A stretch of 64,000 nucleotides of DNA from Minisyncoccota bacterium. GTDB lineage: Bacteria > Patescibacteriota > Minisyncoccia > UBA6257 > GWB1-50-10. The notes below the pieces were generated by a model. That model saw only the letters and a program-made list of their open reading frames with translations, had not been told where the DNA came from and did not search any database. A program made the position numbers and the translations under genes. How positions within the stretch are numbered: the stretch's first letter is position 1; each line of letters begins with the position of its first letter. Below are positions 1 through 64,000 of the stretch, piece by piece. Location: contig DATLZO010000019.1 in the NCBI GenBank assembly GCA_035573955.1, positions 161-64,160 of the forward strand, read 5' to 3'.

Positions 1-199
1 GGCCTGTTTTTGGTTGGTGCAGTATTCTTAAATTAGTCCAAACGCATTTTAGCGAGAACCCCCCGCGAATTCAGAAACGGCTTAGGCCTTATTTTTAAAC
101 AAGAGATATAACTAGAAACACGGTCAAAAAGCGAGATTTTACGCTTGTTTTTAGCCATCCGTATGGTAAAATTAAAGAGCCCCAAGCCTGGGCTTTTTT

Positions 200-2131
200 A
201 TGTCTGACAATCGGGAAAAACCTAAAAACAACTCCTATACTGCCGAGGACATTTATGTTCTTGAAGGCCTAGAACCGGTCAGGAAACGGCCGGGGATGTA
301 TATCGGTTCCACAGGAACCGACGGTCTTCATCACCTTATTTGGGAGGTAGTTGATAACTCAATTGACGAGGTGATGGCCGGTTTTGCCAAGAGAGTGAAG
401 GTGGAGATTCTGAAAGGAAACCGGATAGCGGTTGAGGATGACGGCCGCGGCATCCCTGTTGATATTCACAAGCAAACTAAGAAATCGGCCCTCGAAACTG
501 TTTTGACCACTCTCCACGCCGGAGCGAAATTCGGCGGCGAGTCCTACAAAGTGGCTGGCGGCTTGCACGGCGTCGGAGTTTCCGTTGTTAATGCACTCTC
601 AAAATGGTTGCGTGTGGAGGTTTGCCGCGAAGGCTCGCTTTATTCCCAGGAGTACGAGTATGGCCGGCCGAAAACGAAGGTTAAGAAGGAAGGGAGTTGC
701 AAGCGGAACGGCACGAAGGTGATTTTCGACGCCGATCCGGAGATATTTCAAAAGACTGAATATGATTTCAAAAGAATAGTTGACCATCTCCGCCAGCAAG
801 CTTATCTCACCAAGGGGGTGCGAATTGAGATCGTCGACAACCGCGGTAATGAGCCAATTTATTACGGCTTTTGTTTCCAGGGAGGTTTGAACTCGTACGT
901 GAAATACCTAGCAGGCGACGCTAAACTTATTCAGAACAAGTTCTTTTATGTCCACAAGAACGCGGACGGTGTTGATGTCGAGGTCTCATTCGTCTATTCG
1001 GATGACACCGAGACAAAGGAGATGAGTTTCGCAAACAATATCTATACCGCTGACGGCGGAATGCACTTGACCGGTTTTCGTTCGGCGCTCACCAGATCAC
1101 TAAACGACTACGCTCGCAGCGGAGGTTATCTTAAGGAATCCGACGAGAATTTGACCGGCGACGACGTGCGAGAAGGTTTAATCGCCGCGATATCGGTGAA
1201 GATATTGAACAGCAAACTACAATTTGAGGGTCAGACCAAAGCCCGGCTTGGCAACCCCGAGGCGCGGACAGCGGTCGAGACGGTGGTCTCGGAAGCGCTG
1301 AAGGAATTCCTGGAACGAGAGGGGTCGGATGCCCGGCGGGTCATTGAGAAAAATCTCCTCGCCGCTAAGGCGAGGATAGCCGCGAAGGCTGCCAAGGAAA
1401 CTGTTCTCCGCAAAGGCGCTTTTGAGGGACTTACCTTGCCCGGCAAGCTCGCCGACTGCTCATCACGGCATCCGGAGGAATCTGAACTTTTTATAGTTGA
1501 AGGCGACTCGGCCGGTGGCTCGGCAAAATCTGGCCGCGATCGGCGGACACAGGCCATTCTACCGCTCCGAGGCAAGATTTTGAACGTGGAAAAGTCCCGT
1601 ATCGATAAGATGCTTTTGAATAAGGAGATCAAATCGCTCGTCATCGCTCTTGGCACTGCTATCTCCGACAATTTTAATATAAGCAAGCTCCGCTATCACA
1701 AGATAATACTAATGACCGATGCGGATGTGGACGGTGCCCATATCCGAACGCTGCTTCTCACGCTTTTCTACCGCTATTTCCCGCAGATTATCGAGTGTGG
1801 TCATCTCTATATTGCTCAGCCGCCGCTCTTTCGTCTCCAGAAGGGGAAGGACGTACGCTACGCCTATAGCGACCGGGAACGCGACGCGATAATGAAAATG
1901 ATGGGCGGCGATAACGTGGGTGTCCAACGCTATAAAGGTTTGGGCGAGATGAACCCGTCCCAACTTTGGGAGACAACGATGGACCCCTCCGTTCGTCTCC
2001 TAAAAAAAGTGGAGGTGGAAGATGCGGTTGAGGCTGATAGGCTCTTTGATATTCTGATGGGCAGCGAAGTCGAGCCGCGCAAGAACTTTATCCAAGCTCA
2101 CGCCACTTCGGTGAAGAACCTTGACGTTTGA
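200..2131 (+). CDS. gyrB: DNA gyrase subunit B
   Basis: N-terminus YTAEDIYVLEGLEPVRKRPGMYIGST, GHKL ATPase and TOPRIM motifs (ILMTDADVDGAHI); 643 aa. Confidence 0.93.
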   Translation: MSDNREKPKNNSYTAEDIYVLEGLEPVRKRPGMYIGSTGTDGLHHLIWEVVDNSIDEVMAGFAKRVKVEILKGNRIAVEDDGRGIPVDIHKQTKKSALETVLTTLHAGAKFGGESYKVAGGLHGVGVSVVNALSKWLRVEVCREGSLYSQEYEYGRPKTKVKKEGSCKRNGTKVIFDADPEIFQKTEYDFKRIVDHLRQQAYLTKGVRIEIVDNRGNEPIYYGFCFQGGLNSYVKYLAGDAKLIQNKFFYVHKNADGVDVEVSFVYSDDTETKEMSFANNIYTADGGMHLTGFRSALTRSLNDYARSGGYLKESDENLTGDDVREGLIAAISVKILNSKLQFEGQTKARLGNPEARTAVETVVSEALKEFLEREGSDARRVIEKNLLAAKARIAAKAAKETVLRKGAFEGLTLPGKLADCSSRHPEESELFIVEGDSAGGSAKSGRDRRTQAILPLRGKILNVEKSRIDKMLLNKEIKSLVIALGTAISDNFNISKLRYHKIILMTDADVDGAHIRTLLLTLFYRYFPQIIECGHLYIAQPPLFRLQKGKDVRYAYSDRERDAIMKMMGGDNVGVQRYKGLGEMNPSQLWETTMDPSVRLLKKVEVEDAVEADRLFDILMGSEVEPRKNFIQAHATSVKNLDV

Positions 2132-2158
2132 ACCGCAAATCAAGCAGAATAAGACAAT

Positions 2159-2344
2159 ATGGTTGGTAAAATAAAGAAATTCTTTGAGGAATCAAGGCGC
2201 GAGTTCAAGCGGGTCAATTGGCCGAGTAGAGCCGAGACTGTCCGTTACACGCTTTTTGTGATAGTCTTTTCACTTGTTCTTTCCGTTTTCCTCGGGTTTC
2301 TTGATTTCGCATTTCTGAAAGCGCTTGAAGACGCAATTATTTGA
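2159..2344 (+). CDS. secE: preprotein translocase subunit SecE
   Basis: 61 aa single-TM protein, KIKKFFEESRREFKRVNWPSR motif; sits immediately upstream of nusG. Confidence 0.8.
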   Translation: MVGKIKKFFEESRREFKRVNWPSRAETVRYTLFVIVFSLVLSVFLGFLDFAFLKALEDAII

Positions 2345-2347
2345 AAC

Positions 2348-2887
2348 ATGACTGAGGCTAAGAACAGGCATTGGTACGCTATCCACACTTACGCCGGCTA
2401 CGAGGATGCTGTTTCCCGCTACCTAAAGCAGCGGATAGAGTCACTTGCAATGACAGATAAGATATTCAACGTCATTGTGCCGAAAGAGGTAAAGATAAAA
2501 GTAAAGAGCGGCAAGCGGCACAAAGTGGAGGAGAAGATTTACCCCGGTTACGTCCTGGTGGATATGGTGCTCGACAATGATTCCTGGTACGTCGTCCGCA
2601 ACACGCCGCGCGTCACCGGTTTCGTTGGCGCATCAGCTGCTAAACCCGCTCCACTCTCCAAGGAAGAGGTGGACGAGCTTATGGCCCGGATGGGCGAGGC
2701 CGAGCCTCGTTTCAAGCTTGACTTGAAAGTCGGCGAGACTGTAAAAATCATTGACGGTCCCTTTAAGGATCATGACGGGAAAATCGCCGAATTGGACGAC
2801 GAGAGGGGAAAGGTGAAGGTTCTTGTGCCGGTCTTTGGTCGCGACACAATGGTGGAGCTCGATACGCTCCAAGTTCAGAAAATATGA
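2348..2887 (+). CDS. nusG: transcription termination/antitermination factor NusG
   Basis: NGN domain ([11 protein letters not shown]) plus C-terminal KOW ([18 protein letters not shown]); secE-nusG-rplK synteny. Confidence 0.9.
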
Positions 2888-2891
2888 AACA

Positions 2892-3314
2892 ATGGCTAAA
2901 CCTATAAAAACTGTTTTAAAGCTTCAACTGCCGGCTGGAGCGGCCAATCCTGCTCCACCCGTGGGTACCGCTTTAGGTCCCCACGGCGTGAATATCGGTC
3001 TTTTCTGCCAGCAGTTTAACGAGGCGACGAAAGCGATGGCCGGCGATATCATTCCGGCGGAGATTACGATCTATGAAGACCGGAGTTTTGATTTTAAACT
3101 GAAGACCCCTCCCGCTTCAGCTCTTTTAAAGAAAGCTGCTGGCATCGAGAAGGGATCGGCCGAACCGCACAAGACTAAAGTGGGTAAGGTGACGAAGGCA
3201 CAAATCCGCGAGATAGCTGAGAAGAAAATGGCGGACCTAAACGCAGCGACTATAGAAGCTGCCGAAAAGATAATCGAAGGAACTGCAAGGAACATGGGCA
3301 TCACCGTTGAGTGA
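2892..3314 (+). CDS. rplK: 50S ribosomal protein L11
   Basis: [34 protein letters not shown]; start trimmed from ORF-track 2823 to the ATG at 2892. Confidence 0.92.
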
Positions 3315-4173
3315 TGCCCATGTTAGTATTAAGGGGTTTATGAAGCAGTATCTTGACGTACTCAGAGAAATTCTTGAGCGCGGTGTAGATAGGCCGAACC
3401 GAACCGGCATTGATTCACGGGCGATTTTTCTGAAACCGATGCGTTTCGACATGCGGGAAGGATTCCCCGCAGTGACGACGAAAAAACTTGCGTTCAATGC
3501 GGTGAAATCAGAGCTTTTATGGTTTCTCGAAGGCAGTTCGGATGACAATCGCTTGAAGGAACTTGTCGGCAGCGACAAAACCATTTGGACTGCCAATGCT
3601 CAATCCGATTATTGGAAGCCGAAAGCGAAGTTTAATGGAGACCTAGGCAGAATTTATGGCGTGCAATGGCGTTCGTGGCGCGCTCCCGACGGTAGGGAAA
3701 TAGATCAGATTGCAGAAGTTATTGAAAAAATAAAAAAGAGTCCTTATGACCGCCGCCTCATTGTTACTGCTTGGAATCCCGGCGAGCTTGATCAGATGGC
3801 TCTTCCTCCCTGTCATATGTTTTACCAGTTTTTTGTGACGCCTCAAAAAGAGCTTGACCTTGCCATGTATCAGCGAAGCTGCGATATGTTCCTCGGCGTG
3901 CCTTTCAATATCGCATCTTATGCGCTTCTCCTCCACATGGTGGCGCATGTTACGAGTCTTACGCCGCGCGAGCTTATTCTTGTTCTTGCCGACGCTCATA
4001 TTTATCACAACCATTTCAAACAAGTTAAAGAACAGCTAGAGCGTGAGCCTTTTCCTCTTCCAAAACTTTGGCTTAACCCGGAGGTGAAAGATATAGACGA
4101 GTTTGAACTGGATGATATCAAACTTGTTGATTATAAATATCATCCGCCCATAAAAGCAGAAATGGCCGTTTGA
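3307..4173 (+). CDS. thyA: thymidylate synthase
   Basis: [38 protein letters not shown] active-site region; MKQYL alternative start at 3340. Confidence 0.92.
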
Positions 4174-4187
4174 AGACGGGAATAAAG

Positions 4188-4697
4188 ATGATCATTTCCA
4201 TCATCGTGGCAATGGATAAGAGAGGCGTTATCGGCAAGGATTCGAAAGGCCTGCCGTGGCATTTGCCTGCCGATCTCAAACATTTCAAGGAAGTTACCGC
4301 CGGCAAGCCGGTTATAATGGGGCGGGTGACATTCAATACTATTGGGAAACCGCTTCCCGGCAGGCGGAATATTGTTATGACGCGCGACACCGATTTTTCC
4401 GCCCAAGGCGTTGAAGTAGTGAATGGGGTAGACGAAGTGTTAGAAAAAGTGAGAGATGCGGAAGAAGTGATGGTTATCGGCGGCGGGAGCGTTTATAAAC
4501 AGTTTTTGCCGCTCGCAAACCGTGCCTACATTACCCGTGTTGAAGGGGAGTTTGAAGGAAATGTTTATTTTCCCGAAGTAAACTGGAACGAATGGACGGA
4601 GATTACTCGCGAGCACCACAAGCCGGACGAAGAGAATCCTTATCCTTATATTTTCCTCACTTATGAGAAAAAGAGCTTGAATAGTGCCTTTTCGTAA
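4188..4697 (+). CDS. folA: dihydrofolate reductase
   Basis: MIISIIVAMDKRGVIGKDSKGLPWHLPADLKHFKEVTAGKPVIMGRVTF; classic thyA-folA pairing. Confidence 0.9.
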   Translation: MIISIIVAMDKRGVIGKDSKGLPWHLPADLKHFKEVTAGKPVIMGRVTFNTIGKPLPGRRNIVMTRDTDFSAQGVEVVNGVDEVLEKVRDAEEVMVIGGGSVYKQFLPLANRAYITRVEGEFEGNVYFPEVNWNEWTEITREHHKPDEENPYPYIFLTYEKKSLNSAFS

Positions 4698-4713
4698 CCT
4701 ATAATTCACGCCA

Positions 4714-5262
4714 ATGCTTAAACCGGACCACCATATCAGAAAATTGGCGCGGGCGGGAATGATCGACCCTTTTGAAGAGAAACTCGTCCGCGAAGGAGTG
4801 GTTTCTTACGGGCTTTCTTCTTTCGGTTATGATATTCGTCTTGCCGATGAATTTAAGGTATTCACGAATGTTTATTCAACAATCGTTGACCCCAAAAACT
4901 TTGATCCAAAGAGTTTTATTGAAGCTAAAGGGGATTATTGTCTTATCCCGCCCAATTCTTTTATTCTCTCCCGAAGTTACGAATACATTAAGATGCCGAA
5001 GAACGTCTTTGCGATTTGTCTCGGCAAGTCCACCTACGCCCGCTGCGGGTTGATTGTGAATGTGACGCCGCTCGAGCCGGGTTGGGAAGGCCATATTACG
5101 ATTGAAATTTCCAATACCACCCCTTTACCGGCTAAGGTATATGCCAATGAAGGTATTGCACAGCTTATTTTTCTGGAAGGTGAGGAACAGCCGGAGGTCA
5201 CTTACGATTCCCGAAAAGGGAAGTATCAAGGGCAGCGTGGCATTCAGCCGCCAAAAATCTAA
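4714..5262 (+). CDS. dcd: dCTP deaminase
   Basis: [13 protein letters not shown] and [15 protein letters not shown] motifs of the Dcd/dUTPase fold. Confidence 0.88.
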
Positions 5263-5264
5263 TA

Positions 5265-5960
5265 GTGTCAAAAAAGGGAAAGCTTATCGTAATAGACGGC
5301 ATTGACGGATCAGGAAAGGCTACGCAGACGGCTCTTTTAGAAAAGCGATTGCGGAAAGAAGGCGTCAAAGTTAAGAAAATTGACTTTCCCAGATATTACG
5401 ATAATTTTTTTGGCAAACTCTTGGGGAAGTGTTTAGCCGGTGAATTCGGTGATTTTACAAAAGTGGATTCCCGGATTGCTTCCGTTTTATATGCCGCCGA
5501 TAGATTTGAATCAAGCGGCAGCATGCGAAAATGGCTTTCGGAGGGGTATGTAGTTTTGGCCGACAGATATGTAAGCGCGAATCAAATTCATCAGGGAGGG
5601 AAAATTCATTCTCCGGCCGAAAGGAAAAAGTTTTTAGATTGGCTTGATGTTATGGAGCATGGCGTGTTTGGAATTCCTCGCCCTGATTTAGTGATTTATT
5701 TGGATGTCCCCTATGAGGTAAGCCGGGAATGGCTCAAGAACAAAGTGGCTGGATGGAAAAGGAGGTATTTGAACGGTAGGAAGGATGTAGCAGAAGATAA
5801 CCTGGTTTACTTGCGTGATTCGCGAGCAAGCGCTTTGGATTTAGTGAAAAGGAACAAAAACTGGCATAAAATCACCTGCTGCAAAGGGATGATTTGCATG
5901 CTGCCGGAAGAGATTCACGAAAGAGTTTTCAAATTAGTGATGAGAAAATTGAAGGTTTAG
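5265..5960 (+). CDS. tmk: thymidylate kinase
   Basis: KLIVIDGIDGSGKATQTALL P-loop, DRYVSANQIH LID region. Confidence 0.88.
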   Translation: MSKKGKLIVIDGIDGSGKATQTALLEKRLRKEGVKVKKIDFPRYYDNFFGKLLGKCLAGEFGDFTKVDSRIASVLYAADRFESSGSMRKWLSEGYVVLADRYVSANQIHQGGKIHSPAERKKFLDWLDVMEHGVFGIPRPDLVIYLDVPYEVSREWLKNKVAGWKRRYLNGRKDVAEDNLVYLRDSRASALDLVKRNKNWHKITCCKGMICMLPEEIHERVFKLVMRKLKV

Positions 5961-6528
5961 ATTTTTTGAAAAACAGGACAGCATTTTGCTGTTCCGATCG
6001 ACCGGCGTCGGTTTGTTTGGTGTATCCCTTGAATATAAAGAGGCGGCGGCTTGAACCTCCGTACCTCAAATTCTCCCTTGAAGTGGAGATAAATTTGTGG
6101 AAGACCCAACCGACGGTTAGGTTAAAAATTTCAATGTCGCCGGGAATAAACACCTTGGTTCATCTTTTGTCTCGGCGAGGGTGATAGTTTTATCAATAGT
6201 TACGGCGGTGGGGCGTTCGGAAATACGGTAAAAATGATCTCCAAGAAAACACTATTGCCGTGCGTTTTTTAAACACACGGCGGCGACCGTTCCGGGAAGA
6301 TTCGCCTCCATTTTAAGTTTTGCGACCGACGATGACGACTTTATCCGGCTACGGGAATAAAGGGGGCAAGTCGATTGCCGTCTCGGGAGCACTGCTCGTT
6401 TGTCCGATGAAGCTGTTCACCGTCGCCGTCACGACTAGGGAAATATTGATCATAAATGATTCTTTGTGGAATGCCGTTTGGGTTATTATTCTTTTGGAGT
6501 AGGTATTCAAGTGTTGTAATATTAAATC

Positions 6529-7959
6529 ATGTATCTTCCGACGATAGGCTTGGAAATTCACGTAGAACTGAAGACGAAGACGAAAATGTTCTGCTCTTGT
6601 CCGAACGAACCGGATGAAAAACACCCCAACACGAATGTTTGTCCAATTTGCTTGGGACATCCTGGAACGCTCCCGGTTGCAAACAGAGAGGCGATAATTT
6701 CGGTCGTGAAATTCGGCCTCGCCGTCAATGGGCGCATTGCTGAACATTCGCATTTCGACAGAAAGAGTTATTTCTATCCGGATTTGCCGAAGGGATACCA
6801 AATATCTCAGTACGAACGGCCGCTTGTCGAAGGGGGAACACTCTGCGGCGTGCGTATCCGCCGGGTGCATCTTGAGGAGGATACCGGTCGTCTTCTCCAT
6901 TCTTCAACAGATTCAGGGCAAGCGAATTACTCACTTGTCGATTTTAACCGTGCAGGCGTCCCATTAATGGAACTTGTGACCGAGCCGGATATAAAGAACG
7001 CCGAGGAAGCAGTTGCATTTGCCCGCGAACTTCGCCTTATTCTACGTTATCTCGGTGTTTCGGACGCCGATATGGAAAAGGGGCATATGCGAATAGAGGC
7101 TAACGTGAGTTTGGGCAAGGGGGGAGAGCTCGGCACGAAGGTTGAAGTGAAGAATATTAATTCCTTCAAGGCGGTCCATGATGCTATTGCCTACGAAATA
7201 TCAAGGCAGGAAAAGGCACTGACGGATGGTAAGAAAATACGCCAGGAAACAAGGGGTTGGAACGAGACGGAAGGCGTGACTGAGAGTCAGCGAAGCAAGG
7301 AAGAAGCGCATGATTACCGCTATTTCCCCGAGCCGGATTTACCCCCCCTAGATTTGCGGGAATTTAACATCAAAGAACTGAAAGCAGAAATTCCAGAGTT
7401 GCCTGAGGCGAAACGACAGAGATTTATTGGTGAATACGGATTGAACAAAGAGCAGGTGGAAACACTTGTTGAAGACAAGCGTGCGGCTGATTTCTTTGAG
7501 GAGGCGATAAGCGAATTAAAAGCCAAATTACCAATTACTAATTACCAAACACTATTGAACTATTTCACAAGCGATCTCAAGGGTCTAATGAACGAACACG
7601 GCACGTCAATTGATGACTTACGCATCAAGCCGGAGCACTTGGCGCATTTGGTAGCAATGGTGGGGGGAGAAAAATTGTCCAGCCGTTTGGCTAAAGATTT
7701 GCTAGGGAAAATGTTTGAAACAGGTGAGGACCCGGAGAGTTTGATTGAGTCAGAGAAGATAACTTTCATTTCTGCAGAAGCTGAGCTCCGCGAGGTCGCG
7801 AAAGCGATAATAGATGAGAACCCGAGACCAGTTGAGGATTACCGAAAAGGGAAAACCGCGGCTCTCCAGGCCTTGGTCGGTAGGGCGATGGCTAAGACAA
7901 AGGGTCAGGCCGACCCGGAAGTGTTAGCTAAAGTTCTCAAAGAAATTCTGGAAAAGTAG
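6529..7959 (+). CDS. gatB: Asp-tRNA(Asn)/Glu-tRNA(Gln) amidotransferase subunit B
   Basis: YLPTIGLEIHVELKTKTKMFCSCPNE, FDRKSYFYPDLPKGYQISQ; 476 aa. Confidence 0.93.
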   Translation: MYLPTIGLEIHVELKTKTKMFCSCPNEPDEKHPNTNVCPICLGHPGTLPVANREAIISVVKFGLAVNGRIAEHSHFDRKSYFYPDLPKGYQISQYERPLVEGGTLCGVRIRRVHLEEDTGRLLHSSTDSGQANYSLVDFNRAGVPLMELVTEPDIKNAEEAVAFARELRLILRYLGVSDADMEKGHMRIEANVSLGKGGELGTKVEVKNINSFKAVHDAIAYEISRQEKALTDGKKIRQETRGWNETEGVTESQRSKEEAHDYRYFPEPDLPPLDLREFNIKELKAEIPELPEAKRQRFIGEYGLNKEQVETLVEDKRAADFFEEAISELKAKLPITNYQTLLNYFTSDLKGLMNEHGTSIDDLRIKPEHLAHLVAMVGGEKLSSRLAKDLLGKMFETGEDPESLIESEKITFISAEAELREVAKAIIDENPRPVEDYRKGKTAALQALVGRAMAKTKGQADPEVLAKVLKEILEK

Positions 7960-7991
7960 ATGAAGCATACTTACGTATGCCACCATCGTTT

Positions 7992-8879
7992 TTAATCGAG
8001 AAACATCCTTATTAATTTTTCTGCTTCTCTTTCGTTTTGAACCCAGTGGATGTTGGGTTGCATTTTGAACCAGGTGATTTGGCGGCGGGCGTAGTGACGG
8101 GAATTCTTTTTGATTTCCTCTATCGCTCTCTCTAAAGTGATTTCACCGCGGAGATATGTGAGCAATTCTTTGTAGCCGATGGTATTGCGGAGTGCGTAAG
8201 CATTCTCGCCGTATTTTTTAACCAAATTTTTTACTTCGTTTACCAGTCCCATTTTAATCTGCCCGTCAATTCTTTTCCCAATCCGTTTATAAAGTTCTTT
8301 GCGTGGGATTTTGATTCCGATTTGCAGCGCATCCCAGAGCGGACTGCCCTTCAGGCGTTGTGAAGAGAAGTTGTTCCCAGTTTTTAATATCACTTCAAGC
8401 GCTCTTATCACGCGGCGCTTGTTTTGACCTGTGATCCGCGCTGCTTCGGGATCAAATTCACTGAGCTTGCGCTGAAGCTCTTCGAGCGGTGTCTTTTCCA
8501 ATTTTTCGCGCAAACCTTTATCGATTTTCACCGCCGGTATCTTCAAATTTTCCAGGATGGCCTTGGTGTAAAGACCGGTTCCGCCGACTAGGATCGGTAG
8601 ACGACCCCTTTTCAGTATCTCTCGGATCCTAGCCTCGGCCGCTTTTTTGTGTTTCAGTGCACTCCAAACTGTTTTTGGCGAGACCGTGTCAATGAGAAAT
8701 TGGGGATAACTCGCGTCTTTAGCTGTGCCGATGTCCATTCCTTTATAAATCTGGCGGGAATCGGCGGAAATTAGCTCGCCGCGGAACCTTTTGGCGAGCC
8801 GAATGGCGAGCCCGGTTTTACCCGAGGCGGTGGGGCCCACTATAGCGACAATTTTTGGTTTTTTATCTCGTTTTGACAA
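7992..8879 (-). CDS. miaA: tRNA dimethylallyltransferase
   Basis: IVAIVGPTASGKTGLAIRLAKRF P-loop, ISADSRQIYKGMDIGTAK. Confidence 0.9.
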   Translation of the reverse strand: MSKRDKKPKIVAIVGPTASGKTGLAIRLAKRFRGELISADSRQIYKGMDIGTAKDASYPQFLIDTVSPKTVWSALKHKKAAEARIREILKRGRLPILVGGTGLYTKAILENLKIPAVKIDKGLREKLEKTPLEELQRKLSEFDPEAARITGQNKRRVIRALEVILKTGNNFSSQRLKGSPLWDALQIGIKIPRKELYKRIGKRIDGQIKMGLVNEVKNLVKKYGENAYALRNTIGYKELLTYLRGEITLERAIEEIKKNSRHYARRQITWFKMQPNIHWVQNEREAEKLIRMFLD

Positions 8880-8935
8880 GGGTTTGGTTAAACCATATCA
8901 TTTTAGCGTAGTTCATCACATAAGGAGGTGGGTTA

Positions 8936-9354
8936 TGACGACCCGCAGGATAAGGAAGAAGTGGCGGAAGGAGGATTGGCTCGCGATTGTCGAAGGGATG
9001 ATCGAAGCGGTGGAGCGTTTCACCGGAAAAAAGGTCTTGAACAGCCGGGCGGTCGGGAAAGTCGCCAGTAATTTCCTCCACGGCAAGGACAATCACTTCA
9101 TCATCATGCCCCTCAGTATGGAAGGTGTGCAGAACAGCAACCTTCACTTCTTTTTCGAGCGTTGGCCTTTGAAGGCGACGCTTCAAATGGATGAAGGTTC
9201 CCTGAATTCCAAGGCGCTCGCTGCGGAATTCAAGAATTGCCGTTGTTCCCATCCGGAAATCGAAGTCTGTTTTCGAGAGGCAGGTTACGAGATGATGAAA
9301 AGCGAGCTTGTGTCCAAATCGACGCGGATTCCGCCCATCGCACCAAACTCCTAG
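8936..9354 (+). CDS. hypothetical protein (139 aa) with canonical SD; antiparallel insert between miaA and thrS
   Basis: ATG at 8936 preceded by AAGGAGGTG at 5-nt spacing; moderately GC-rich; own terminator downstream; no family recognised. Confidence 0.5.
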
Positions 9355-9360
9355 CACGAG

Positions 9361-9400
9361 GCCGAGCACCTGGAGAATGCCCGGCCTCTTCATTTTTCTA
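9361..9400 (+). terminator. rho-independent terminator for the 8936-9354 gene
   Basis: GAGGCCG...CGGCCTC stem followed by TTCATTTTT; overlaps the convergent thrS stop. Confidence 0.4.
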
Positions 9401-11143
9401 TGACCGCGTGGCTGTTTCTTTTGCGATGCGGTTCAAAAAATTCTCGATACCTACCTTCATGTTTGTCTTGTTGTGCCTTTCGCGGACACTCAAAATCTTT
9501 TCTTTCATTTCTTTTTCGCCGACTACGACGATGTAGGGAATCTTTTCCAATTCCGCTTGCCTCACGTTTTTGCCGAGCGTTTCACTCTCCGGTGCGAGGT
9601 CTGCCCTGATGTTTTTTTCTTGGAAGAGTTTCAGAAGTTTCTTTGCGTAGTCGCCGGATTTTTCGGAAACCGGAACGACGCGAACCTGAATTGGTGCAAG
9701 CCAGACCGGAAATTCTCCGGCATAGTGCTCAATAAGGACAGAAAGAAACCGCTCGATAGAACCCATGATGGCGGCGTGGATCATTACGATGCGTTCCTTC
9801 GCGCCCTTTTCATTTATGCAGGTTAGGTCGAATCGCTCCGGCATGTTCATGTCGAGCTGGATCGTGGCAACCTGCCATTCGCGCCCTAGCGAGTCCTTCG
9901 CCATGAAGTCGAGCTTCGGGCCGTAGAAGGCGGCTTCACCCACAGCTTCCACGCATTTCACCCGGCGGAATTTCACAACCTTACGAAGGATATCCTCCGC
10001 CTCTTTCCATAGTTTCTTATCACCGAGGTATTTATCCGGCTGTTTTGGGTCGTGGAGCGATAATCGGAGGGTGAGCTTCAGGCCAAATGTCTCGTAGAAT
10101 TCTTTTACAATATCCCAAATCTTGAGAAATTCTTCCTTTGCCTGGGCCATGCGGCAGAAGACGTGAGCGTCGTCCTGGGTGAAGCTTCGTGCTCGGGAGA
10201 GACCTGCGAGTTCTCCAGTTTGTTCGTCGCGGTAGCACATGGTGGTGTTCGAATAGCGCTGAGGCAGTTCGCGGTAGCTCCATTGCCGGCGGGCGTAGAT
10301 CTGCGTATGGTGAGGACAGTTCATCGGTTTCATGGCGAAAAGATGTCCCTCGCGCGTCGTTATCTTGAAAAGTTCGTCTTTGAACTTGGCCCAATGTCCG
10401 CTTTTCTCATAAAGATCCTTCTTAGTTATATGAGGAATTTCTACGCGTTCATAGCCGCGCGCGCGTCTCAGCTGCCAGACGAAATCATCAAGCAGGTTCC
10501 GGAGGAGTGTGCCTTTTGGCGTCCAAAGAGGGAGCCCTGCGCCGACCAGGTCGGAGAAAGTGAAAAGGTCGAGTTCGGGGCCGAGTTTCTTATGGTCCCG
10601 TTTCCTCGTTTCCTCGAGCATCGTAAGATGTGCTTCAAGCTCCTTTTTCGTGCCAAAAGCAAGGCCGTAGATTCTCGTGAGTTGAGGGTTTTTTTCGTCG
10701 CCGCGCCAATAGGCGCCGGCGATGTGTGAGAGTTTGAATGCGTCAGTTTTTATTTCGCTGGTCGATTTCACATGTCCGCCGCGGCAGAGATCGGCAAAGA
10801 CGTCACCGGTTCTGTAAATCGTTAGTTTTTTCCCTTCTGCCGCGAAATCTCTGATGAGGTCCAGTTTGAACGGCTGATCGGCGAATAATTTTTTAACCTC
10901 GGCTGCCGTGACCTGCTCTCCCTTAAATGGCAGTTTTCTCTTTATAAGGTCCCGCATTATTTTTTCCAGATCTTTCAGATCTTCTGGCGATAGTGAGTGA
11001 GGGAGCAAGAAATCGTAATAGAAGCCGTTTTCGATGGTCGGACCGATGCCGAGTTTCGCATCAGGGAATTTTTTCAAAACTGCGGCAGCCAAGAGATGGG
11101 CGAGCGAATGGCGGACGTTCTCGATGTTTTGCATGATTTTCAT
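9398..11143 (-). CDS. thrS: threonyl-tRNA synthetase
   Basis: TGS/editing N-terminus, class II motifs, C-terminal anticodon-binding domain; start trimmed to MKIM at 11143 to avoid dnaE overlap. Confidence 0.92.
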   Translation of the reverse strand: MKIMQNIENVRHSLAHLLAAAVLKKFPDAKLGIGPTIENGFYYDFLLPHSLSPEDLKDLEKIMRDLIKRKLPFKGEQVTAAEVKKLFADQPFKLDLIRDFAAEGKKLTIYRTGDVFADLCRGGHVKSTSEIKTDAFKLSHIAGAYWRGDEKNPQLTRIYGLAFGTKKELEAHLTMLEETRKRDHKKLGPELDLFTFSDLVGAGLPLWTPKGTLLRNLLDDFVWQLRRARGYERVEIPHITKKDLYEKSGHWAKFKDELFKITTREGHLFAMKPMNCPHHTQIYARRQWSYRELPQRYSNTTMCYRDEQTGELAGLSRARSFTQDDAHVFCRMAQAKEEFLKIWDIVKEFYETFGLKLTLRLSLHDPKQPDKYLGDKKLWKEAEDILRKVVKFRRVKCVEAVGEAAFYGPKLDFMAKDSLGREWQVATIQLDMNMPERFDLTCINEKGAKERIVMIHAAIMGSIERFLSVLIEHYAGEFPVWLAPIQVRVVPVSEKSGDYAKKLLKLFQEKNIRADLAPESETLGKNVRQAELEKIPYIVVVGEKEMKEKILSVRERHNKTNMKVGIENFLNRIAKETATRS

Positions 11144-11157
11144 TATATCAAGCACTT

Positions 11158-14100
11158 TTAGAGCTCTTTCACGGCGTTCACAATGACTTTCGGCTCGCCG
11201 CCTTTGAACGAGAGACGGCCGTCGATCATCACCGCTTTGTTCTCTTGCCAAATGTCTGGATTCTTCGAGAGGACGTCGGAGAAGACCAACACTTCGGTTG
11301 AGCCGGAATTGTCTTCCATGTTCACAAAAAGCATTGGGTCGCCACGCTTGGTGAATATTTTATGGATGCCGGTGATAACGCCAGCAAGGATTAGGCGCGC
11401 GGAGCCGTTTGCAATGTTCTCCGGCTTCGCTCCTGCGATGCGCTTTAAAGGCACCGTCTGCTTCTTCAGTTTCGGTGCATAGATATTAAAAGGGTGGTCG
11501 GTGATGTAGAGACCCAGAAGTTCTTTTTCCCAAATGAGCATCATCTTCTTATCAGTTGGCTCGCCCCCGTTCGCGAACTTGGCGGTCATGAGCTCCAGAC
11601 CGGCGTTACCGAAAAGTGAATCCTGACTCGAGGCCGACATTTTCTTGGCGGCCTGGTTGAAACGGACTATTTCCTCAATGTTCCCGAGCGCTTTTGCCCT
11701 GTCGACGCCCAGAGAATCTAGAGCTCCGCATTTAATGAGTGCTTCGAGTGACTTCTTATTCAGGTCGCGGTGCTGGATGCGGGATAGAAATTCGCTGAAG
11801 TTACGGAAGGGACCGCCGCGGCTCCTTTCTTTTATTATCTCTTCTACGATGTTCCCGCCCAAGTTCTTAATGGCAAGAAGGCCGAAGCGGATGTTGCCGC
11901 CGTCAACGGTGAAGTCCTGTAGACTCTGATTCACATCCGGCGGTAGGACTTTGATCTTAAGGCGCTTGGCTTCGTTGATGAGGAAGTTTATTCGCTCAAC
12001 ATCGTTTTCGGAGACGTTCAATAAGCTTGTCATGAACTCCACCGGGAAGTGTGCTTTCAGATAGGCGGTGCGGTAGCTTATCAAGGCATAAGCCGCGCCG
12101 TGGCTCTTGTTGAAGCCGTATCTCGCGAAAGGCGGAAATAGTTCCCAGATCTGGTGGGCCGTTTTTATGTCGATGCCGTTATTGATGAGACCGTTTAGAA
12201 GTTTTTCTTTCTGCTCATCGAGAAGTTTTTTGATCTTTTTGCCGATCGCTTTTCGCAGAGTATCAGCTTCGGCGAGCGTGAAACCGGCTAAGTCCCTCGC
12301 GATGCGCATCATCTGTTCCTGGTAGACGCCAACGCCGTAGGTCTTCTCGAGGATTGGTTCGAGGCGGGGATGAATGTAACTCACCTTCTCGCGGCCGAAC
12401 TTCCGCTTGATATAGAGTGGAATCAATTCCATGGGCCCCGGCCGGTAGAGTGAGATCATCACGATGATATCCTCGAGTTCGGTGGGTTTTAATTCCTTAA
12501 GGTAGCGACGCATGCCGGACGATTCTAACTGAAAGACTCCTGTCATCTCGGCACTCTGGAAAAGTTCGAAGGTTTTTTCATCATTCAAGGGTAGGTTATT
12601 CACGTCTATATCGATGCCGTGCAACTCTTTCACAAGGCGTAGTGTTTTTTCGATAATGGTGAGATTGCGTAGTCCGAGCAGGTCCATTTTCAGAAGACCT
12701 AAGTCCTCGATGGAGTGCATCTCGAACTGGGTGATGATGGCATCATTTCCCTGAGGTGCTCGCTGAAGCGGGACAAATTCCACTAGCGGATAGCTCGAAA
12801 TAACGATGCCGCAGGCGTGGACCGAAGCGTGCCGCACCGTTCCCTCAAGCTTCAGTGCCGCTTCGATCATCTTCTTCGCGTCTTCGTTCTTCTCCATTAT
12901 TTCCTTCAGTTCCGGAACGGTCTCAATCGCTTGCTTTAGGGGCGCGTTGAAAGGGATAAGTTTTGCGATCTGGTCGCAAAAACCGTAGGGGAGTCCGAGC
13001 GCTCGGCCGGCGTCGCGAATCGCAGCGCGGGCCATCATTGTCCCGAAAGTAATGATCTGGGCGACCTTGTCATGGCCGTATTTATCCTTGATATAAGCGA
13101 TGACTTCGTCACGGCGGGTGTCGGTGAAATCGATGTCGATATCCGGTACCTGGATGCGGTCGGGGTTCAAGAATCTCTCGAAAAGTAGGTCGTACTTCAA
13201 TGGATCAACGTCAGTGATGCCGAGAATGTAGGATACGATGCTGCCTGCAGCCGAACCACGACCGGGTCCCACCACGATGCCGTGGGATTTAGCCCAGTTC
13301 ACGAAATCCTGGACGATGAGAAAATAATTCGCGAAGCCTGTTTTCTCGATGACGCTGAGTTCGTGGTTCACTCTTTCTTTAATCTCATCCGAGGCGTCCT
13401 TGTAGCGTTCGGGCAGCTTTTCGGCAACGAGTTTATTGAGGTAACTCATCGCGTTTTCTCCCTCGGGAAGAGGGAAGGTGGGGAGATGCGTTTGATTCAG
13501 GTCTATCTCGAGGTTGCACTTGTCGGCGATGCGGCCTGTGTTTTCGATCGCCTCGGGAATATGCTTGAAGATCTCCGCCATTTCCTCGGGCGAGCGGAGG
13601 GAAACATCGAAGTTCTTGAATGAAAAGCGGTCCCGATCCTCAAGTTTGGTGTTTGTTTGGACAGCGAGGAGAATTTCATGGGCGGTTTTATCGTCTGGCA
13701 AAACGTAGTGGACGTCCTGGGTGGCAACGATGGGGATTTTGAGCTTTTCCGAGAGCGTGAGGACGAGTTTGTGGATACCAGGTTCGTGTGGCTGGATTTC
13801 AAGGTAGAAATCCTCCCCGAAGACAGACTGGTACCATTTTGCAGCTTCCTCCGCTTCGCCGAGCTTGCCGGAAGAAAGAAGGCGAGCGATCTCGCCGGAG
13901 AAGCACGCTGAAAGACAGACCAGTCCTTCGGCATGTTTCAAGAGCAGTTCCTTGTCGATGCGCGGTTTATAATAAAAGCCGTCGGTTGCGGCGATGGTGG
14001 CAAGTTTCACCAGGTTTTTCCAACCTGCCTTGTTTTTGGCCAGTAGTATGAGATGATAGCGCAGTTCGTCTATGCCCGGTCTCTTATTGAGGTGGCCGTG

Positions 14101-14313
14101 GGGGGCGAGATATGCCTCCATGCCTAAAATCGGTTTCAATCCCTCTTTTTTCGCCTTTTTGTAGAACTCGATTGCGCCGTAGAGGTTGCCGTGGTCAGTT
14201 AGGGCAATAGAGTCCATTCCGAGCGCCTTGGTTCTCGCGATAATATCTTCTATTTTCCCGAGACCGTCGAGGAGGGAGTAGTGGGAGTGAACATGGAGGT
14301 GGGTAAATTTCAT
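11158..14313 (-). CDS. dnaE: DNA polymerase III alpha subunit
   Basis: PHP domain start MKFTHLHVHSHYSLLDG; polymerase core, fingers and OB regions; 1051 aa. Confidence 0.94.
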   Translation of the reverse strand: MKFTHLHVHSHYSLLDGLGKIEDIIARTKALGMDSIALTDHGNLYGAIEFYKKAKKEGLKPILGMEAYLAPHGHLNKRPGIDELRYHLILLAKNKAGWKNLVKLATIAATDGFYYKPRIDKELLLKHAEGLVCLSACFSGEIARLLSSGKLGEAEEAAKWYQSVFGEDFYLEIQPHEPGIHKLVLTLSEKLKIPIVATQDVHYVLPDDKTAHEILLAVQTNTKLEDRDRFSFKNFDVSLRSPEEMAEIFKHIPEAIENTGRIADKCNLEIDLNQTHLPTFPLPEGENAMSYLNKLVAEKLPERYKDASDEIKERVNHELSVIEKTGFANYFLIVQDFVNWAKSHGIVVGPGRGSAAGSIVSYILGITDVDPLKYDLLFERFLNPDRIQVPDIDIDFTDTRRDEVIAYIKDKYGHDKVAQIITFGTMMARAAIRDAGRALGLPYGFCDQIAKLIPFNAPLKQAIETVPELKEIMEKNEDAKKMIEAALKLEGTVRHASVHACGIVISSYPLVEFVPLQRAPQGNDAIITQFEMHSIEDLGLLKMDLLGLRNLTIIEKTLRLVKELHGIDIDVNNLPLNDEKTFELFQSAEMTGVFQLESSGMRRYLKELKPTELEDIIVMISLYRPGPMELIPLYIKRKFGREKVSYIHPRLEPILEKTYGVGVYQEQMMRIARDLAGFTLAEADTLRKAIGKKIKKLLDEQKEKLLNGLINNGIDIKTAHQIWELFPPFARYGFNKSHGAAYALISYRTAYLKAHFPVEFMTSLLNVSENDVERINFLINEAKRLKIKVLPPDVNQSLQDFTVDGGNIRFGLLAIKNLGGNIVEEIIKERSRGGPFRNFSEFLSRIQHRDLNKKSLEALIKCGALDSLGVDRAKALGNIEEIVRFNQAAKKMSASSQDSLFGNAGLELMTAKFANGGEPTDKKMMLIWEKELLGLYITDHPFNIYAPKLKKQTVPLKRIAGAKPENIANGSARLILAGVITGIHKIFTKRGDPMLFVNMEDNSGSTEVLVFSDVLSKNPDIWQENKAVMIDGRLSFKGGEPKVIVNAVKEL

Positions 14314-14408
14314 GGTAGATAATAGGATTAGAATTCAGAAATTTATAATATCAAAAATTATTATACCTTTTCTGTAGATTTTATAAAGATTAACGATACT
14401 CTTTTCCC

Positions 14409-14442
14409 CCTCAATTTTGCACCATATTGTGCAAAATTGAGG
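14409..14442. promoter_or_regulatory. perfect 14-bp inverted repeat CCTCAATTTTGCAC-n6-GTGCAAAATTGAGG in the dnaE/rnhB divergent region
   Basis: read directly; candidate operator or hairpin. Confidence 0.4.
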
Positions 14443-14496
14443 AGTTTATTAATAATTTGTTCGGTGTTTCGGCGTTTCTATTTAGTTAGATTGCAA

Positions 14497-14522
14497 AGTT
14501 ATTAAGCCATGGCTTAATAACT
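14497..14522. promoter_or_regulatory. perfect 26-bp palindrome AGTTATTAAGCCATGGCTTAATAACT
   Basis: the sequence equals its own reverse complement; 45 nt upstream of the rnhB start. Confidence 0.4.
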
Positions 14523-14566
14523 GAGTAAAAGTTTAAAAGTTAAAATAAATAGTACAATTTAAACAA

Positions 14567-15250
14567 ATGCCCAAGAAAAAAATTATTGTCGGGATTAATA
14601 AAGTGGTGCGTGATGCTTCAAAAAAGCGGGCCTTTCATAACAAGTATGTTATCGGAATAGATGAAGTTGGGCGAGGACCTCTGGCTGGTCCTATCGTTGT
14701 CGCTGCCGTCGCCACGCCTTCCGGTTTCCGGCCGCGGGTAGGAGATCTTCCACTACGCGATTCCAAGAAGCTCACAGCGCTCCAGAAGGAGGGGTGGTTT
14801 GAGTATGTCCGGCAAGAGCCGAGAATTTCCTTCGCGACCGCAAGAGTGTATCCGAAGAACATCGACAGATTGAACGTGAGCCGGGCCGCGAACCGCGCCG
14901 CGACCAGAGCTTTTTTGAAACTAGCCACTAGCCAATGGGGTTTAGGATCTGTTGCAAAAGTTTACTTGGACGGCGGGTTGTATCTCGATAAAAGACCATT
15001 ATTGGCTAACGGTTACTCCCCAAATTCTAAGACGCTCGTGCGAGGTGATGAAAAAATAAACGCCATCAAACTTGCTTCCATTGTTGCTAAAGTCCAGCGC
15101 GATCGTTACATGGTGAAACTTCACAATAAGTATCCGCAGTACGGTTTTGACGAACATAAGGGCTACGGAACAAAAAAGCACCGGCAAGCGATTAAAAAAT
15201 ACGGTATCGCCTATTGTCATAGGAAAAGTTTCTGCAAGTTTGTATTATAA
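14567..15250 (+). CDS. rnhB: ribonuclease HII
   Basis: GIDEVGRGPLAGPIVVAAV and DSKKL motifs. Confidence 0.9.
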   Translation: MPKKKIIVGINKVVRDASKKRAFHNKYVIGIDEVGRGPLAGPIVVAAVATPSGFRPRVGDLPLRDSKKLTALQKEGWFEYVRQEPRISFATARVYPKNIDRLNVSRAANRAATRAFLKLATSQWGLGSVAKVYLDGGLYLDKRPLLANGYSPNSKTLVRGDEKINAIKLASIVAKVQRDRYMVKLHNKYPQYGFDEHKGYGTKKHRQAIKKYGIAYCHRKSFCKFVL

Positions 15251-15888
15251 TGTCAACAATGAACAAAATAGTATTTATCGTAATCATAGTGATGGTAATT
15301 ATTGCGGCGGCAGTATATTCATCGAGGACCGGGACGCAAGAGGAACCGGCGAAGCAGCCAGTGCCGCAGAATAGTTCTTTAAACGAGTCCGATGCTCCGG
15401 TTATCACGCTTGAGACGAACTTTGGCGTCATCAAATTCAAGACATACCCCAAGGATGCCCCGAGGACAGTGGAAAACTTTATCACACTCGCCGAAAAAGG
15501 ATTTTACAATGGCCTCACGTTCCACCGCGTTATATCCGGATTCATGATCCAGGGCGGCGACCCTAACTGCAACTCTTCGACAACTTTAGGGCCGTGCGGC
15601 GCTGGTGGCCCCGGCTACAAATTCGACGATGAGCTCGATCCTAGAACTCCTTCCTACCAAGAAGGTTACAAAAAAGGTGTTGTGGCGATGGCGAACGCAG
15701 GGCCGAACACAAATGGCAGCCAGTTCTTCATAATGCTTGAAGATTATCCCTTGCCTAATCTCTACACCATTTTTGGCAAGGTGATCGAAGGCCAGGAAGT
15801 AGTTGATGCGATCGGCCGGGTTTCGACCGGCGCGAACGATCGGCCGCTTCAACAAATCACAATCGAGCGCGTGAAGGTGGAAATGTAG
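15250..15888 (+). CDS. peptidyl-prolyl cis-trans isomerase, cyclophilin type, membrane-anchored
   Basis: FHRVISGFMIQGGDP, GSQFFIML cyclophilin motifs; N-terminal TM helix. Confidence 0.85.
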   Translation: MSTMNKIVFIVIIVMVIIAAAVYSSRTGTQEEPAKQPVPQNSSLNESDAPVITLETNFGVIKFKTYPKDAPRTVENFITLAEKGFYNGLTFHRVISGFMIQGGDPNCNSSTTLGPCGAGGPGYKFDDELDPRTPSYQEGYKKGVVAMANAGPNTNGSQFFIMLEDYPLPNLYTIFGKVIEGQEVVDAIGRVSTGANDRPLQQITIERVKVEM

Positions 15889-15896
15889 AAAAATTG

Positions 15897-15925
15897 TTGA
15901 CTTACTGCAAAAATCGCGTTAGATT
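15897..15925 (+). promoter_or_regulatory. putative sigma70-type promoter for rpmF
   Basis: TTGACT-17 nt-TAGATT, 9 nt upstream of the ATG. Confidence 0.4.
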
Positions 15926-15934
15926 GGATTTATT

Positions 15935-16141
15935 ATGGGTGGCGTACCAGTAAAACATCATTCCAAATCCAAAGTCGGCCGGCGGCGGTCGCAGCTCGCT
16001 TTGAAAAAGCGGCGCCTTGTGGTTTGCTCGAATTGCAAGGGACCGACGTTGCCACATAGAGCGTGTCCGCAGTGTGGTGCTTACGCAAAGTCAGAAAGAT
16101 CAAACGTCAATGTTGAGAAAGTCCGACCTCCCAAAAATTGA
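15935..16141 (+). CDS. rpmF: 50S ribosomal protein L32
   Basis: HHSKSKVGRRRSQLALK plus CxxC...CxxC zinc ribbon. Confidence 0.85.
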   Translation: MGGVPVKHHSKSKVGRRRSQLALKKRRLVVCSNCKGPTLPHRACPQCGAYAKSERSNVNVEKVRPPKN

Positions 16142-16167
16142 CTTTAATATTTAGGAGGTCGGACTTT
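16118..16167 (+). promoter_or_regulatory. 14-bp-stem hairpin AAAGTCCGACCTCC...GGAGGTCGGACTTT spanning the rpmF stop; its loop contains ACCTCCCAAAAATTGAC
   Basis: read directly; the loop resembles the conserved ATTGACGT upstream element. Confidence 0.35.
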
Positions 16168-16207
16168 CCATAAATTGAACGTTAGTATTTTAGTATTTTA
16201 ACAACTC

Positions 16208-16666
16208 ATGGCCACGAGACATTTAGCGAGAACGATAGTCATCCAATCGCTTTACGAGTGGGATTTTTATAATCGTGAAACCGACCTCATTAAGATTGTG
16301 GATAGGAACATGTCGAATTTCGGCGCGGGAATAGACGAGCCAGATTTCGTTTGGCGCATGGTGAAAGGAGTGGTGGAACACTTGAAGGACATTGATGCGG
16401 TGATTGAGAAAGCAGCGCCGGAGTGGCCTATCCAGAAGATAGCCATCGTTGACCGCAACATCCTCCGTTTGGGTCTTTATGAACTACTCTACGCTGACAA
16501 GAACGAGGTGCCGCCCAAGGTCGCCATTAATGAAGCGATAGAGATTGCCAAAAACTACAGCGGCCCCAATTCGCCGAAGTTTGTGAATGGAGTTTTAGGC
16601 ACCATCTATCGGCAAATGACTACTGCCCAAGAGGATACTCCGGCTGAAGGAGAAAGGAAGAAATGA
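16208..16666 (+). CDS. nusB: transcription antitermination factor NusB
   Basis: RHLARTIVIQSLYEWDF and downstream NusB-fold helices. Confidence 0.82.
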   Translation: MATRHLARTIVIQSLYEWDFYNRETDLIKIVDRNMSNFGAGIDEPDFVWRMVKGVVEHLKDIDAVIEKAAPEWPIQKIAIVDRNILRLGLYELLYADKNEVPPKVAINEAIEIAKNYSGPNSPKFVNGVLGTIYRQMTTAQEDTPAEGERKK

Positions 16667-17367
16667 AGGAAATAATGTCGGAACTGAAGAAACTTGAGGA
16701 GAAGATCGGCGTCGATTTTAGGAACAAGGCGCTTTTGCTCGAGGCGGTCACGCACCGTTCATATCTCAACGAAAACCCAGGTGTGAGAACGGGTAACAAC
16801 GAGCGATTGGAATATCTCGGCGACGCGGTTCTCGAACTTGTTGTGACGGAGAGACTCTTCAATGAATTCCCGGAGAGTCAGGAAGGTGAACTCACTCTTA
16901 TCCGCGCCGCGCTTGTGAATTATGTTATGCTCGCGAGAGTAGCGAGAGAAATAGGTCTCGAGGGTTATATACTTCTCTCGCGCGGCGAGGCGAAGGATTT
17001 AGGTAAAGCAAGGGAGGTTATCCTTGCAAACGCTATCGAGGCGGTGATTGGTGCGATACACCTCGACAAGGGATACGAAGCTGCAAAGACCTTCATCGAG
17101 AGAAACATCATTCGTCACCTTAAGGAGGTGACGGAGAACGGCGCCTACCGTGACCCGAAGAGCAAGCTCCAGGAACTCATCCAGGAAAAAATGAAGTCCA
17201 CACCGACCTATAGTGTCTTGGAAGAAAAAGGGCCCGACCACGCCAGGGAATTTATCGTTGGTGTCTATTTCGGCGGTGAGCTCCAAGCGAAGGGTAGCGG
17301 TAGTTCCAAGCAGGAAGCGGAGAATAAGGCGGCGGAAGAGGCTCTGAAGGTGTTCGGACAGAAATGA
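16663..17367 (+). CDS. rnc: ribonuclease III
   Basis: NERLEYLGDAVLELVVTERLF signature; C-terminal dsRBD. Confidence 0.9.
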   Translation: MKEIMSELKKLEEKIGVDFRNKALLLEAVTHRSYLNENPGVRTGNNERLEYLGDAVLELVVTERLFNEFPESQEGELTLIRAALVNYVMLARVAREIGLEGYILLSRGEAKDLGKAREVILANAIEAVIGAIHLDKGYEAAKTFIERNIIRHLKEVTENGAYRDPKSKLQELIQEKMKSTPTYSVLEEKGPDHAREFIVGVYFGGELQAKGSGSSKQEAENKAAEEALKVFGQK

Positions 17368-19544
17368 CCAATTTCCTTAAAAGGCTCGAATTGCATGGTT
17401 TCAAATCTTTCGCCGGAAAGACGGTTCTGGAGTTCCCAGCGCGGATAGTAGGCGTTGTTGGTCCCAACGGTTCTGGCAAATCTAATGTTATTGACGCACT
17501 GCGGTGGGTTTTGGGCGAACGCGAAGCCAAGCATCTACGCGGTGAGACTCTCGACAACCTTATCTTCGCTGGCAGTCAGAAGAAAGCGGCTGTAGGGCTT
17601 GCCCGTGTCACCATCTATTTTGACAACAAAGACAGGGATTTTCCTGTCGAAGCCGAGGAGGTTGCCGTTTCCCGGAAAATAGATCGGTCGGGTGTGAGTG
17701 AGTTCTCGGTGAACGATGTGGAAGTGAAACTGAAGGAGCTAATCCCGATGCTTGCCCGGGCGCGTCTCGGGTCGCGGGGACTCACCATTGTCGGTCAGGG
17801 CGAGAGCGACATATTTGTCCGTTCCACGCCCGAAGAGCGACGAGAGATGATCGAAGAAATTCTGGGTTTGCGCGAATTTCGCCTGAAAAAGCACGGCTGC
17901 GAACGGCGGCTCGAGGCGAGCGAGGTGAACATGGAAAAGGTAAAAGCAATGATTGACGAGCTCACGCCCCATCTTCGTCTCCTTCGAAGGCAGAAATCTC
18001 GCTTCGAGAAAAGAAATGAAATCGCCGAAAATTTGAAGAAAACCGAAAACGAGTATTTCGGACACCACTACTCTGAAATGAAATCCGCCCTTGAGGAAAT
18101 TAACAGGCCAATCCGCGAGGCGGGCGAAAGCCAGAAGTTGAAGGAAGAAGAGATAAGAAAGATTAGTGAGGACTTGAAGAAGATAAATCTCCGAAGTAAA
18201 AGTTCCCGACGGACGAGGGAACTGCAGAGCGAGATCATCAATCTTATGAACCGCAAGTTCGAGATAGAGAAGGAGACCGGACGGCTCGAGGCGAAAATAG
18301 AGTTTCAGAAATCGGTGCCTGGCCGCAGCACATCTTTCGAGGAGATGGAGAACGCTGTCAAGGAGTTTACGGAGAGCGTCGAAGAGATGCTCGGTTTGGA
18401 TGATATCGAGCGCATCAAGGAGAAGCTGAGGAGTTGGCTTGTCCGTTTTCAGGAAATGTTCCGCAGGAAGACCGGCGAATCTTCGGCGGAACTCGTGTCA
18501 GATCTTGATGATCTCAGGAATAAGCTTGCGGAGATAGACGCCGCAATCAGGGAAAAACGGGCCGAGGAGGAGAAGTTTACAGAGGAACAGGATGCCTGGA
18601 ACGAGGAGTTTCGGCGTAAAGTGGAGGAATTGGAAACTCGGAAGAACGAATTACGCGATCTGGAGCACAGGATCCAAGGGTATCTTCTCGACCGCCAGCG
18701 TCTGGAGCTTCGGATGGGCGAGTTGGAAAGGGAATGGGTTTCGTACGGTCGGGAAGCAGCGGAACTCGGAAAATTACCGCACCCAGGAGCGCAAGTGGAT
18801 TCGGCTGCGTTGGAAAAGAAAATGGTTCGTCTACGGGGCGAACTTGCTGCTATCGGCGAGATAGACGAGAGCATGATGAAAGAGGCGCTCGAGAGCGAGG
18901 AGCGTTACGAATTCCTCACAAAGGAGTACAAGGATCTAGAGCACGCCATCCGCGACCTTAAAGGACTCATCAAGGATTTAGATAATAAAATTCACACAAG
19001 TTTTAAATCATCCTTCCGTCAGATAAACGACGAGTTCAACAATTATTTCCGCCTGATGTTCCACGGAGGCAAGGCAAAACTGAAGCTTGAAGTTTACAAA
19101 CCAAGGGTTCAGAAATCTGCGGAAAGTGTGGAAGATGCAGAAGCTGGGGGAGAGTTGGTCGAAACCGAACCGAAAGCAGCTGAGTCGAGTGAGGAAGAGC
19201 ACGAACTTAGGGCCGGGATAGAAATAGATCTTGCTGTGCCGCGGAAAGGTATTAAGGGCATCGATATGCTCTCCGGAGGCGAGCGGAGCCTCGTTTCCAT
19301 GGCAGCTCTATTCGCCTTGATTGCCGTCTCGCCACCGCCTTTCCTTGTTCTCGATGAAATCGACGCGGCCTTGGACGAGGAGAACGCTCGCCGCTTCGCC
19401 GAGCTCATCAAGGAATTCTCAAAGAAGACACAGTTCGTTCTCGTTACCCATAACCGCTCGACGATGGAGGCGGCGGACGTCCTTTACGGAGTCACCATGG
19501 GTGAAGACGGAATTTCCAAAGTTCTTTCGTTAAAACTGGAATAA
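17364..19544 (+). CDS. smc: SMC-family chromosome segregation ATPase, short hinge-less form
   Basis: SMC N-terminus LELHGFKSFAGKTVLEFPARIVGVVGPNGSGKSNVIDALRWVLGE, signature LSGGERSL, Walker B LVLDEIDAALD; only 726 aa with continuous coiled coil. Confidence 0.78.
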   Translation: MTNFLKRLELHGFKSFAGKTVLEFPARIVGVVGPNGSGKSNVIDALRWVLGEREAKHLRGETLDNLIFAGSQKKAAVGLARVTIYFDNKDRDFPVEAEEVAVSRKIDRSGVSEFSVNDVEVKLKELIPMLARARLGSRGLTIVGQGESDIFVRSTPEERREMIEEILGLREFRLKKHGCERRLEASEVNMEKVKAMIDELTPHLRLLRRQKSRFEKRNEIAENLKKTENEYFGHHYSEMKSALEEINRPIREAGESQKLKEEEIRKISEDLKKINLRSKSSRRTRELQSEIINLMNRKFEIEKETGRLEAKIEFQKSVPGRSTSFEEMENAVKEFTESVEEMLGLDDIERIKEKLRSWLVRFQEMFRRKTGESSAELVSDLDDLRNKLAEIDAAIREKRAEEEKFTEEQDAWNEEFRRKVEELETRKNELRDLEHRIQGYLLDRQRLELRMGELEREWVSYGREAAELGKLPHPGAQVDSAALEKKMVRLRGELAAIGEIDESMMKEALESEERYEFLTKEYKDLEHAIRDLKGLIKDLDNKIHTSFKSSFRQINDEFNNYFRLMFHGGKAKLKLEVYKPRVQKSAESVEDAEAGGELVETEPKAAESSEEEHELRAGIEIDLAVPRKGIKGIDMLSGGERSLVSMAALFALIAVSPPPFLVLDEIDAALDEENARRFAELIKEFSKKTQFVLVTHNRSTMEAADVLYGVTMGEDGISKVLSLKLE

Positions 19545-19550
19545 ATATAT

Positions 19551-19577
19551 GGTGATATACTTAAAAGTAATACCACC
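19551..19577. repeat. copy of dispersed palindromic element (GGTGATATACTTAAAAGTAATACCACC)
   Basis: matches the GGTGGTATA-n5-6-TATACCACC copies at 35420, 37514 and 44106. Confidence 0.4.
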
Positions 19578-19600
19578 TTACAACTTCCAATATTCTAAGT

Positions 19601-19645
19601 ATTGACGTTTGATTTTAGGATGTCGGAAGTCCTAATATTGAAAGT
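19601..19645 (+). promoter_or_regulatory. conserved upstream element of Cys-rich paralog 1 (ATTGACGT...GGATGTCGGAAGTCC...AATATTGAAAG-ATG)
   Basis: aligns motif by motif with the region upstream of paralog 2 (51438-51496, minus strand). Confidence 0.35.
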
Positions 19646-21397
19646 ATGAACTCGGAAACAAAAACCTGCCAGAATTGTAAGCAATCTTTTAAGATTGAGG
19701 CGGACGACTTTAATTTTTACGAAAAAATTAATGTTCCGCCGCCGACGTGGTGTCCCAACTGCCGGGCGCAGCGGAGATTGATTTTCCGCAACGAGCGAAC
19801 CCTATATAGAAGAAAATGCGACCTCTGCGGTAAAGATATCATTTCAATTTTCCATAAAGATAGCCCGCAGACCGTTTACTGCCAGCCATGTTGGTGGTCG
19901 GACAAGTGGGATCCGACTTCATACAGTCGCGATTACGATTTCTCTCGTCCGTTTTTCGAACAGTTCCTCGAGTTATACCGGAAAGTACCGTTGCCGGCAC
20001 TCTCCACTTTTTATACGACTTTAGTGAACAGTGAATATGTCAATCAAGCCGGATATATGAAGAATTGCTACCTCCTCTTTGATTCGGACTACGACGAGAA
20101 CTGCGCTTATGGAACGGAGGTTGAGCACAGTCATGATTGTTTTGATTGCCTGATGATAAACGGCTGTAGCCTTGCTTATGAGTGTGTTAACTGCCAGAAG
20201 TGTTACGAGATTTTTTACTCTATGGATTGCGATAACTCACATCACGTCTGGTTTTCCCGAGATCTTATCGGCTGCTCTTACTGTTTCGGTTGCACGAATT
20301 TGAGAAACAAGCAGTATCATATTTTCAACAAGCCTTACTCGAAGGAAGAGTATGAGAGAGAAATAAAGCGGCTAAGTCCCAATTCCAAAGAGAAAGTTCT
20401 GGAGATGAAAGAAAAAGTCGAAGAGTTCTTTCTTACTTTCCCACGTAAGTACATTCGCGGTCGGCAAAACACCAACGTTTCGGGCGATTATATCCATCAT
20501 TCCAAGGAAGTGTTCAATTCTTACATCGTTACCGAAGCACAGAATTGCAAGTATTGCATGTGGTTAATCGTGAAACCCATAAAAGACTGCTGGGATTACG
20601 CGGGGTTTGGCAACAACGCCCAGAATATGTATGAAAACATGAATTGCGGCCAAGATGTAAGCGATATTAGTTTTTCGTCGTTTGTATTTATATCTTCTTC
20701 TCGCATTAAATACTCGATATTTTGTTATTCTTCTCAAGACCTATTCGGCTGTGTCGGTCTGCGTCGAAAATCTTACTACATCTTCAATAAAGAATACTCT
20801 AAAGAAGACTATGAAAAGCTTGTTCCTCAAATAATTGAGCATATGAATAAAATGCCCTATACCGACGGTAAGGGGAGGGTTTACAAGTACGGAGAATTCT
20901 TCCCGCCTGATCTTTCACCTTTCGCTTATAACGAAACGACGGCGATAGAGTATTTTCCGCTGACCGAAACGGAGGTTCTAGAGAATGGTTACAGTTGGAA
21001 GGAAACTGAGAAACGCGACTACAAAGTAACAACTGTTGGACCAGAACTCGAGTGGGTCATAGGCTGCGAGCACGGCGGCAAGTGCAATCATAATTGTACG
21101 ACTGCCTTTAAATTGATACCCCAAGAACTGCAATTTTATAAGAGGATGAATATTCCTTTGCCTCAACTTTGTCATAACTGCCGGCATCACGAACGATTGG
21201 GGCAGAGAAATATTTTCAAACTCTCCCATCGGCGGTGTCAGTGCGCAGGTGCAAGTTCGGAGAATAAAGTCTACCAGAACAACCATTCCCACTTCCACGG
21301 TGCCGAACATTGCCCCAACGAATTTGAAACTTCTTATTCCCCTGACCGGAAAGAAATTGTCTACTGCGAACAGTGCTACAACACCGAAGTCGCATAG
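19646..21397 (+). CDS. large cysteine-rich protein, paralog 1 (583 aa), with duplicated terminal zinc-ribbon-like modules
   Basis: N- and C-terminal modules share C..C...F.I...FY.K.N.P.P..C.NCR..RRL.FRN...LY.R.C..C; centre is full of CxxC pairs with an internal repeat LRNKQYHIFNK / LRRKSYYIFNK. Confidence 0.7.
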   Translation: MNSETKTCQNCKQSFKIEADDFNFYEKINVPPPTWCPNCRAQRRLIFRNERTLYRRKCDLCGKDIISIFHKDSPQTVYCQPCWWSDKWDPTSYSRDYDFSRPFFEQFLELYRKVPLPALSTFYTTLVNSEYVNQAGYMKNCYLLFDSDYDENCAYGTEVEHSHDCFDCLMINGCSLAYECVNCQKCYEIFYSMDCDNSHHVWFSRDLIGCSYCFGCTNLRNKQYHIFNKPYSKEEYEREIKRLSPNSKEKVLEMKEKVEEFFLTFPRKYIRGRQNTNVSGDYIHHSKEVFNSYIVTEAQNCKYCMWLIVKPIKDCWDYAGFGNNAQNMYENMNCGQDVSDISFSSFVFISSSRIKYSIFCYSSQDLFGCVGLRRKSYYIFNKEYSKEDYEKLVPQIIEHMNKMPYTDGKGRVYKYGEFFPPDLSPFAYNETTAIEYFPLTETEVLENGYSWKETEKRDYKVTTVGPELEWVIGCEHGGKCNHNCTTAFKLIPQELQFYKRMNIPLPQLCHNCRHHERLGQRNIFKLSHRRCQCAGASSENKVYQNNHSHFHGAEHCPNEFETSYSPDRKEIVYCEQCYNTEVA

Positions 21398-21437
21398 TTT
21401 GACTAATTTCTGATTTCTAATTACCATTTACTAATCT

Positions 21438-21800
21438 ATGTTAGCCATTAAACTACAAAGACGGGGCAAAAAACATCAAGCCTCTTTCCGTTTGATTGTT
21501 ACTGAGAAGCGTTCTAAACTCGGCGGGCGTTTCATAGAAGATTTGGGATGGCTTGACCCCAAGGCAAAGAAATCGGAAGTGAAAAAGGATAAGATTGAAC
21601 ACTGGCTCAAGGTTGGTGCGAAACCGACGCCGAGCGTTCACAATCTTCTCGTGAGGGAAGGTGTCCTGAAGGCGCCTAAAATACCTGTTCACAAGAAGTC
21701 CAAGAAGACGGTTGACAAAGAAACATCGCCCACTCCAGTGGCCGCCTCTTCCACCACGGTAGAGACTGTTCCGGCCAGTCCACAAAGTGAAGCTAAGTAA
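21438..21800 (+). CDS. rpsP: 30S ribosomal protein S16
   Basis: MLAIKLQRRGKKHQASFRLIVTEKRSKLGGRFIEDLGWLDP; K/S-rich C-terminal tail. Confidence 0.9.
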   Translation: MLAIKLQRRGKKHQASFRLIVTEKRSKLGGRFIEDLGWLDPKAKKSEVKKDKIEHWLKVGAKPTPSVHNLLVREGVLKAPKIPVHKKSKKTVDKETSPTPVAASSTTVETVPASPQSEAK

Positions 21801-21853
21801 TTTAAAATCCCTAAAGGTCGAAGTGGTTTCGTGATGGCAAGTGAGGGAAGTTT

Positions 21854-22141
21854 ATGTCCAAAATGGCTGATCAGGAATTCCTGGAATATCTAGTGAAATC
21901 CATCGTCGACCACCCCGACGATGTCAAAGTTGAGCGGAAGGTTGACGAACGCGGCGTTCTCATTTCTCTTAAAGTCCATCCGCAGGATATGGGCCAGGTT
22001 GTCGGCCGGCAAGGCGCGACAGCCAAGGCGGTCCGAACGCTTCTGCGGATCGTCGGGATGAAGAATAACGCCCGAGTCAATCTGAAAATTGAGGAGCCGG
22101 AGGGCTCGACTAGAGGCCCGCAGCCGGAGAGGGAGAGATAG
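21854..22141 (+). CDS. KH-domain RNA-binding protein (YlqC/UPF0109 family)
   Basis: VGRQGATAKAVRTLLRIVG KH GxxG core; typical position after rpsP. Confidence 0.8.
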   Translation: MSKMADQEFLEYLVKSIVDHPDDVKVERKVDERGVLISLKVHPQDMGQVVGRQGATAKAVRTLLRIVGMKNNARVNLKIEEPEGSTRGPQPERER

Positions 22142-22156
22142 GGCGGCAACGCTGCA

Positions 22157-22190
22157 CCCGCCTCTCTTTTTAGAGAGGCGGGATTTTTCT
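22157..22190 (+). terminator. rho-independent terminator
   Basis: CCCGCCTCTC-loop-GAGAGGCGGG followed by ATTTTT. Confidence 0.6.
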
Positions 22191-22285
22191 TAAACTTAGT
22201 AAAGGGCCCCGCGAAAATTTATTTTCGCGATGGGCAAACTAACTAATTTCAAATGTTTTTGAGACAAAGTTTATAATTAACCTAA

Positions 22286-22975
22286 ATGATCACGTTTAGC
22301 GTTGTGACAATAATGCCGGAGATTTTCGATTCGTATCTTAAGATGTCTATCATCGGGCGGGCGGTGAAGAAAAAGCTGGTAAAGCTGAATTTTGTGAATC
22401 CAAGGCGCTTTACCAAAGACCGCCACAAAACAGTTGATGACCGGTCTTACGGCGGGGGAGCAGGTATGGTTCTTAAACCCGAACCTCTCTTAAAAGCGGT
22501 GGATTATCTGAAAAATAAGTCCAAAAACAGTAAGCAAAAAATAGTGTTGCTTTCCGCCAAAGGCAAACAGTTCAACCAGAAAATGGCTTACCATTGGGCC
22601 AAAAGTTACAAAAACATTATTTTTATCTCCGGTCGTTATGAGGGGATTGATGAGCGAGTGAGGATTGCACTGAAAGCCGAGGAAATATCCATAGGTCCCT
22701 ACATCCTGACCGACGGCGATGTGGCCGTGATGGCGATTATTTCAGCTGTCACCCGTCTCATTCCCGGCGCCATTAAACTGGAATCTCTCTATGAGGAGTC
22801 GCACTGGAACGTGAGATTGAAAAAAGATGAACGAGGCAAGTTGGAATACCCGCACTACACCCGACCGGAGACGCTCGTCTACCAGGGAAGGAAATATCGT
22901 GTCCCAAAAGTCCTTCTCTCCGGCGACCATCAGAAGATCGAGAAATGGCGTAAAGAACACCAGAAGACCGTTTAA
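22286..22975 (+). CDS. trmD: tRNA (guanine37-N1)-methyltransferase
   Basis: SPOUT fold motifs YGGGAGMVLKPEP, SGRYEGIDERV. Confidence 0.9.
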   Translation: MITFSVVTIMPEIFDSYLKMSIIGRAVKKKLVKLNFVNPRRFTKDRHKTVDDRSYGGGAGMVLKPEPLLKAVDYLKNKSKNSKQKIVLLSAKGKQFNQKMAYHWAKSYKNIIFISGRYEGIDERVRIALKAEEISIGPYILTDGDVAVMAIISAVTRLIPGAIKLESLYEESHWNVRLKKDERGKLEYPHYTRPETLVYQGRKYRVPKVLLSGDHQKIEKWRKEHQKTV

Positions 22976-23013
22976 TTGACACAAGAGACCGTTTTAAACT
23001 AACATAAAGTCCT

Positions 23014-23745
23014 ATGCCCGAAGCTATTTTAGATGAATCCAAGGTGACCGAACTTGCCATGAAGGGCGTGATTTTGGGCCACAAGAAATCCAAGACTCAT
23101 CCTTTAATGAGGCCTATTATCATCGACACCAAGAACGACATAGAGCTCTTAGATCCCCAGGCAGTGGTGTCGAGTCTCGAGCGGGCTGTTGCCTTTGTTA
23201 AAGAAAAGGCGAAACCCGGTTATCTCGCCTTTTTCGTTGCCACTATTCCTGGCATTAAGGACGACGTTAAGGCTTTTGCCGAGGAGTTTGCAATGCCTTA
23301 CGTCGTGAACCGCTGGCTCGGAGGTACGCTCACTAATTTTCCCGTCATTTCAAAGCAAGTCCGCCATTACGAGGATCTTATTGCCAAGCAAGAAAGAGGA
23401 GAGCTTGCTAAGTACACCAAGAAAGAACAGCAGGGTTTTGCGAAGGAGATAGAGAAAATGAGGGGCAATCTTCAGGGACTCATCCGTCTCACGCGTCTTC
23501 CAGATTGGATGTTCATCGTCGACATTAAGGAGCACGAGACGGCGGTTCGGGAAGCGAAGAAGATTGGCATCCCCGTTGTTGCGATAGTAGACAGCGATGA
23601 TGATCCAACGCTCGTCACGTATCCGATTTACGCTTCCGACCATGCCCGGGAAAGCGTGAAGTGGGTAATGGAGGGTATCGGTCAGGCGCTTCGGGACGCG
23701 GCGCAGGCCCCGGTTAATGCCGAAACGGTGATCGAAACCAAATGA
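23014..23745 (+). CDS. rpsB: 30S ribosomal protein S2
   Basis: S2 family motifs through VNRWLGGTLTNF, VVAIVDSDDDP. Confidence 0.92.
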   Translation: MPEAILDESKVTELAMKGVILGHKKSKTHPLMRPIIIDTKNDIELLDPQAVVSSLERAVAFVKEKAKPGYLAFFVATIPGIKDDVKAFAEEFAMPYVVNRWLGGTLTNFPVISKQVRHYEDLIAKQERGELAKYTKKEQQGFAKEIEKMRGNLQGLIRLTRLPDWMFIVDIKEHETAVREAKKIGIPVVAIVDSDDDPTLVTYPIYASDHARESVKWVMEGIGQALRDAAQAPVNAETVIETK

Positions 23746-24182
23746 CCGACGACGTCAAAAAACTGAGAGATATGACTGGCGCGGGAGTGATGGACTGCCA
23801 GCGCGCTTTAGAAGAAGCAAAGGGCAATTTTGAGACAGCGCTGAAGCTCATCAAGGAGCGTGGAGTGCTTATTGCCGAGAGGAAAGGGGAAAGAAAGACT
23901 GGCGTCGGCATCATCGAGTCTTATGTTCACAACGGTCGCATAGGAGTTCTTCTTGAGATGCGCACGGAGACGGATTTCGTTGCGCGATCGGAGCCTTTCC
24001 GCGAGCTTGCTCATGAACTCGCCATGCAAATTTCGGCGATGGCGCCGGCGGATGTCCAGACGCTTTTGAAACAACCCTACATCAAGGACGAAGCGACAAC
24101 GGTTGAGGATATTGTTAAACGAACAATTGCCAAAGTTGGCGAGAATATAAAAGTGGAGAGATTCACGCGTTACGAGATCTAA
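23742..24182 (+). CDS. tsf: elongation factor Ts (short 146-aa form)
   Basis: VKKLRDMTGAGVMDCQRALEEAKGNFETALKLI UBA-like N-terminus; rpsB-tsf synteny. Confidence 0.85.
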   Translation: MTDDVKKLRDMTGAGVMDCQRALEEAKGNFETALKLIKERGVLIAERKGERKTGVGIIESYVHNGRIGVLLEMRTETDFVARSEPFRELAHELAMQISAMAPADVQTLLKQPYIKDEATTVEDIVKRTIAKVGENIKVERFTRYEI

Positions 24183-24496
24183 TGTCCTTGCAATTCACTC
24201 TAGAAATCTTGATAATGCTGTCTTTGGGGGTTATTCTTTATCTTGCGGCGCGGACGCTGCCGCGTATAGACGATCGGGAAGAAGCTGGTCTCGGTTTCAA
24301 GACGCATTGGTTCGTAGCGCTGCTTGAGCGGGCCGATGAACGGCTTACGGCTGTCCGAGAGAAAATGCTCCGCAGGGCGGGGGTGATGGTTTTAAAGATC
24401 TCGAACGACATTAATTCCCGGCTCGCGAAAATTAAAAAGGTTAACGAAAAAGAAAGCGTTCTCCCTGATATGAGCGGTGAGAACAAGGGGGAATAG
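24182..24496 (+). CDS. hypothetical small membrane protein
   Basis: 104 aa with N-terminal TM helix; no family recognised. Confidence 0.4.
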   Translation: MSLQFTLEILIMLSLGVILYLAARTLPRIDDREEAGLGFKTHWFVALLERADERLTAVREKMLRRAGVMVLKISNDINSRLAKIKKVNEKESVLPDMSGENKGE

Positions 24497-24499
24497 ATC

Positions 24500-24586
24500 G
24501 CGTCGGTGGCAGAGTGGTCAATTGCACTTGACTGTAAATCAAGCGCCCTTCGGGCTACGTAGGTTCGAATCCTACCCGGCGCACCA
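24500..24586 (+). tRNA. tRNA-Tyr (anticodon GTA)
   Basis: manual cloverleaf: acceptor GCGTCGG/CCGGCGC, anticodon loop CTGTAAA, long variable arm, encoded CCA. Confidence 0.85.
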
Positions 24587-24762
24587 GACATGAAAAGTCA
24601 AAGAGTTTTGGTTTGTCTCGCTTCGCTCGACGGCCATTTTGTATTTGGATTTTCGGGGCAAAAACGAATTGGCGATTTTGAAGGAAGAAAAGAAAATTTC
24701 TTAATTATTGATTTTCTGGGATTTTGACTAAAAAACAGAAGAAATGTTGATTTTTGTTGGGA

Positions 24763-24791
24763 TTGACATAAGGCTTTAAATATGCTAGATT
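24763..24791 (+). promoter_or_regulatory. putative promoter TTGACA-17-TAGATT for the GC-rich gene pair
   Basis: read directly. Confidence 0.45.
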
Positions 24792-24863
24792 TTCATTAGT
24801 AAACAATCGAGCTATTGTGGCTTGATTGCAGCACATTTCAACAAGCGAGGAGGTTGCAAAACC

Positions 24864-25148
24864 ATGATGACGATGGCGGTCCGCTATCCGTTCCTGTTTC
24901 TGTTCAGGATCACCGGTCAACTCACTCCGCTCTTCGAGCGCGCGAACTACACGGCGATCGGTTTCTCCGGTCATGTTTCGATGCTCGACGAGGACATTGC
25001 AAAGGAGCGCAAGCTCAAGCCGCTCAACCGCTTCGAGCGATGGCTCTTGAAGCCCATCATCGAGGACGAACAGACGCGGCGTCGCGAGTGCTTCTGGCAA
25101 GCCATCATCGAGGTCACAGGAAAAGGCCCGGACACCGACTGGTCGTGA
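24864..25148 (+). CDS. hypothetical protein (94 aa), GC-rich, SD-bearing
   Basis: GAGGAGG upstream of ATGATGACGATG; local GC clearly above the flanks; long antisense ORFs reflect that GC. Confidence 0.5.
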   Translation: MMTMAVRYPFLFLFRITGQLTPLFERANYTAIGFSGHVSMLDEDIAKERKLKPLNRFERWLLKPIIEDEQTRRRECFWQAIIEVTGKGPDTDWS

Positions 25149-25181
25149 ACGAAATCCAACCAACCACGAAGGAGGCGCTGC

Positions 25182-25430
25182 ATGGCACAGACTGCAACGA
25201 CAGCGACGAAGAACAAGTTCGGGAGCAATCAGTTCCCGATCCACTACGAGGGTGGCTACCTGCGGGTTTACACGAACCCGTCAGGTGAGCTCTTCGTAGA
25301 GGACACCCGTTCAGGTGTCTCGATGCGGATCAATCCGTCTCATCCTGGTGGTCTCCAGTTCACCACCGATGGCCGGGTCGAGCCCATCCGAGTCACCAAC
25401 ACGATCGGGTGGTGTGTCGAACGTCGCTAG
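25182..25430 (+). CDS. hypothetical protein (82 aa), GC-rich, SD-bearing
   Basis: AAGGAGG-7 nt-ATG; followed by a terminator. Confidence 0.55.
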   Translation: MAQTATTATKNKFGSNQFPIHYEGGYLRVYTNPSGELFVEDTRSGVSMRINPSHPGGLQFTTDGRVEPIRVTNTIGWCVERR

Positions 25431-25454
25431 ACTAACGAGCTTCGCGCTCGGTCA

Positions 25455-25497
25455 GAACCCACCATGTCACAAGACCTCTGGTGGGTTTCTTATTTTT
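25455..25497 (+). terminator. rho-independent terminator
   Basis: AACCCACCA...TGGTGGGTT stem followed by TCTTATTTTT. Confidence 0.55.
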
Positions 25498-25756
25498 GAT
25501 TTATTCCATTATTTTTATATAATGCATTTGTATTCGCTTCGCGAATTCTGAATTAGTTGCCGCCAAAGAAAAATTGGAGATTGTTAGATCTCGCGGCGAA
25601 GCCGCACCAAAATTCGCAGGTGGTTCCTCGCCGCCGCAGGCGGCGAAAACGGTTCACGCTATTTCAAGAATAGAGCACATCGCCACCAGCACGCTCTGCG
25701 TGAGGTGGCACCACTCGGAATAAATGATATCCTACGGTATAATTTATTCCTCGCTT

Positions 25757-25831
25757 GCCACCTTAGCTCAGCGGTAGAGCAACTGTTTTGTAAACAGTAG
25801 GTCCTCGGTTCAAATCCGAGAGGTGGCTCCA
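25757..25831 (+). tRNA. tRNA-Thr (anticodon TGT)
   Basis: manual fold: acceptor GCCACCT/AGGTGGC, anticodon loop TTTGTAA, T-arm CTCGG-TTCAAAT-CCGAG, CCA encoded; TGgTATAAT-like -10 about 15 nt upstream. Confidence 0.85.
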
Positions 25832-25839
25832 AAAGCGAC

Positions 25840-25912
25840 GCCAGAGTAGCTCAGTCGGCAGAGCACATCCATGGTAAGGATGGGGTCGGGAGTTCGATTC
25901 TCCCCTCTGGCT
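25840..25912 (+). tRNA. tRNA-Thr (anticodon GGT)
   Basis: acceptor GCCAGAG/CTCTGGC, anticodon loop ATGGTAA, T-arm GGGAG-TTCGATT-CTCCC; CCA not encoded. Confidence 0.85.
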
Positions 25913-25952
25913 CAAAATTGATTTTTAGTCGCGGATTATCTATCCTATTATC

Positions 25953-26123
25953 GTGGCTCAATCAAAACTCAAGGAAAATCTAGTTAGGCTGAAGTGCACG
26001 GTTTGCAACCGGGTGAATTATTTCACGCGCAAGAACAAGAAACAGGTGGAGAGGAAATTGGAATACCGTAAATTCTGTACGTGGTGTAGGAAACATCAGT
26101 TGCATAAGGAAGCGAAAAAATAA
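25953..26123 (+). CDS. rpmG: 50S ribosomal protein L33 (GTG start; absent from the ORF track)
   Basis: translation VAQSKLKENLVRLKCTVCNRVNYFTRKNKKQVERKLEYRKFCTWCRKHQLHKEAKK; L33 zinc ribbon CxxC...CxxC. Confidence 0.75.
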   Translation: MAQSKLKENLVRLKCTVCNRVNYFTRKNKKQVERKLEYRKFCTWCRKHQLHKEAKK

Positions 26124-26197
26124 GGGGTCATAGTTCAATGGCAGAACGTCGGTCTCCAAAACCGATAATGGGGGTTCAACTCCCTCTGACCCCGCCA
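26124..26197 (+). tRNA. tRNA-Trp (anticodon CCA)
   Basis: acceptor GGGGTCA/TGACCCC, anticodon loop CTCCAAA, CCA encoded; classic rpmG/tRNA-Trp neighbourhood. Confidence 0.85.
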
Positions 26198-26247
26198 GTT
26201 AAATTTATTAGGGTTTTTATTGACTAATTCGCACGAATTAGCCGGTG

Positions 26248-26276
26248 TTGACGTTTATAATTTAATCTGATATAAT
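26248..26276 (+). promoter_or_regulatory. near-consensus promoter TTGACG-17-TATAAT
   Basis: read directly; drives the downstream GC-rich gene region. Confidence 0.5.
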
Positions 26277-26489
26277 TTAGAAAGCACAATTAAGGTTTTC
26301 TTAGTCAAGCTGTTCATCGGTTTCGTTTTTATTTATCTGGGTGTTCTCTTGCTGCTGGTAGCTATCGTGGGTGTTCTTCTACTGACACGGCGGTATCTCC
26401 AGTGGCGTGGAGAGCAGAAGATAATGAAAATGGCCAGTCTCCTGTTGTTTTCTCCAGCTAAGGAAGCCATAACGTACAAGGAGGATGCA

Positions 26490-27059
26490 ATGCAGCTCAA
26501 GAAGCGGATTAAGGCGCTCTTCAGTAGCAGTAGCGCCGAGAAGTTGCTCGCGGCACTCATGCCCGCGCTGCGGGAACTCCGAGCTAACCTGCGCTCGGTG
26601 GAATTCTCCAGGGACCCGCTCGCGGACATCATCCGATTTTTCAACTTCGTGTCTCCGTGGCAGGATCGCGGGCTCCGCGATGTGATCGCGGCCTTCAGAG
26701 ACGTGAACTACGGCCAGTACGACGATGTGCTCGAGAAGCTCAAGACGCTCCAACTGCACTTCGAGCGCGCGGGTCGGAGCAAGTACGGTTGGAATAGAAC
26801 CAAGCCCGGCGAGACCGTGACCGAGGACAACGTCTATCTCGGGAACATCTTCGGTCTCTGGACCAAGACCGTGCGGTTCTGGAAGGAGAGGAAGAACGAG
26901 CCGAAGGGCGGTTGGGGATTCTCTGGTATGGAGCACCTCAACCCCTACGACGTCGTCTCGGAGCAGGCCCGGAAGTATATGGAGACCCACATCGGTCCGA
27001 TGTGGGAGCTCATCACGGGACTCGACCAGCACGTGAGGCAGCGAGTCAGGGCCGCGTAG
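26490..27059 (+). CDS. hypothetical protein (189 aa), GC-rich, SD-bearing; possible N-terminal extension to 26349
   Basis: AAGGAGG-5 nt-ATG at 26490; protein-like composition on + strand, whereas the overlapping 230-aa minus ORF looks like GC-driven antisense. Confidence 0.5.
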   Translation: MQLKKRIKALFSSSSAEKLLAALMPALRELRANLRSVEFSRDPLADIIRFFNFVSPWQDRGLRDVIAAFRDVNYGQYDDVLEKLKTLQLHFERAGRSKYGWNRTKPGETVTEDNVYLGNIFGLWTKTVRFWKERKNEPKGGWGFSGMEHLNPYDVVSEQARKYMETHIGPMWELITGLDQHVRQRVRAA

Positions 27060-27084
27060 TTGTATCACCACCTTTCAAGCGAAC

Positions 27085-27127
27085 AAGGGGCTATCCGAAA
27101 GCATTCGGACGGCCCCTTTCGTTTTTT
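27085..27127 (+). terminator. rho-independent terminator
   Basis: AAGGGGC-TATCCGAAAGCATTCGGACG-GCCCCTT then TCGTTTTTT. Confidence 0.6.
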
Positions 27128-27156
27128 GGCCGACGTGTTAAATTAAAGGTGACAAT

Positions 27157-28140
27157 ATGCCTCAAACTCCTAAAAAACTTCGGGTGGCGGTTTTGATGGG
27201 CGGGCCTTCGGCCGAGCATGAGGTTTCCTTAAAAAGCGGCAAAATGGTTTTGGATGCCCTGCCGCGCGATAAATACGAAGTAAAAAAAGTTTTTATAGAC
27301 AAAGATGGCGTCTGGGAAATTCCTCCATCCGAGTTGAAGAAGAACGTAGATGCCGTGTTTATTGCCCTTCACGGGACCTACGGTGAGGACGGTGTCGTCC
27401 AAGACATTTTGGATGCGGAAGGGATTCCATATACTGGTTCCGGCGCGAAAGAGAGCGCGCTTTCCATGAACAAATATCTCCTGACACGGCTTCTGAAAGA
27501 GGAAGGGTTCAGTGTCCCGCGGACGGAACTCGTCACCGTCGCCGACTGGCGCATGAAGCCTTCTGAAATTATCCATAAGATAAGGCACTATTTCGGTTAT
27601 CCGATAGTCGTGAAACCGAACCAGAACGGCTCTTCAGTCGGCGTTTCCATTGTGAGGGGAGAGGAAGGTTTAACTGGTGCTTTTAACGAGGCGTTCCGGG
27701 TTGGCCGCGAGGCGCTTGTCCAGGAATTCATCGTTGGCCGAGAAATGACCTGCGGTGTTATCGATTCCGGTTTCGTAGGGAGCGAGTTCGCTCTTTTACC
27801 TACAGAAATAGTGCCGAGAGTGAGCGACTTCTTTGATTATCGTGCAAAATACGAACCCGGCGCCTCCGATGAGATAACGCCGCCGGATTGCCCTGGCCAT
27901 ATTCAAAAAAAGATCCAGAACACAGCAAAATCGGTTCATAAGCTCGCCGGTTGCCGCGGTTTTTCCCGCGTTGATATGATCCTCGCGAAGAACAGCGAGA
28001 TATTTGTTCTGGAGATAAACACTATTCCGGGGCTCACGGAGCAAAGCTTACTGCCCAAAGCGGCTCTCGCTTCCGGCATCGCCTTTCCGGAACTTCTCAG
28101 CAGAATTGTTTCCGCCGCTTTCATTACTGTGAAAATCTGA
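27157..28140 (+). CDS. ddl: D-alanine--D-alanine ligase
   Basis: LRVAVLMGGPSAEHEVSLKSG, IALHGTYGEDGVVQDILDAEGIPYTGSG, ATP-grasp C-terminus. Confidence 0.9.
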   Translation: MPQTPKKLRVAVLMGGPSAEHEVSLKSGKMVLDALPRDKYEVKKVFIDKDGVWEIPPSELKKNVDAVFIALHGTYGEDGVVQDILDAEGIPYTGSGAKESALSMNKYLLTRLLKEEGFSVPRTELVTVADWRMKPSEIIHKIRHYFGYPIVVKPNQNGSSVGVSIVRGEEGLTGAFNEAFRVGREALVQEFIVGREMTCGVIDSGFVGSEFALLPTEIVPRVSDFFDYRAKYEPGASDEITPPDCPGHIQKKIQNTAKSVHKLAGCRGFSRVDMILAKNSEIFVLEINTIPGLTEQSLLPKAALASGIAFPELLSRIVSAAFITVKI

Positions 28141-28141
28141 C

Positions 28142-28783
28142 GTGACTCTTGAACGTCTCATAAAGGAACTTATCCGCGACGGCTATCTCAAATCGCCGGC
28201 CGTGATAGAAGCATTTGAAAAAGTGAAGCGCGCCGATTTCATTCCCGAAAAAGCAAAGGAGATGGCTTACGAGAACATTCCGCTTCCTATCGGCCACGGT
28301 CAGACTATTTCTCAACCATTAACCGTTGCCTTTATGCTGGAACTTTTGGAACCTAAGAAGGGGGAGAAAGTTTTGGACATTGGTGCCGGAAGCGGCTGGC
28401 AGACGGCGCTCATATCCCACCTCGTGGGTGATAGCGGGAAAGTAGTTGCCATCGAACGGATACCTGAACTGCGGGCGATGGCGGAGGAAAACGTGACTAA
28501 ATATGGTTTTACGAAGGATATCGCGAAAATAGTTCTTGCCGACGGTTCGAAAGGCTATCCGGACGAGGCGCCCTACGACAAGATTGTGGCCGCCGCTTAC
28601 GTGAAGCGGATTCCGGAGGCCTGGAAGGAACAACTGAAGATAGGCGGACGGATAGTCGCCCCGGTTGGAGAGGAAATAACTGTTCTCGACAAAACGGGGC
28701 CTAATACTTTCGAAAAGAAGCAATTTTTTGCCTTTCTTTTCGTCCCTTTAGTCGAGGGAACGGTTGGGGATAGCACTTCTTGA
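28142..28783 (+). CDS. pcm: protein-L-isoaspartate O-methyltransferase
   Basis: IGHGQTISQPLTVAFMLELL, VLDIGAGSGWQTA SAM motif; GTG start. Confidence 0.87.
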   Translation: MTLERLIKELIRDGYLKSPAVIEAFEKVKRADFIPEKAKEMAYENIPLPIGHGQTISQPLTVAFMLELLEPKKGEKVLDIGAGSGWQTALISHLVGDSGKVVAIERIPELRAMAEENVTKYGFTKDIAKIVLADGSKGYPDEAPYDKIVAAAYVKRIPEAWKEQLKIGGRIVAPVGEEITVLDKTGPNTFEKKQFFAFLFVPLVEGTVGDSTS

Positions 28784-28885
28784 CATATCGGGTTTTTTGC
28801 CCTATATTTTCGATTACTCAGGATGAATATCAAAAGCAAATACCACGGCGGGACGCCATTGCTACTCTAGCCATTTTGTCATGGT

Positions 28886-28912
28886 CATCCGCCGCGGACG
28901 GCGGATTTTTAA
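28886..28912 (+). terminator. rho-independent terminator
   Basis: TCCGCCG-CGGA-CGGCGGA followed by TTTTT. Confidence 0.5.
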
Positions 28913-29570
28913 TTAAAGTCCGACGGATTTCATCCTCGAGCGCCACTTGATAATTTCAAATTGGGCAAGAAGATGAACTTTTTTACAAGTTCAGGGTCTT
29001 CTAGTTAAAGTAATCGAGCAGAGATAAATTACTCAACAGAGTAAGTTACTCAAATTAAGGGTGGATGGTGGATGCCTAGACACCGAACGGCGAAGAAGGA
29101 CGTGGCGTAGCTGCGATAAGTCTCGGGGAGGTGCGTAGCAACCTTTGATCCGGGAATGTCCGAATGGGGAAACCTGGTAGAGCAAACCTCTATCACTTCA
29201 ACGCAAGTTGAAGAGCGTACCCAGGGAACTGAAACATCTAAGTACCTGGAGGAGCAAAGAACAATAGTTTATTCCGCAAGTAGCGGCGAGCGAAAACGGA
29301 AGAGCCTAAACTGAGCTTTCGACGCAAGTCGGACGCTCAGGGTTGAAAGAGTGAGAACGTCTTTCGAGCTTGAAAGCTTTGAGCTTGAAAGGAGAAGTTA
29401 CAAATCCATTGGTTAGTTGAATCCGCTGGAAAGCGGAGCCATAGTGCGTGATAGCCGCGTAAACGAAAACCAGTGGACTTCTCAGTTTTTATTTCTTAAG
29501 TACCGCGAGGCCAACTAACCTTGTGGGAATCCGGGAGTACTGTCTCCTAAGGCTAAATACGTTCGGCGAT

Positions 29571-29607
<37 letters not shown>

Positions 29608-29672
29608 CAGCCCGGTTAGGGCGGTGAAATAGTACCTGAAACCATCCACTTACAAGGAACAGGAGCTTTATC

Positions 29673-29836
29673 GCTATCGCTCAAAGTTCCTAAATTCTAA
29701 GCACGAAATCCAAAATTCTAAATAAATTCTAAACTCCAATGTTCAAGATTCAAAACGTTTTGAACATTTGGATTTTAGTGATTGGAGTTTGTTTAGGATT
29801 TAGAAATTAGAAATTAGGATTTGGAAACTTCGAGCG
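29673..29836 (+). other. AT-rich hairpin insertion (IVS-like) at the 23S helix-25 site
   Basis: ~160 nt imperfect palindrome of TTCTAAA/TTTAGAA-type repeats between GGAGC and the conserved GAGTGACTGTGTGCC. Confidence 0.6.
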
Positions 29837-30526
29837 GTAGCGAGGAGTGACTGTGTGCCTATTGAAGAATGAGCCAACGAGTTTACGTACGCTGCAAAGT
29901 CTAAGCCCCCTCGGGGGTGGAGGCGCAGCGAAAGCGAGTCTTAATAGGGCGAATTTAATCAGTAACACAAGCCTTTTAAGAGGATTGTGTTACCGGTTAA
30001 TAAGCAACGTGCGTAAGACCCGAAACCAGACGAGCTTGCCCTGGCCAGGATGAACTCCCGCGAAAGCGGGAGGGAGGTCCGCACCGGTGAGTCGTGCAAC
30101 GCTCTCGGATGAGCTGGGGTAAGGAGTGAAAAGCTAATCGAGTTTGGTAATAGCTGGTTCTCTCCGAAATAGTTTTCGGACTAGCCTCATATGTTTCCTT
30201 TTGGAGGTAGAGCACTGGAAGATGCGAACAGGGCGCAAGCTCGTCGCATCTATCAAACTCCGAATGCCAAAGGGTAAAAGTATGGGAGTCAGACTGTGGG
30301 GGCTAAGCTCCATGGTCGCGAGGGGAAGAGCCCAGATCGCCGTCTAAGGTCCCAAAGTTCGTACTAAGTGTCAAAGGTAGTTCGTGTCCACAAACAGATA
30401 GGAGGTTGGCTTAGAGGTAGCCATCCTTTAAAGAGTGTGTAACAACTCACTATTCGAGGACGCGGGCGCCAAAAATTTACCGGGGCTCAAGTACGACACC
30501 GAAGACGCGGGCCGTTGCGGAGCAAC

Positions 30527-30645
30527 GGAAATCCTAAATCCAAAATCCTAATTTCTAAACAAATCCCAAATCTCAAAATCCAAAACTTTTTTGAGTTTGG
30601 AATATTTGAATTTGTTTAGGATTTAGAGATTAGAATTTAGAGTTT
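30527..30645 (+). other. AT-rich hairpin insertion (IVS-like) at the 23S helix-45 site, homologous to the helix-25 insertion
   Basis: flanked by GGAAA/TTTCC; shares TTTGTTTAGGATTTAGA(A/G)ATTAGAA with the 29673-29836 insertion. Confidence 0.6.
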
Positions 30646-32048
30646 CCGTCGCTTCGCGACGGCGGTAGGAGAGCATTCCTTGTGCTGCGAAGTCCGATCC
30701 GTGAGGGCGGATGGAGCGCAAGGAAGAGAGAATGTTGGCATGAGTAATCAGCAAAGCGCGTGAAAAACGCGCTCCCCGCAAATCCAAGGTTTCCTCCGCA
30801 ACGCAAATCGACGGAGGGTTAGGCGGCCCTAAGGCGATGGCGAAAGCCGCAGCCGAAGGAGTGCCGGTTAATATTCCGGCCCACCATGCATTTTCGATGG
30901 GGTGACGGAACGCAGTAAGTTCGGTGCCTTAATGGTTTGGCATCCTTGACCGAGAGTGAATTCCAGGGAAATCCGGAATTCTGTCTTCAATGACGAACTT
31001 CAGGGTAGAGGCGAGGCGAGGTTTTTACCTTGCCAAGCGGACCGAGCGCGTTTCCTAGAAAAACCTCTAAGGTTAAAGTGCATAGTTCCGTACCGTAAAC
31101 CGCCACTGGTGGATGAGGCGAGTAGCCTAAGGGGAACGAGTGATTTCTCGCTAAGGAACTCGGCAAAAAAGCTAGGCGTAACTTCGGGATAAGCCTTGCC
31201 TGCCGCAAGGCAGGCCGCAGCTAAAGTTTCTCTGGCGACTGTTTACCAAAAACACAGCTCCCTGCGAACTCGCAAGAGGATGTATAGGGGGTGACACCTG
31301 ACCGATGCGAGAAGGTTAACGGCGGGGACGTTGCGCAGCAATGTGCAAGGTTCACTGCCCGAAGCCCTCGTCAATGTCAGCGGTAACTATAACCGTTCTA
31401 AGGTAGCGCAATTCCTTTCCGGGTAAGTTCCGGAGCGCACGAAAGGTGTAACGACTGGAGAACTGTCTCAGCGAGAAGCTCGATGAAAATGCGATACCCG
31501 TGAAGACGCGGGTTACCGGCAGCAAGACGAAAAGACCCCGGAAGCTTTACTGCAGTTTGGTATTGTTATTAACGTTTGGATGCGTAGCGTAGTGGTGAGC
31601 CTTCGAAGCCGGGATTTCGGTTCCGGTGGAGGCGACAATGAAACAGCCATCTTTCAAGTGTTAATATCTAACCTCTAGGGCCAAAAACCTAGAGGGACAG
31701 TGCCTGACGGGCAGTTTAAATGGGGCATTTTCCTCCTAAAAAGTAACGGAGGAGTCTATTAAGGTCAGCTTGGCGCGGATGGAAATCGCGCCGGACGTGC
31801 AAAGGCATAAGCTGGCTTGACTGCAAGGCTGACAAGCCGCGCAGGCGCGAAAGCGGAGCTTAGCGACCCGACCATTCTTTATAGAAAGATGGGAGACAAC
31901 GGCTAAAAGTTACTCCGGGGATAACAGGCTAGTCTGGTCCGAGAGTCCCTATCGACGACCAGGTTCGGCACCTCGATGTCGGCTCATCACATCCCGGGGC
32001 TGGAGAAGGTCCCAAGGGTTTGGCTGTTCGCCAATTAAAGTGATACGT

Positions 32049-32089
<41 letters not shown>

Positions 32090-32127
32090 TGTTGTCGGCG
32101 TTAATGCTTGAGGGAAGTCGTCCCTAG

Positions 32128-32892
32128 TAAACGACAAATTGCTACTTCACGAAGTAATTCGTGATGACAAAGCGGCTAATAACGGTGGAATCTTAATATT
32201 TGATTATCACCATCGGTCTTGGTGATAATTTACTTGAGGACCAAGAGATGTTAAGATAATACCGTGGGAAGTCGGTCTAACATTCACTATGCGTACATTG
32301 CGGGTTTCCTCGATGGTGACGGAAGCCTCATGTTGCAGGTGAAGAAACGCAAAGAAGGGAAATTGAAACGGCGTTTCATGTTCACGATTTGTTTTTATTA
32401 AGACAGTCGTCATGAACGTCCGCTTTTCTGGATTCGTAGAGTGCTCGGCATTGGTTATATTTCCCGTCGGAATGACGGTATAACCGAGCTGCGCATCAAC
32501 GGTTACAAACAAGCTGCGAGAATATTAAGGGAACTACTGCCGTTTCTAAAATTCAAGAAGCGGCAGGCGGAGGCAATATACAGCGCGGCAAAGCTTTTAG
32601 CGCAAAAGGCGCGAAAAAGATTAACGCGGCAGGAATTGCAGCGGCTTGTGAACTGGATCCTTGTAGTTCAAAAAGAAAACTACGTTACCAGAAAAAAGAA
32701 AACGAAAGCTGATTTCTTGAAGATGTTAGATTTGACCCCGTAACGACTTGTTCCGGATGGCAAGTCCGGACGGAGTTGGAAAATGCGAAGCTATCATTTT
32801 TCAGCTAATACGCCGCCTCCAAGCCCCGGTTTTGAGAAAACTGGAGCTGGATGAAGATATAGTCTACGCACGTAGTGATACGTGGTTACGTG
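32128..32892 (+). mobile_element. group I intron in 23S domain VI, splitting CCUAGU^ACGAGAGGACC at the sarcin-ricin loop
   Basis: exon sequences rejoin to the conserved SRL; intron ends in G; GATATAGTC P7-like core; contains the LAGLIDADG ORF. Confidence 0.7.
32264..32743 (+). pseudogene. intron-encoded single-motif LAGLIDADG homing endonuclease (I-CreI-like) with an in-frame TAA at 32399-32401
   Basis: YIAGFLDGDGS motif; GIGYI...LPFLKFKKRQAEA aligns to I-CreI; the stop falls where I-CreI has Gln (CAA to TAA). Confidence 0.65.
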
Positions 32893-32971
32893 ACGAGAGG
32901 ACCGGGATGAACGAACCTCTGGTCTACGAGCTCTACCACCAGGTGGAATGCTCGGTAGCTATGTTCGGACG

Positions 32972-33005
<34 letters not shown>

Positions 33006-33049
33006 CTCCCAAGATTAGGCGGAGCGTCCTCTGTACAAATTCCGCGATT

Positions 33050-33290
33050 ATTGGCCAGAAAGATTTTTTATATCTGGCTAGGCGCGAGGAGTGATGTGTA
33101 GTCGAAGACTACATGAGCGACGAGCAACAACGCCAGAAGAAAAAAGATTCTGGCCCGTAGGGAAGCTCAAAATTAAGCGATCTCTGCGTTGCTCCTCCTC
33201 AATGTGGTTTTCGACCACACTTTCGTCGTCGCATCTTGAGCTCATCATAATTTTGAGCTTCCAATACATCGTGGCATTTGTGCAGAGGGC
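33050..33290 (+). other. ~230-nt expansion insertion near the 23S 3' end (helix ~98 region)
   Basis: between CATCTAAGCGCGAAGCCTCTCCCAAGATTAGG and GTGGAAGACTACCACGTTGATAGGCC, where E. coli has ~50 nt; several local hairpins. Confidence 0.45.
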
Positions 33291-33459
33291 GCCGGATTCG
33301 TGGAAGACTACCACGTTGATAGGCCATAGGTGTAAGCGCGGCAACGCGTTTAGCCGAGTGGTACTAATAAATCCGAATTCTCGATATCTTTAGCTTGAGG
33401 ACCCCGGACTTGTCAAAAAGCTCATCTTTAGTCCACTGATCGAGCACCAAGGTTTTTGT

Positions 33460-33574
33460 TTGCTGGTGTTTCACTCGCACGTGCTCCACCTCTTCCCATT
33501 CCGAACAGAGAAGTGAAAGCGTGCGAGCCTGATGATACTGCGCTTCGCGCGTGGGACAGTAGGGTATGCCAGCA
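33460..33574 (+). rRNA. 5S rRNA
   Basis: CCATTCCGAACAGAGAAGTGAAAGCGTGC...GGGACAGTAGGGTATGCCAGCA; ~80 nt after the 23S. Confidence 0.85.
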
Positions 33575-33611
33575 TACAAAAGCCCTGGTGCTTTTTGTTT
33601 GGAGCGGTTCC

Positions 33612-34889
33612 TTATCCCAGCCGGTCGTTTTGGATGAAAACCCGCAAGCCGTGGAGCCATATTTTAATTGCTTTCCACGGATTCATAATGGAAAGTAAAT
33701 AATTTAACTCCACAATGCCTTTGAAAAACCACGCGAGAAGTCCCGAGATCACCATCGGGCCGATTTTAGCGATCACGTATTTGCCGCCGACAGGAATGAT
33801 GTAGGGGTAATTCATAGGTTTGTAAACATATTGTTTTACCTTTTTCGTGAGGTAATTTTGCTTTTTGATATCTTCAATAATGTTTTTAGCAGCGATTTTA
33901 CCTTGGGTAATAGCGGCCCGGGCGATTTGGGGTACGGGCAGGTTTGTTTCAGGATTCAAAATGCAGGCAATGTCACCTATAGCGTAAATTTTGCTATGGA
34001 TTTTTAAATTAGCGTTCTCCGGCAGACATTCCAATCCACTCAAGATCTCTATACGTCCCCGTTTTTCTTTCTTCACGGGCATTTTCTCAGTAAGTGGTAT
34101 CGCTTTCACGCCGCCAGCCCAGACTAAAATGTCGTAGGCAATGCGCTCGCCGCTCGCAAGTATTATTTCTTTTTGAGTCACTTTGTCTACCCGCTCGTTC
34201 CGGATGAGAACGACGCCGATTTTTTTAAGGCGACGCTCCACTTTTTTCACCACCCGTTCGTCAAAACCCGGGAGGATATTCTCTGAACCCTCAATAATCA
34301 TTACGTCAAAATTACAAGATTTGTTTACTTCTTCCTTAAGTTCGCAAACCCATTCTTTAATTTCGCTTGCGAGTTCCACGCCGGTTGGGCCGCCCCCGCC
34401 GATTACCACTCGCAACCTCTCTTCGCCAGCCTCAACTTTGGACCAAATGGCGTCCCGCAGGCGGATGGCGTCCATGAAAGTTTTAAGAGGGAAAGCGTGG
34501 TCTTCCAGGCCAAACATGTTAAAATAGTTCGTTTCTGCTCCTAAGGCGACTATCAAATATTCAAACCTTATTTTTGACTGCTTTAAATGTACCAGTCCTT
34601 CCTGAACGTCAATATGGATAACATTATCGTTTGCGACTCTTATATTTTTGTTTTTGAAAAGCTCGGCAAAAGGAAAGCTCACCAGCGATTTCAGCTCAAT
34701 GTAATCAGCTAGATTTTTGGAAGTGGTCGCGACTTCATAAAGAAGGGGAGTAAAGGTATGGTAAGGTTCTTTATCCACCAGGATTATTTCGTAATCGTTC
34801 CATACTTGCAGGCGCTTCAATTTTTTCTCCAAGGTGAGCGCTGCTTGCACGCCGCCAAAACCGCCGCCTAAAATTACGATATTTTTCAT
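33612..34889 (-). CDS. ndh: type II NADH dehydrogenase (NDH-2)
   Basis: NIVILGGGFGGVQAA FAD motif, second GGGPTGVELA NAD(P) motif. Confidence 0.85.
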   Translation of the reverse strand: MKNIVILGGGFGGVQAALTLEKKLKRLQVWNDYEIILVDKEPYHTFTPLLYEVATTSKNLADYIELKSLVSFPFAELFKNKNIRVANDNVIHIDVQEGLVHLKQSKIRFEYLIVALGAETNYFNMFGLEDHAFPLKTFMDAIRLRDAIWSKVEAGEERLRVVIGGGGPTGVELASEIKEWVCELKEEVNKSCNFDVMIIEGSENILPGFDERVVKKVERRLKKIGVVLIRNERVDKVTQKEIILASGERIAYDILVWAGGVKAIPLTEKMPVKKEKRGRIEILSGLECLPENANLKIHSKIYAIGDIACILNPETNLPVPQIARAAITQGKIAAKNIIEDIKKQNYLTKKVKQYVYKPMNYPYIIPVGGKYVIAKIGPMVISGLLAWFFKGIVELNYLLSIMNPWKAIKIWLHGLRVFIQNDRLG

Positions 34890-34912
34890 AAATCAGGTTA
34901 TAATACCAACTA

Positions 34913-36022
34913 ATGCCTATTCATTATATCAGTCGGGGAAATTCTGAGAAATTCCGTGGCAGATCGGTCCTCTTACGGGTCGATTTAAACGTTGAGCCGG
35001 CGCCCGGGAGAATTACTTTCCGGCTCGCGTCGGTAATGCCCACCATACGTTTTTTACTTGCGCATGGTGCGCGTGTTGTGATTTTAAGTCATCGCGGCCG
35101 TCCTCGCGGCTACTCGAGGAAATTATCCATGCGCCCGTTTGTACCTATTCTGCAGAAAGAATTGCGGCAAAATATTGGATTTATAACGACTTTCAATCTT
35201 CCAAATAAAGGAAGAGTTTTCTTAGTGGAAAACCTGCGGTTTTGGCACGGTGAGGAAAAAAACGATGCGAATTTCGCCAAAAAACTGGCGCGTTTGGGAG
35301 ATTTTTATGTTAATGATGCTTTTGCCGTCTCGCACCGAAAAAACGCTTCGGTCGTTGCAATAACAAAATACTTGCCGTCCTACGCCGGCCTTTTGTTTGA
35401 AAGAGAAGTAAAAAATTTAGGTGGTATACTTAAATATACCACTAATCCCTTTGTCATAATTTTGGGCGGCAGCAAAGCCTCGGATAAGATTGGGATGATG
35501 AAGTATTTCTGGAATAAAGCCGACTATTTCCTGCTCGGCGGCGGGCCCGCGAACACTTTTTTTGCCGCAAAAGGCCTGCCGATAGGTGATTCGCTTATTG
35601 ACCGAGGTTCGATTTCACAAGTATTGAGACTAATTCGTAAGGAAATCGAGCCTCGCAAAATTGTTCTTCCCGTCGACGTGAAGATAAAAGACAGAAAGAT
35701 TCTGGATATCGGCGACGGTACTACCCGTAAATATAGTATCCTTATTAGAAAGGCACGGACGATTATCTGGAACGGGCCGATGGGTCAGTTTGAAAAGCGG
35801 GGTTTCGGCGAGGGAACAGCAGCTATCTGGAAGGCGATTCTACGCAATAGTAAAGCCAAAATAATTGTCGGCGGCGGCGAAACCACTGCTTCATCTGACC
35901 TCATTTCTAATTTCTCATCTCTAATTTCTAGAAAGAAAAATCTTTTCCTTTCCACGGGCGGCGGCGCGATGTTGGAATTTTTATCCGGTAAAAAATTACC
36001 TGGAATTGAGGTGTTAAAATAA
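34913..36022 (+). CDS. pgk: phosphoglycerate kinase
   Basis: LLRVDLNVEP, VENLRFWHGEE, VNDAFAVSHRKNAS, IILGGSKASDKIG; carries an in-frame copy of the palindromic element at 35420. Confidence 0.9.
   Translation: MPIHYISRGNSEKFRGRSVLLRVDLNVEPAPGRITFRLASVMPTIRFLLAHGARVVILSHRGRPRGYSRKLSMRPFVPILQKELRQNIGFITTFNLPNKGRVFLVENLRFWHGEEKNDANFAKKLARLGDFYVNDAFAVSHRKNASVVAITKYLPSYAGLLFEREVKNLGGILKYTTNPFVIILGGSKASDKIGMMKYFWNKADYFLLGGGPANTFFAAKGLPIGDSLIDRGSISQVLRLIRKEIEPRKIVLPVDVKIKDRKILDIGDGTTRKYSILIRKARTIIWNGPMGQFEKRGFGEGTAAIWKAILRNSKAKIIVGGGETTASSDLISNFSSLISRKKNLFLSTGGGAMLEFLSGKKLPGIEVLK
35420..35443. repeat. copy of dispersed palindromic element GGTGGTATACTTAAATATACCAC, in-frame inside pgk (encodes GGILKYTT)
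   Basis: read directly; 23/24 identical to the murC copy. Confidence 0.4.
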
Positions 36023-36025
36023 ACT

Positions 36026-36517
36026 ATGTATCCTGAACAACCAAAATTTGAGCGTGAAATTACCACCGGTGAGCAACTAGAATTCATAGGGTCTGTTTTT
36101 GAAAAAGAAGCGCCAGTGTGGCTGATTGGTGGGTATGCAGAAGACGCCCTCTTATACGAGGGGGTTAGTTCAGGACATGGAGACGTGGATTTAGTGGCTC
36201 TACGGGACGATGAGAAACGACTAGAGGATTATTTTAGACAGAAAGGGTTTTCGGTTACGCCAATCGTAGAAGCTGGCTCAGAAAAGCCGCTTAAATTTTC
36301 CTTAGAGAGGGGTGGCGTGAAAGTCGATGTAGGATTTATAGATTATGATGAGACGAAAAAACAGCCATATGTAGATGTAGAAGGTCGAGAAAAAAGAAAA
36401 TTTAGAGTGTTTTTAGACAAAGACATGTTTAAGTATAATCCAACAAAGTTAGGTGACATTGAAGTAAAAACAGTTTCTCCACTTAGTATCATTCAGGTAC
36501 GAGAGGCTTTTTATTAA
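36026..36517 (+). CDS. minimal nucleotidyltransferase-fold protein (ANT(2'')/Lnu-like)
   Basis: WLIGGYAEDALL...GHGDVDLV resembles the ANT(2'') GG...D.D motif; 163 aa. Confidence 0.55.
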   Translation: MYPEQPKFEREITTGEQLEFIGSVFEKEAPVWLIGGYAEDALLYEGVSSGHGDVDLVALRDDEKRLEDYFRQKGFSVTPIVEAGSEKPLKFSLERGGVKVDVGFIDYDETKKQPYVDVEGREKRKFRVFLDKDMFKYNPTKLGDIEVKTVSPLSIIQVREAFY

Positions 36518-36645
36518 TCGGCCGTCAAGGTCGTGAGACAAGAGAAATTGATGTTCAAAAACAAGAGGCGTTGAAGGAAAAGTTTTTTTCTGATAAGAGT
36601 CCGGAAGCAGTTCAACCAGAAATTATTGAACTTAAATAAGTATTC

Positions 36646-37500
36646 ATGAAGTCCATAGTTGTTATATACCACGCGAACTGCCCCGACGGTTTCGGCGCAG
36701 CTTATGCCGCCTGGAAAAAATTCGGCAACAGAGCCGATTATTTCGCCGTAAAACCGCACCAACTTCCACCCAATTCTCTTCGAAACAAAGAAGTTTACAT
36801 TTTGGACGGCTCTTACCCTGCCCAGCTTATTAAAGAACTTAAAAGAACCAGTAAAAGGGTTGTGATAATTGACCACCACATCAGCAATAAAAAGGAGATT
36901 AAATATGCCTCGGATTATTTATTTGATTTAAACCATTCCGGCGCTTACCTCGCTTGGCAATATTTCCATCCTAAGAAAAAAGTTCCCAAACTGCTCCGAT
37001 ATATAGAGGAGGGTGATTTATGGAAGTTTAAATCTCCTCAAATCCACACGTTATTGGCTTACATTTATTCACTTCCTTATGACTTTAAAGTTTGGGACAA
37101 TATTTGCCGCAGAATGGAGAAACTAAGCGAGAAGAAAAAGTATATTGCGCTCGGCAAAGTAATTTCCGATTACGACGCCCGTATTGTAAAAGCGATTGCT
37201 GAAAAAGCGGAGCTTGTGAAATTCGGTAAATATAAGATTCTGGCGGTTAATTTTCCGCTTAGAAAATATACCTCGGAAGTGGCGCATAAACTTTACCGTC
37301 GCCGGCCACCGATCGGCATTGTCTGGCATGTCTCGCCGGACGGCATCAAAGTTTCGTTGCGTTCCAACGGAAAAGTGAACGTGGCAAAGATCGCCGAAAA
37401 GTATGGGGGCGGTGGTCATAGGGCGGCGTCAAGTTTTATTCTGCCGCGAAATGCGAAATTACCCTGGAAAGTCATAAACGTCAAAAAGATTAAAAAATAA
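36646..37500 (+). CDS. nrnA: DHH-DHHA1 phosphoesterase (NrnA-like nanoRNase / pAp phosphatase)
   Basis: YHANCPDGFGAAYA, IIDHH (DHH motif), GGGH (DHHA1 motif). Confidence 0.78.
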   Translation: MKSIVVIYHANCPDGFGAAYAAWKKFGNRADYFAVKPHQLPPNSLRNKEVYILDGSYPAQLIKELKRTSKRVVIIDHHISNKKEIKYASDYLFDLNHSGAYLAWQYFHPKKKVPKLLRYIEEGDLWKFKSPQIHTLLAYIYSLPYDFKVWDNICRRMEKLSEKKKYIALGKVISDYDARIVKAIAEKAELVKFGKYKILAVNFPLRKYTSEVAHKLYRRRPPIGIVWHVSPDGIKVSLRSNGKVNVAKIAEKYGGGGHRAASSFILPRNAKLPWKVINVKKIKK

Positions 37501-37501
37501 A

Positions 37502-37981
37502 GTGAAACACACAGGTGGTATGTTCAAATATACCACCCCAATCATTAAAAAAGTGGGAAAATTAACTATTTATACAGACGGAGGAGCGAGAGGTAATCCC
37601 GGACCGGCAGCGATCGGCGTTTTGGTAGAAGACCCTTCGGCAAGCTCAGGACGGGTAAAAAGCTACAGCGAGGCGATAGGGAATACGACAAACAATGTTG
37701 CCGAATACCGGGCCGTCATTTTTGCGCTCACGAAGGCCAAAGCGTTGCTCGGCGCCGACAAAGCCAAGGAAACAGAATTAGAAATCCGCTCCGACAGTGA
37801 ACTCGTGGTAAGTCAATTGAAAGGCGAATACAAAATAAAAGACAAAGATCTCCAGCCACTCTTCGTTGAGGTTTGGAACAAGATGCAGAATTTCAAAAAA
37901 GTGGAATTCGTTCTCATCCCGCGCGAGAAGAATAAAGAAGCCGATGCGCTCGTGAATCGCGCTCTGGATACGTTATTTTAA
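37502..37981 (+). CDS. rnhA: ribonuclease HI (probable true GTG start at 37553)
   Basis: TIYTDGGARGNPGPAAIGV and downstream RNase H motifs; the first 17 codons of the ORF-track model coincide with a palindromic element copy. Confidence 0.85.
   Translation: MKHTGGMFKYTTPIIKKVGKLTIYTDGGARGNPGPAAIGVLVEDPSASSGRVKSYSEAIGNTTNNVAEYRAVIFALTKAKALLGADKAKETELEIRSDSELVVSQLKGEYKIKDKDLQPLFVEVWNKMQNFKKVEFVLIPREKNKEADALVNRALDTLF
37514..37537. repeat. copy of dispersed palindromic element GGTGGTATGTTCAAATATACCACC
   Basis: read directly; probably intergenic if rnhA starts at 37553. Confidence 0.4.
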
Positions 37982-38138
37982 ATTTCAATCGTTTCGGGTT
38001 GTGATGATTTACTGGTCTCAAAAACCCATATGGGTTTTTGAACCCGTTTTAATTTGACAAAAAGTTAATTTTTATATTAATGTTTTAAGCAGCATCTTAT
38101 TGTTAATCCAAACACAAACATCGGAGAAAGGAACCTAA

Positions 38139-38789
38139 ATGATGTTTGAAGCGATTTTACTCGCTTGGGCTGTAGCGGCAAGCTTTGCTTCCGTGGTTTT
38201 CTTCGCACAATGGCGGCGGAGCAAACGGAGATTTAAGCACGTCACCATGAATGATGAACTCACTGGTCTTTTGAACCGCCACGGTTTTTGGGATCAGGTG
38301 GAGCGCTTCATTAAAGTGACGGTTTCCGCCAAGGTCGGCGCGCAGCGAGCGTCTTTCGTCGTGAAAGATTTCTCGCTTATTGTGTTTGACATTGACCGTT
38401 TCAAAGAGCTTAACGACATGTTCGGTCATAGGTGTGGGGACGCTGTTCTTCGGAGAGTCGCCGAGACGGTGACATCCGCCATCAGGGAAGTGGATTTGGC
38501 TTGCCGCTGGGGCGGTGAGGAGATAGTAGTCGGTCTCGTCGGCGCTGGGCAGCAGAAAGCACTGGAGATAGCCGAGCGTGTGAGGGAGACAGTTGAAAAG
38601 TCTCCAATCATGTGGGATAGCGGCGATATTGTTCGGTTCACTGTCTCCGGCGGTGTCTCGAGCGTGAACGGCGCCAAAAACTTCGATGAGCTTCTGGAAA
38701 TGGCCGATAAAGCCCTCTATCTCGCGAAGGCCGGTGGCCGCAACCGCATTGTCGCTTACGAATCGTCGAGCACTAAGCCCGGAAGATGA
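38139..38789 (+). CDS. GGDEF-domain protein (diguanylate cyclase-like; GGEEI variant) with N-terminal TM helix
   Basis: LTGLLNRHGF, FDIDRFKELND, RWGGEEIVV. Confidence 0.75.
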   Translation: MMFEAILLAWAVAASFASVVFFAQWRRSKRRFKHVTMNDELTGLLNRHGFWDQVERFIKVTVSAKVGAQRASFVVKDFSLIVFDIDRFKELNDMFGHRCGDAVLRRVAETVTSAIREVDLACRWGGEEIVVGLVGAGQQKALEIAERVRETVEKSPIMWDSGDIVRFTVSGGVSSVNGAKNFDELLEMADKALYLAKAGGRNRIVAYESSSTKPGR

Positions 38790-38833
38790 TTTCCGGGCTT
38801 GCTTTTTACCAAAAAATGCGCTTATATTGTTTT

Positions 38834-39193
38834 CGGTAAGTCAAGCGATAGCTCCGATTCCGCAAGGTTTTGGAGAGGAAAGTCCGGACACCCTCCCGGC
38901 CGTGCGCCGGGATAAAAATGTAGCGGATAACGTCCGTCGTCCGCAAGGATAGAGGTGCGAGCAGTGACGTCCCGAGCCGAAAGGCGAGGGAGGACCTAAT
39001 CTCAAGCTAATCGGTCCAATCCCGCGATAGAGATAGAAAAGCGGGAGTGAAACGGCTAAATCCTTACAGGGTGCAAGGCTGTGCCCCGGGAGACCGGGGA
39101 ATGCCGCTCGAGTCCGGGAGTAATCCCGGTCCTAGATGAATTATCGCTAAGGTGTATAATCACCCGAAACAGAATCCGGCTTACGACTTACCG
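38834..39193 (+). ncRNA. rnpB: RNase P RNA (bacterial type)
   Basis: GAGGAAAGTCCGGAC (P4 5' strand) and ACAGAATCCGGCTTAC (P4 3' strand); P1 pairing CGGTAAGTC/GACTTACCG; terminator follows. Confidence 0.85.
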
Positions 39194-39195
39194 CA

Positions 39196-39227
39196 GAAAC
39201 CCGCCGCAAGGCGGGTTTCTGTTATTT
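39196..39227 (+). terminator. rho-independent terminator of rnpB
   Basis: GAAACCCGCC-GCAA-GGCGGGTTTC then TGTTATTT. Confidence 0.6.
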
Positions 39228-39269
39228 ATAATAGAAGTATCAAAGGCCGGTTCAATAAAATTTTCCAAT

Positions 39270-39581
39270 ATGGCTAAGTGGGTCATAAAAAGAGGAGGTA
39301 AAAAAGAACCGTTTCGTCTTTCCAAGGTTTCCGGTGCGGTGAGAGCCGCCTGTAGCGATGTGCGCCTCCCTGCGAAGCGGACGAAGACTGTGGTGAACAA
39401 AGTGACTCGAGATGTCATAAAGTTCGCCGCAAAGCGGAAAATAACTGTAAGAACATCCGATCTGCGCAAGATTTCTCTGAAGGCGCTCGGCGAGATAGAA
39501 CCAAAAGCGGCGAGAGCTTGGAGAAAATACGATGCCGCAAGGCGCGCAAAACGCGCGAAAGCGAAAAGAAGGAGAACTTAA
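39270..39581 (+). CDS. stand-alone ATP-cone domain protein with a basic C-terminal tail
   Basis: KWVIKRGGKKEPFRLSKVSGAVRAA resembles the NrdR/RNR ATP-cone start (VIKRDG..EPF); ORF-track model trimmed from 39081 because it overlaps rnpB. Confidence 0.55.
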   Translation: MAKWVIKRGGKKEPFRLSKVSGAVRAACSDVRLPAKRTKTVVNKVTRDVIKFAAKRKITVRTSDLRKISLKALGEIEPKAARAWRKYDAARRAKRAKAKRRRT

Positions 39582-39714
39582 TCCCTCGCCGCACCCGCTC
39601 CGCCGGATTTGCGGGGCGGGATTTTGCTTGCAAATTAGGCGAGGTTAGTACAATATGAAATCTCGCTATTTGAAAACAGAATAAACAGAACACTGTACAC
39701 GAAAGGATGGAAAC

Positions 39715-40191
39715 ATGATGATTATCACGCCGCCCGATTTTGTCACAGATCGCAACGCCGCCGTTCTTTTCCTTGGCGGTCCGATACGGGAGACGCCCGA
39801 TTGGCGTGCGGAAGCGATCCGCATCATCTCAAAGAATAACGGCAGGGTTTATGTCGCTTCGCCTCAGCGGCCGGGCGGCATTTACCCAGATTTTGAGGGG
39901 AGTGAATGCGACGTTCAGACGAGGTGGGAAGTGCATCATCTTTTCCGCGCCTTGCGAAAAGGCGCTGTGCTCTTCTGGTTCCCGAAGAAGCAGCCGTATC
40001 TCCGCAATTCCGGACTCGAGCTTGGAGCATCGCTTGTCTCGGCCGGGAATGTGGTGGTCGGCATCGAAACGGGTTTCCCGGAAGAGTATCTTCGCGCTTT
40101 CATCCGTGAGAAGTCTCCGGATGTAAAGATCTGCAATGATTTCGAGGAAACGTGCCTTACGGCACTCGCACTAGCGGAAGCGGCTCTCTGA
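39715..40191 (+). CDS. hypothetical protein, GC-rich (possible nucleoside 2-deoxyribosyltransferase-like Rossmann fold)
   Basis: AVLFLGGPIRETPDW weakly resembles NDT-like YLAGPI motifs; GC ~56% with ORFs open on both strands. Confidence 0.45.
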   Translation: MMIITPPDFVTDRNAAVLFLGGPIRETPDWRAEAIRIISKNNGRVYVASPQRPGGIYPDFEGSECDVQTRWEVHHLFRALRKGAVLFWFPKKQPYLRNSGLELGASLVSAGNVVVGIETGFPEEYLRAFIREKSPDVKICNDFEETCLTALALAEAAL

Positions 40192-40219
40192 GCCGCTTCT
40201 TCATTTTTCAGTTATAATT

Positions 40220-40840
40220 TTGAAGATGCTAAAAAAGCCGAAAATCTTTAACATCCCGGAATTCGAGGTATTTAAAAAGTTGAACACGCCGGCAAAAGTC
40301 CAGGATTTTATTGATAAGATTCCCGTAAATTTTTCCATAACCTGCCGGTCGCCGCTCTCGGTTTTACGGAAGAACCGGGCTTATTGTATCGAAGCGGCCT
40401 TTCTCGCGGCTGCCATTTTCTGGTACCACGGCCGGAGACCGCTCGTTTTTGTTCTTCAGACCGCAAAAAGAGATTTTGATCACGTCCTTGCGCTTTTTCG
40501 GGAAAACGGCCGCTGGGGGGCAATTTCCAAAACCAATCATCCGGTTTTACGTTATCGCGAGCCGGTTTATAAAAGCATTAGGGAACTCGCGATGTCATAT
40601 TTTCACGAGTATTTCATGGACGACGGAAAGAAGACGATGCGCGGTTATTCCGAACCGATTGATTTGCGGAAATTCGGCACGGATTGGATAGTCTCAAAAG
40701 AGGATATCTGGCGTCTGGACAGCGCGCTGGCAAAGGCCAAGTACCACAAAATTTTAGGGAGAAAACAAATTCCGCTCTTGCGGAATGCGGACAAAATTGA
40801 GATTAAGGCCACCAAGCTGGTCCAATGGAAGCGGACTTGA
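40220..40840 (+). CDS. hypothetical protein (206 aa), possible Cys/His papain-like fold
   Basis: AYCIEAAFLAAAIFWYHG...DFDHV; no confident family. Confidence 0.5.
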   Translation: MKMLKKPKIFNIPEFEVFKKLNTPAKVQDFIDKIPVNFSITCRSPLSVLRKNRAYCIEAAFLAAAIFWYHGRRPLVFVLQTAKRDFDHVLALFRENGRWGAISKTNHPVLRYREPVYKSIRELAMSYFHEYFMDDGKKTMRGYSEPIDLRKFGTDWIVSKEDIWRLDSALAKAKYHKILGRKQIPLLRNADKIEIKATKLVQWKRT

Positions 40841-40904
40841 CCGCGTCTGGAATGAAGTTCTAGAATTAAATCCGAGGCTGATTTCTTGCCTCGTGCATAA
40901 TGCA

Positions 40905-41160
40905 CACACAATGGGTGGGAGGGGAGCCACGCGACAACGCAAGACCCACCAGTTCTGTGCGAGTGACTGGCGGCCAAGTGGGCCGGAATAATCCATAAGC
41001 CGGCCGGCAAAAATCTCGCACCACGTCTAGCTAGCGTACTGCCGAGTTTTTTCGAGCCGAAACGCGGATAGCGGAGCTTTCCGATTAGCTCCAAGTCGCG
41101 GCTATCCCGCCCTTCCCACCCCTAGCACCAAAGCCGCACCACACCAAGTGCGGCTTTGTC
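40905..41160 (+). ncRNA. candidate structured GC-rich ncRNA (class unknown) ending in a terminator
   Basis: long-range helix GGGTGGGAGGGG (40913-40924) pairs with CCCTTCCCACCCC (41109-41122); internal GGCCGG...CCGGCC hairpins; terminator AAAGCCGCAC...GTGCGGCTTT + T-rich at 41130-41167. Confidence 0.25.
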
Positions 41161-41173
41161 ATTTGTTATCTTA

Positions 41174-41201
41174 TTGACAAAAAATACCCAAATGTTACAT
41201 T
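41174..41201 (+). promoter_or_regulatory. putative promoter TTGACA-16-TACATT for csp
   Basis: read directly. Confidence 0.45.
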
Positions 41202-41245
41202 TAAGTGGAGAAATGTGGTCGTATTTCTTTAAAGCAATCTAAGCC

Positions 41246-41446
41246 ATGACAGGGACAATCAAAACCCTTACGGATAGAGGATATGGATTCATCGCTCGCG
41301 AAGGCGAAACGAAGGATCTTTTCTTCCACTCCAAAGAGCTTGTTGGCGCGACTTTTGAGGAATTGAAGGTCGGCGACACCGTTACTTTCGAGGTTGTGGA
41401 TACCGACAAGGGTCCCGCCGCCACGAAGGTTTCGCTCGCGAAGTAA
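41246..41446 (+). CDS. cspA: cold-shock protein (CspA family)
   Basis: GTIKTLTDRGYGFIAREGETKDLFFHSKEL cold-shock domain RNP motifs. Confidence 0.9.
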   Translation: MTGTIKTLTDRGYGFIAREGETKDLFFHSKELVGATFEELKVGDTVTFEVVDTDKGPAATKVSLAK

Positions 41447-41463
41447 CATCGTCAACGAACCAA

Positions 41464-41490
41464 AAACCCGCCGGAAAAGGCGGGTTTTTG
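41464..41490 (+). terminator. rho-independent terminator
   Basis: AAACCCGCC-GGAAAA-GGCGGGTTT followed by TTG. Confidence 0.6.
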
Positions 41491-41612
41491 TGGTTTTCCA
41501 TATTCACAACCATTGTCATCCAAATGGATGCGGTGAGAGCGACGACGATAAATGGAACGATATTTTCGTCAAATATAAATTTCGTAATGGCTATTTGTTA
41601 TAATTAAAATTA

Positions 41613-42545
41613 ATGAATAACAAGATAACTGCCAAGGATTTTTTCTTCCATATTGCCGTTATCGTTCTTTTGTACGTCGGCACAGTTGCGCTTCTCAATA
41701 TTTTGTTCCGCGTTATCAACGTCGCTTTCCCGCAGGTTACGGATAGCGGTTATTACGACTCGAATTCCATCAGTCTTCCGGTCGCGACGCTCATCGTGGT
41801 TTTTCCGCTTTTTCTTTTTATCACCAATCTGCTCCGCAAGGGATATTCGGAGGAACCAAGTCGCAAGGAATATCCGGTGAGAAAGTGGCTAATCTATATC
41901 ACGCTTTTCATAGCCGGGGCGGTTCTTGCCGGCGACCTCGTTACGCTTATTTATTTCTTCCTCGACGGTCGGGAGCTCACAACTGGTTTTATTTTGAAGA
42001 TACTTTCAGTGTTTGTCGTCGCCGGTTCGATTTTTGGTTATTATGTAGATGATTTGAAAGATCGTCTTTCGGGGTCGCGTCGGAACTTCTGGCGAGTGTG
42101 GGCTACGGTTCTGGTTCTCGGTTCGATAATCGCGGGTTTTGGTGTGCTTGGGTCGCCCCGAAGTCAGCGCATGTTCCGCTACGATTCGCAGAAGATCTCG
42201 GATCTCCAAAATATCCAATGGCAGGTTGTAAACTACTATCAGCAAAAAGGAGTTTTACCCGATTCTCTTTTGGATTTGCAAGATCCGATTTCCGGCTTCA
42301 CGTTGCCGAAAGACCCCCAAACAAGAGGGGATTACGGCTATAGGAAAACCGGTACACTTTCTTTCGAACTCTGCGCCAATTTCAACAAGCCTGCGCAGGC
42401 AAATAACAACCCTTCCCGGATAGTTTATCCTGACGAAGTGGGCAAATTTGTTGGAGACAGCTGGCAGCACGAAGCCGGGCGTGAGTGCTTCTCACGCACC
42501 ATTGATCCAGATCTTTATCCAATAAGACCAAAGACGCAGTTTTAA
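41613..42545 (+). CDS. hypothetical integral membrane protein (4-5 N-terminal TM helices plus soluble C-terminal domain)
   Basis: hydrophobic segments over the first ~180 aa; no family recognised. Confidence 0.6.
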   Translation: MNNKITAKDFFFHIAVIVLLYVGTVALLNILFRVINVAFPQVTDSGYYDSNSISLPVATLIVVFPLFLFITNLLRKGYSEEPSRKEYPVRKWLIYITLFIAGAVLAGDLVTLIYFFLDGRELTTGFILKILSVFVVAGSIFGYYVDDLKDRLSGSRRNFWRVWATVLVLGSIIAGFGVLGSPRSQRMFRYDSQKISDLQNIQWQVVNYYQQKGVLPDSLLDLQDPISGFTLPKDPQTRGDYGYRKTGTLSFELCANFNKPAQANNNPSRIVYPDEVGKFVGDSWQHEAGRECFSRTIDPDLYPIRPKTQF

Positions 42546-42621
42546 TCTGTTTTGTAAAGGAAATTTTTTCTGTCATTGAAAGTGCATGCCCCCGCGTGCT
42601 AAACCGGCACCGTTGTTTCCT

Positions 42622-42669
42622 TAATAAGTATCATTAATAAGAATAAGTATCATTAATAAGTATCATTAA
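42622..42669. repeat. tandem repeat TAATAAGTATCAT x3 (middle copy carries an AAGAAT insertion)
   Basis: read directly. Confidence 0.6.
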
Positions 42670-42681
42670 ATGCAAATAAAT

Positions 42682-42717
42682 ATCCCAATTCATAAGCTAT
42701 AGCTTATGAATTGGGAT
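42682..42717. terminator. perfect 36-bp palindrome ATCCCAATTCATAAGCTA/TAGCTTATGAATTGGGAT between convergent genes; likely bidirectional terminator
   Basis: the sequence equals its reverse complement; flanked by A/T runs. Confidence 0.5.
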
Positions 42718-42719
42718 AA

Positions 42720-43481
42720 TTAGAGATAACCGATTTTTTTAAGCCATTCTATATTTTCCCATTCCCAAAGTTTCTTCGCGCCGAGGAATGCATCGAAGTC
42801 TTCTTGCCAGTAGGGGAATTCTTTGAGTTCTATCCTGCCCTCGAGCGGACCCCATTCGTGTTGGCAGACTTGCATGAAAGCGTTGCCCCACTGTGTTTTT
42901 ATCTTATCCCGACCGCCCTTAGAGCGGAGTATGGCGCTGCAATGGACGCAGAAACGGCTCTGGTCGATGCGCAAAATCCACCTCGTCTCCAGATTTTTCA
43001 CTTGTTCCTTCATTGCCGCGAGATAGGCCGAGGTCTGGAGATTATAGTCGCGGTAAATTTCCTGCGATGTTTTAATGTCCAAAATGCCGAGTTTGCCGTC
43101 GATGAGTGCGATTGCGTCCAATGTCCCGGCATAGCGGTGCTCGTAGTTTACGAGACGGTGCTCAACGTAGTTCGGGTCTACCTGGATGTTGCGGTCGACT
43201 AAAAATTCCAAGAATGCCTTAATAGAAGGGCGGATGCGCTCGGGTATTTCCGGTTTCTCACCAAGGAGGATTTTTTCTGCCGCTTCGTGGATCTGCGTAC
43301 CTTCGGTAGCAGAGTTCATTTTAATGCGTTCGCCGGCCGCAAAGTTTTCGACATTTGCGTAGAAGCGGTAGAGGGCCGGTTTGGACTTGATTTCCACGAT
43401 TTTCGTCACCCGCGGGTACCAAAATCCGTCTACTTCGTAGCCGCAGAGTGATTTGAAATGGTTTTCGTCGGAGTAGTACAT
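42720..43481 (-). CDS. PD-(D/E)XK nuclease, Cas4/RecB-like family (one N-terminal plus three C-terminal Cys)
   Basis: GTLDAIALIDGKLGILDIKTS (D...D.K), Cys13 plus CVHC...C arrangement typical of Cas4/AddB Fe-S nucleases; no CRISPR array in the window. Confidence 0.65.
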   Translation of the reverse strand: MYYSDENHFKSLCGYEVDGFWYPRVTKIVEIKSKPALYRFYANVENFAAGERIKMNSATEGTQIHEAAEKILLGEKPEIPERIRPSIKAFLEFLVDRNIQVDPNYVEHRLVNYEHRYAGTLDAIALIDGKLGILDIKTSQEIYRDYNLQTSAYLAAMKEQVKNLETRWILRIDQSRFCVHCSAILRSKGGRDKIKTQWGNAFMQVCQHEWGPLEGRIELKEFPYWQEDFDAFLGAKKLWEWENIEWLKKIGYL

Positions 43482-43490
43482 TACGATGGC

Positions 43491-44876
43491 TTATTTTATC
43501 AAGGAAGCCGTGTAGTTAACAATGTTTCCGGCACCCATCATTACAATAACAGGGGATAGGGTGTAGGATGTAGGATTTAGGGTTTTTTTAATAAATTTAC
43601 AAAGATTATTTGGGTTAGGTAGATAATAAATATTTTCTTTACCGCGATTCTTTATTTTTTTCGCTAAATCGGCGGAAGTATAGCCACGGTGGGTTTTGTC
43701 ACGGCCGGCGACTTGGTAAATAGGCAGCAAAATTAAATAGTCGGCTAAATCAAAAGCAGAGGTAAATTCCTTGAAAAGATTTTTCAGGCGGTGAGCTTGA
43801 TGCGGCTGGAAAACGCAAACTATATCCGACTCCGGGAATTTTTCGTGAAAGGCTTGAAGGGTCGCCTTGATCTCTGTCGGATGATGTGCATAGTCGTCAT
43901 ACACGGGGATTTTGAATTTTGAATTTTGAATTTTGAATTGCCCACGGTATTCCATCCGGCGCCAGGCGCCGCGATAGCCGCTTAATGCTTTTAATATTGT
44001 TTTTTCTTTGATACCGAGCGCGCGAGCGAGCGTATAAACAGCCAGGGCGTTCGAAACATTGTGCTGCCCCGTAATTTTTAAAACTTTTTTTATCCTCCGG
44101 AGAGGGGTGGTATATTTAAGTATGCCACCTCTATACCAAATCAGTCGGATGCTCTGTTTCTTGCAAATTTTTTGGATTCGGGATTTTAGACCAAAAAGAT
44201 TTTTATCGTCGCGGTTCGCTACTAAAATCCCGCCCGCTTTTATGTTTCCGATAAATTTCAAGAAAGATTTTTTTACATTTGCGAGATTCTTATAAACGTC
44301 CAAATGTTCCTTATCAATATTCGTGATTACAGCATAGGTGGGGGAGTAGTTATGGAAGGACATTTTAAATTCGTCAGCCTCGATTAAAAGCCAGTCACTT
44401 TTACCGTTCCGGAAGTTTGAGTCGCCGAATTCCTTGAGTAGTGTGCCGACGATGACCGTTGGGTCAAAACCGGCTCCGATCATAACAAGCGATGTGAGAG
44501 CGGTCGTGGTACTTTTGCCGTGGGCGCCAGCGATGGCGACGGTCTTGTAGTTTCGGGTGAGCGCTCCCAAAATCTGCGGATAGGTGAGTGTCGGGATGTT
44601 CCGCCGCCTTGCCTCCCTTAATTCTGGATTCGAGGCCGGAATAGCCTGGTTGTATACAACTAGAGCCGTTTTAGTCCCAATATTGGTTTTTTTGTGCCCA
44701 ATTTTGAACTTTAAGCCCTTTTTTTGCAGATTTCGTACTAAATCACTATCCTGCATATCTGACCCCGAAATAGCCCATTTTTGGGCCAAAAACCACTGTG
44801 CCAGTGCACTAATACCTATTCCACCCACTCCAATGAAGTGGACCAAGGGCTTATTTAAAGGGGAGAGGTCTTTCAT
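43491..44876 (-). CDS. murC: UDP-N-acetylmuramate--L-alanine ligase
   Basis: VHFIGVGGIGISALAQ, VAIAGAHGKSTTTAL, DDYAHHPTEI. Confidence 0.9.
   Translation of the reverse strand: MKDLSPLNKPLVHFIGVGGIGISALAQWFLAQKWAISGSDMQDSDLVRNLQKKGLKFKIGHKKTNIGTKTALVVYNQAIPASNPELREARRRNIPTLTYPQILGALTRNYKTVAIAGAHGKSTTTALTSLVMIGAGFDPTVIVGTLLKEFGDSNFRNGKSDWLLIEADEFKMSFHNYSPTYAVITNIDKEHLDVYKNLANVKKSFLKFIGNIKAGGILVANRDDKNLFGLKSRIQKICKKQSIRLIWYRGGILKYTTPLRRIKKVLKITGQHNVSNALAVYTLARALGIKEKTILKALSGYRGAWRRMEYRGQFKIQNSKFKIPVYDDYAHHPTEIKATLQAFHEKFPESDIVCVFQPHQAHRLKNLFKEFTSAFDLADYLILLPIYQVAGRDKTHRGYTSADLAKKIKNRGKENIYYLPNPNNLCKFIKKTLNPTSYTLSPVIVMMGAGNIVNYTASLIK
43909..43940. repeat. heptanucleotide tandem repeat (ATTTTGA)x4.5 inside murC
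   Basis: read directly; encodes QFKIQNSKFKI. Confidence 0.7.
44106..44129. repeat. copy of dispersed palindromic element (minus-strand GGTGGCATACTTAAATATACCACC), in-frame inside murC (GGILKYTT)
   Basis: read directly. Confidence 0.4.
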
Positions 44877-44931
44877 GGGGATTTAGCAAAATCTCTCGTG
44901 TCGTATAATATACCTTTTCTGTCATGATAAT

Positions 44932-45429
44932 TTATAAAAGCCATTTCCACGGTTTCCTCCTACTTTTATATTTTTCCATTTCCGACTTTATTTTCTGTAA
45001 TTTCTTTAAGTCAGTATCATTCCAGTTCACCTTAGAGAATTTTTTCTCTCCTGGAATTCTTGTTTGTCTGTTTCTTTGTAGGATGTTTAGAGCCTCTTTC
45101 CATAATACATAGTCGTATTTCTTTTTAGCTCTTAAAACGTGGTTATCAAAAAATGGTACTACTTTCTCTACGAGATCGTTCAAGTTATTTATCTGGAGCC
45201 TCGCTTGACCGTTTCTATTGAAAATGATGCCGCAGCTTAAGGTTTGTTTGATATTTTCTAGTATTTCTTTGTCATCATCACGCAACACTATAGCAAATCC
45301 TATTTTCCAATAAAAATAGACCGGCTTATTTTTCCTGTCGTGTCTAACATCGCGTCTGAAATTTATATAAAAACAACCCTCGCCGTCTACAAAGCCGGCA
45401 ATGTAATCACCAGGTAATTTTTCTCCCAC
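44932..45429 (-). CDS. free-standing LAGLIDADG homing endonuclease (single-motif, 165 aa)
   Basis: YIAGFVDGEGCFYI motif; strongly AT-rich compared with the flanking genes. Confidence 0.78.
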   Translation of the reverse strand: MGEKLPGDYIAGFVDGEGCFYINFRRDVRHDRKNKPVYFYWKIGFAIVLRDDDKEILENIKQTLSCGIIFNRNGQARLQINNLNDLVEKVVPFFDNHVLRAKKKYDYVLWKEALNILQRNRQTRIPGEKKFSKVNWNDTDLKKLQKIKSEMEKYKSRRKPWKWLL

Positions 45430-45484
45430 CCCTTTAATTATAATTTGTGTCGCACAATAAGAACAGCCAACTTATACACAGGGG

Positions 45485-45757
45485 CTATTTCTGCACCAAT
45501 TCTATAATCCATTTAATTATTCCGACGAAGAAATTTAGCAATGAAAGCAAGACGTTACCCAACCAGGATACAATGACCCTTAAATTCACTCCAAAGCGGT
45601 CGTAGACCCAGTTATTTATCGTATTCCAGGCTTCGCTGAAGCCGCTTAAGACGTCTTGCGGAAAGAGAAAGTTCAGGACTTTTCCAATATCAATCCCCTG
45701 TCCGTAAGCTAAAATCGGCAAGGAGAAGATTATTGAGGTTATTACTAAGATTTTCAT
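45485..45757 (-). CDS. hypothetical small secreted/membrane protein
   Basis: signal-peptide-like N-terminus MKILVITSIIFSLPILAYG; 90 aa. Confidence 0.4.
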   Translation of the reverse strand: MKILVITSIIFSLPILAYGQGIDIGKVLNFLFPQDVLSGFSEAWNTINNWVYDRFGVNLRVIVSWLGNVLLSLLNFFVGIIKWIIELVQK

Positions 45758-45770
45758 AAATAATAATTAA

Positions 45771-47102
45771 TTATCTGGCGGTTGCGCTTATAGCTCCCGG
45801 CGGGAAATTCGGCAAATAATCCCTTGGGTTAATTGTAACACCGACCGGAACAAGGCCCGCTGCCGGCGCAATGGATTTTAAGCTCACCGAAGGCGTCCAC
45901 AGAAGCGTGAGATGTAAATGAGCACCGTAAGAATAGCCGGTGTCGCCGGAGTAGCCAATAACGTCGCCTTTTGTAATCTGCTGGCCTTTTTGGACTACTT
46001 GGCGTGAGAGATGTGCGTACAAACTTGTTAAGCCGTTATCGTGCTGAATTAAGACATATTTGCCATATTGGTATTTAAACCAACGTGAAGTGCCGCGGTC
46101 GTTGTTGTCCACCGCTATGACCGTGCCGTTCTCAACCGCCATAATCGGTGTGCCGACAGGCGCCCGGAAATCAACGCCATTGTGGGTTTTGCTCCGATAA
46201 GCTCTTTCAGCGAATTTTGTCGGTCCATAATCCTGCGTCATGTGAGGGTTTTCAACCGGAAAGCCGATGACGCCAGGGCGTTTCACGGGTAATAAACTTG
46301 GGTCAAAGGACTTGCGGAGTTGATCCTCGTATTCCTCGATGATTTTGCTTATTTCCTCTTGCTTCTTATCGAGCTCGGCGAGCTGCTCCTGATACAATTT
46401 TTCCTGGTTCTTCGTTTGGGCAAGAATGGTGTTCTTAGTTGCTTTTTGTGCTTGGACGATCTGTTGACGGTTCACCAAACTTGCCTGCTCTCGTTCTTTC
46501 TGCCTTTGTTTAAGTTGTTCCTCACTCAGTTTTTCGACGAGGTCCACTTGGTACTTGCGGAGCTCCTCAGCGCTTGCAACAAGGTCGCTGTTTAAAGTAG
46601 CAATGGATTGAGCCTCGGAGACGCTTTCGGCCAAACTCTGGTTTTTCAGGAGTATCATCAGAAAGTTTTCCCGGTCTTTTTGTTGGAGTTTGACCATAAG
46701 CTTGCCGATTGTCGTCTTTTTATTATCGATGCTCTTTTCAATACTTCGGATGTTCCCGTTCAGGGATTTTATTTCCAAGTCGAGTTTTTCTAATGCTACT
46801 CTGTTCGCTTTGATGGAGAGATTCAATTGGCTGATGTTGTAGTCAATGATCTTCAGCTCTTTTTGGAGAGAACTTTTCAGAGAGCCTGTTTGCTCCAGTT
46901 GTTCCTCGATCTTGGCCCTCTCTTCCAAGAGTTGTTTGAGTTCAGCGCTTTTCGCATCTATCTGGGAACGAAGACTTTCTGCTTCCGACGCTTCGTTTGT
47001 AGCACTCCCCTCTTCTACTGTTGTCTGCGAAAGAACCGGCGCCATTGAAATAATGCCGAGGACAATAAACGTTACAAGCAATATATCGCGGAAAAACCTC
47101 AT
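45771..47102 (-). CDS. M23 family metallopeptidase with N-terminal coiled coil (EnvC/NlpD-like)
   Basis: HNGVDFRAPVGTPI, YAHLS, GDTGYSYGAHLHL zinc-site motifs. Confidence 0.85.
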   Translation of the reverse strand: MRFFRDILLVTFIVLGIISMAPVLSQTTVEEGSATNEASEAESLRSQIDAKSAELKQLLEERAKIEEQLEQTGSLKSSLQKELKIIDYNISQLNLSIKANRVALEKLDLEIKSLNGNIRSIEKSIDNKKTTIGKLMVKLQQKDRENFLMILLKNQSLAESVSEAQSIATLNSDLVASAEELRKYQVDLVEKLSEEQLKQRQKEREQASLVNRQQIVQAQKATKNTILAQTKNQEKLYQEQLAELDKKQEEISKIIEEYEDQLRKSFDPSLLPVKRPGVIGFPVENPHMTQDYGPTKFAERAYRSKTHNGVDFRAPVGTPIMAVENGTVIAVDNNDRGTSRWFKYQYGKYVLIQHDNGLTSLYAHLSRQVVQKGQQITKGDVIGYSGDTGYSYGAHLHLTLLWTPSVSLKSIAPAAGLVPVGVTINPRDYLPNFPPGAISATAR

Positions 47103-48511
47103 TTTTCGAGTTTTTTGATGGCTTTGTCGAGTCTTTTAACGGTTTCGGTCCGGCCGAGGATTTTCAATATTTCCAATGGTCCTGGACTTGCCTCTCTTCC
47201 GGAAAGAGCGACCCGGAGCGGCCACAGAACCTCGCCTCTACCTTCTCTTTCGGCAAGCGCCATTATTTCTGACGCGGGATATGAATTATCATTAACGAGT
47301 TCGCGAACGGTTTTCAAGTTGGCCAGAATCCTTTCTGGAGGTGTTTCTTTCCAAATAAGGAATTTTGCGTCGTATTCCGGAAGTTCGAAGAAAAAATCAG
47401 CCAGATTTTTGAAATCTTTCAAATTTTTCGCTCTTTCCTTTTCAGTTTCGAGCACCGCCAGAAGGAGTTTTTCATTTTTGAACCATGTTTTGGGTATAAA
47501 GGGTTTTGCGCGCTCGAGCAATTCTTCAGTTTTCATTGCTTTGATGTAATGAGCATTCAGCCAGTTCAGTTTTTCTTCGTTGAAGACGGCGCCGCCTTTC
47601 TGCACCCGTTCCAAGGTGAATTCTTCGACCATTTCTTCGCGGCTTACCACTTCCCTGTCTTCCTGCGGGTGCCAGCCGAGAAGAACGAGAAAATTCAGCA
47701 TTGCTTCGGAGAGGTATCCTTCCTTCCTGTAATCGTTTAAGGACGTTTCCAGTTTCCGTTTGGAAAGTTTTTTCCGGCCGGTGTCTAAAATTAACGGCAA
47801 GTGCGCGAAGTGAGGTCCTTCGAAACCTAGTGCTTCTTGGATGACGATCTGCTTAGGAGTGTTCGCGATATGGTCCTCGCCCCGGATCACGTGGCTTATG
47901 TTTGTAAGGACGTCGTCCACTGCCGCCGCAAAATTATAGAGGGGTTCTCTTAATCCCTTCGCTATTACCACATCGCCCACTAGGGTCATATCAAACTCTA
48001 TTCTGCCTTTCACGACATCAGTGAATGAGATTTTTTTCTCTGGCATGCGGATGCGAATGACGGCTTTTTCACCGTTTTCTACTCTCAAAGCCGCTTTCTC
48101 CGGCGGTAGATGACGGCATCGGCCTCCATATTTCGGAGCAATGCCCTGAGAAAGCTGCATCTGTCTTTCTGCTTCGAGTTCTTCGTGCGAGCAGAAACAC
48201 CAATACGCCTTCTTTTCGTCGAGTAGCTTTTGCAGGTTTTCGGCGTAAATTTCCAAACGTTCACTCTGGCGGATCGGTTTTTCGTCGGGTTTGAGCTCAA
48301 GCCATTCAAGACCTTCTAAAATGTCCTTTTCAAACTCCTTCTTGGAGCGTTCTTTGTCGGTGTCCTCTATCCGCAGGAGGAATTTTCCGCCTTCATGTTT
48401 CGCAAAAAGCCAGTTGAAAAGTGCCGCTCGGGCGTTGCCCAGATGAAGCGGACCTGTTGGTGACGGCGCAAAACGCACTCTTATTGGCTTTTTCTTGGGA
48501 TCCGGTGTCAT
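47099..48511 (-). CDS. gltX: glutamyl-tRNA synthetase
   Basis: RFAPSPTGPLHLGNARAALFNW (HIGH) and KLSKR (KMSKS) motifs; start trimmed to MTPDPKKKP because the ORF-track model begins at a TTG. Confidence 0.9.
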   Translation of the reverse strand: MTPDPKKKPIRVRFAPSPTGPLHLGNARAALFNWLFAKHEGGKFLLRIEDTDKERSKKEFEKDILEGLEWLELKPDEKPIRQSERLEIYAENLQKLLDEKKAYWCFCSHEELEAERQMQLSQGIAPKYGGRCRHLPPEKAALRVENGEKAVIRIRMPEKKISFTDVVKGRIEFDMTLVGDVVIAKGLREPLYNFAAAVDDVLTNISHVIRGEDHIANTPKQIVIQEALGFEGPHFAHLPLILDTGRKKLSKRKLETSLNDYRKEGYLSEAMLNFLVLLGWHPQEDREVVSREEMVEEFTLERVQKGGAVFNEEKLNWLNAHYIKAMKTEELLERAKPFIPKTWFKNEKLLLAVLETEKERAKNLKDFKNLADFFFELPEYDAKFLIWKETPPERILANLKTVRELVNDNSYPASEIMALAEREGRGEVLWPLRVALSGREASPGPLEILKILGRTETVKRLDKAIKKLEK

Positions 48512-48554
48512 TATTTCAATTATGACACAAAACACCAATAAGGGGAGGTTTAAA

Positions 48555-48600
48555 TTCCCAAATGTTGACGGCAATATTAGGAGGTCAAACCTCCAAAGTT
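48555..48600. promoter_or_regulatory. motif TTGACGGCAAT-n3-GGAGGTCAAACCTCC upstream of gltX, related to the element upstream of Cys-rich paralog 2
   Basis: read directly; partly overlaps the last codons of murG. Confidence 0.3.
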
Positions 48601-49665
48601 TAGGAGTTTTTTAGCGATTTTCTCTGCCGCTTCATGTTTTGAGAAACTTTTAGCGGCTTTTGCCATTGCTTTTGCGATTTTCCCGTTTTTGAGGATTTTT
48701 TCAATTTCGGTTTTCATAGTTTGCCAGTTTAGGTCGCTTTCTTCCACCACCACGGCCGCTCCGGTGGCAGCGTATTCATAGGCATTGGCTTTTTGATGAT
48801 TGCTTGCCGCACCTTCGAGCGGAATTAATATGGAAGGTTTCCCAAAAGCGGCGATTTCAAAAATGGCGCTTGCGCCGGCGCGGGAAATAACGAGGTTGGT
48901 TTTTGACAGCGCTCGCTTTAATTCTGCGGCGTCTAAAAATTTCACTGGGTGGTAGTTTTTGGAAGCACTATAATTAATTATAGCGCCGACATTATTTTCA
49001 CCCGTTTGATGAAGAATGCTCCCCAATTTTAATAATTCTTTAAGGTGCGCGGAGATAAAAGAGTTAATGCAGGCTGCTCCTTGGGAGCCGCCAAGCACCA
49101 AAATAGACACTCTAACATTCTGCAAAATACTGGAATGTTGTGGTTTTGTTGAATCTTTCAGAAGATCGGCGCGAATGGGGTTGCCTATGAGTTCGGTTTT
49201 GTTTTTCGGGAAGTATTTTTCGGCGTTTTTCCAAGCGATGAAGATTTTCTTTGCAAAAATCGCCGAGAGACGGTTCGTGAGTCCCGGTACGGCGTCGGAA
49301 TCATGAATCACAACCGGCACGAAAAAACACCGGGCGGCCAAGACTACCGGGAGCGCCCCCGGTCCGCCTTTGGAAAAGACTAAATCTGGCTGGATGTAGA
49401 AAATATGAGCCAGTGATTGAAAAATACTCCAGAGAAACTTAAAAATGTCGGTAAAGTTCCGCCAGTCAAAATAGCGGCGGAGCTTGCTTGAGACAATCGA
49501 CAGTGTTTCGATGTTTCTTTTTGTAAACTCGACGTTCAAAGGGTGATTCGGGCCAATGTAGTGAAGTTGAACTTCACTAGATTGTTTTTGGATTTCTTCG
49601 GCTACCGCCACAAGCGGAAAAATATGTCCGCCCGTTCCCCCGCCTGTTAGTACAATCTTTTTCAT
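48577..49665 (-). CDS. murG: undecaprenyldiphospho-muramoylpentapeptide beta-N-acetylglucosaminyltransferase
   Basis: KIVLTGGGTGGHIFPLVAVAEE GT28 N-terminus. Confidence 0.9.
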   Translation of the reverse strand: MKKIVLTGGGTGGHIFPLVAVAEEIQKQSSEVQLHYIGPNHPLNVEFTKRNIETLSIVSSKLRRYFDWRNFTDIFKFLWSIFQSLAHIFYIQPDLVFSKGGPGALPVVLAARCFFVPVVIHDSDAVPGLTNRLSAIFAKKIFIAWKNAEKYFPKNKTELIGNPIRADLLKDSTKPQHSSILQNVRVSILVLGGSQGAACINSFISAHLKELLKLGSILHQTGENNVGAIINYSASKNYHPVKFLDAAELKRALSKTNLVISRAGASAIFEIAAFGKPSILIPLEGAASNHQKANAYEYAATGAAVVVEESDLNWQTMKTEIEKILKNGKIAKAMAKAAKSFSKHEAAEKIAKKLLNFGGLTS

Positions 49666-51437
49666 ACTACTTCGGCGTTATAACATAGCTCGCAGTACAC
49701 AATCTCCGGTCTGTCGGGGGCGTAGGAGGTTTCAAATTCGTTGGGGCACCTCTCTTCTGGGTGATGGCTGTGTTTTGAGGAATTTTGATAGACTTTATAG
49801 TCACACATACACTCACGGTGCCAGAGTTTTATAGGGGTACGTAACGCCTGCCTTTCTTCATTTCTACAAGCAGGACAAAGTATTGGAATAGGTATATTCA
49901 TTTGCCGGTAGAGTTGAAGTTCTTGGGGGACTATTTTAAATGCGATGGTACAATTATGCCCGCACTTTCCTTTATGTTTACACTCAATAACTTCGCGTAA
50001 AATATCATCACTCACTTCTTTAATGGATTGTGGAATTTCGTCAGGATGTTTTGTCGGTTGATACTCTCTTTTTTTCTCTCCTGCCCACTGGCACCCTGAG
50101 AGTGTAAACTCACCTTCCTTTGAAGGAAAATAAAACTGAGTCATAGCTTCGTTATACGCAAATGGTGAAAACTCTGGCGGGAAAAATTCGCCATATTTAT
50201 AAAAGTTACCCGCAGAGTCAAAATAGGGGTTTTCACTCATTTCTTTGCTTATTTTATTCTTAAGCTGTAAGTAGGTTTCTTTGTCATACTGCTTATTCAA
50301 AATACAGTACTGTTTTTTTCTTAGACCTATACATCCGAAAAGGTCTTGGCTACCGCGGCAGTAATCGCAGTATTGCACACGAGCGCAGTTCTCAAAAGAG
50401 TTAGTGGAAAAGTAAATGTTTGAATCAAGGTATCCCACATTAACCCCCTCATAGAGTAAAGCTGCTTCTTTATCCCCCACTCCAAAAACATCATGAGAGT
50501 CTTTGGCGCGAGCCATTTGAACGCCGTATTTCACATCTTCACAGCTTTCGGCGTTAAAACAGCGGACTGCGTTTTTGCATTGAAACAAATTGTTGCCGGA
50601 GGAATTGAGGCATTTTACAATGTTGGCGTGCTTGTGTAGCACGCTTTTCCGCATGTGCAAGTATTCTGATAAGAGCCGAGCTAAATTTTCTCGGTCATAG
50701 GTTATTTTACTAAGCTCTCGACGATATTCATCTTCGTTAAGCTGTTTGTTGCGGAAAATGAATTTTTTATTGCGTAAATTGCTACTCATAAAACAATCTG
50801 AAGAATTGCGGCAATCGTACAAAAAAGCACTATCTAAACAATCTTTGCAGTCAGATATGAACTTGCAATTAACGCAGTGCTCCGAGTCAATGGCGTGATA
50901 AACTTTCTCACAGTTCATGACTGTTGTGGAGTCAAACACGTCCCGACCGCCGTAAACTGTTTTGGAATAAGCAACGTTATCAGAGCTTATGGTTGTTGGC
51001 GACAGATAAATATTTTTTGAAAACCAAGTATAATCTGAGTAAGATGAATTCTTATTTTGATATGCCTCTAAATTTGGTCTGGGTACGGCATCGGAAAGTT
51101 CTTTCCACTGAACAAAGAATCCTTTGCGAGAATCATAGTCCAAACCGTACTGGAGCGGATCCCATTTATCAGACCACCAACAATCGTTGCAATATATCGG
51201 AAAACTAACCTTATCTGAATAGTGAGAGATACCTTCCTTATTGCATAGTCCGCATTTATATCGGTACATATTGAATTCATTGCGAAATAACATTCTCCTT
51301 TTCATACGGCACTCCGGGCACCACGTCGGCGCCGGAACATCTATCTTCCTGTAAAAATCAAAATCCTCCGGTTCGATTGTGAACTGGTTCTTGCAATTCT
51401 GGCAAATTTTAGTTTCGGATTGCATGTTTCTTTTCAA
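49662..51437 (-). CDS. large cysteine-rich protein, paralog 2 (591 aa), located between ftsW and murG
   Basis: same architecture as 19646-21397; termini conserved (CQNCK..F.IE..DF.FY.KI.VP.PTWCP.CR and CPNEFETSY.PDR.EIVYCE.CYN.EV). Confidence 0.7.
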   Translation of the reverse strand: MKRNMQSETKICQNCKNQFTIEPEDFDFYRKIDVPAPTWCPECRMKRRMLFRNEFNMYRYKCGLCNKEGISHYSDKVSFPIYCNDCWWSDKWDPLQYGLDYDSRKGFFVQWKELSDAVPRPNLEAYQNKNSSYSDYTWFSKNIYLSPTTISSDNVAYSKTVYGGRDVFDSTTVMNCEKVYHAIDSEHCVNCKFISDCKDCLDSAFLYDCRNSSDCFMSSNLRNKKFIFRNKQLNEDEYRRELSKITYDRENLARLLSEYLHMRKSVLHKHANIVKCLNSSGNNLFQCKNAVRCFNAESCEDVKYGVQMARAKDSHDVFGVGDKEAALLYEGVNVGYLDSNIYFSTNSFENCARVQYCDYCRGSQDLFGCIGLRKKQYCILNKQYDKETYLQLKNKISKEMSENPYFDSAGNFYKYGEFFPPEFSPFAYNEAMTQFYFPSKEGEFTLSGCQWAGEKKREYQPTKHPDEIPQSIKEVSDDILREVIECKHKGKCGHNCTIAFKIVPQELQLYRQMNIPIPILCPACRNEERQALRTPIKLWHRECMCDYKVYQNSSKHSHHPEERCPNEFETSYAPDRPEIVYCELCYNAEVV

Positions 51438-51496
51438 TTTTGCGAGGCTCGACCTCCATGCGAATTGACGTCAATGTTTGGGAGGTTAAACCTCAA
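51438..51496 (-). promoter_or_regulatory. conserved upstream element of paralog 2 containing the perfect palindrome ATTGACGTCAAT and GGAGGTCGAGCCTC
   Basis: aligns with the region upstream of paralog 1 (ATTGACGT...GGATGTCGGAAGTCC...ATTGAAAG). Confidence 0.4.
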
Positions 51497-51500
51497 ACGT

Positions 51501-52619
51501 TTAACGTCTATATCTTGATACATTTACTATAATCCCGCTCATTGTGAGAAATACAGCAAGCGCGGTTCCGCCGAAACTGATGAAGGGCAGGGGCACGCCC
51601 GTGAAAGGAATAAGACCGGAGACGGCTCCTATATTTACAAAAGCCTGGAAACCGATTAGAGAAGCGAATCCTATCACAAGGAAGCGTCCGAATGCGTCCG
51701 GCACCTTCCTTGTCATGTTGATGCATCGGAGTACTAGAAACCCAAACGCGAATATGAGAAGGCCGCTGCCAACAAAACCGAATTCCTCCGCGATGACGGC
51801 GAAGATGGAATCCCCTATCTGCTCCGGAAGCTGTTTTAGTTTGGAAACGGAGTTCCCGTAGCCAACGCCCCAGATCCCACCGGAGCCGATGGCAAGTGTC
51901 GTTTTTTCAACCTGGTAACCGGTTGAAAGAACGTCGGCCGTCTCTGGCTCGAGGAATGTTCGTATTCTCATAATGCGGTAATTATCCTCAGGAAGCGTGT
52001 AGGCTGCGACTAAGAGAGCTATAACGGTGACGAGAATAGCTCCGACAAAAAATCTTATCTTGGCGCCAGCGGCAAAGTACATACAAAATGCCGAGGCCGC
52101 AATGAGAAACGCGGTGGTTGTGGATGGTTGTTTTAAAATGAGGAACGTGACGATACCGACCAGGATTATAAACGGCAGAAATCCCTCGCTCAAACTTTTA
52201 CCCCTCTTCTCGTTTTTGGCGAGCCAGGCGGCGATGTAGAGCACGAAAGCGAGCTTCAAAATTTCCGCTGGTTGGAAGCTAATAAAGCCCAGATCGAGCC
52301 ATCGCGTCGCGCCCTTGGTTAGGAGCCCGAGCGGCGAGAAAAGGAGGAGGAGCATGACCAGCGCGAGGAGAAAGAATGGCAATGCAAGTTTTTCCCACCT
52401 CCGGTAATACGTGAAAGCGGTAACGAGAAACCCAGCAAGACCGAAGGTTAAACCGTGAAGTAGCTGGTTTTTGAGGTAATAATAACTGTCACCAAACTTA
52501 GATAGACCAAGGTCGGACGAAGCGCTCGTGAGCATTGTGAGCCCGAAGATGGTTAATACAACCACTATTCCGACGATAACGAAGTCCGCGGACGAAGTTG
52601 GCCTTGGTGATCCCGCCAT
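51501..52619 (-). CDS. ftsW: SEDS-family peptidoglycan glycosyltransferase FtsW/RodA
   Basis: 10-TM profile; GVGYGNSVSKLKQLPE, DSIFAVIAEEFGFVG. Confidence 0.87.
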   Translation of the reverse strand: MAGSPRPTSSADFVIVGIVVVLTIFGLTMLTSASSDLGLSKFGDSYYYLKNQLLHGLTFGLAGFLVTAFTYYRRWEKLALPFFLLALVMLLLLFSPLGLLTKGATRWLDLGFISFQPAEILKLAFVLYIAAWLAKNEKRGKSLSEGFLPFIILVGIVTFLILKQPSTTTAFLIAASAFCMYFAAGAKIRFFVGAILVTVIALLVAAYTLPEDNYRIMRIRTFLEPETADVLSTGYQVEKTTLAIGSGGIWGVGYGNSVSKLKQLPEQIGDSIFAVIAEEFGFVGSGLLIFAFGFLVLRCINMTRKVPDAFGRFLVIGFASLIGFQAFVNIGAVSGLIPFTGVPLPFISFGGTALAVFLTMSGIIVNVSRYRR

Positions 52620-52620
52620 T

Positions 52621-54084
52621 TTACCCGGCGCGCAGAACGCTTCCGCTTGCGACTGGTTTGAAATTGCCGTCCATCAGTGCGACTTTACCGTTTATGACAA
52701 CGTCGCGAGGTTTGAAGTCGCGTAGAACGACAAGATCGGCAAAGTAGTTTTCTTTAATCAGGCCGCGGTTCTTTATCCCGAATTTTTCAGCCGGACCGCC
52801 CGTTGCTTTTTGGACTGCTTTCTCAAGCGGTATACCAATACCACTCGCAGCCCGGAGAAAGTTCGTGAAAGCTTCATACTTTCCCGTTGCTCCAGAAGAG
52901 ACAAATGATGACGGAGAAGCAGCGAATTCGGCGGCCATTTTATCATCGACGTTCCGCAAGAGAACCACGGCGCGCAGGTGAGAAAGACGCATCAGACGGA
53001 GAATAGCTTCTTCTTTTCTTAGCTCGTGGCTTATTGCGAAATCGTCCAAGGTCCGACCGTTTAAAAAACCGAGCGGCGGTGGAGCGGAAAAGATGATTAT
53101 TTCGTCCACGGACACTTTTTTCAAGTGATCAAGAATCCCCTTCTCTAGGCGCGACTCTCTCAAGGAATCGTTCATTGTATCGAGATTTCCGCGTTTCACG
53201 GTAGGCGGCAGAAGCTGGTAGATGGGTATTTTAATGACGCCCTCAATATTGCAGTCGAAATGGACATGGGTTCCTGCAGTTTCTGCTTCTATCGTTTCTT
53301 TGGCTCGGACGTAATTATTCCGGAACCCTAGGACCGGCTCGAGATGGCTTATTTCCACCTTTGCTTCCGTTTCCTTGCCGAGTTTTATTGTTTCTTCCAC
53401 AGCCGGTATTAGTCCTTCGGTGTAATCGCGCAAATGGATGGAAACTACGCGATTTTTTGCAGCGGCGAGCCGGCAGAGTTCCGAGATCTCCTTAAACGGC
53501 GTCATTTTGGCGTGAGCGTAATCGAGACCGAAAGAAATACCGAAAGCTCCTTGAACCAGCGATTCCTCGACAATCTTTATCATTGCCGCTGTTTCCCGGT
53601 CTGTAAGATCACGCGCATCCTCGCCGAGTAAGCCCCGCCTGACGGTGCCGTGGCCGACAAGTGTTCCGAAATTAACACCCAAACTGCGCCTTTCAATGGT
53701 TTTCAGAAAATCGGAGATTCCACGCCAGCCTACGTTTATTTTCGATATGTCGCCCCACTTCCGGAGTGAGAGCATGGAAATTCCGAAGACGGGGAAAAGT
53801 GAGGAGCCACAGTTACCGCCGAGAACCGTAGTAATTCCTGCCATGACCAATTTTTCGCCGGTGGGGTCGTTTAGTATTTCCAGGCGGTGGTCGAAATCGG
53901 AATTAATATCGATGAAACCAGGCACAACAATGCCTCCGGCGGCGTCAAGGAGCACATCAGCTTCTTTTTTAGGGAACGAGCCGAGCCTGACGATTCGGCC
54001 GCGTCTCACAAGAATATCAGCTTTCTTCGGCGGTTCGCCGGAGCCGTCGTAGACAAGCCCGTTTTTGACGAGAACGGTCGGCAT
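52621..54084 (-). CDS. amidohydrolase family protein (N-acyl-D-amino-acid deacylase-like)
   Basis: VKNGLVYDGSG...ADILV..GRI...DAAGGIVVPGFIDINSDFDH metal-dependent amidohydrolase N-terminus. Confidence 0.72.
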   Translation of the reverse strand: MPTVLVKNGLVYDGSGEPPKKADILVRRGRIVRLGSFPKKEADVLLDAAGGIVVPGFIDINSDFDHRLEILNDPTGEKLVMAGITTVLGGNCGSSLFPVFGISMLSLRKWGDISKINVGWRGISDFLKTIERRSLGVNFGTLVGHGTVRRGLLGEDARDLTDRETAAMIKIVEESLVQGAFGISFGLDYAHAKMTPFKEISELCRLAAAKNRVVSIHLRDYTEGLIPAVEETIKLGKETEAKVEISHLEPVLGFRNNYVRAKETIEAETAGTHVHFDCNIEGVIKIPIYQLLPPTVKRGNLDTMNDSLRESRLEKGILDHLKKVSVDEIIIFSAPPPLGFLNGRTLDDFAISHELRKEEAILRLMRLSHLRAVVLLRNVDDKMAAEFAASPSSFVSSGATGKYEAFTNFLRAASGIGIPLEKAVQKATGGPAEKFGIKNRGLIKENYFADLVVLRDFKPRDVVINGKVALMDGNFKPVASGSVLRAG

Positions 54085-54106
54085 TTCCTAATTATAGCAG
54101 GGAATT

Positions 54107-55153
54107 TTAGGCGAAACGGGCGAGGAAGAATAGAACCAAACCGAAGGTTGTGGCCACCGCCGAGATTATCCAAAAACGCATTGTTATCTGGCTTTCTATC
54201 CAGCCAATTCCTTGGAAATGGTGGTGAATGGGAGCTGAAAGGAAAACTTTTTTACCGCGAAATCTTTTAGAAATAACCTGGATTATAACCGAAAGCGACT
54301 CGCCGACAAGAACTATACCGAAGAATGGGAGGTAGAGCGCCGTGTTGGTTAACATTGCCATAACGCCCAGTGTAATACCAAGAGACATCGAGCCAGTGTC
54401 GCCCATGAAAAAGCGGGCTGGATGAATATTGAACCAAAGGAAAGCGAGGAGCGCACCCAGGATCGCGGCGTTCATGGCAGCCAGGTCGAAGCGTTGGAGG
54501 ATAAAAGCGACGACTGCCATTGCGGCGAAGGAGAAGAAAAGCGTTCCGGCTGCAAGGCCGTCAAGGCCGTCTGTCTCGTTCGCAGAAAATGCCGTGGCAA
54601 CTATGACGAATACGAAGAATGGGATATACCACGGGCCGATATAGATATTCCCTAAGAAAGGAACGTAGAGAACGTCCCAACCGAGTTTAAAGAAAAACCA
54701 CCAAGCGCCTACCAGTGCCACGCCGGTGTAGAGCAGGAGTTTTTGCTTGATGGAAAGCCCTCCGCCGTGCGGTCCTTTGCCCAGAATACCGAACATATCG
54801 TCGATCAGGCCAACCACCGCCGTGAAGAAAAGTGTCGCTAGCGGCAAGTAGGTTTCGGCCCGGTTCACGAAGTCGAAATAATTGGCGAAGCCGTCGAGGA
54901 AGGTCCGAAGAACGAGGAAAACGGCGGCCATTCCAAGAACGGTTGCCCAAATGATGATGCCGCCCATGGTGGGTGTTTGAGATTTGTCTTTGTGAAACCG
55001 ATAAAAAATCGGCGCTGTCTTTTCGTCGCGGATGTTTTTCTTCTTTAAGCCGTACTTCTCTAGAAAGTGCGCTACGAATGGTGTGATGAAGAGTGCGACG
55101 ACGAAAGCGAACGCAAAGATGATGAGAACTCTTACCGCTTCAAATACAAGCAT
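54107..55153 (-). CDS. mraY: phospho-N-acetylmuramoyl-pentapeptide transferase
   Basis: FFMGDTGSMSLG and other MraY motifs; 10 TM helices. Confidence 0.92.
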   Translation of the reverse strand: MLVFEAVRVLIIFAFAFVVALFITPFVAHFLEKYGLKKKNIRDEKTAPIFYRFHKDKSQTPTMGGIIIWATVLGMAAVFLVLRTFLDGFANYFDFVNRAETYLPLATLFFTAVVGLIDDMFGILGKGPHGGGLSIKQKLLLYTGVALVGAWWFFFKLGWDVLYVPFLGNIYIGPWYIPFFVFVIVATAFSANETDGLDGLAAGTLFFSFAAMAVVAFILQRFDLAAMNAAILGALLAFLWFNIHPARFFMGDTGSMSLGITLGVMAMLTNTALYLPFFGIVLVGESLSVIIQVISKRFRGKKVFLSAPIHHHFQGIGWIESQITMRFWIISAVATTFGLVLFFLARFA

Positions 55154-56113
55154 TTAAGGAAATACATAAGCGACTTTTGCCCACTCAAGGAGTTGTGCTA
55201 TTTCCCGGTCGCGATCGCGGCTGCCGAGGATCACAACGACAGTTTTCAATCTGTCGGAGGAAAAGATCGCCACGGCATTCTGTCTGGCTTTTTCGGAAGT
55301 GCCTGTTTTTCCGCCTAAAAATCCGGGATCGTTCACCAAACTGTTAATGTTAATGATTGTCCGGCTAGAAACATCGTTCAAAGGTTGTACGAGCTGGCTC
55401 ACGACCCTGGTCCAGTTGAATATCTGTGGTTCATTTTCGAGGATGTATTTTGTGAGGCGAAGGATATCGCTTGCTGTTGAAACATTGCGGTCATCGAGGC
55501 CGGAGGCATCATAAACTACGGTTTGGTTCATATTGAGTTCCCTGAGCTTTTCATTCATAAGTTGCACGAATTTTTCCTTGCCCAGATGATTTTCGAACGC
55601 GGCGGCGGCATCGTTCGATGACGTAAGGAGCATTATTTTCAGGAGATCGCGGGAAGTATAGACTTCTCCGCTTTTTAAATTACCGGCTTCACCTTCTGTC
55701 GCGACGGCGGCTTCGTCAATGGCTATTTTTTTGTTCTCGCCGATGGATTCTATGACGACGACGGCTGTGACAAGTTTGGTAAGTGAGGCAAGCGGCCATG
55801 ATTTATATGTGTTTAGGTAGAAGAGCGGCCAGTTTTCGTCCAAAGCTTGGACGATGACAGCCTCGGCCGAAACCTTGGGGTCCAGGACCGACCAGTTTCT
55901 TTCTGGCGCTTTTCTTACTTCGGCGACGATTTGCGGTGCAACGCGGGCGGTGAAAAATGAATCCCTCTCAAAAGAGAGATTTGGGGTCGCACTAATCTCT
56001 GCGCCTGCTCTCTTCTCTATTTTTTCTTCTGCCGGCGCGGAATCAATATTGGTTATGGCGGCGGAGACGATTACCACCGCCGCGAGCATGAGAGCTTGGA
56101 ATTTTAAGTTCAT
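55154..56113 (-). CDS. D-alanyl-D-alanine carboxypeptidase (serine type, S11-like)
   Basis: signal peptide; SLTK (SxxK), SSN (SxN), KTG motifs. Confidence 0.85.
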   Translation of the reverse strand: MNLKFQALMLAAVVIVSAAITNIDSAPAEEKIEKRAGAEISATPNLSFERDSFFTARVAPQIVAEVRKAPERNWSVLDPKVSAEAVIVQALDENWPLFYLNTYKSWPLASLTKLVTAVVVIESIGENKKIAIDEAAVATEGEAGNLKSGEVYTSRDLLKIMLLTSSNDAAAAFENHLGKEKFVQLMNEKLRELNMNQTVVYDASGLDDRNVSTASDILRLTKYILENEPQIFNWTRVVSQLVQPLNDVSSRTIININSLVNDPGFLGGKTGTSEKARQNAVAIFSSDRLKTVVVILGSRDRDREIAQLLEWAKVAYVFP

Positions 56114-56655
56114 GGCGTTTCGAAACTCGTTAGAATATTGCGATATTTTTCGAATTCCGGCAACTCTTCCTTCCTGGTCAGGCCGAGGTGTTTTAGGAAA
56201 TCCAAACTCACGCGGTATTTGTAAGCGTGCCTACCTTCCTCGCTTGTTTCCCTTTCCACGAGGCCTCGCATCAGAAGGTTCCGTAGAATGAAACTTGAGT
56301 TTACGCCCCGGACATAGTCGATAGTCGAACGCGGCACGGGACCCAAATAAGCCACAATGGAAAGCGTCTCCAGTGCGGCAGGTGTTAGTTCCTCGCGAAA
56401 TTCTTCTTTCATTAACGTTTCGTTCACTGTCCGGAATTCCGGCTTAGTTGCGATTTGGATGCGTTCGCCGTCCCTCATAAGCGCGAGTCCGCGGTCCTCG
56501 CTCGCAAGGCGTGATTCGAAGGTTGCGACGATGTCGCTTGCTTCTGTTTCTTTCACTTTGAGGAGCTTGGCGATTTTTTTTATCTCCAGAGGTTCACCAT
56601 AGACGAAGAGCAACGCCTCAAGCTCCCCTATTTTCCTGTTATTTTCCATAGTCAT
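56110..56655 (-). CDS. scpB: segregation and condensation protein B
   Basis: ELEALLFVYGEPLEIKKIAKLL winged-helix repeats. Confidence 0.85.
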   Translation of the reverse strand: MTMENNRKIGELEALLFVYGEPLEIKKIAKLLKVKETEASDIVATFESRLASEDRGLALMRDGERIQIATKPEFRTVNETLMKEEFREELTPAALETLSIVAYLGPVPRSTIDYVRGVNSSFILRNLLMRGLVERETSEEGRHAYKYRVSLDFLKHLGLTRKEELPEFEKYRNILTSFETP

Positions 56656-57353
56656 TTCCTCGCAATCTGGATCTCGGCAAAATGCGTTTCCTGTTCGACG
56701 TGGATCAATTCCTCCTTTATCATGTGAAGGATGGCAAGGAAGAGAACAACGAGTTCGCTCCTTGAATTTTCGTTTCGCAGACCGCGTAGGCCCATCGGTT
56801 TTCCCTCAAGCTTCTTTAGAATATCCTCTATCTTCGCTTTCAAATTGATCACCTCTATCTTAATGGTCTCAACGGGCTTCAGGAACCGTTGAAGTTCCTC
56901 AAGGATTCTCTCTAGCGCCGGCGCCAAGTCTTCTTTTGAGATTCCTTCCGGTGGGTAAAAAACCGCTTCCATACCCGAGAGGAATTCACGCGTTGCCATC
57001 ACCTGTTGCTCGTTCCAGAGGGATTTGATATTCTTCTGCGCTCCCTTTAGTTCGGCGTAGATCTTCAATCTTGCTTCTAGGTTCTTTATGTCGGATTCCT
57101 CCTCGGCTGATAGTTCTAAAGCCGGCAGCAGAGTTTTGGATTTTATAAGTATAAGGCGCGAGGCGACGGCAAGGAAATCGGCGATTAGACCGTGGTTTGT
57201 TTTTTCTGCCTCCATCTTTTTCAGGTAGTCCAAAAAATCGGCCGTTACCTCGGAAAGGCTCACGCGTGTTATCTCCAGTTTTTTCTCTTCCACGAGCTCA
57301 AGGAGCTTATCCAGCGGTCCCTTGTATTCGTTCAGAGCGAGCTCATAAGTCAT
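56652..57353 (-). CDS. scpA: segregation and condensation protein A (kleisin)
   Basis: YKGPLDKLLELVEEKKLEITRVSLSEVTADFLDYL. Confidence 0.8.
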   Translation of the reverse strand: MTYELALNEYKGPLDKLLELVEEKKLEITRVSLSEVTADFLDYLKKMEAEKTNHGLIADFLAVASRLILIKSKTLLPALELSAEEESDIKNLEARLKIYAELKGAQKNIKSLWNEQQVMATREFLSGMEAVFYPPEGISKEDLAPALERILEELQRFLKPVETIKIEVINLKAKIEDILKKLEGKPMGLRGLRNENSRSELVVLFLAILHMIKEELIHVEQETHFAEIQIARK

Positions 57354-57374
57354 TTGCTTTGATATAATTTTATC

Positions 57375-57734
57375 ATGTTCAGGATCGGAAAATCAGCATT
57401 GAATCCTATTCTCATCCTTCGTTTGGGTCTCGGTCTTACCTTTGTGTATGCCGGCGCGAGCTCTCTTTCCAATCCATCGAGCTGGATTGGCTACGTTCCG
57501 GAATGGACCGGTTTTATTGCTCCGGCAGGAACGCTTCTCGCTCTCCACGGCGTTTTCGAGCTCTTGATCGGGCTTGCCCTCGCCGCCGGCTTTTATTTGC
57601 CGGCCGCATCGCTCGTCGCCTTTCTCGATATTGGTTTGATTCTCGTTCTCTACGGCGTGGACGATGTCACGTTCCGGGATTTCGGTCTTCTAATGTCCTC
57701 TCTTGCGCTTTTTATCCTTTCTAAAAATAGATAA
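57375..57734 (+). CDS. DoxX-family membrane protein
   Basis: four TM helices, LRLGLGLTFVYAG pattern. Confidence 0.55.
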   Translation: MFRIGKSALNPILILRLGLGLTFVYAGASSLSNPSSWIGYVPEWTGFIAPAGTLLALHGVFELLIGLALAAGFYLPAASLVAFLDIGLILVLYGVDDVTFRDFGLLMSSLALFILSKNR

Positions 57735-57803
57735 ACCGCTATATCTGTGGCAGCAACCCCAGGGAGGCAAAAACGCTTGTCCTCGCCTTAAATGTGGTGA
57801 ATA

Positions 57804-58814
57804 TTAGCCGTGCCGTACAACCATCACGTCACCATCTTCAACCACATAGTCTTTACCTTCTACTTTTAGCCAACCTTTCTGTTTTGCTCCGTTCCAACCA
57901 CCCGCTTCCACTAGGCGCTCGTATTTGACCACTTCGGCCCGGATGAATTTCTTCTCGAAATCGGTGTGAATGACTCCCGCCGCCTGGGGCGCGCGAGTTC
58001 CTCTTTCTATAGTCCAGGCCCGCGTTTCGTCCTCGCCGGTCGTGAAAAAGCTTATCAAGTTTAGAACATCATAGGCCTTTTTTATGAGTTCCGGTACTTC
58101 GGAAACCGTTGCGAGGTCAACCGCGAGATAATCGGCGCCTATCTCCCTTATTGCTGTTACGAGCTCGGCTGGCACGTCTTTCATTGTGCCGTTTAGGAGA
58201 TAAAGCTGTGGTTTGGCGGTCAAAAGGTTCATTTCCCGGAAAAGTTTCCAATACTGTTCGTTGTCCTTCGGGACAAGTCCCAGGAATTTTCCTTTCTCGA
58301 GCATCGCTTTTATCTCGCCGAGCGAATCTTTCAGGTCGACATATTCCTTCTTACCGCTTCGTGCGTCAGATTCGGCTTTCGCGAGCCGTTTTTCCACAGT
58401 TTCGATGTCTTTCAGAGCAAGTTCGGTTTTTATAATCTCCACGTCACGCAAAGGGTTCACGCCGCCTTCCACGTGGATTATGTCGTTGCCTTTGAAACAG
58501 CGCACTACTTGGAGCACGGCGTTTACTTCACGAATATTCGTGAGGAACTGGTTGCCCAAACCTTCGCCTTTGTTTGCTCCTTTCACAAGGCCGGCGATGT
58601 CGTAGAATTCTACTACGGCTGGGACGATTTTCCTGGATTTTGATATTTTTGCGAGAACTTGGAGACGCTCGTCTGGTACCGGCACTACGCCGATATTCGG
58701 ATCAATAGTAGCGAAAGGGTAATTGGCAATATTTACCTCCGCCTTGGTGATCAGTTTGAAAAGCGTCGATTTACCGACGTTTGGAAGACCCACTATGCCT
58801 ATCGAAAGTTTCAT
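57804..58814 (-). CDS. ychF: ribosome-binding ATPase YchF
   Basis: MKLSIGIVGLPNVGKSTLF G1 motif, TGS C-terminal domain; start trimmed to MKLSIG at 58814. Confidence 0.9.
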   Translation of the reverse strand: MKLSIGIVGLPNVGKSTLFKLITKAEVNIANYPFATIDPNIGVVPVPDERLQVLAKISKSRKIVPAVVEFYDIAGLVKGANKGEGLGNQFLTNIREVNAVLQVVRCFKGNDIIHVEGGVNPLRDVEIIKTELALKDIETVEKRLAKAESDARSGKKEYVDLKDSLGEIKAMLEKGKFLGLVPKDNEQYWKLFREMNLLTAKPQLYLLNGTMKDVPAELVTAIREIGADYLAVDLATVSEVPELIKKAYDVLNLISFFTTGEDETRAWTIERGTRAPQAAGVIHTDFEKKFIRAEVVKYERLVEAGGWNGAKQKGWLKVEGKDYVVEDGDVMVVRHG

Positions 58815-59329
58815 TTCACGTAAAAGCGATAATGCTTGTTTGACCATACGGGTCCAGCGTAATCAACGCCGACACGTTTGGACCTTCCGATTTTGGATTT
58901 GGGGATTTTCACGCCCTTATCCTCTATCCAAAGGCCGGTTTTGCGGTTGGCCATAAGGCCGTTGAATTTCAAATCGATTCCGAAGGATTTTGTGACCCTG
59001 CCAGGCCCGCTAACGCCTTTCACTCCCCTTATAAGGACCGCGGCCGGGAAACCTTTCTTACCGGTTACGACGTTTAGCATCCAGTGCATACCGTAGGTAA
59101 AATAAACATACCAGTAGCCGGCCGGGCCAAACATAACAATATTCCTCGGGGTTATGCCCTTGTGGGCATGCGAGGCTGCATCTTTCGGTCCGTCATAAGC
59201 CTCCGTCTCGGTTATCATCGCGCGGATAGTTTTGCCGCGGATTCTGCGGCAGAGATATTTACCCAAGAGTAATTTAGCCACCGCAACAGTTTGGTGTTCA
59301 AAAAACTTCGCGTTTAAAACTTTGGACAT
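58811..59329 (-). CDS. mpg: DNA-3-methyladenine glycosylase (Mpg/AAG family)
   Basis: ITETEAYDGPKDAASHAHKGITPRN, MFGPAGYWYVYFTYGMHWMLNVV. Confidence 0.88.
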   Translation of the reverse strand: MSKVLNAKFFEHQTVAVAKLLLGKYLCRRIRGKTIRAMITETEAYDGPKDAASHAHKGITPRNIVMFGPAGYWYVYFTYGMHWMLNVVTGKKGFPAAVLIRGVKGVSGPGRVTKSFGIDLKFNGLMANRKTGLWIEDKGVKIPKSKIGRSKRVGVDYAGPVWSNKHYRFYVK

Positions 59330-59371
59330 GATTAAAATTTAATTGACGGACAATAACATAAAAAGTTTCAG

Positions 59372-59393
59372 GCGCTATAATTGATTATAGCGC
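59372..59393. promoter_or_regulatory. 10-bp-arm palindrome GCGCTATAAT-TG-ATTATAGCGC between the 59396 gene and mpg
   Basis: read directly; contains TATAAT on both strands. Confidence 0.35.
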
Positions 59394-59395
59394 TA

Positions 59396-59752
59396 TCATA
59401 ATAGAGCTCGCACCTCCTCGATTATTTCTTTCGGGACTGGATTGCGTTCTGGGCTTTTACCCGGGTAGCGCCAGGCCGTTATCACTTTAATTGTTTTTTG
59501 TTTGGGATTTGGAACTTGTGGTTTGGAATTTGCTCGCTTGGCGAGCTTGTACATCACCCAGATTTCCTGATATCTTTTCGTGCCGGCCGGTTGCATCACT
59601 GCGACGGTATCCGGCACTATCCCCTCCTCTGTCCTTTTGGGAAACCTTATTATTCTCTTCACTCGTCCTTCCGAGATGCCGTAATACTGCATCTTCATGA
59701 ACGAGTGCGCCGTCCAGGAATACCGCGCGTCGTTCTTGAGCTTTTTCAGCAT
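59396..59752 (-). CDS. hypothetical protein (118 aa)
   Basis: no confident family; basic protein. Confidence 0.45.
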   Translation of the reverse strand: MLKKLKNDARYSWTAHSFMKMQYYGISEGRVKRIIRFPKRTEEGIVPDTVAVMQPAGTKRYQEIWVMYKLAKRANSKPQVPNPKQKTIKVITAWRYPGKSPERNPVPKEIIEEVRALL

Positions 59753-59755
59753 CGT

Positions 59756-60364
59756 CTATTGTCTTTCGTAGAGTCCGATGAGCAGACCCTCAGCGAGGAC
59801 ATGGCCTTCCATTGCTTTTAAGAGCGCGGACTTAGGTTCGCCTTCCGCGAGATTAAGGACGGTGTCCAAGGCATATACCCTGAACATGTAGCGGTGGGGT
59901 TTTGAGCCCCGCGGCGGACAGGGGCCTCCGTAGCGGGCACTGCCAAAACTTGTCCTTCCCTGAACGGCGCCGGAAGGAACGTTATCTTCCTCGATGTAGT
60001 TTGTCTGAGGGTCAATATTCCAGAGAAGCCAGTGGTCCCATGTGACGCCGCCCGTCGCGTCCGGATCTTCCATGACGAGCGCGAGGCTTTTCGCTTCTTT
60101 CGGGACATTCAGAATTTCTATCAGAGGATTGACGTTATCGCCGTCGCAGGTGTACTTCGGCGGAATGCTGTCATTATTCTTAAAAGCCGAGCTTTTTATA
60201 GTGAGTTTTTCCATTTCTTTTTGGAGGGTGATCCCATTTTCTTGCTTTGTTTGATCTGGTGTTTCCGTCATCGCCGGTTCTTTGTCCTGAAAAATAAATA
60301 GGAAGAAACCGATTATGACGAAGAGAACGACAAATGTTACTATGAGCGGCTTTAGTTCCTCCAT
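59756..60364 (-). CDS. YbhB/YbcL-family PEBP protein, membrane-anchored
   Basis: YTCDGDNVNPLIE, DPDATGGVTWDHW, GGPCPPRGSKPHRYMFRVYALD; start trimmed to MEELKPLIV to avoid overlap. Confidence 0.8.
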   Translation of the reverse strand: MEELKPLIVTFVVLFVIIGFFLFIFQDKEPAMTETPDQTKQENGITLQKEMEKLTIKSSAFKNNDSIPPKYTCDGDNVNPLIEILNVPKEAKSLALVMEDPDATGGVTWDHWLLWNIDPQTNYIEEDNVPSGAVQGRTSFGSARYGGPCPPRGSKPHRYMFRVYALDTVLNLAEGEPKSALLKAMEGHVLAEGLLIGLYERQ

Positions 60365-60377
60365 TTTAGCGCAAAAA

Positions 60378-61616
60378 TCATCTTTCGGGAAGCAGGGCTC
60401 GCCGGTCGTACATGTTCGACGCGTCCCACAACATGAAACCGTCGAGGAGTTCCGGCGAGGATTTTGCTGCATCGTAGACCGCGCTGATCTGCTTACGAAC
60501 CATCTCCGGCGTGTAGTCCGCGCCGAGATCAAAAGCCTGAAGCCATGGACGAAGCTTAACCGATAAGCGATGGCCGGCGACCGATGACGTGCTGGTTGTC
60601 ATAAGTTTCTGGTTATAGTTTATTAGCCGCGCCAAAGCGCTATCCATTGAATATTTTACCACTTCGTAAGGGTGAGTGGCGGGATTTCCAAGACCGAGAA
60701 AGTTCGGAATGTAATGCGATGGATAGACCATTGGCGCGACGTAGTCAAAGCTTTCGTAGGCGTCTTCTATCACTTGGCCAATGCCGTTATCACCGTAGTC
60801 AATCGTGGCTTGGCCGAAAATGTCGGCCGAAAGTTTCGTGTTGGGGAGTTCCCGGCGTAGATAGTGAAAGAATGCGGCAATAATTTCATGTTTTGGTGTG
60901 GTGCCGTTCCAGAAGGGATACGTCACCACTTCTAGATTGCCGTCCGACGGGAAGCGAATGTAATCTAAGTTTATTTCGTCGAAGCCGTGAGTAAGAACGT
61001 CGCGGATTATAGAAAGATTATAATCCCAGACAATTTTAGAAGCAGGGTCCATCCAATATAGGCCTTTATGGTCTTTCCAAACCTCGCCGGTGCGGGAATC
61101 TTTCACTGCGAGGTCGGGACGGGCTAGCGCCAAACGCGGATCTTGGAAGACGGCGAGGCGGGCAATAGCATAGATTCCCTTGTCGTGAAGCCGGCGGACA
61201 AGCGAATTCACGTCCTCTATCCTCACTTCTTCGGCATCGTATTTTTTCACGTCCTCAACGCCGGTTTTGTAGCCGACGTAACCGGAATAGTCCTTGATGT
61301 CAACGACAAGGGCGTTCAGTTCGGTATTGTCAATGATGTTAATGAGATAATCCAGTTTGGAAGGCGTTCCAGCCGACCAATTAGTGGCGTAGATTGCCTT
61401 AACTGTTTCTGGCGGATTTTTGAGGGGTTGGGGCGGCGGTTCGGGGTTATTGATTCCGATTTCTGCGGCAAGTTTGCCGACCCTTGCGCCCGAGGAGATC
61501 GGGTTTATTTCCAAGTCTTTCCTTGAGGCGAAAAATAAGAAACCAGCCGCCGCGACTGTAGCGGCCATCAATACGGTCGTAACGAACTTGGACATGTCGC
61601 TCTCATAATATATCAT
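60378..61616 (-). CDS. putative TIM-barrel glycoside hydrolase-like protein (DUF4015-like), membrane-anchored
   Basis: N-terminal TM helix; NALVVDIKD...GYVGY; start may be MSKFVTTVL at 61595. Confidence 0.55.
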   Translation of the reverse strand: MIYYESDMSKFVTTVLMAATVAAAGFLFFASRKDLEINPISSGARVGKLAAEIGINNPEPPPQPLKNPPETVKAIYATNWSAGTPSKLDYLINIIDNTELNALVVDIKDYSGYVGYKTGVEDVKKYDAEEVRIEDVNSLVRRLHDKGIYAIARLAVFQDPRLALARPDLAVKDSRTGEVWKDHKGLYWMDPASKIVWDYNLSIIRDVLTHGFDEINLDYIRFPSDGNLEVVTYPFWNGTTPKHEIIAAFFHYLRRELPNTKLSADIFGQATIDYGDNGIGQVIEDAYESFDYVAPMVYPSHYIPNFLGLGNPATHPYEVVKYSMDSALARLINYNQKLMTTSTSSVAGHRLSVKLRPWLQAFDLGADYTPEMVRKQISAVYDAAKSSPELLDGFMLWDASNMYDRRALLPER

Positions 61617-61624
61617 TCTAAGAT

Positions 61625-62728
61625 ATGTTGGCCATTTATCGGAAATACAGGCCGACCACGTTCGACGACGTTATCGGCCAGGAACTCACGGTTTCCACTT
61701 TAAAAGAAGCGGCCCGGCGGGATCGCATTGCTCATGCTTATCTCCTTTCGGGCCCCCGCGGTACAGGCAAGACTACAACCGCGCGTCTCATTGCAAAAAT
61801 CGCGAACTGCGAGAAACGCGAGAAGGATTCATCTTTCAGATCCAAGGGCGAGCCCTGCAACGAATGCACCAGTTGCCGGGATATCAATTCCGGCCGGGCA
61901 ATGGACGTGGTGGAAATAGACGCGGCTTCAAACCGCGGTATAGACGATGTAAGGGGCTTGAAAGAAATAATCGCCACCGTTCCCGGATTTCTCAAGCATA
62001 AAGTCTTCATCATTGACGAGGCGCACATGCTGACTAAAGAAGCCTTCAACGCACTTCTCAAAACTCTCGAAGAACCGCCTCCTTACGTCATTCTCATTCT
62101 CGCGACGACGGAAGCAGAGAAGATTCCGGCAACCATCTCTTCGAGAACGCAGCAGTTCTATTTCAAGCGCGTTCCACTCGACAAGATAGCCGGAAAACTC
62201 GAGAGTATTGCCAAGGAGGAGAATATAAAGATATCGAACGAGGCTATAGAACTTATTGCATCGTCGGCGGAAGGAAGTTTCCGTGACGCCGAGTCGCTCC
62301 TTGATCAATTGAGCTCATTTGGCGACGCGGAAATAAGTTTGGATGATGTTGAAAAGGCACTCGGCAAAATCGGTTTCGACAAACTCTCGGAAATCGCCGA
62401 TTATCTTCTCCGCGGGAAGATTGACGAGTCGCTCGGGGCTATTTCGGCCATCGAAGACGGTGGATTCAATCTTTCCCAGCTCGTTAAGGATCTTATTCAG
62501 TACCTCCGCCGCGCCGCGGTTTTGAAGTACAGCCCAGAAATGAAAGCAGATTTCGAGCGCGAGCTAATGAGCGAACACCTGGAGAAACTTGTGGGCCACG
62601 CCAGAATATTTGGTGACAATCACATTGAGCTCATTAAGGCGCTCATTCGTGCCTACAACGAGATGCGCTACAGTGAATTTCCGATTATTCCTCTCGAAGT
62701 TGCCGTTGTTGAATCTCTGAAGAAATAA
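61625..62728 (+). CDS. dnaX: DNA polymerase III subunit gamma/tau (short form)
   Basis: HAYLLSGPRGTGKTTTARLIAK, CNECTSCRDINSG zinc module, DEAHML, SRTQ sensor. Confidence 0.9.
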   Translation: MLAIYRKYRPTTFDDVIGQELTVSTLKEAARRDRIAHAYLLSGPRGTGKTTTARLIAKIANCEKREKDSSFRSKGEPCNECTSCRDINSGRAMDVVEIDAASNRGIDDVRGLKEIIATVPGFLKHKVFIIDEAHMLTKEAFNALLKTLEEPPPYVILILATTEAEKIPATISSRTQQFYFKRVPLDKIAGKLESIAKEENIKISNEAIELIASSAEGSFRDAESLLDQLSSFGDAEISLDDVEKALGKIGFDKLSEIADYLLRGKIDESLGAISAIEDGGFNLSQLVKDLIQYLRRAAVLKYSPEMKADFERELMSEHLEKLVGHARIFGDNHIELIKALIRAYNEMRYSEFPIIPLEVAVVESLKK

Positions 62729-62757
62729 AAAAAGAACCCCGTAAGGGGTTCTTTTTT
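62726..62757. terminator. bidirectional rho-independent terminator
   Basis: AAAAAA-GAACCCC-GTAA-GGGGTTC-TTTTTT. Confidence 0.6.
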
Positions 62758-62765
62758 AAGCGCGG

Positions 62766-63233
62766 CTATCGGGAAACTGAGATAGACTCGGAAAGTTCCG
62801 CCGATGGCGCCGTTACCGTTATCCTTCCGGTCGTCGCGTCGCGGGAGACGTTGTAACCCGTGTCGTAGTTCGTGTTGTCGGTATAGTAGGCGGCGGCGTC
62901 TGACGGATCGAAGGGCATTATCGAGATATAGGTCGGCACCAAGCAAGGACCGATATTGTACGTGCTCGATGCGATCCTTGTCGTTGAGGTTGGGATCGCG
63001 CCAGCAGCGCAGCCTGTCTCAAACAATCCCTTGTTGTCGGCCATTCTCTGGCCAATGGCATTTAGTATCGTGTTCACGTTCGACCAGCGCTGGGTGTTCC
63101 TCGCTTGGGCGAACTGGCGCGCAGGATTCAGCGCGATGATGACGACGGCCGCCAATATCGCGATGATGCCAATGACAACGAGAAGTTCGATTAGCGTGAA
63201 GCCTTTTCTGTCCATTTTTTTCCGTTTTTCCAA
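62766..63233 (-). CDS. type IV pilin (prepilin-type N-terminal cleavage/methylation domain)
   Basis: KGFTLIELLVVIGIIAILAA class III signal peptide. Confidence 0.8.
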   Translation of the reverse strand: MEKRKKMDRKGFTLIELLVVIGIIAILAAVVIIALNPARQFAQARNTQRWSNVNTILNAIGQRMADNKGLFETGCAAGAIPTSTTRIASSTYNIGPCLVPTYISIMPFDPSDAAAYYTDNTNYDTGYNVSRDATTGRITVTAPSAELSESISVSR

Positions 63234-63266
63234 CGTTCGACCTTGAATGAATTTATTATAGCAAAA

Positions 63267-63704
63267 TCAAAAACCGCTAACTTCCTCCAACGAGAGGTTT
63301 TCTAGAGTGGAACCGTCAACTGTCAATTTCAGATTAGTAGAACGCCCGCCAATGGTCGAGGATGCCTTAATTACTTTGTTTTTACCCTCGGTTTCGATGG
63401 GCAATATCGAACAATCATAGCCGCCTATATTGATGTTCTCGCCTCCGGAGTAGGCGCCGGTTTTCATCCGGAGCTTGGCGTGCTCGAGGCAACCCAAAGC
63501 AACCTCGCGCCCGGCACCTTTCTCCTCGAAACCGGCCGTATCAAACCGCCCGAGATAGTTGGAGCTCGAAAAGACTAAGGCGATCACTATAACGATGGCC
63601 GTGATGATGACAGCCGAAATGACTGCAATATAGCCTTGTATCCCTCGCGACGGCGATTGTTTAACGCGGCAGGACATAGAAAAAGGTTGTTGTCGCGACC
63701 ACAT
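63267..63704 (-). CDS. hypothetical membrane-anchored protein, possible minor pilin/pseudopilin
   Basis: G-YIAVISAVIITAIVIVIALV hydrophobic N-terminus lacking Glu5; adjacent to the pilin gene. Confidence 0.35.
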   Translation of the reverse strand: MWSRQQPFSMSCRVKQSPSRGIQGYIAVISAVIITAIVIVIALVFSSSNYLGRFDTAGFEEKGAGREVALGCLEHAKLRMKTGAYSGGENINIGGYDCSILPIETEGKNKVIKASSTIGGRSTNLKLTVDGSTLENLSLEEVSGF

Positions 63705-64000
63705 TACTGTAAACGGCGCTTCTAAGTGAAAGGTAAACCTTTATTTGGGCTGGCGATGAGGATGCGGAAAAGTGCTCAATTTCGAAAGCCGTAGTTTCCA
63801 CTCGTCCATTTGTGAGCGGAACGGCAGGACCGCCGGCGAGCGAGAGTTTAATTGCGGTTCCATCGAGGGAAACAATTGCCGGACTCATAGTTTGATTCCC
63901 GAGTGTCATTCCGAGCACAGTGCTGGAAGCGTTCTGGGCTGGTGCCGTGACGCCAGTTGAGAGCGACGTAAGCCAGCCAAGCTTCCCTTCCAGAAATTCG
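63661..64000 (-). CDS. partial ORF running off the window end (hypothetical, pilus-locus neighbour)
   Basis: open frame continues to position 64000; no family assigned. Confidence 0.2.
   Translation of the reverse strand, partial: EFLEGKLGWLTSLSTGVTAPAQNASSTVLGMTLGNQTMSPAIVSLDGTAIKLSLAGGPAVPLTNGRVETTAFEIEHFSASSSPAQIKVYLSLRSAVYSNVVATTTFFYVLPR

Follow-up and report, generated by a model that had tools for sequence, protein, structure and literature searches.

Organization of the locus

A 165-aa ORF encoding a LAGLIDADG protein occupies positions 44932..45429 of the minus strand in the 64-kb stretch of DNA that was analyzed (the window), with a GTG start codon and a TAA stop codon at 44934-44932. 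On its upstream side lie an ORF for a small membrane or secreted protein of 90 aa (45485..45757, minus strand) and the gene of a coiled-coil M23 peptidase resembling EnvC, DipM or ShyA (45771..47102, minus strand). The latter was recognized by its Peptidase_M23 domain (E = 6e-28), by NCBIfam and by synteny, and forms part of a conserved murG-gltX-M23 block. The downstream neighbor is murC, encoding UDP-N-acetylmuramate-L-alanine ligase (43491..44876, minus strand; Pfam domains Mur_ligase, Mur_ligase_M, and Mur_ligase_C). Last in the co-directional block is a gene for a PD-(D/E)XK nuclease (42720..43481, minus strand; Pfam PDDEXK_1, E = 6.6e-5), whose weakly Cas4-like product is 48-81% identical to its relatives. 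A strong terminator-like hairpin with a 17-bp stem (42681..42718, minus strand), detected by a terminator scan at a point where genes converge, closes the minus-strand block.

Similar surroundings were found at related loci (designated by L numbers). Orthologues of murC directly follow the LAGLIDADG gene at L004, L005, L007, L008, L009, L020, L132, and L134; at L006 and L039 one gene lies between the two. The PD-(D/E)XK gene is also a frequent neighbor of the LAGLIDADG gene, and lies near it even without murC at L003, L016, L019, L021, and L026.

Identity and predicted fold of the LAGLIDADG protein

The protein, with the N-terminus MGEKLPGDYIAGFVDGEGCFYINF... and the motif YIAGFVDGEG, matched Pfam LAGLIDADG_1 (PF00961) over residues 10-113 (E = 8.7e-21, 75 bits, cut-off 23), and this was its one Pfam domain. 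A 165-aa ORF with a LAGLIDADG motif at exactly this place is what the original prediction, made from the sequence without database searches, had described. Its single-motif size was also correctly stated, as there is one motif and 165 aa is the size of a homodimer subunit. In a sequence search against the PDB, the I-OnuI family (E = 2e-28) came out as the nearer relative and I-CreI as the more distant one. The predicted model (pLDDT 89) runs through a helix (residues 7-17), two strands (18-28 and 37-50), a second helix (51-64), two further strands (68-72 and 75-80), and a third helix (83-96). Foldseek matched this model to the halves of I-OnuI and I-LtrI as well as to the single-domain I-TnaI (PDB 5gkk) with a probability of 1.0, which confirmed the LAGLIDADG fold at the level of the predicted structure.

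In an alignment of 47 family sequences, Y9, G12-F20 (GFVDGEGCF), R26, R32, K103, D106, and W163 were invariant. The metal-binding E17 at the end of the motif helix and the active-site K103, each kept in 47 of 47 members, align with the catalytic Glu of I-OnuI (of GFADAEG) and its conserved Lys. The beta1-beta2 residues predicted to face DNA (R25, R26, R32, Y38-W41) were near-invariant in the same alignment, which fits a conserved DNA target. By its sequence, the ORF is a genuine LAGLIDADG endonuclease gene, intact and free-standing, that has kept its catalytic residues. An NCBIfam search of the ORF gave no match; a reading as part of a defense system was rejected on this ground, because PADLOC returned only generic 'homing endonuclease' models, and because the likeness of the nearby PD-(D/E)XK protein to Cas4 is weak.

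Flanking sequence and the LAGLIDADG ORF in the 23S rRNA gene

An Rfam search of positions 44000-46500 at E ≤ 10 detected no group I or group II intron and gave two chance-level matches only. The ORF sits between separate complete ORFs, i.e. the small 90-aa ORF and murC, and inside neither of them. The claim that the gene lies in no intron or intein was thus borne out, and since the covariance models found no intron core in the flanks, its description as free-standing stands. An intron origin was rejected on the same search, and the suggestion of a relic of a lost intron falls with it.

The window contains another LAGLIDADG ORF at some distance. In a permissive Rfam search the 23S rRNA gene extended to ~33375, with an insertion after ~32115 that contains an I-CreI-like ORF (YAYIAGFLDGDGS...) broken by one in-frame stop. 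It shares only 28% identity with the ORF studied here, so that the latter is indeed a second and distinct copy, as had been proposed. LAGLIDADG relatives in 23S genes are less than 35% identical to the studied ORF.

Base composition and age of the gene

The AT-richness of the gene compared with its neighbors, which the original prediction had taken as consistent with recent mobility, was evident in the window: among the 66 ORFs of at least 80 aa, its G+C (0.356) was the lowest and its GC3 (0.382; mean 0.544, sd 0.072) the second lowest. The same bias was seen in the orthologues, with G+C below that of the own locus in 25 of 25 cases and GC3 below that of the neighbors in 21 of 21 loci. Low G+C characterizes the orthologues without exception and does not indicate fresh import.

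The closest homologue of the protein is 71% identical, and about 28 orthologues (39-69% identity) were found in many Paceibacteria lineages within a common murG-gltX-M23...murC-PDDEXK neighborhood. Pairwise identities averaged 50% for both the LAGLIDADG protein and GltX, and were correlated between the two (Mantel r = 0.56, 0 of 5000 permutations). Nearest-neighbor sets of the two proteins agreed for L015, L017, L018, and L010; L016 and L021 are mutual nearest LAGLIDADG relatives and by GltX stand within each other's top two, whereas the LAGLIDADG relationships of L019 and L020 conflict with GltX. Three of the 28 copies (L024, L033, L039) look frameshifted and 25 are intact.

The gene is a member of an old Paceibacteria (CPR) gene family and not a recent arrival. 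The first interpretation, a recently mobile homing endonuclease gene or a lost-intron relic at the murC flank, is accordingly very improbable. It would fit the lowest G+C in the window and a promoter-like -10 box of the gene's own, but is opposed by the distance to the closest homologue, by synteny across many lineages with housekeeping-like divergence, by the low G+C common to all orthologues, and by flanks that match no intron model. Conservation in all relatives together with a host-like composition had been named as evidence against recent mobility; conservation was found in many relatives, not in all, and a host-like composition nowhere.

Promoter and upstream site

A -10 box, TATAAT (45437..45442, minus strand), ends 7 nt before the GTG codon and leaves no Shine-Dalgarno spacing. 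In the window and at L004, L005, L007, L009, L010, L012, L016, L026, and L134, a hexamer resembling a -10 box ends 6-7 nt ahead of the start codon. Judged by this spacing, the LAGLIDADG mRNA is probably leaderless and made from its own promoter, with a presumed transcription start.

A conserved 11-mer, TTGTGCGACA, flanks the gene, as a copy in the promoter and as one arm of a palindrome downstream. The promoter copy belongs to an upstream site, TAAGTTGGCTG-TTCTTA-TTGTGCGACAC (45447..45474, minus strand; PWM score 19.0), which is a candidate operator. Only the promoter-proximal arm (45447-45457) fits the 11-mer; this arm is placed within the spacer of the promoter, with 4 nt separating it from the -10 box. 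The two arms are complementary at 1 of 11 pairs. This is the one exact occurrence of TTGTGCGACA in the 64-kb window. The same arrangement of promoter and 11-mer was found at L004, L005, L007-L012, L016, L019-L021, L026, L132, and L134, and the 11-mer lies just 5′ of -10 boxes ahead of the LAGLIDADG gene, murC, and uppS.

As a general promoter element the 11-mer was rejected for this genome: matches with up to two mismatches numbered 48 against 51 expected, and the flanks alone score high. A scan of viral contigs for the motif with a -10 box gave 47 loci, 0 of them with the LAGLIDADG gene, and was uninformative; at L119 and L126 it had picked up an AT-rich promoter, repeated but unrelated, in which the 10-mer occurs by coincidence. 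A replication origin, considered for a DnaA-box-like word near the promoter, was likewise dismissed, with DnaA-box matches in the window at chance level (13 against 10 expected) and genes that converge rather than diverge.

A 28-bp palindrome downstream of the gene

Between the stop codon and murC lies a dif-like site of 28 bp with 11-bp arms around a 6-bp center, ATGACAGAAAA-GGTATA-TTATACGACAC (44898..44925, minus strand), which begins 6 nt past the stop codon, with 21 nt left between its end and the murC ATG. The original prediction had suggested a target site in or next to murC that the gene might mark, and this palindrome is the candidate. Its right arm is strong (PWM score 15.1) and its left arm degenerate (-3.7). 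A PWM scan of the window gave two strong sites in 64 kb, and these coincide exactly with the two gene flanks. The palindrome aligns with the sites of the LAGLIDADG-free loci L157, L140, and L137, with AAAAGGTATATT invariant.

The association recurs across loci. In an unbiased 8-mer count, TGTGCGAC was the top word in the 120-bp flanks (16 of 28 loci, 6.7 kb in total) versus 2 loci in the remaining 260 kb, and PWM matches occurred at 1.64 per kb near the LAGLIDADG gene versus 0.041 per kb elsewhere. The palindrome trails the gene even when the next gene is convergent (L010, L012, L013, L019, L021, L025), and the best arm-to-arm gap was 4 nt between 12-mers, equal to 11-6-11, in 25 of 25 well-formed sites. 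Loci with distant 23S-intron LAGLIDADG genes had no PWM match near the gene. PWM matches in L143-L146 were set aside because, on visual inspection, they arise by chance from Ile-Val-Arg-His codons of apparent aminoacyl-tRNA synthetase genes.

Inverted arms of 11-12 bp around a short center would suit a homodimer, and make the palindrome a candidate recognition or homing site; the putative link between protein and palindrome rests on their co-location. Full-text literature searches returned no report of a LAGLIDADG gene associated with a dif-like palindrome, and a free-standing LAGLIDADG family tied to such a site is undescribed in the literature searched.

Loci with and without the gene

Among 14 loci found via the neighboring genes and scored at the locus, the LAGLIDADG gene was present at 3 and absent from 11. 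Comparing the murC flank with LAGLIDADG-free relatives, the way proposed for identifying the target site, showed the palindrome retained at the same place (gene-free loci L131, L137-L140, and L157; gene carried by L132-L134), in a comparison of different species rather than of one population. At L131 and at L157, the latter without a LAGLIDADG gene, the palindrome and murC come immediately after a homologue of the small ORF; the small 90-aa ORF and the palindrome form the boundary of the 'empty' allele. Two further ORFs were discarded: a 217-aa ORF at the same position in L131, which matches no Pfam family and is without relatives at the other loci, and a 176-aa ORF after xer in L213, which is not a LAGLIDADG protein.

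Gene-free relatives have the symmetric 28-mers GTGTCGCAAAAGGTATATTGTGCGACAG and CTGTCGTAAAAGGTATATTGTGCGACAG. The median PWM score of the weaker arm was 12.0 without the gene (n = 6) versus 3.1 with it (n = 19; one-sided Mann-Whitney p = 0.0045, kinship ignored), in a test that covered loci with a strong arm only and used a PWM built from the same sites. An exception is L025, where the site is symmetric and the LAGLIDADG protein is without the beta1-beta2 loop bearing R32; at L027, altered arms go together with an altered beta-hairpin. As these two cases are anecdotes too few to count, co-variation of protein and site was not retained.

Likeness to dif and a terminus-like setting

The window palindrome is identical to E. 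coli dif at 16 of 28 positions, and all sites average 15.4 of 28 compared with 8.3 for shuffled sites (95th percentile 12); reference dif sequences were taken from PMC3025954. The L019 site agrees at 20 of 28 positions, and within the XerC arm it does so at 10 of 11 bases. Arms are complementary at 5-9 of 11 positions (6 in E. coli dif). The inner palindrome of Kono et al. (more than 4 pairs, positions 7-12/17-22) was found in 3 of 26 sites (L007, L012, L019), with 3 such pairs in the window site and 4 in B. subtilis dif. The best gene-convergence point of the window, 42546, is 2.4 kb from the palindrome, and cumulative GC skew within the window climbs to ~43 kb and then flattens. Across loci, the gene-convergence score had a median of 0.88 (0.71 in controls) and was at least 0.9 in 5 of 18 loci versus 0 of 45 controls. 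In a sister clade the palindrome abuts an XerC/D gene, and in six lineages the LAGLIDADG gene is close behind one (-44 to +33 nt by ORF calls); xer is adjacent at L014, L015, L017, L018, L022, L023, and L211-L213.

The palindrome is probably the Xer/dif site of the chromosome, close to where replication terminates. Known Xer/dif systems, including the single-recombinase modules XerS-difSL and XerH-difH, share the 28-bp 11-6-11 layout, the terminus-like convergent setting, and the xer gene that stands beside the motif in the sister clade (PMC5357621, PMC3025954). The loci described here differ from them in having more than one copy (two flank the window gene, and some loci have more), one-armed copies in promoters, an inner palindrome that is mostly missing, and no xer gene in the window.

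The flanking copies bear on a further explanation, in which the gene would be mere cargo, integrated at dif by the host's Xer and left with a hybrid site on each side, and the endonuclease would play no role in site recognition. Such a Xer-mobilised cassette would resemble IMEXs and dif-flanked modules, which are likewise small recombinase-less units between dif-like sequences at a dif-like locus (PMC5357621). In the window's clade the gene does lie between two arm copies in direct orientation, ~550 bp apart, and the element has no recombinase gene of its own; upstream left arms retain the outer CTGTCG of 'empty' sites (L026, L004, L005), while downstream left arms are deviant (TGACR), as an exchange of arms would predict. 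Compared with these modules, the present unit is, at ~0.55 kb, a single gene whose upstream site is barely palindromic (the 1 of 11 pairs given above), and in the xer clade the upstream site is missing altogether, the gene directly adjoining xer or overlapping it. The cassette also offers no reason why the cargo should always be this gene, with catalytic residues long kept intact, and at L138 an ordinary membrane-protein gene lies between two copies, so that the direct repeats may be repeated promoter elements. We regard this explanation as quite improbable.

A resident homing endonuclease or a host factor

Our best reading, to which we give a probability of roughly 0.45, is a long-resident, self-regulating homing endonuclease that targets the dif-like site. 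The gene would belong to a family of homodimeric, free-standing LAGLIDADG homing endonucleases, old and bound to its locus beside the 28-bp palindrome, which the dimer would recognize. On gene-free chromosomes the near-symmetric palindrome would be cuttable, and repair from a gene-carrying copy would install the gene beside the site; on gene-carrying chromosomes, the one degenerate arm that we observed would spare the host. In the window's clade, the promoter spacer of the putatively leaderless gene holds a one-armed copy, to which the protein might bind without cutting and so shut off transcription, in the manner of I-TevI, which is its own repressor (PMC3384342). Vertical descent may have combined with occasional decay or loss and occasional re-entry to maintain the family. 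In favor of homing are the invariant nuclease residues, the linkage of the palindrome to the gene and its dimer-suited geometry, the gene-free loci that retain it, the weaker arm beside the gene, the frameshifted copies, the presence of the gene at 3 of 14 loci, the low GC3, and the conflict of L019 and L020 with GltX. Against it, 25 intact copies of 28 are many for a purely selfish gene, and an active nuclease should not tolerate the fairly good palindromes of the gene-carrying loci L010, L012, and L025.

The same GltX-equal, largely congruent divergence that marks the gene as old fits a vertically kept host gene as well. The 11-mer was also found without a LAGLIDADG gene nearby, i.e. beside xer in L211-L213, flanking a 148-aa ORF in L138, and ahead of uppS in L017, so that a host protein such as Xer may be its reader and the LAGLIDADG gene a mere neighbor. 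A rather unlikely alternative is a LAGLIDADG DNA-binding factor or nuclease recruited by the host at the terminus. It might be an accessory or controller of Xer/dif, an autoregulated terminus binder resembling Tus-TerB or RTP-TerI, or a repressor of an envelope regulon comprising murC, uppS, and itself. Both tus and rtp adjoin an autoregulatory Ter site. Recruitment would agree with identities that equal and follow those of GltX, including the shared nearest-neighbor sets (L015, L017, L018, L010, and the pair L016/L021), with the 25 intact copies, with the position close behind XerC/D in six lineages, with the 11-mer just 5′ of the -10 boxes named above, and with the enrichment of the loci for gene convergence; WhiA is a precedent for domestication (PMC3384342). 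It is harder to reconcile with the absence of the gene at 11 of 14 related loci, with frameshifted copies, with a persistently foreign-looking GC3, and with catalytic residues that are invariant here and lost in WhiA. Moreover, gene-adjacent sites are weaker, not stronger, and the window holds two strong sites in 64 kb and no sign of a wider regulon. In the fuller version of recruitment, the protein would be a working part of the terminus. As a dimer it would read both the dif-like palindrome and the copies with one arm, and it might either gate or assist Xer or act as an autoregulated regulator of terminus or envelope genes, its gene lying on its own site as with tus and rtp; this we rate as slightly less likely again.

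Comparison with known systems

Most known LAGLIDADG endonucleases come from introns and inteins. The protein shares the LAGLIDADG_1 domain, the fold, and the catalytic Glu and Lys with I-CreI, I-TnaI, I-ShaI, and I-OnuI/I-LtrI. With the single-motif homodimeric enzymes it shares the size of a homodimer subunit, and its candidate site is pseudo-palindromic. In CPR bacteria, LAGLIDADG endonucleases, among them I-ShaI, were described within rRNA insertions (PMC11270868). Unlike the enzymes of introns and rRNA insertions, the gene studied here stands alone in an intergenic position among cell-wall genes, and its candidate site of 28 bp with a 6-bp center resembles a recombinase site and is not gene-internal.

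The free-standing endonucleases of phage T4 and I-TevI are similar in layout, with an intergenic stand-alone gene and a candidate site beside the insertion point (PMC3384342, PMC13619312); a site copy in its own promoter is a further likeness to I-TevI and suggests self-repression here. The phage T4 enzymes, in contrast, are of the GIY-YIG or HNH type and phage-borne, whereas a LAGLIDADG gene on a bacterial chromosome, with a far older and mostly vertical residence, is found here. WhiA (DUF199) also combines the LAGLIDADG fold with a bacterial chromosome, cell-wall or division genes, and possible autoregulation. The present protein differs in having one domain instead of two, no helix-turn-helix tail, and the catalytic residues that WhiA lost (PMC3384342).

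If the enzyme homes to dif, it would exploit one of the most conserved non-coding sequences of the chromosome, which would explain the long stay of a selfish gene at one address. If it serves the host, this would be a new kind of domestication, and a host role of this sort would be unprecedented for a nuclease-competent LAGLIDADG protein. To our knowledge, no dif has a LAGLIDADG partner. For organisms that are not culturable alone, the locus yields a candidate 28-bp site, the first dif proposal in Paceibacteria, and natural gene-present and gene-absent alleles.

Finally, the sequence beyond the palindrome was compared. RNAalifold predicted 0 pairs of shared RNA structure downstream of it in 12 sequences, and a short C-rich box alone was common. 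Counting by eye on printed flanks placed this box, (C)ACTCCCCT, CTTCCCT or ATTCCCT, 20-35 nt past the palindrome at 18 of 25 loci, both gene-carrying and gene-free. In the window it reads CTCTCCCCT (44859..44867, minus strand) and lies 30 nt downstream of the palindrome, within the annotated first codons of murC.

A free-standing LAGLIDADG gene with nuclease features

The original prediction of a 165-aa LAGLIDADG ORF at 44932..45429 (reverse strand) was confirmed at these coordinates (GTG start; Pfam LAGLIDADG_1, E=8.7e-21). Its nearest relatives by sequence were the single-domain I-TnaI and both halves of enzymes in the I-OnuI family (E=2e-28). An AlphaFold model with 47 family members as input (pLDDT 89) had the expected core fold, and Foldseek returned I-OnuI, I-LtrI, and I-TnaI for it. 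Residues G12-F20 (GFVDGEGCF) as well as Y9, R26, R32, P36, Y38, W41, K103, D106, and W163 were invariant across the 47 family sequences, which also share a conserved basic WKWL tail. When aligned to I-OnuI, E17 corresponds to its catalytic Glu and K103 to its conserved Lys. WhiA-type domesticated LAGLIDADG relatives have lost their catalytic residues (PMC3384342), whereas Glu and Lys are retained here. Judged from its sequences, the family has kept its nuclease features.

In CPR bacteria, LAGLIDADG enzymes with a single domain are known from inside rRNA insertions (PMC11270868), tRNA introns of Patescibacteria mostly lack LAGLIDADG genes (PMC13011429), and homing endonuclease genes that stand alone are said to have intergenic targets only (PMC13619312). 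With permissive settings, Rfam detected no intron models in 44000-46500, in agreement with the predicted free-standing status and at odds with the suggested relic of a lost intron. The second LAGLIDADG copy proposed for the window is indeed distinct (28% identity) and is located within a 23S rRNA gene insertion; the rRNA gene extends to about 33375, whereas a first Rfam pass had ended at 32115 (insertion 32116-33375). Its I-CreI-like ORF (YAYIAGFLDGDGS...) is in frame from 32102, ends at 32743, and contains one in-frame stop. A group I intron match at 32705-32885 was sub-threshold (24.4 bits, cut-off 50), and the insertion resembles an intron endonuclease gene in decay.

Age and distribution of the family

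The predicted AT-richness was evident, as the gene had the lowest G+C (0.356) of the 66 ORFs in the window and a GC3 of 0.382 (mean 0.544, sd 0.072). Just one other ORF, at 36026-36517, had a lower GC3 (0.319); it encodes a 163-aa protein with no family assigned. Low G+C was, however, family-wide: all 25 orthologues were AT-richer than their own loci, and in 21 of 21 GC3 was lower than in neighbouring genes, including genomes of 55-57% G+C. It is therefore a lasting family trait rather than the mark of a fresh import.

Beyond an exact match, the next homologue was 71% identical, followed by about 120 clusters at 52-70% identity, all of 160-200 aa. Scanning one genome per species yielded two clear groups. 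Group 1 (approximately 39-69% identity) occurs in Paceibacteria-type CPR lineages, with genome labels including Liptonbacteria, Jorgensenbacteria, Giovannonibacteria, Yanofskybacteria, Tagabacteria, Staskawiczbacteria, Nealsonbacteria, Wildermuthbacteria, and Moranbacteria; its genes mostly adjoin murG-gltX-M23, often followed by murC-PDDEXK. Group 2 (below 35%) often lies within 23S rRNA genes of other phyla. Related sequences all came from metagenome assemblies, with loci of 4-12 kb (L handles). Pairwise identities averaged 50% for both the LAGLIDADG protein and GltX and were correlated (Mantel r=0.56, 0 of 5000 permutations, a statistic that ignores shared ancestry). Two lineages (L019 and L020) were at odds with GltX relationships. 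The recent mobility originally proposed is not compatible with these identities or with the family-wide composition; like the intron relic, it is essentially excluded.

L017 carries two tandem LAGLIDADG paralogues (5956-7214) with two motif copies between them, the second being 31% identical to the query. Two-domain homologues of 340-400 aa (P0125, P0132, P0136, and P0140) matched the family profile with E down to 1e-58 and may be fused derivatives of the single-domain family. A Cas4-like PD-(D/E)XK nuclease (42720-43481; noted also in L131) is conserved above MurC, with up to 81% identity; its gene is found near the LAGLIDADG gene even without murC (L003, L016, L019, L021, and L026), and it is a possible second nuclease partner.

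A conserved motif flanks the gene

Inspection of the flanks of 26 loci revealed the word TTGTGCGACA on one side of the gene or on both. An unbiased 8-mer count gave TGTGCGAC as the top word of the 120-bp flanks (16 of 28 loci, vs 2 in the remaining 260 kb); this count is independent of the weight matrix (PWM), which was derived from sites that it was then used to score. In the window, the sole exact 10-mer lies 18 nt ahead of the start codon, and a version with two mismatches lies between the LAGLIDADG stop codon and murC.

The upstream copy precedes the -10 box by 4-6 nt, and in at least 10 loci only 6-7 nt separate the end of this box from the start codon, which suggests an operator inside the promoter of a leaderless mRNA. 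The family seems to use leaderless mRNAs, with the upstream copy as candidate operator. This arrangement of -10 box and start codon, which leaves no Shine-Dalgarno spacing, was noted at 45427-45442 and in L004, L005, L007, L009, L010, L012, L016, L026, and L134. A DnaA-box-like word (TGTGGATAA or TTATCCACA; TTATACACA at 45472-45480) precedes the promoter site by about 10 nt and is also seen upstream of the LAGLIDADG promoter in L005, L007, L020, L010, and L019; DnaA-box matches were not enriched across the whole window.

The downstream copy forms the right arm of a 28-bp palindrome (44925-44898, reverse strand: ATGACAGAAAA-GGTATA-TTATACGACAC), whose arm-to-arm spacing was constant in all 25 well-formed sites. 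High-scoring 11-mers in opposite orientation were observed in the 3' part of murC in L007 (around 7760), L008 (around 7829), and L135 (1244 and 1320), exceeding background density; the murC of the window has none. Of 25 related loci, 18 have a C-rich box (ACTCCCCT, CTTCCCT, or ATTCCCT; 44859-44867 in the window) 20-35 nt beyond the palindrome, whether or not they carry the LAGLIDADG gene. The box of the window is inside the annotated first codons of murC, the true start of which may be further downstream. In L025 an intrinsic-terminator-like hairpin follows the box, so that a short RNA is possible. Two contigs from a viral collection, L119 (around 7509) and L126 (around 3537 and 8645), of 32% G+C and without the LAGLIDADG gene, carry a repeated AT-rich promoter-like block (ATATTGTGCGACATGTGATATAAT...) before repeated genes; the shared 12-mer may be coincidence.

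Resemblance to dif

The palindrome parses into the 11-6-11 architecture of dif (PMC5357621), the chromosome dimer-resolution site. With reference sequences from PMC3025954, identity to E. coli dif averaged 15.4/28 (8.3/28 for shuffles) and reached 20/28 for the L019 site, including 10 of the 11 XerC-arm bases. Genes in the window converge at 42546, where cumulative GC skew flattens; the convergence score had a median of 0.88 in gene-carrying loci and 0.71 in controls, and was at least 0.9 in 5 of 18 and 0 of 45, respectively. Against dif, the inner-palindrome rule of Kono et al. was passed by only 3 of 26 sites, multiple copies are present at several loci, and one-armed copies occur in promoters, including the uppS promoter of L017. 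On balance, the palindrome is probably dif. A literature search, with most subscription journals outside its coverage, returned no report linking homing endonucleases to dif, or on dif in Patescibacteria.

Also in favour of dif, the gene just upstream of the LAGLIDADG gene in six lineages is a tyrosine recombinase with XerC and XerD as best families (E about 1e-65, yet under their curated equivalog cut-offs). Mobilization of the gene as a cassette by Xer would account for the direct repeats in the clade of the window but not for the xer clade, and is improbable.

Gene-free loci and a possible homing target

Seven loci found through MurC (L131, L136, L137, L139, L140, L154, and L157) have M23 and murC with no LAGLIDADG gene between them, and L138 is also gene-free, with M23 not detected upstream of its murC; L132-L134 carry the gene. 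L157 (M23, small ORF, palindrome, murC) has the arrangement of the window minus the gene and its promoter. Of these eight gene-free loci, six (L131, L137-L140, and L157) retain the palindrome 60-170 nt ahead of murC. None of five close relatives found through Xer has the gene after xer, and in three of them the conserved arm lies beside or flanks xer. Occupancy among these neighbour-anchored loci was thus 3/14, and 3 of 28 gene copies looked frameshifted. In loci with a strong arm, the median PWM score of the weaker arm was 12.0 without the gene (n=6) and 3.1 with it (n=19; p=0.0045, uncorrected for phylogeny and with the PWM built from the same sites). In L025, the site adjoining the gene is symmetric and the LAGLIDADG protein is missing the beta1-beta2 loop that carries R32.

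This patchy presence, together with the retained nuclease residues, argues against a terminus or regulatory factor recruited by the host; such a factor, to which the housekeeping-like divergence, the linkage to xer, and the motif positions in promoters would point, is unlikely, though it is the main rival. A long-resident family of homing endonucleases accounts best for the pattern, and its target would be the dif-like palindrome. We put this reading at about 0.45, since recognition of the site by the protein rests on their co-location. Homing would fit the retained nuclease residues, the constant position of the gene next to a conserved symmetric site, better sites in gene-free alleles, decay of some copies, persistently foreign base composition, and largely though not entirely vertical descent. 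The one-armed promoter copy would permit self-repression, as in I-TevI.

The interval running from M23 (or the small ORF) to the palindrome is a variable spot with differing gene content among relatives. It holds (i) FemAB-like, Mur-ligase-like, and 217-aa ORFs in L131 (349-3824); (ii) a 614-aa BNR/sortilin-like protein in L005 (4087-5931); and (iii) a 148-aa membrane ORF with a motif copy on either side in L138 (3383-3829).

Follow-up and report, generated by a model that had tools for sequence, protein, structure and literature searches.

A Cys-rich protein encoded between ftsW and murG and its large Paceibacteria family with zinc-finger-type modules

The canonical dcw cluster has the gene order mraZ-rsmH-ftsL-ftsI-murE-murF-mraY-murD-ftsW-murG-murC-..., and we know of no dcw cluster with a conserved gene at the ftsW/murG junction. 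For small proteins of Methanosarcina mazei with the CxxC-x17-CxxC spacing, zinc binding has been measured by ICP-MS (PMC12704099). Patescibacteria carry about two T4CP homologs per genome, which mostly lie far from virB4 and have no assigned role, according to a 2025 survey (PMC12102498). In the literature on CPR Cys-rich proteins, zf_Tbcl and Parcubacteria zinc ribbon paralogs, no account of the protein family described here was found.

We analysed a stretch of 64,000 nucleotides of a Minisyncoccota bacterium, called the window, in which a Cys-rich protein (P2) is encoded between ftsW and murG. The gene identities at this locus were assigned by Pfam and NCBIfam. The order on the minus strand is scpA, scpB, a D-Ala-D-Ala carboxypeptidase-like gene, mraY, an amidohydrolase gene, ftsW/SEDS, P2, murG, gltX, an M23 peptidase gene, a LAGLIDADG ORF and murC. 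The genes discussed here, including a paralog of P2 elsewhere in the window, are:

54107-55153, minus strand: mraY (Pfam/NCBIfam)
52621-54084, minus strand: amidohydrolase-fold gene in the murD position, canonical HxH dyad missing (Pfam/NCBIfam)
51501-52619, minus strand: ftsW of the SEDS family, immediately upstream of P2 (Pfam/NCBIfam)
49662-51425, minus strand: Cys-rich gene P2, 587 amino acids, ~69 kDa, pI 6.6, alternative TTG start at 51437
48577-49665, minus strand: murG, its ATG overlapping the P2 stop (ATGA) (Pfam/NCBIfam)
19646-21397, plus strand: paralog P1, 583 amino acids, between smc and rpsP

The genes mraY, ftsW, murG and murC have the same relative order here as in the canonical dcw cluster, in contrast to which the window has P2 between ftsW and murG, the HxH-less amidohydrolase in place of murD and interleaved gltX, M23 and LAGLIDADG genes. 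An earlier description of the locus, the sequence-only reading, had already noted an amidohydrolase where murD/murE would be expected; it is present in the murD position, an arrangement that is conserved in relatives. The LAGLIDADG ORF, absent from the gene list of that reading, is free-standing and lies between the M23 peptidase gene and murC.

The open reading frame at 49662-51437 on the minus strand encodes 591 amino acids when counted from the TTG. The ATG at 51425 is the likelier start (587 amino acids, MQSETKICQNC...), since it matches residue 1 of the paralog and the orthologs; the public annotation shortens the gene to 493 amino acids. P2 contains 35 Cys in 587 residues (6.0%), and P2 and P1 alone exceed 5% Cys when every six-frame ORF of 150 amino acids or longer in the window is considered. 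Both paralogs align over their full length with 42% identity (E = 2e-152). Sequence prediction gave neither a transmembrane segment nor a signal peptide for P2. The sequence-only reading had placed a Cys-rich gene between ftsW and murG and a second one beside smc and rpsP; the ORF and the gene order are borne out by the Pfam and NCBIfam assignments, and the second gene is P1. The junctions are as tight as had been claimed there. The P2 stop and the murG start (GTAGTATGAAAA) share a 4-nt ATGA overlap, and the distance from the ftsW stop to the P2 start is 63 nt for the TTG and 75 nt for the ATG. No terminator-like site was detected between ftsW, P2 and murG. Within the cluster, GC (0.41) and GC3 (0.42) are lowest in P2; the GC3 of the other genes is 0.47-0.60.

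P2 is built from two double zinc-finger-type modules, which enclose two predicted beta-solenoids and a conserved linker:

51171-51404, minus strand: N-terminal double zinc module, residues 8-85, CxxC-x24-CxxC (C8, C11, C36, C39) followed by CxxC-x17-CxxC (C58, C61, C79, C82)
50703-51035, minus strand: beta-solenoid module 1, residues 131-241, with the C-terminal conserved motif C..C...LRNK.Y.F.N...(S)KEEY
50250-50594, minus strand: beta-solenoid module 2, residues 278-392, homologous to module 1
50085-50201, minus strand: linker motif YGEFFPxE.SPFAYNE...YFP...G..W, residues 409-447
49671-49982, minus strand: C-terminal double zinc module, residues 482-585, homologous to the N-terminal module

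In an alignment of 57 homologs all eight Cys of the N-terminal module are invariant, as are C482, C492, C517, C520, C539, C560, C578 and C581 of the C-terminal module and G412, E413, F414, P416, Y424 and W447 of the linker. The N-terminal module has predicted beta-hairpin plus helix elements, and comparing both end modules by hhalign gave a probability of 99.1% (E = 1.3e-18). The 16 invariant Cys fall into four finger sites, which implies four structural zinc sites, while the remaining Cys are partly conserved. By analogy with described CxxC...CxxC proteins, we infer that P2 binds zinc. No usable whole-protein relative was found in Pfam (E <= 10), NCBIfam, PADLOC, PHROGs or the PDB sequences with single query and profile searches, and the hexapeptide, bactofilin and pentapeptide beta-helix repeats gave no Pfam match in P2 even at E <= 10. 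With PF13451 (zf_Tbcl) P2 scores 15.2 bits, a weak match at its N-terminal module and below the Pfam gathering threshold of 24 bits, and it has no match to PF23477 (zf_Tbcl_2), whose cutoff of 27 bits is passed by the relative P0022 (28.6) and missed by the relative P0089 (25.4).

The Cys content raises the question of whether the proteins buffer, store or deliver zinc or other metals, acting as metal sinks or metallochaperones. The number of about 34 Cys per protein, a ZIP-family transporter gene that directly precedes the P2 ortholog in the loci L163 and L164 and the presence of CutA1 among the close neighbours of the family (8 of 141) are in line with such a role. However, 16 of the Cys form four invariant, regularly built finger sites of the kind usual for structural zinc and the rest are only partly conserved, a large folded protein with solenoids does not resemble metallothioneins, and ZIP neighbours are limited to one lineage and CutA1 neighbours to some lineages. 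We therefore regard metal handling as very unlikely to be the function of the family.

Searches with the family gave more than 7,700 matches, every one of which is annotated as hypothetical and carries a Paceibacteria lineage name. Of clusters built at 50% identity, 5,332 match the family at E <= 1e-3 and 2,177 at E <= 1e-30. The genomic neighbourhood was sampled in 80 species-level loci with 229 family copies (1 to 11 copies per ~20 kb). Tandem arrays reach 11-12 copies, and all 99 of the 99 family-family adjacencies are co-oriented. The median identity is 43% for tandem copies as well as for random pairs from different genomes, 196 of 204 sequences have their nearest relative in a different genome, and the paralogs mostly occur once per genome and subfamily. 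These comparisons indicate that the tandem arrays are composed of ancient, individually conserved paralogs. The conservation of P2 is high: it is 69% identical to its L163 ortholog, compared to 33-53% for FtsW, MurG, GltX, the M23 peptidase and the amidohydrolase between L163 and the window. In a genome of ~0.6-0.9 Mb, the family can take up over 20 kb. As the proteins are hypothetical everywhere, have no covering Pfam or NCBIfam model and each paralog is under strong constraint, the family merits attention.

Deep, individually conserved paralogs, mostly one per genome and subfamily, could also form hetero-oligomeric or polymeric zinc-solenoid assemblies of non-redundant members, with P2 as one subunit, by analogy with the paralog sets of CCT and the proteasome or with bactofilin-like beta-helical filaments. 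The conservation of P2 above FtsW, MurG and GltX, the beta-solenoid core and the homologous end modules, which could pair head to tail, would suit such an assembly. Nevertheless, copy numbers ranging from 1 to 11-12 between loci and the missing Pfam match to bactofilin or other filament families speak against it, and we consider it decidedly unlikely.

The sequence-only reading had taken the position of P2 as a sign of an envelope or division accessory role together with FtsW and MurG, in which the gene would be embedded for co-regulation, and had named the synteny of ftsW-murG loci as a check. In the FtsW-anchored set of related metagenomic loci, 43 have murG downstream of ftsW, in 38 of them as the very next gene. 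The only locus of this set with family genes in the ftsW-murG slot is L083, the closest relative of the window; L023 and L027, from two further genomes, also have members there. The slot of L083 holds two family copies, each 39% identical to P2, while its flanking genes are 65-82% identical to those of the window. P2 is not a fusion of these two copies, as the windowed identity along its body (18-52%) is not above the family background. Occupants of the slot in different genomes are non-orthologs with 36-44% identity, and further members of the family sit at other junctions of the same cluster in L041, L042 and L072. The ...CYNAEVV*/ATGA junction with murG is common to the window and L083. Since both share it, the slot probably arose in their common ancestor, and since it is conserved in two lineages, the co-expression with murG appears stable. 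The best reading of the ftsW-murG position is a lineage-specific slot with an exchanged occupant.

Outside this slot, P2 orthologs with 64-69% identity were examined in seven contexts: in tandem arrays after a TraG-like ATPase, by uvrB, by infA-rpsM, by greA, after a Zip transporter, by murD/murI and upstream of mraZ. Three of the seven are near peptidoglycan genes and four are unrelated to them. In L163 the ortholog is located ~1.6 kb from the M23-gltX-murG-ftsW cluster and convergent with it, in L168 upstream of murD/murI and in L165 upstream of mraZ-rsmH-pbp-mur ligase. Including the window, four of eight contexts of the P2 subfamily thus adjoin peptidoglycan genes or lie near them. The junction differs in all four cases and the genomes are related; the linkage could reflect a loose functional neighbourhood instead of shared ancestry. 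Family-wide, no enrichment of peptidoglycan or division genes was detected in the 80 loci and 141 close neighbours: FtsW is found in two of the 141, and about eight of the 80 loci contain a peptidoglycan gene within 20 kb, which is roughly chance for genomes of ~0.8 Mb.

The tight embedding with the ATGA overlap, the two junctions free of terminator-like sites, the junction kept in L083, the slot members in L023 and L027 and the four peptidoglycan-linked contexts argue for a division accessory. Against these stand the direct ftsW-murG adjacency as the norm, the non-orthologous occupants, the four different junctions of the peptidoglycan-linked orthologs, the near-chance neighbour counts, the lack of a predicted membrane segment or signal peptide and the location of P1 between smc and rpsP. 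We judge a role of P2 as division accessory to be improbable. What holds of the sequence-only reading is that P2 is a zinc-finger-type Cys-rich paralog, that it is inserted relative to the ftsW-murG adjacency of relatives and that it sits tightly in its operon; inferring an envelope or division role from this position is not supported. The ftsW-murG position is weak evidence for a division role because Paceibacteria place the family in many different operons.

Both sides of P2-murG carry a copy of a palindromic hairpin repeat:

51435-51503, minus strand: hairpin repeat copy of ~65 nt, filling the ftsW-P2 spacer
48535-48602, minus strand: second hairpin repeat copy, across the murG stop and the murG-gltX spacer

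A 31-nt inverted repeat around P2-murG was considered as terminal repeats or an insertion scar and ruled out, as it corresponds to these two hairpin copies. Further copies at 16.1 and 35.6 kb show that the element is not P2-specific. Together with the GC3 of P2 below that of its neighbours, the nearby LAGLIDADG ORF and an AbiEii gene adjoining one P2 ortholog, the flanking repeats might delimit mobile or phage-derived cargo that was recently inserted between ftsW and murG. But the repeats enclose murG too and turn up twice more at unrelated places in the window, P2 lies among housekeeping genes with neither a transposase nor an integrase beside it, and the murG junction common to L083 shows that the slot is old. 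Searches of the phage, plasmid and IMG/VR collections yielded no P2 relatives. We consider a recent arrival as mobile cargo very unlikely.

The recurrent neighbours of the family are not division genes; they are orphan VirD4/TraG-like ATPases, dnaK/dnaJ/grpE and CutA1. VirD4/TraG/DUF87 ATPases make up 21 of the 141 close neighbours, and VirD4/TraG-like ATPases are found in 29 of the 80 family loci compared to one of 80 FtsW-anchored loci. The larger form of the ATPase bears its own CxxC-x17-CxxC finger, and the other form is encoded after a pair of small membrane proteins; dnaK, dnaJ and grpE lie interspersed among the ATPase genes. In L001, the P2 ortholog itself adjoins a VirD4/TraG-like ATPase. 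We tentatively propose that P2 may be more likely to work with the DnaK system and with orphan soluble VirD4/TraG-like ATPases than with FtsW or MurG. The window locus itself lends this no support, as no T4CP-like ATPase, CutA1 or dnaK is found in the 64 kb (tblastn for the ATPase and CutA1).

Taken together, P2 is one copy of a widely placed zinc-protein family, and its position between ftsW and murG probably does not specify its function. The gene is probably intact and kept by selection, and the family, very large and specific to Paceibacteria, comprises cytoplasmic proteins of ~69 kDa. Its ancient paralogs often form co-oriented tandem arrays and occupy intergenic slots within long housekeeping operons. 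The ftsW-murG junction would be one such slot, dating from the common ancestor with L083, and its occupant was presumably swapped later for another paralog. Judging from the sequence, P2 probably shares a read-through transcript with the mraY-ftsW-murG-gltX unit, and the ATGA overlap probably couples the translation of murG to that of P2. P2 would most likely act as a zinc-stabilised binding scaffold, with the variable solenoid surfaces setting the target of each paralog. For Paceibacteria, this cautions against reading a location in the dcw operon as evidence of a division function, since many housekeeping operons harbour members of the family. It is conceivable, if doubtful, that the family forms the working parts of an undescribed Paceibacteria-specific system, in which tens of non-redundant zinc-solenoid paralogs would be clients, adaptors or co-assembling subunits of orphan VirD4-like ATPases and the ftsW-murG copy would be one cassette, moved between slots by recombination at conserved gene ends. 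The paralogs of such a system would together take up several per cent of a minimal genome.

Among known systems, narrow beta-solenoids such as curli CsgA (8c50), the ryegrass (3ult) and spruce-budworm (1m8n) ice-binding proteins and left-handed beta-helix acyltransferases gave weak scores with P2 and share no sequence similarity or Pfam match with it. They are secreted or enzymatic proteins, whereas P2 is predicted to be cytoplasmic, is without catalytic motifs and has partly conserved Cys in its rungs. The zf_Tbcl and zf_Tbcl_2 families (PF13451, PF23477) have the CxxC...CxxC spacing and the predicted beta-hairpin plus helix fold in common with P2; their known members are small single-domain proteins, in contrast to the ~590 amino acids of P2 with two double-finger modules capping two solenoids. 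The orphan VirD4-like T4CP homologs of Patescibacteria (PMC12102498) are ATPases, non-homologous to P2 and absent from the window. They are nevertheless the most frequent neighbours of the P2 family, their larger form has the finger type of P2, and their recurrent linkage to the family offers a tangible starting point for two open questions in the biology of Patescibacteria. The T4CP homologs and the P2 family alike are highly conserved and lineage-specific.

The cysteine-rich gene P2, located between ftsW and murG in a window from a Paceibacteria (Patescibacteria) MAG, is real. It belongs, as an intact copy, to a huge and ancient family with many paralogs, and division genes are not the dominant genomic partners of this family. 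Its neighbours were confirmed by Pfam and NCBIfam: on the minus strand, P2 is preceded by scpA, scpB, a D-Ala-D-Ala carboxypeptidase-like gene, mraY, an amidohydrolase-fold gene and ftsW (SEDS) and followed by murG, gltX, an M23 peptidase gene, a LAGLIDADG ORF and murC.

Features of the window
16108-16166: hairpin repeat
19646-21397: P1, paralog of P2, with smc on one side and rpsP on the other
29048-33575, plus strand: rRNA region; 23S match 3,068 nt long (model length 2,925 nt), 5S about 1.3 kb away
35603-35663, plus strand: hairpin repeat
38833-39198: RNase P RNA
42720-43481, minus strand: PD-(D/E)XK nuclease-family ORF directly downstream of murC, at the cluster end
44932-45429, minus strand: LAGLIDADG endonuclease ORF (165 aa, GTG start) flanked by the M23 peptidase gene and murC; free-standing, no rRNA or protein-coding host gene around it
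48535-48602, minus strand: hairpin repeat
49662-51437, minus strand: ORF of P2
51435-51503, minus strand: hairpin repeat
52621-54084, minus strand: amidohydrolase-fold gene between mraY and ftsW

No 16S rRNA was detected in the window. The four copies of the palindromic hairpin repeat (~65 nt; consensus ...GAGGTTTRACCTCC..ATTGACGTCAAT..GGAGGTCGAGCCTC....) differ in their stems by compensatory changes and have predicted folds of -21 to -22 kcal/mol (z ~-2.9). The P2-murG pair is flanked by two copies, one of which overlaps the last murG codons. The 15-nt core (GAGGTTTRANNTCCC) has no exact match in the 168 loci from other genomes.

P2 probably starts at ATG 51425, which is preferred because it aligns with residue 1 of P1 and of the orthologs; this gives 587 aa with the N-terminus MQSETKICQNC. 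The 63-nt spacer after the ftsW stop, described in the sequence-only reading, applies to a TTG start, and the spacer to the likelier ATG is 75 nt. As also described there, the P2 stop and the murG ATG overlap (ATGA). No terminator-like site was found at the ftsW, P2 and murG junctions. P2 is probably expressed through transcription that runs on along the dcw-like operon, with the translation of murG probably coupled to it. The NCBI protein for this gene (P0001; 100% identity, 84% coverage) has only 493 aa, so the deposited annotation appears to miss the N-terminal zinc-finger module. P2 contains 35 Cys (6%), and among the long ORFs of the window only P1 and P2 exceed 5%. P1, already noted as a second paralog beside smc and rpsP, is 42% identical to P2 (E = 2e-152).

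We compared 80 metagenomic loci anchored on relatives of the window's FtsW, in which the order scpA-scpB-dac-mraY-amidohydrolase-ftsW-murG-gltX-M23-...-murC is kept. The expectation that murG directly follows ftsW was borne out in 38 of the 43 loci with a downstream murG. The amidohydrolase, correctly recognised as standing in murD's place, is kept by nearly every relative whose FtsW is at least 45% identical, and more distant relatives have a murD-like ligase there. Where the amidohydrolase occurs (window and L083-L158), the canonical HxH dyad for metal binding is consistently absent, with PGFIDINTxSDHYL in place of PGxIDxHxH.

Only one of the 43 loci, L083, has family genes between ftsW and murG. 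It is the window's closest relative (flanking proteins 65-82% identical), with the order ftsW, a 127-aa ORF, two family copies and murG. Each copy is just 39% identical to P2. Yet where the murG-proximal copy meets murG, the DNA is almost identical to that of the window (...TGTTATAACGCnGAAGTAGTATGAAAAA...), indicating that the slot predates the split of both lineages. Since then the occupant appears to have been swapped in a cassette-like manner. This is consistent with the GC3 of P2, the lowest in the cluster (0.422; GC3 of the other genes 0.47-0.60, with ftsW 0.566, murG 0.471 and mraY 0.596), as is its overall GC (0.406), and with the identical ~20-nt stretches at both gene ends of P1 and P2. 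The overall GC of P1 (0.434) is also below that of its neighbours (smc 0.513). Family copies occupy the same slot in L023 (four) and L027 (two), and other junctions of the cluster in L041, L042 and L072. In the comparison of ftsW-murG loci proposed as a check, the position proves to be a lineage-specific slot with non-orthologous occupants. In L083, mraY (6438-7504) is broken into two ORFs, of 233 and 137 aa, that overlap; a frameshift or a faulty assembly may be the cause.

The orthologs of P2 itself (64-69% identity; seven of eight database clusters covered) lie in seven other contexts.

Contexts of P2 orthologs
L001: TraG-like ATPase followed by an array of at least seven copies
L003: two copies, uvrB next
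L163: ZIP transporter upstream; M23-gltX-murG-ftsW, in which ftsW adjoins murG, lies ~1.6 kb away in convergent orientation
L165: two copies, NUDIX next, mraZ-rsmH-PBP-mur ligase beyond
L166: six-copy array, infA-rpsM-rpsK-rpsD next
L167: two copies, greA-aspS next
L168: AbiEii, P2 and a murD-like gene in order, murI adjacent

Counting the window, peptidoglycan genes are close by in four of eight contexts, but each time at a different junction, and the genomes are related. There is no family-wide signal for peptidoglycan linkage: FtsW makes up 2 of 141 close same-strand neighbours, and any peptidoglycan-cluster gene occurs in ~8 of 80 family loci, roughly the chance expectation. The division or envelope role previously argued from the position of P2 is largely deflated, and we regard a division accessory factor as improbable.

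A word-indexed search found more than 7,700 relatives of P2, all annotated as hypothetical and all from Paceibacteria lineages, including Jorgensen-, Lipton-, Nomura-, Giovannoni- and Staskawiczbacteria. With clustering at 50% identity, an exhaustive profile search gave 5,332 clusters at E <= 1e-3, of which 2,177 reach E <= 1e-30; almost all are full-length (550-600 aa). No relatives were found in phage, plasmid and IMG/VR collections. Across 80 species-level loci there are 229 copies, with at least two in 53 loci and a maximum of 11 in L019 (12 by a looser ORF scan); all 99 family-family adjacencies are co-oriented. The copies in these arrays did not arise by recent duplication: the median identity within a locus (43%) equals that of random inter-genome pairs and 196 of 204 sequences have their nearest relative in a different genome. 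Two members of the same 50%-identity cluster are rarely found in one genome. Constraint on each subfamily is strong: the L163 ortholog is 69% identical to P2, whereas FtsW, MurG, GltX, M23 and amidohydrolase of that genome reach only 33-53% identity with their window counterparts.

No whole-protein relative of P2 was found in Pfam, NCBIfam, PADLOC, PHROG or PDB sequences. The sole family hint for P2 itself is an N-terminal zf_Tbcl match that stays below threshold; for zf_Tbcl_2 (CxxC-x17-CxxC), the threshold is passed by some relatives. Alignment of 57 homologs shows 16 invariant Cys, which form four CxxC...CxxC-type sites, two per protein end, and P2 probably holds four structural zincs. Profile-profile comparison of sub-alignments revealed two internal duplications: the double-finger modules at residues 10-85 and 491-585 are homologous (prob 99.1%, E = 1e-18), and a ~110-residue putative solenoid module occurs at 131-241 and 278-392 (prob 99.5%, E = 2e-22), with the motif C..C...LRNK.Y...N...KEEY at the end of both copies. 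A strongly conserved linker, YGEFFPxE.SPFAYNE, follows both solenoid modules, so that the layout is finger module, solenoid, solenoid, linker, finger module. With neither a TM segment nor a signal peptide, and with a near-neutral pI, P2 is taken to be cytoplasmic.

Among the 141 close neighbours of the family, 21 are VirD4/TraG/TrwB/DUF87-type ATPases, 11 zf_Tbcl_2 carriers, 8 CutA1, 6 GrpE and 5 DnaJ. The smaller ATPase type (~490 aa) is 70-85% identical between genera, and genes for two small membrane proteins usually lie just before it. Its larger counterpart (~700 aa) is soluble and carries a CxxC-x17-CxxC finger of its own; this finger matches the second one in the P2 module (hhalign E = 9e-5). 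At least one of both occurs in 29 of 80 family-anchored versus 1 of 80 FtsW-anchored loci. Both orphan types are the family's commonest neighbours, often interleaved with dnaK, dnaJ, grpE and CutA1 (examples among L001 and L004-L082 are L020:6364-9830, L021:4746-9664 and L022:1682-9960), and a frequent order is dnaK, large ATPase, family copies, small ATPase, dnaJ, family copy. No VirD4/TraG-like ATPase was found in the 64-kb window.

We propose that P2 serves as a scaffold stabilised by zinc, in which variable faces of the solenoids would make binding specific to each paralog, and which plausibly acts with orphan coupling-protein (T4CP)-like ATPases and the DnaK system. According to a 2025 survey, Patescibacteria genomes carry about two VirD4-like T4CP homologs each, mostly distant from virB4, whose exaptation for other functions it leaves possible (PMC12102498). 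The finger and solenoid building blocks are known; their architecture and genomic organisation here are undescribed, and, to judge by the searchable literature, what emerges here for the family as a whole is new. P2 resembles small Methanosarcina mazei proteins in its CxxC-x17-CxxC spacing, but zinc binding by this motif has been measured experimentally only in the latter (PMC12704099).
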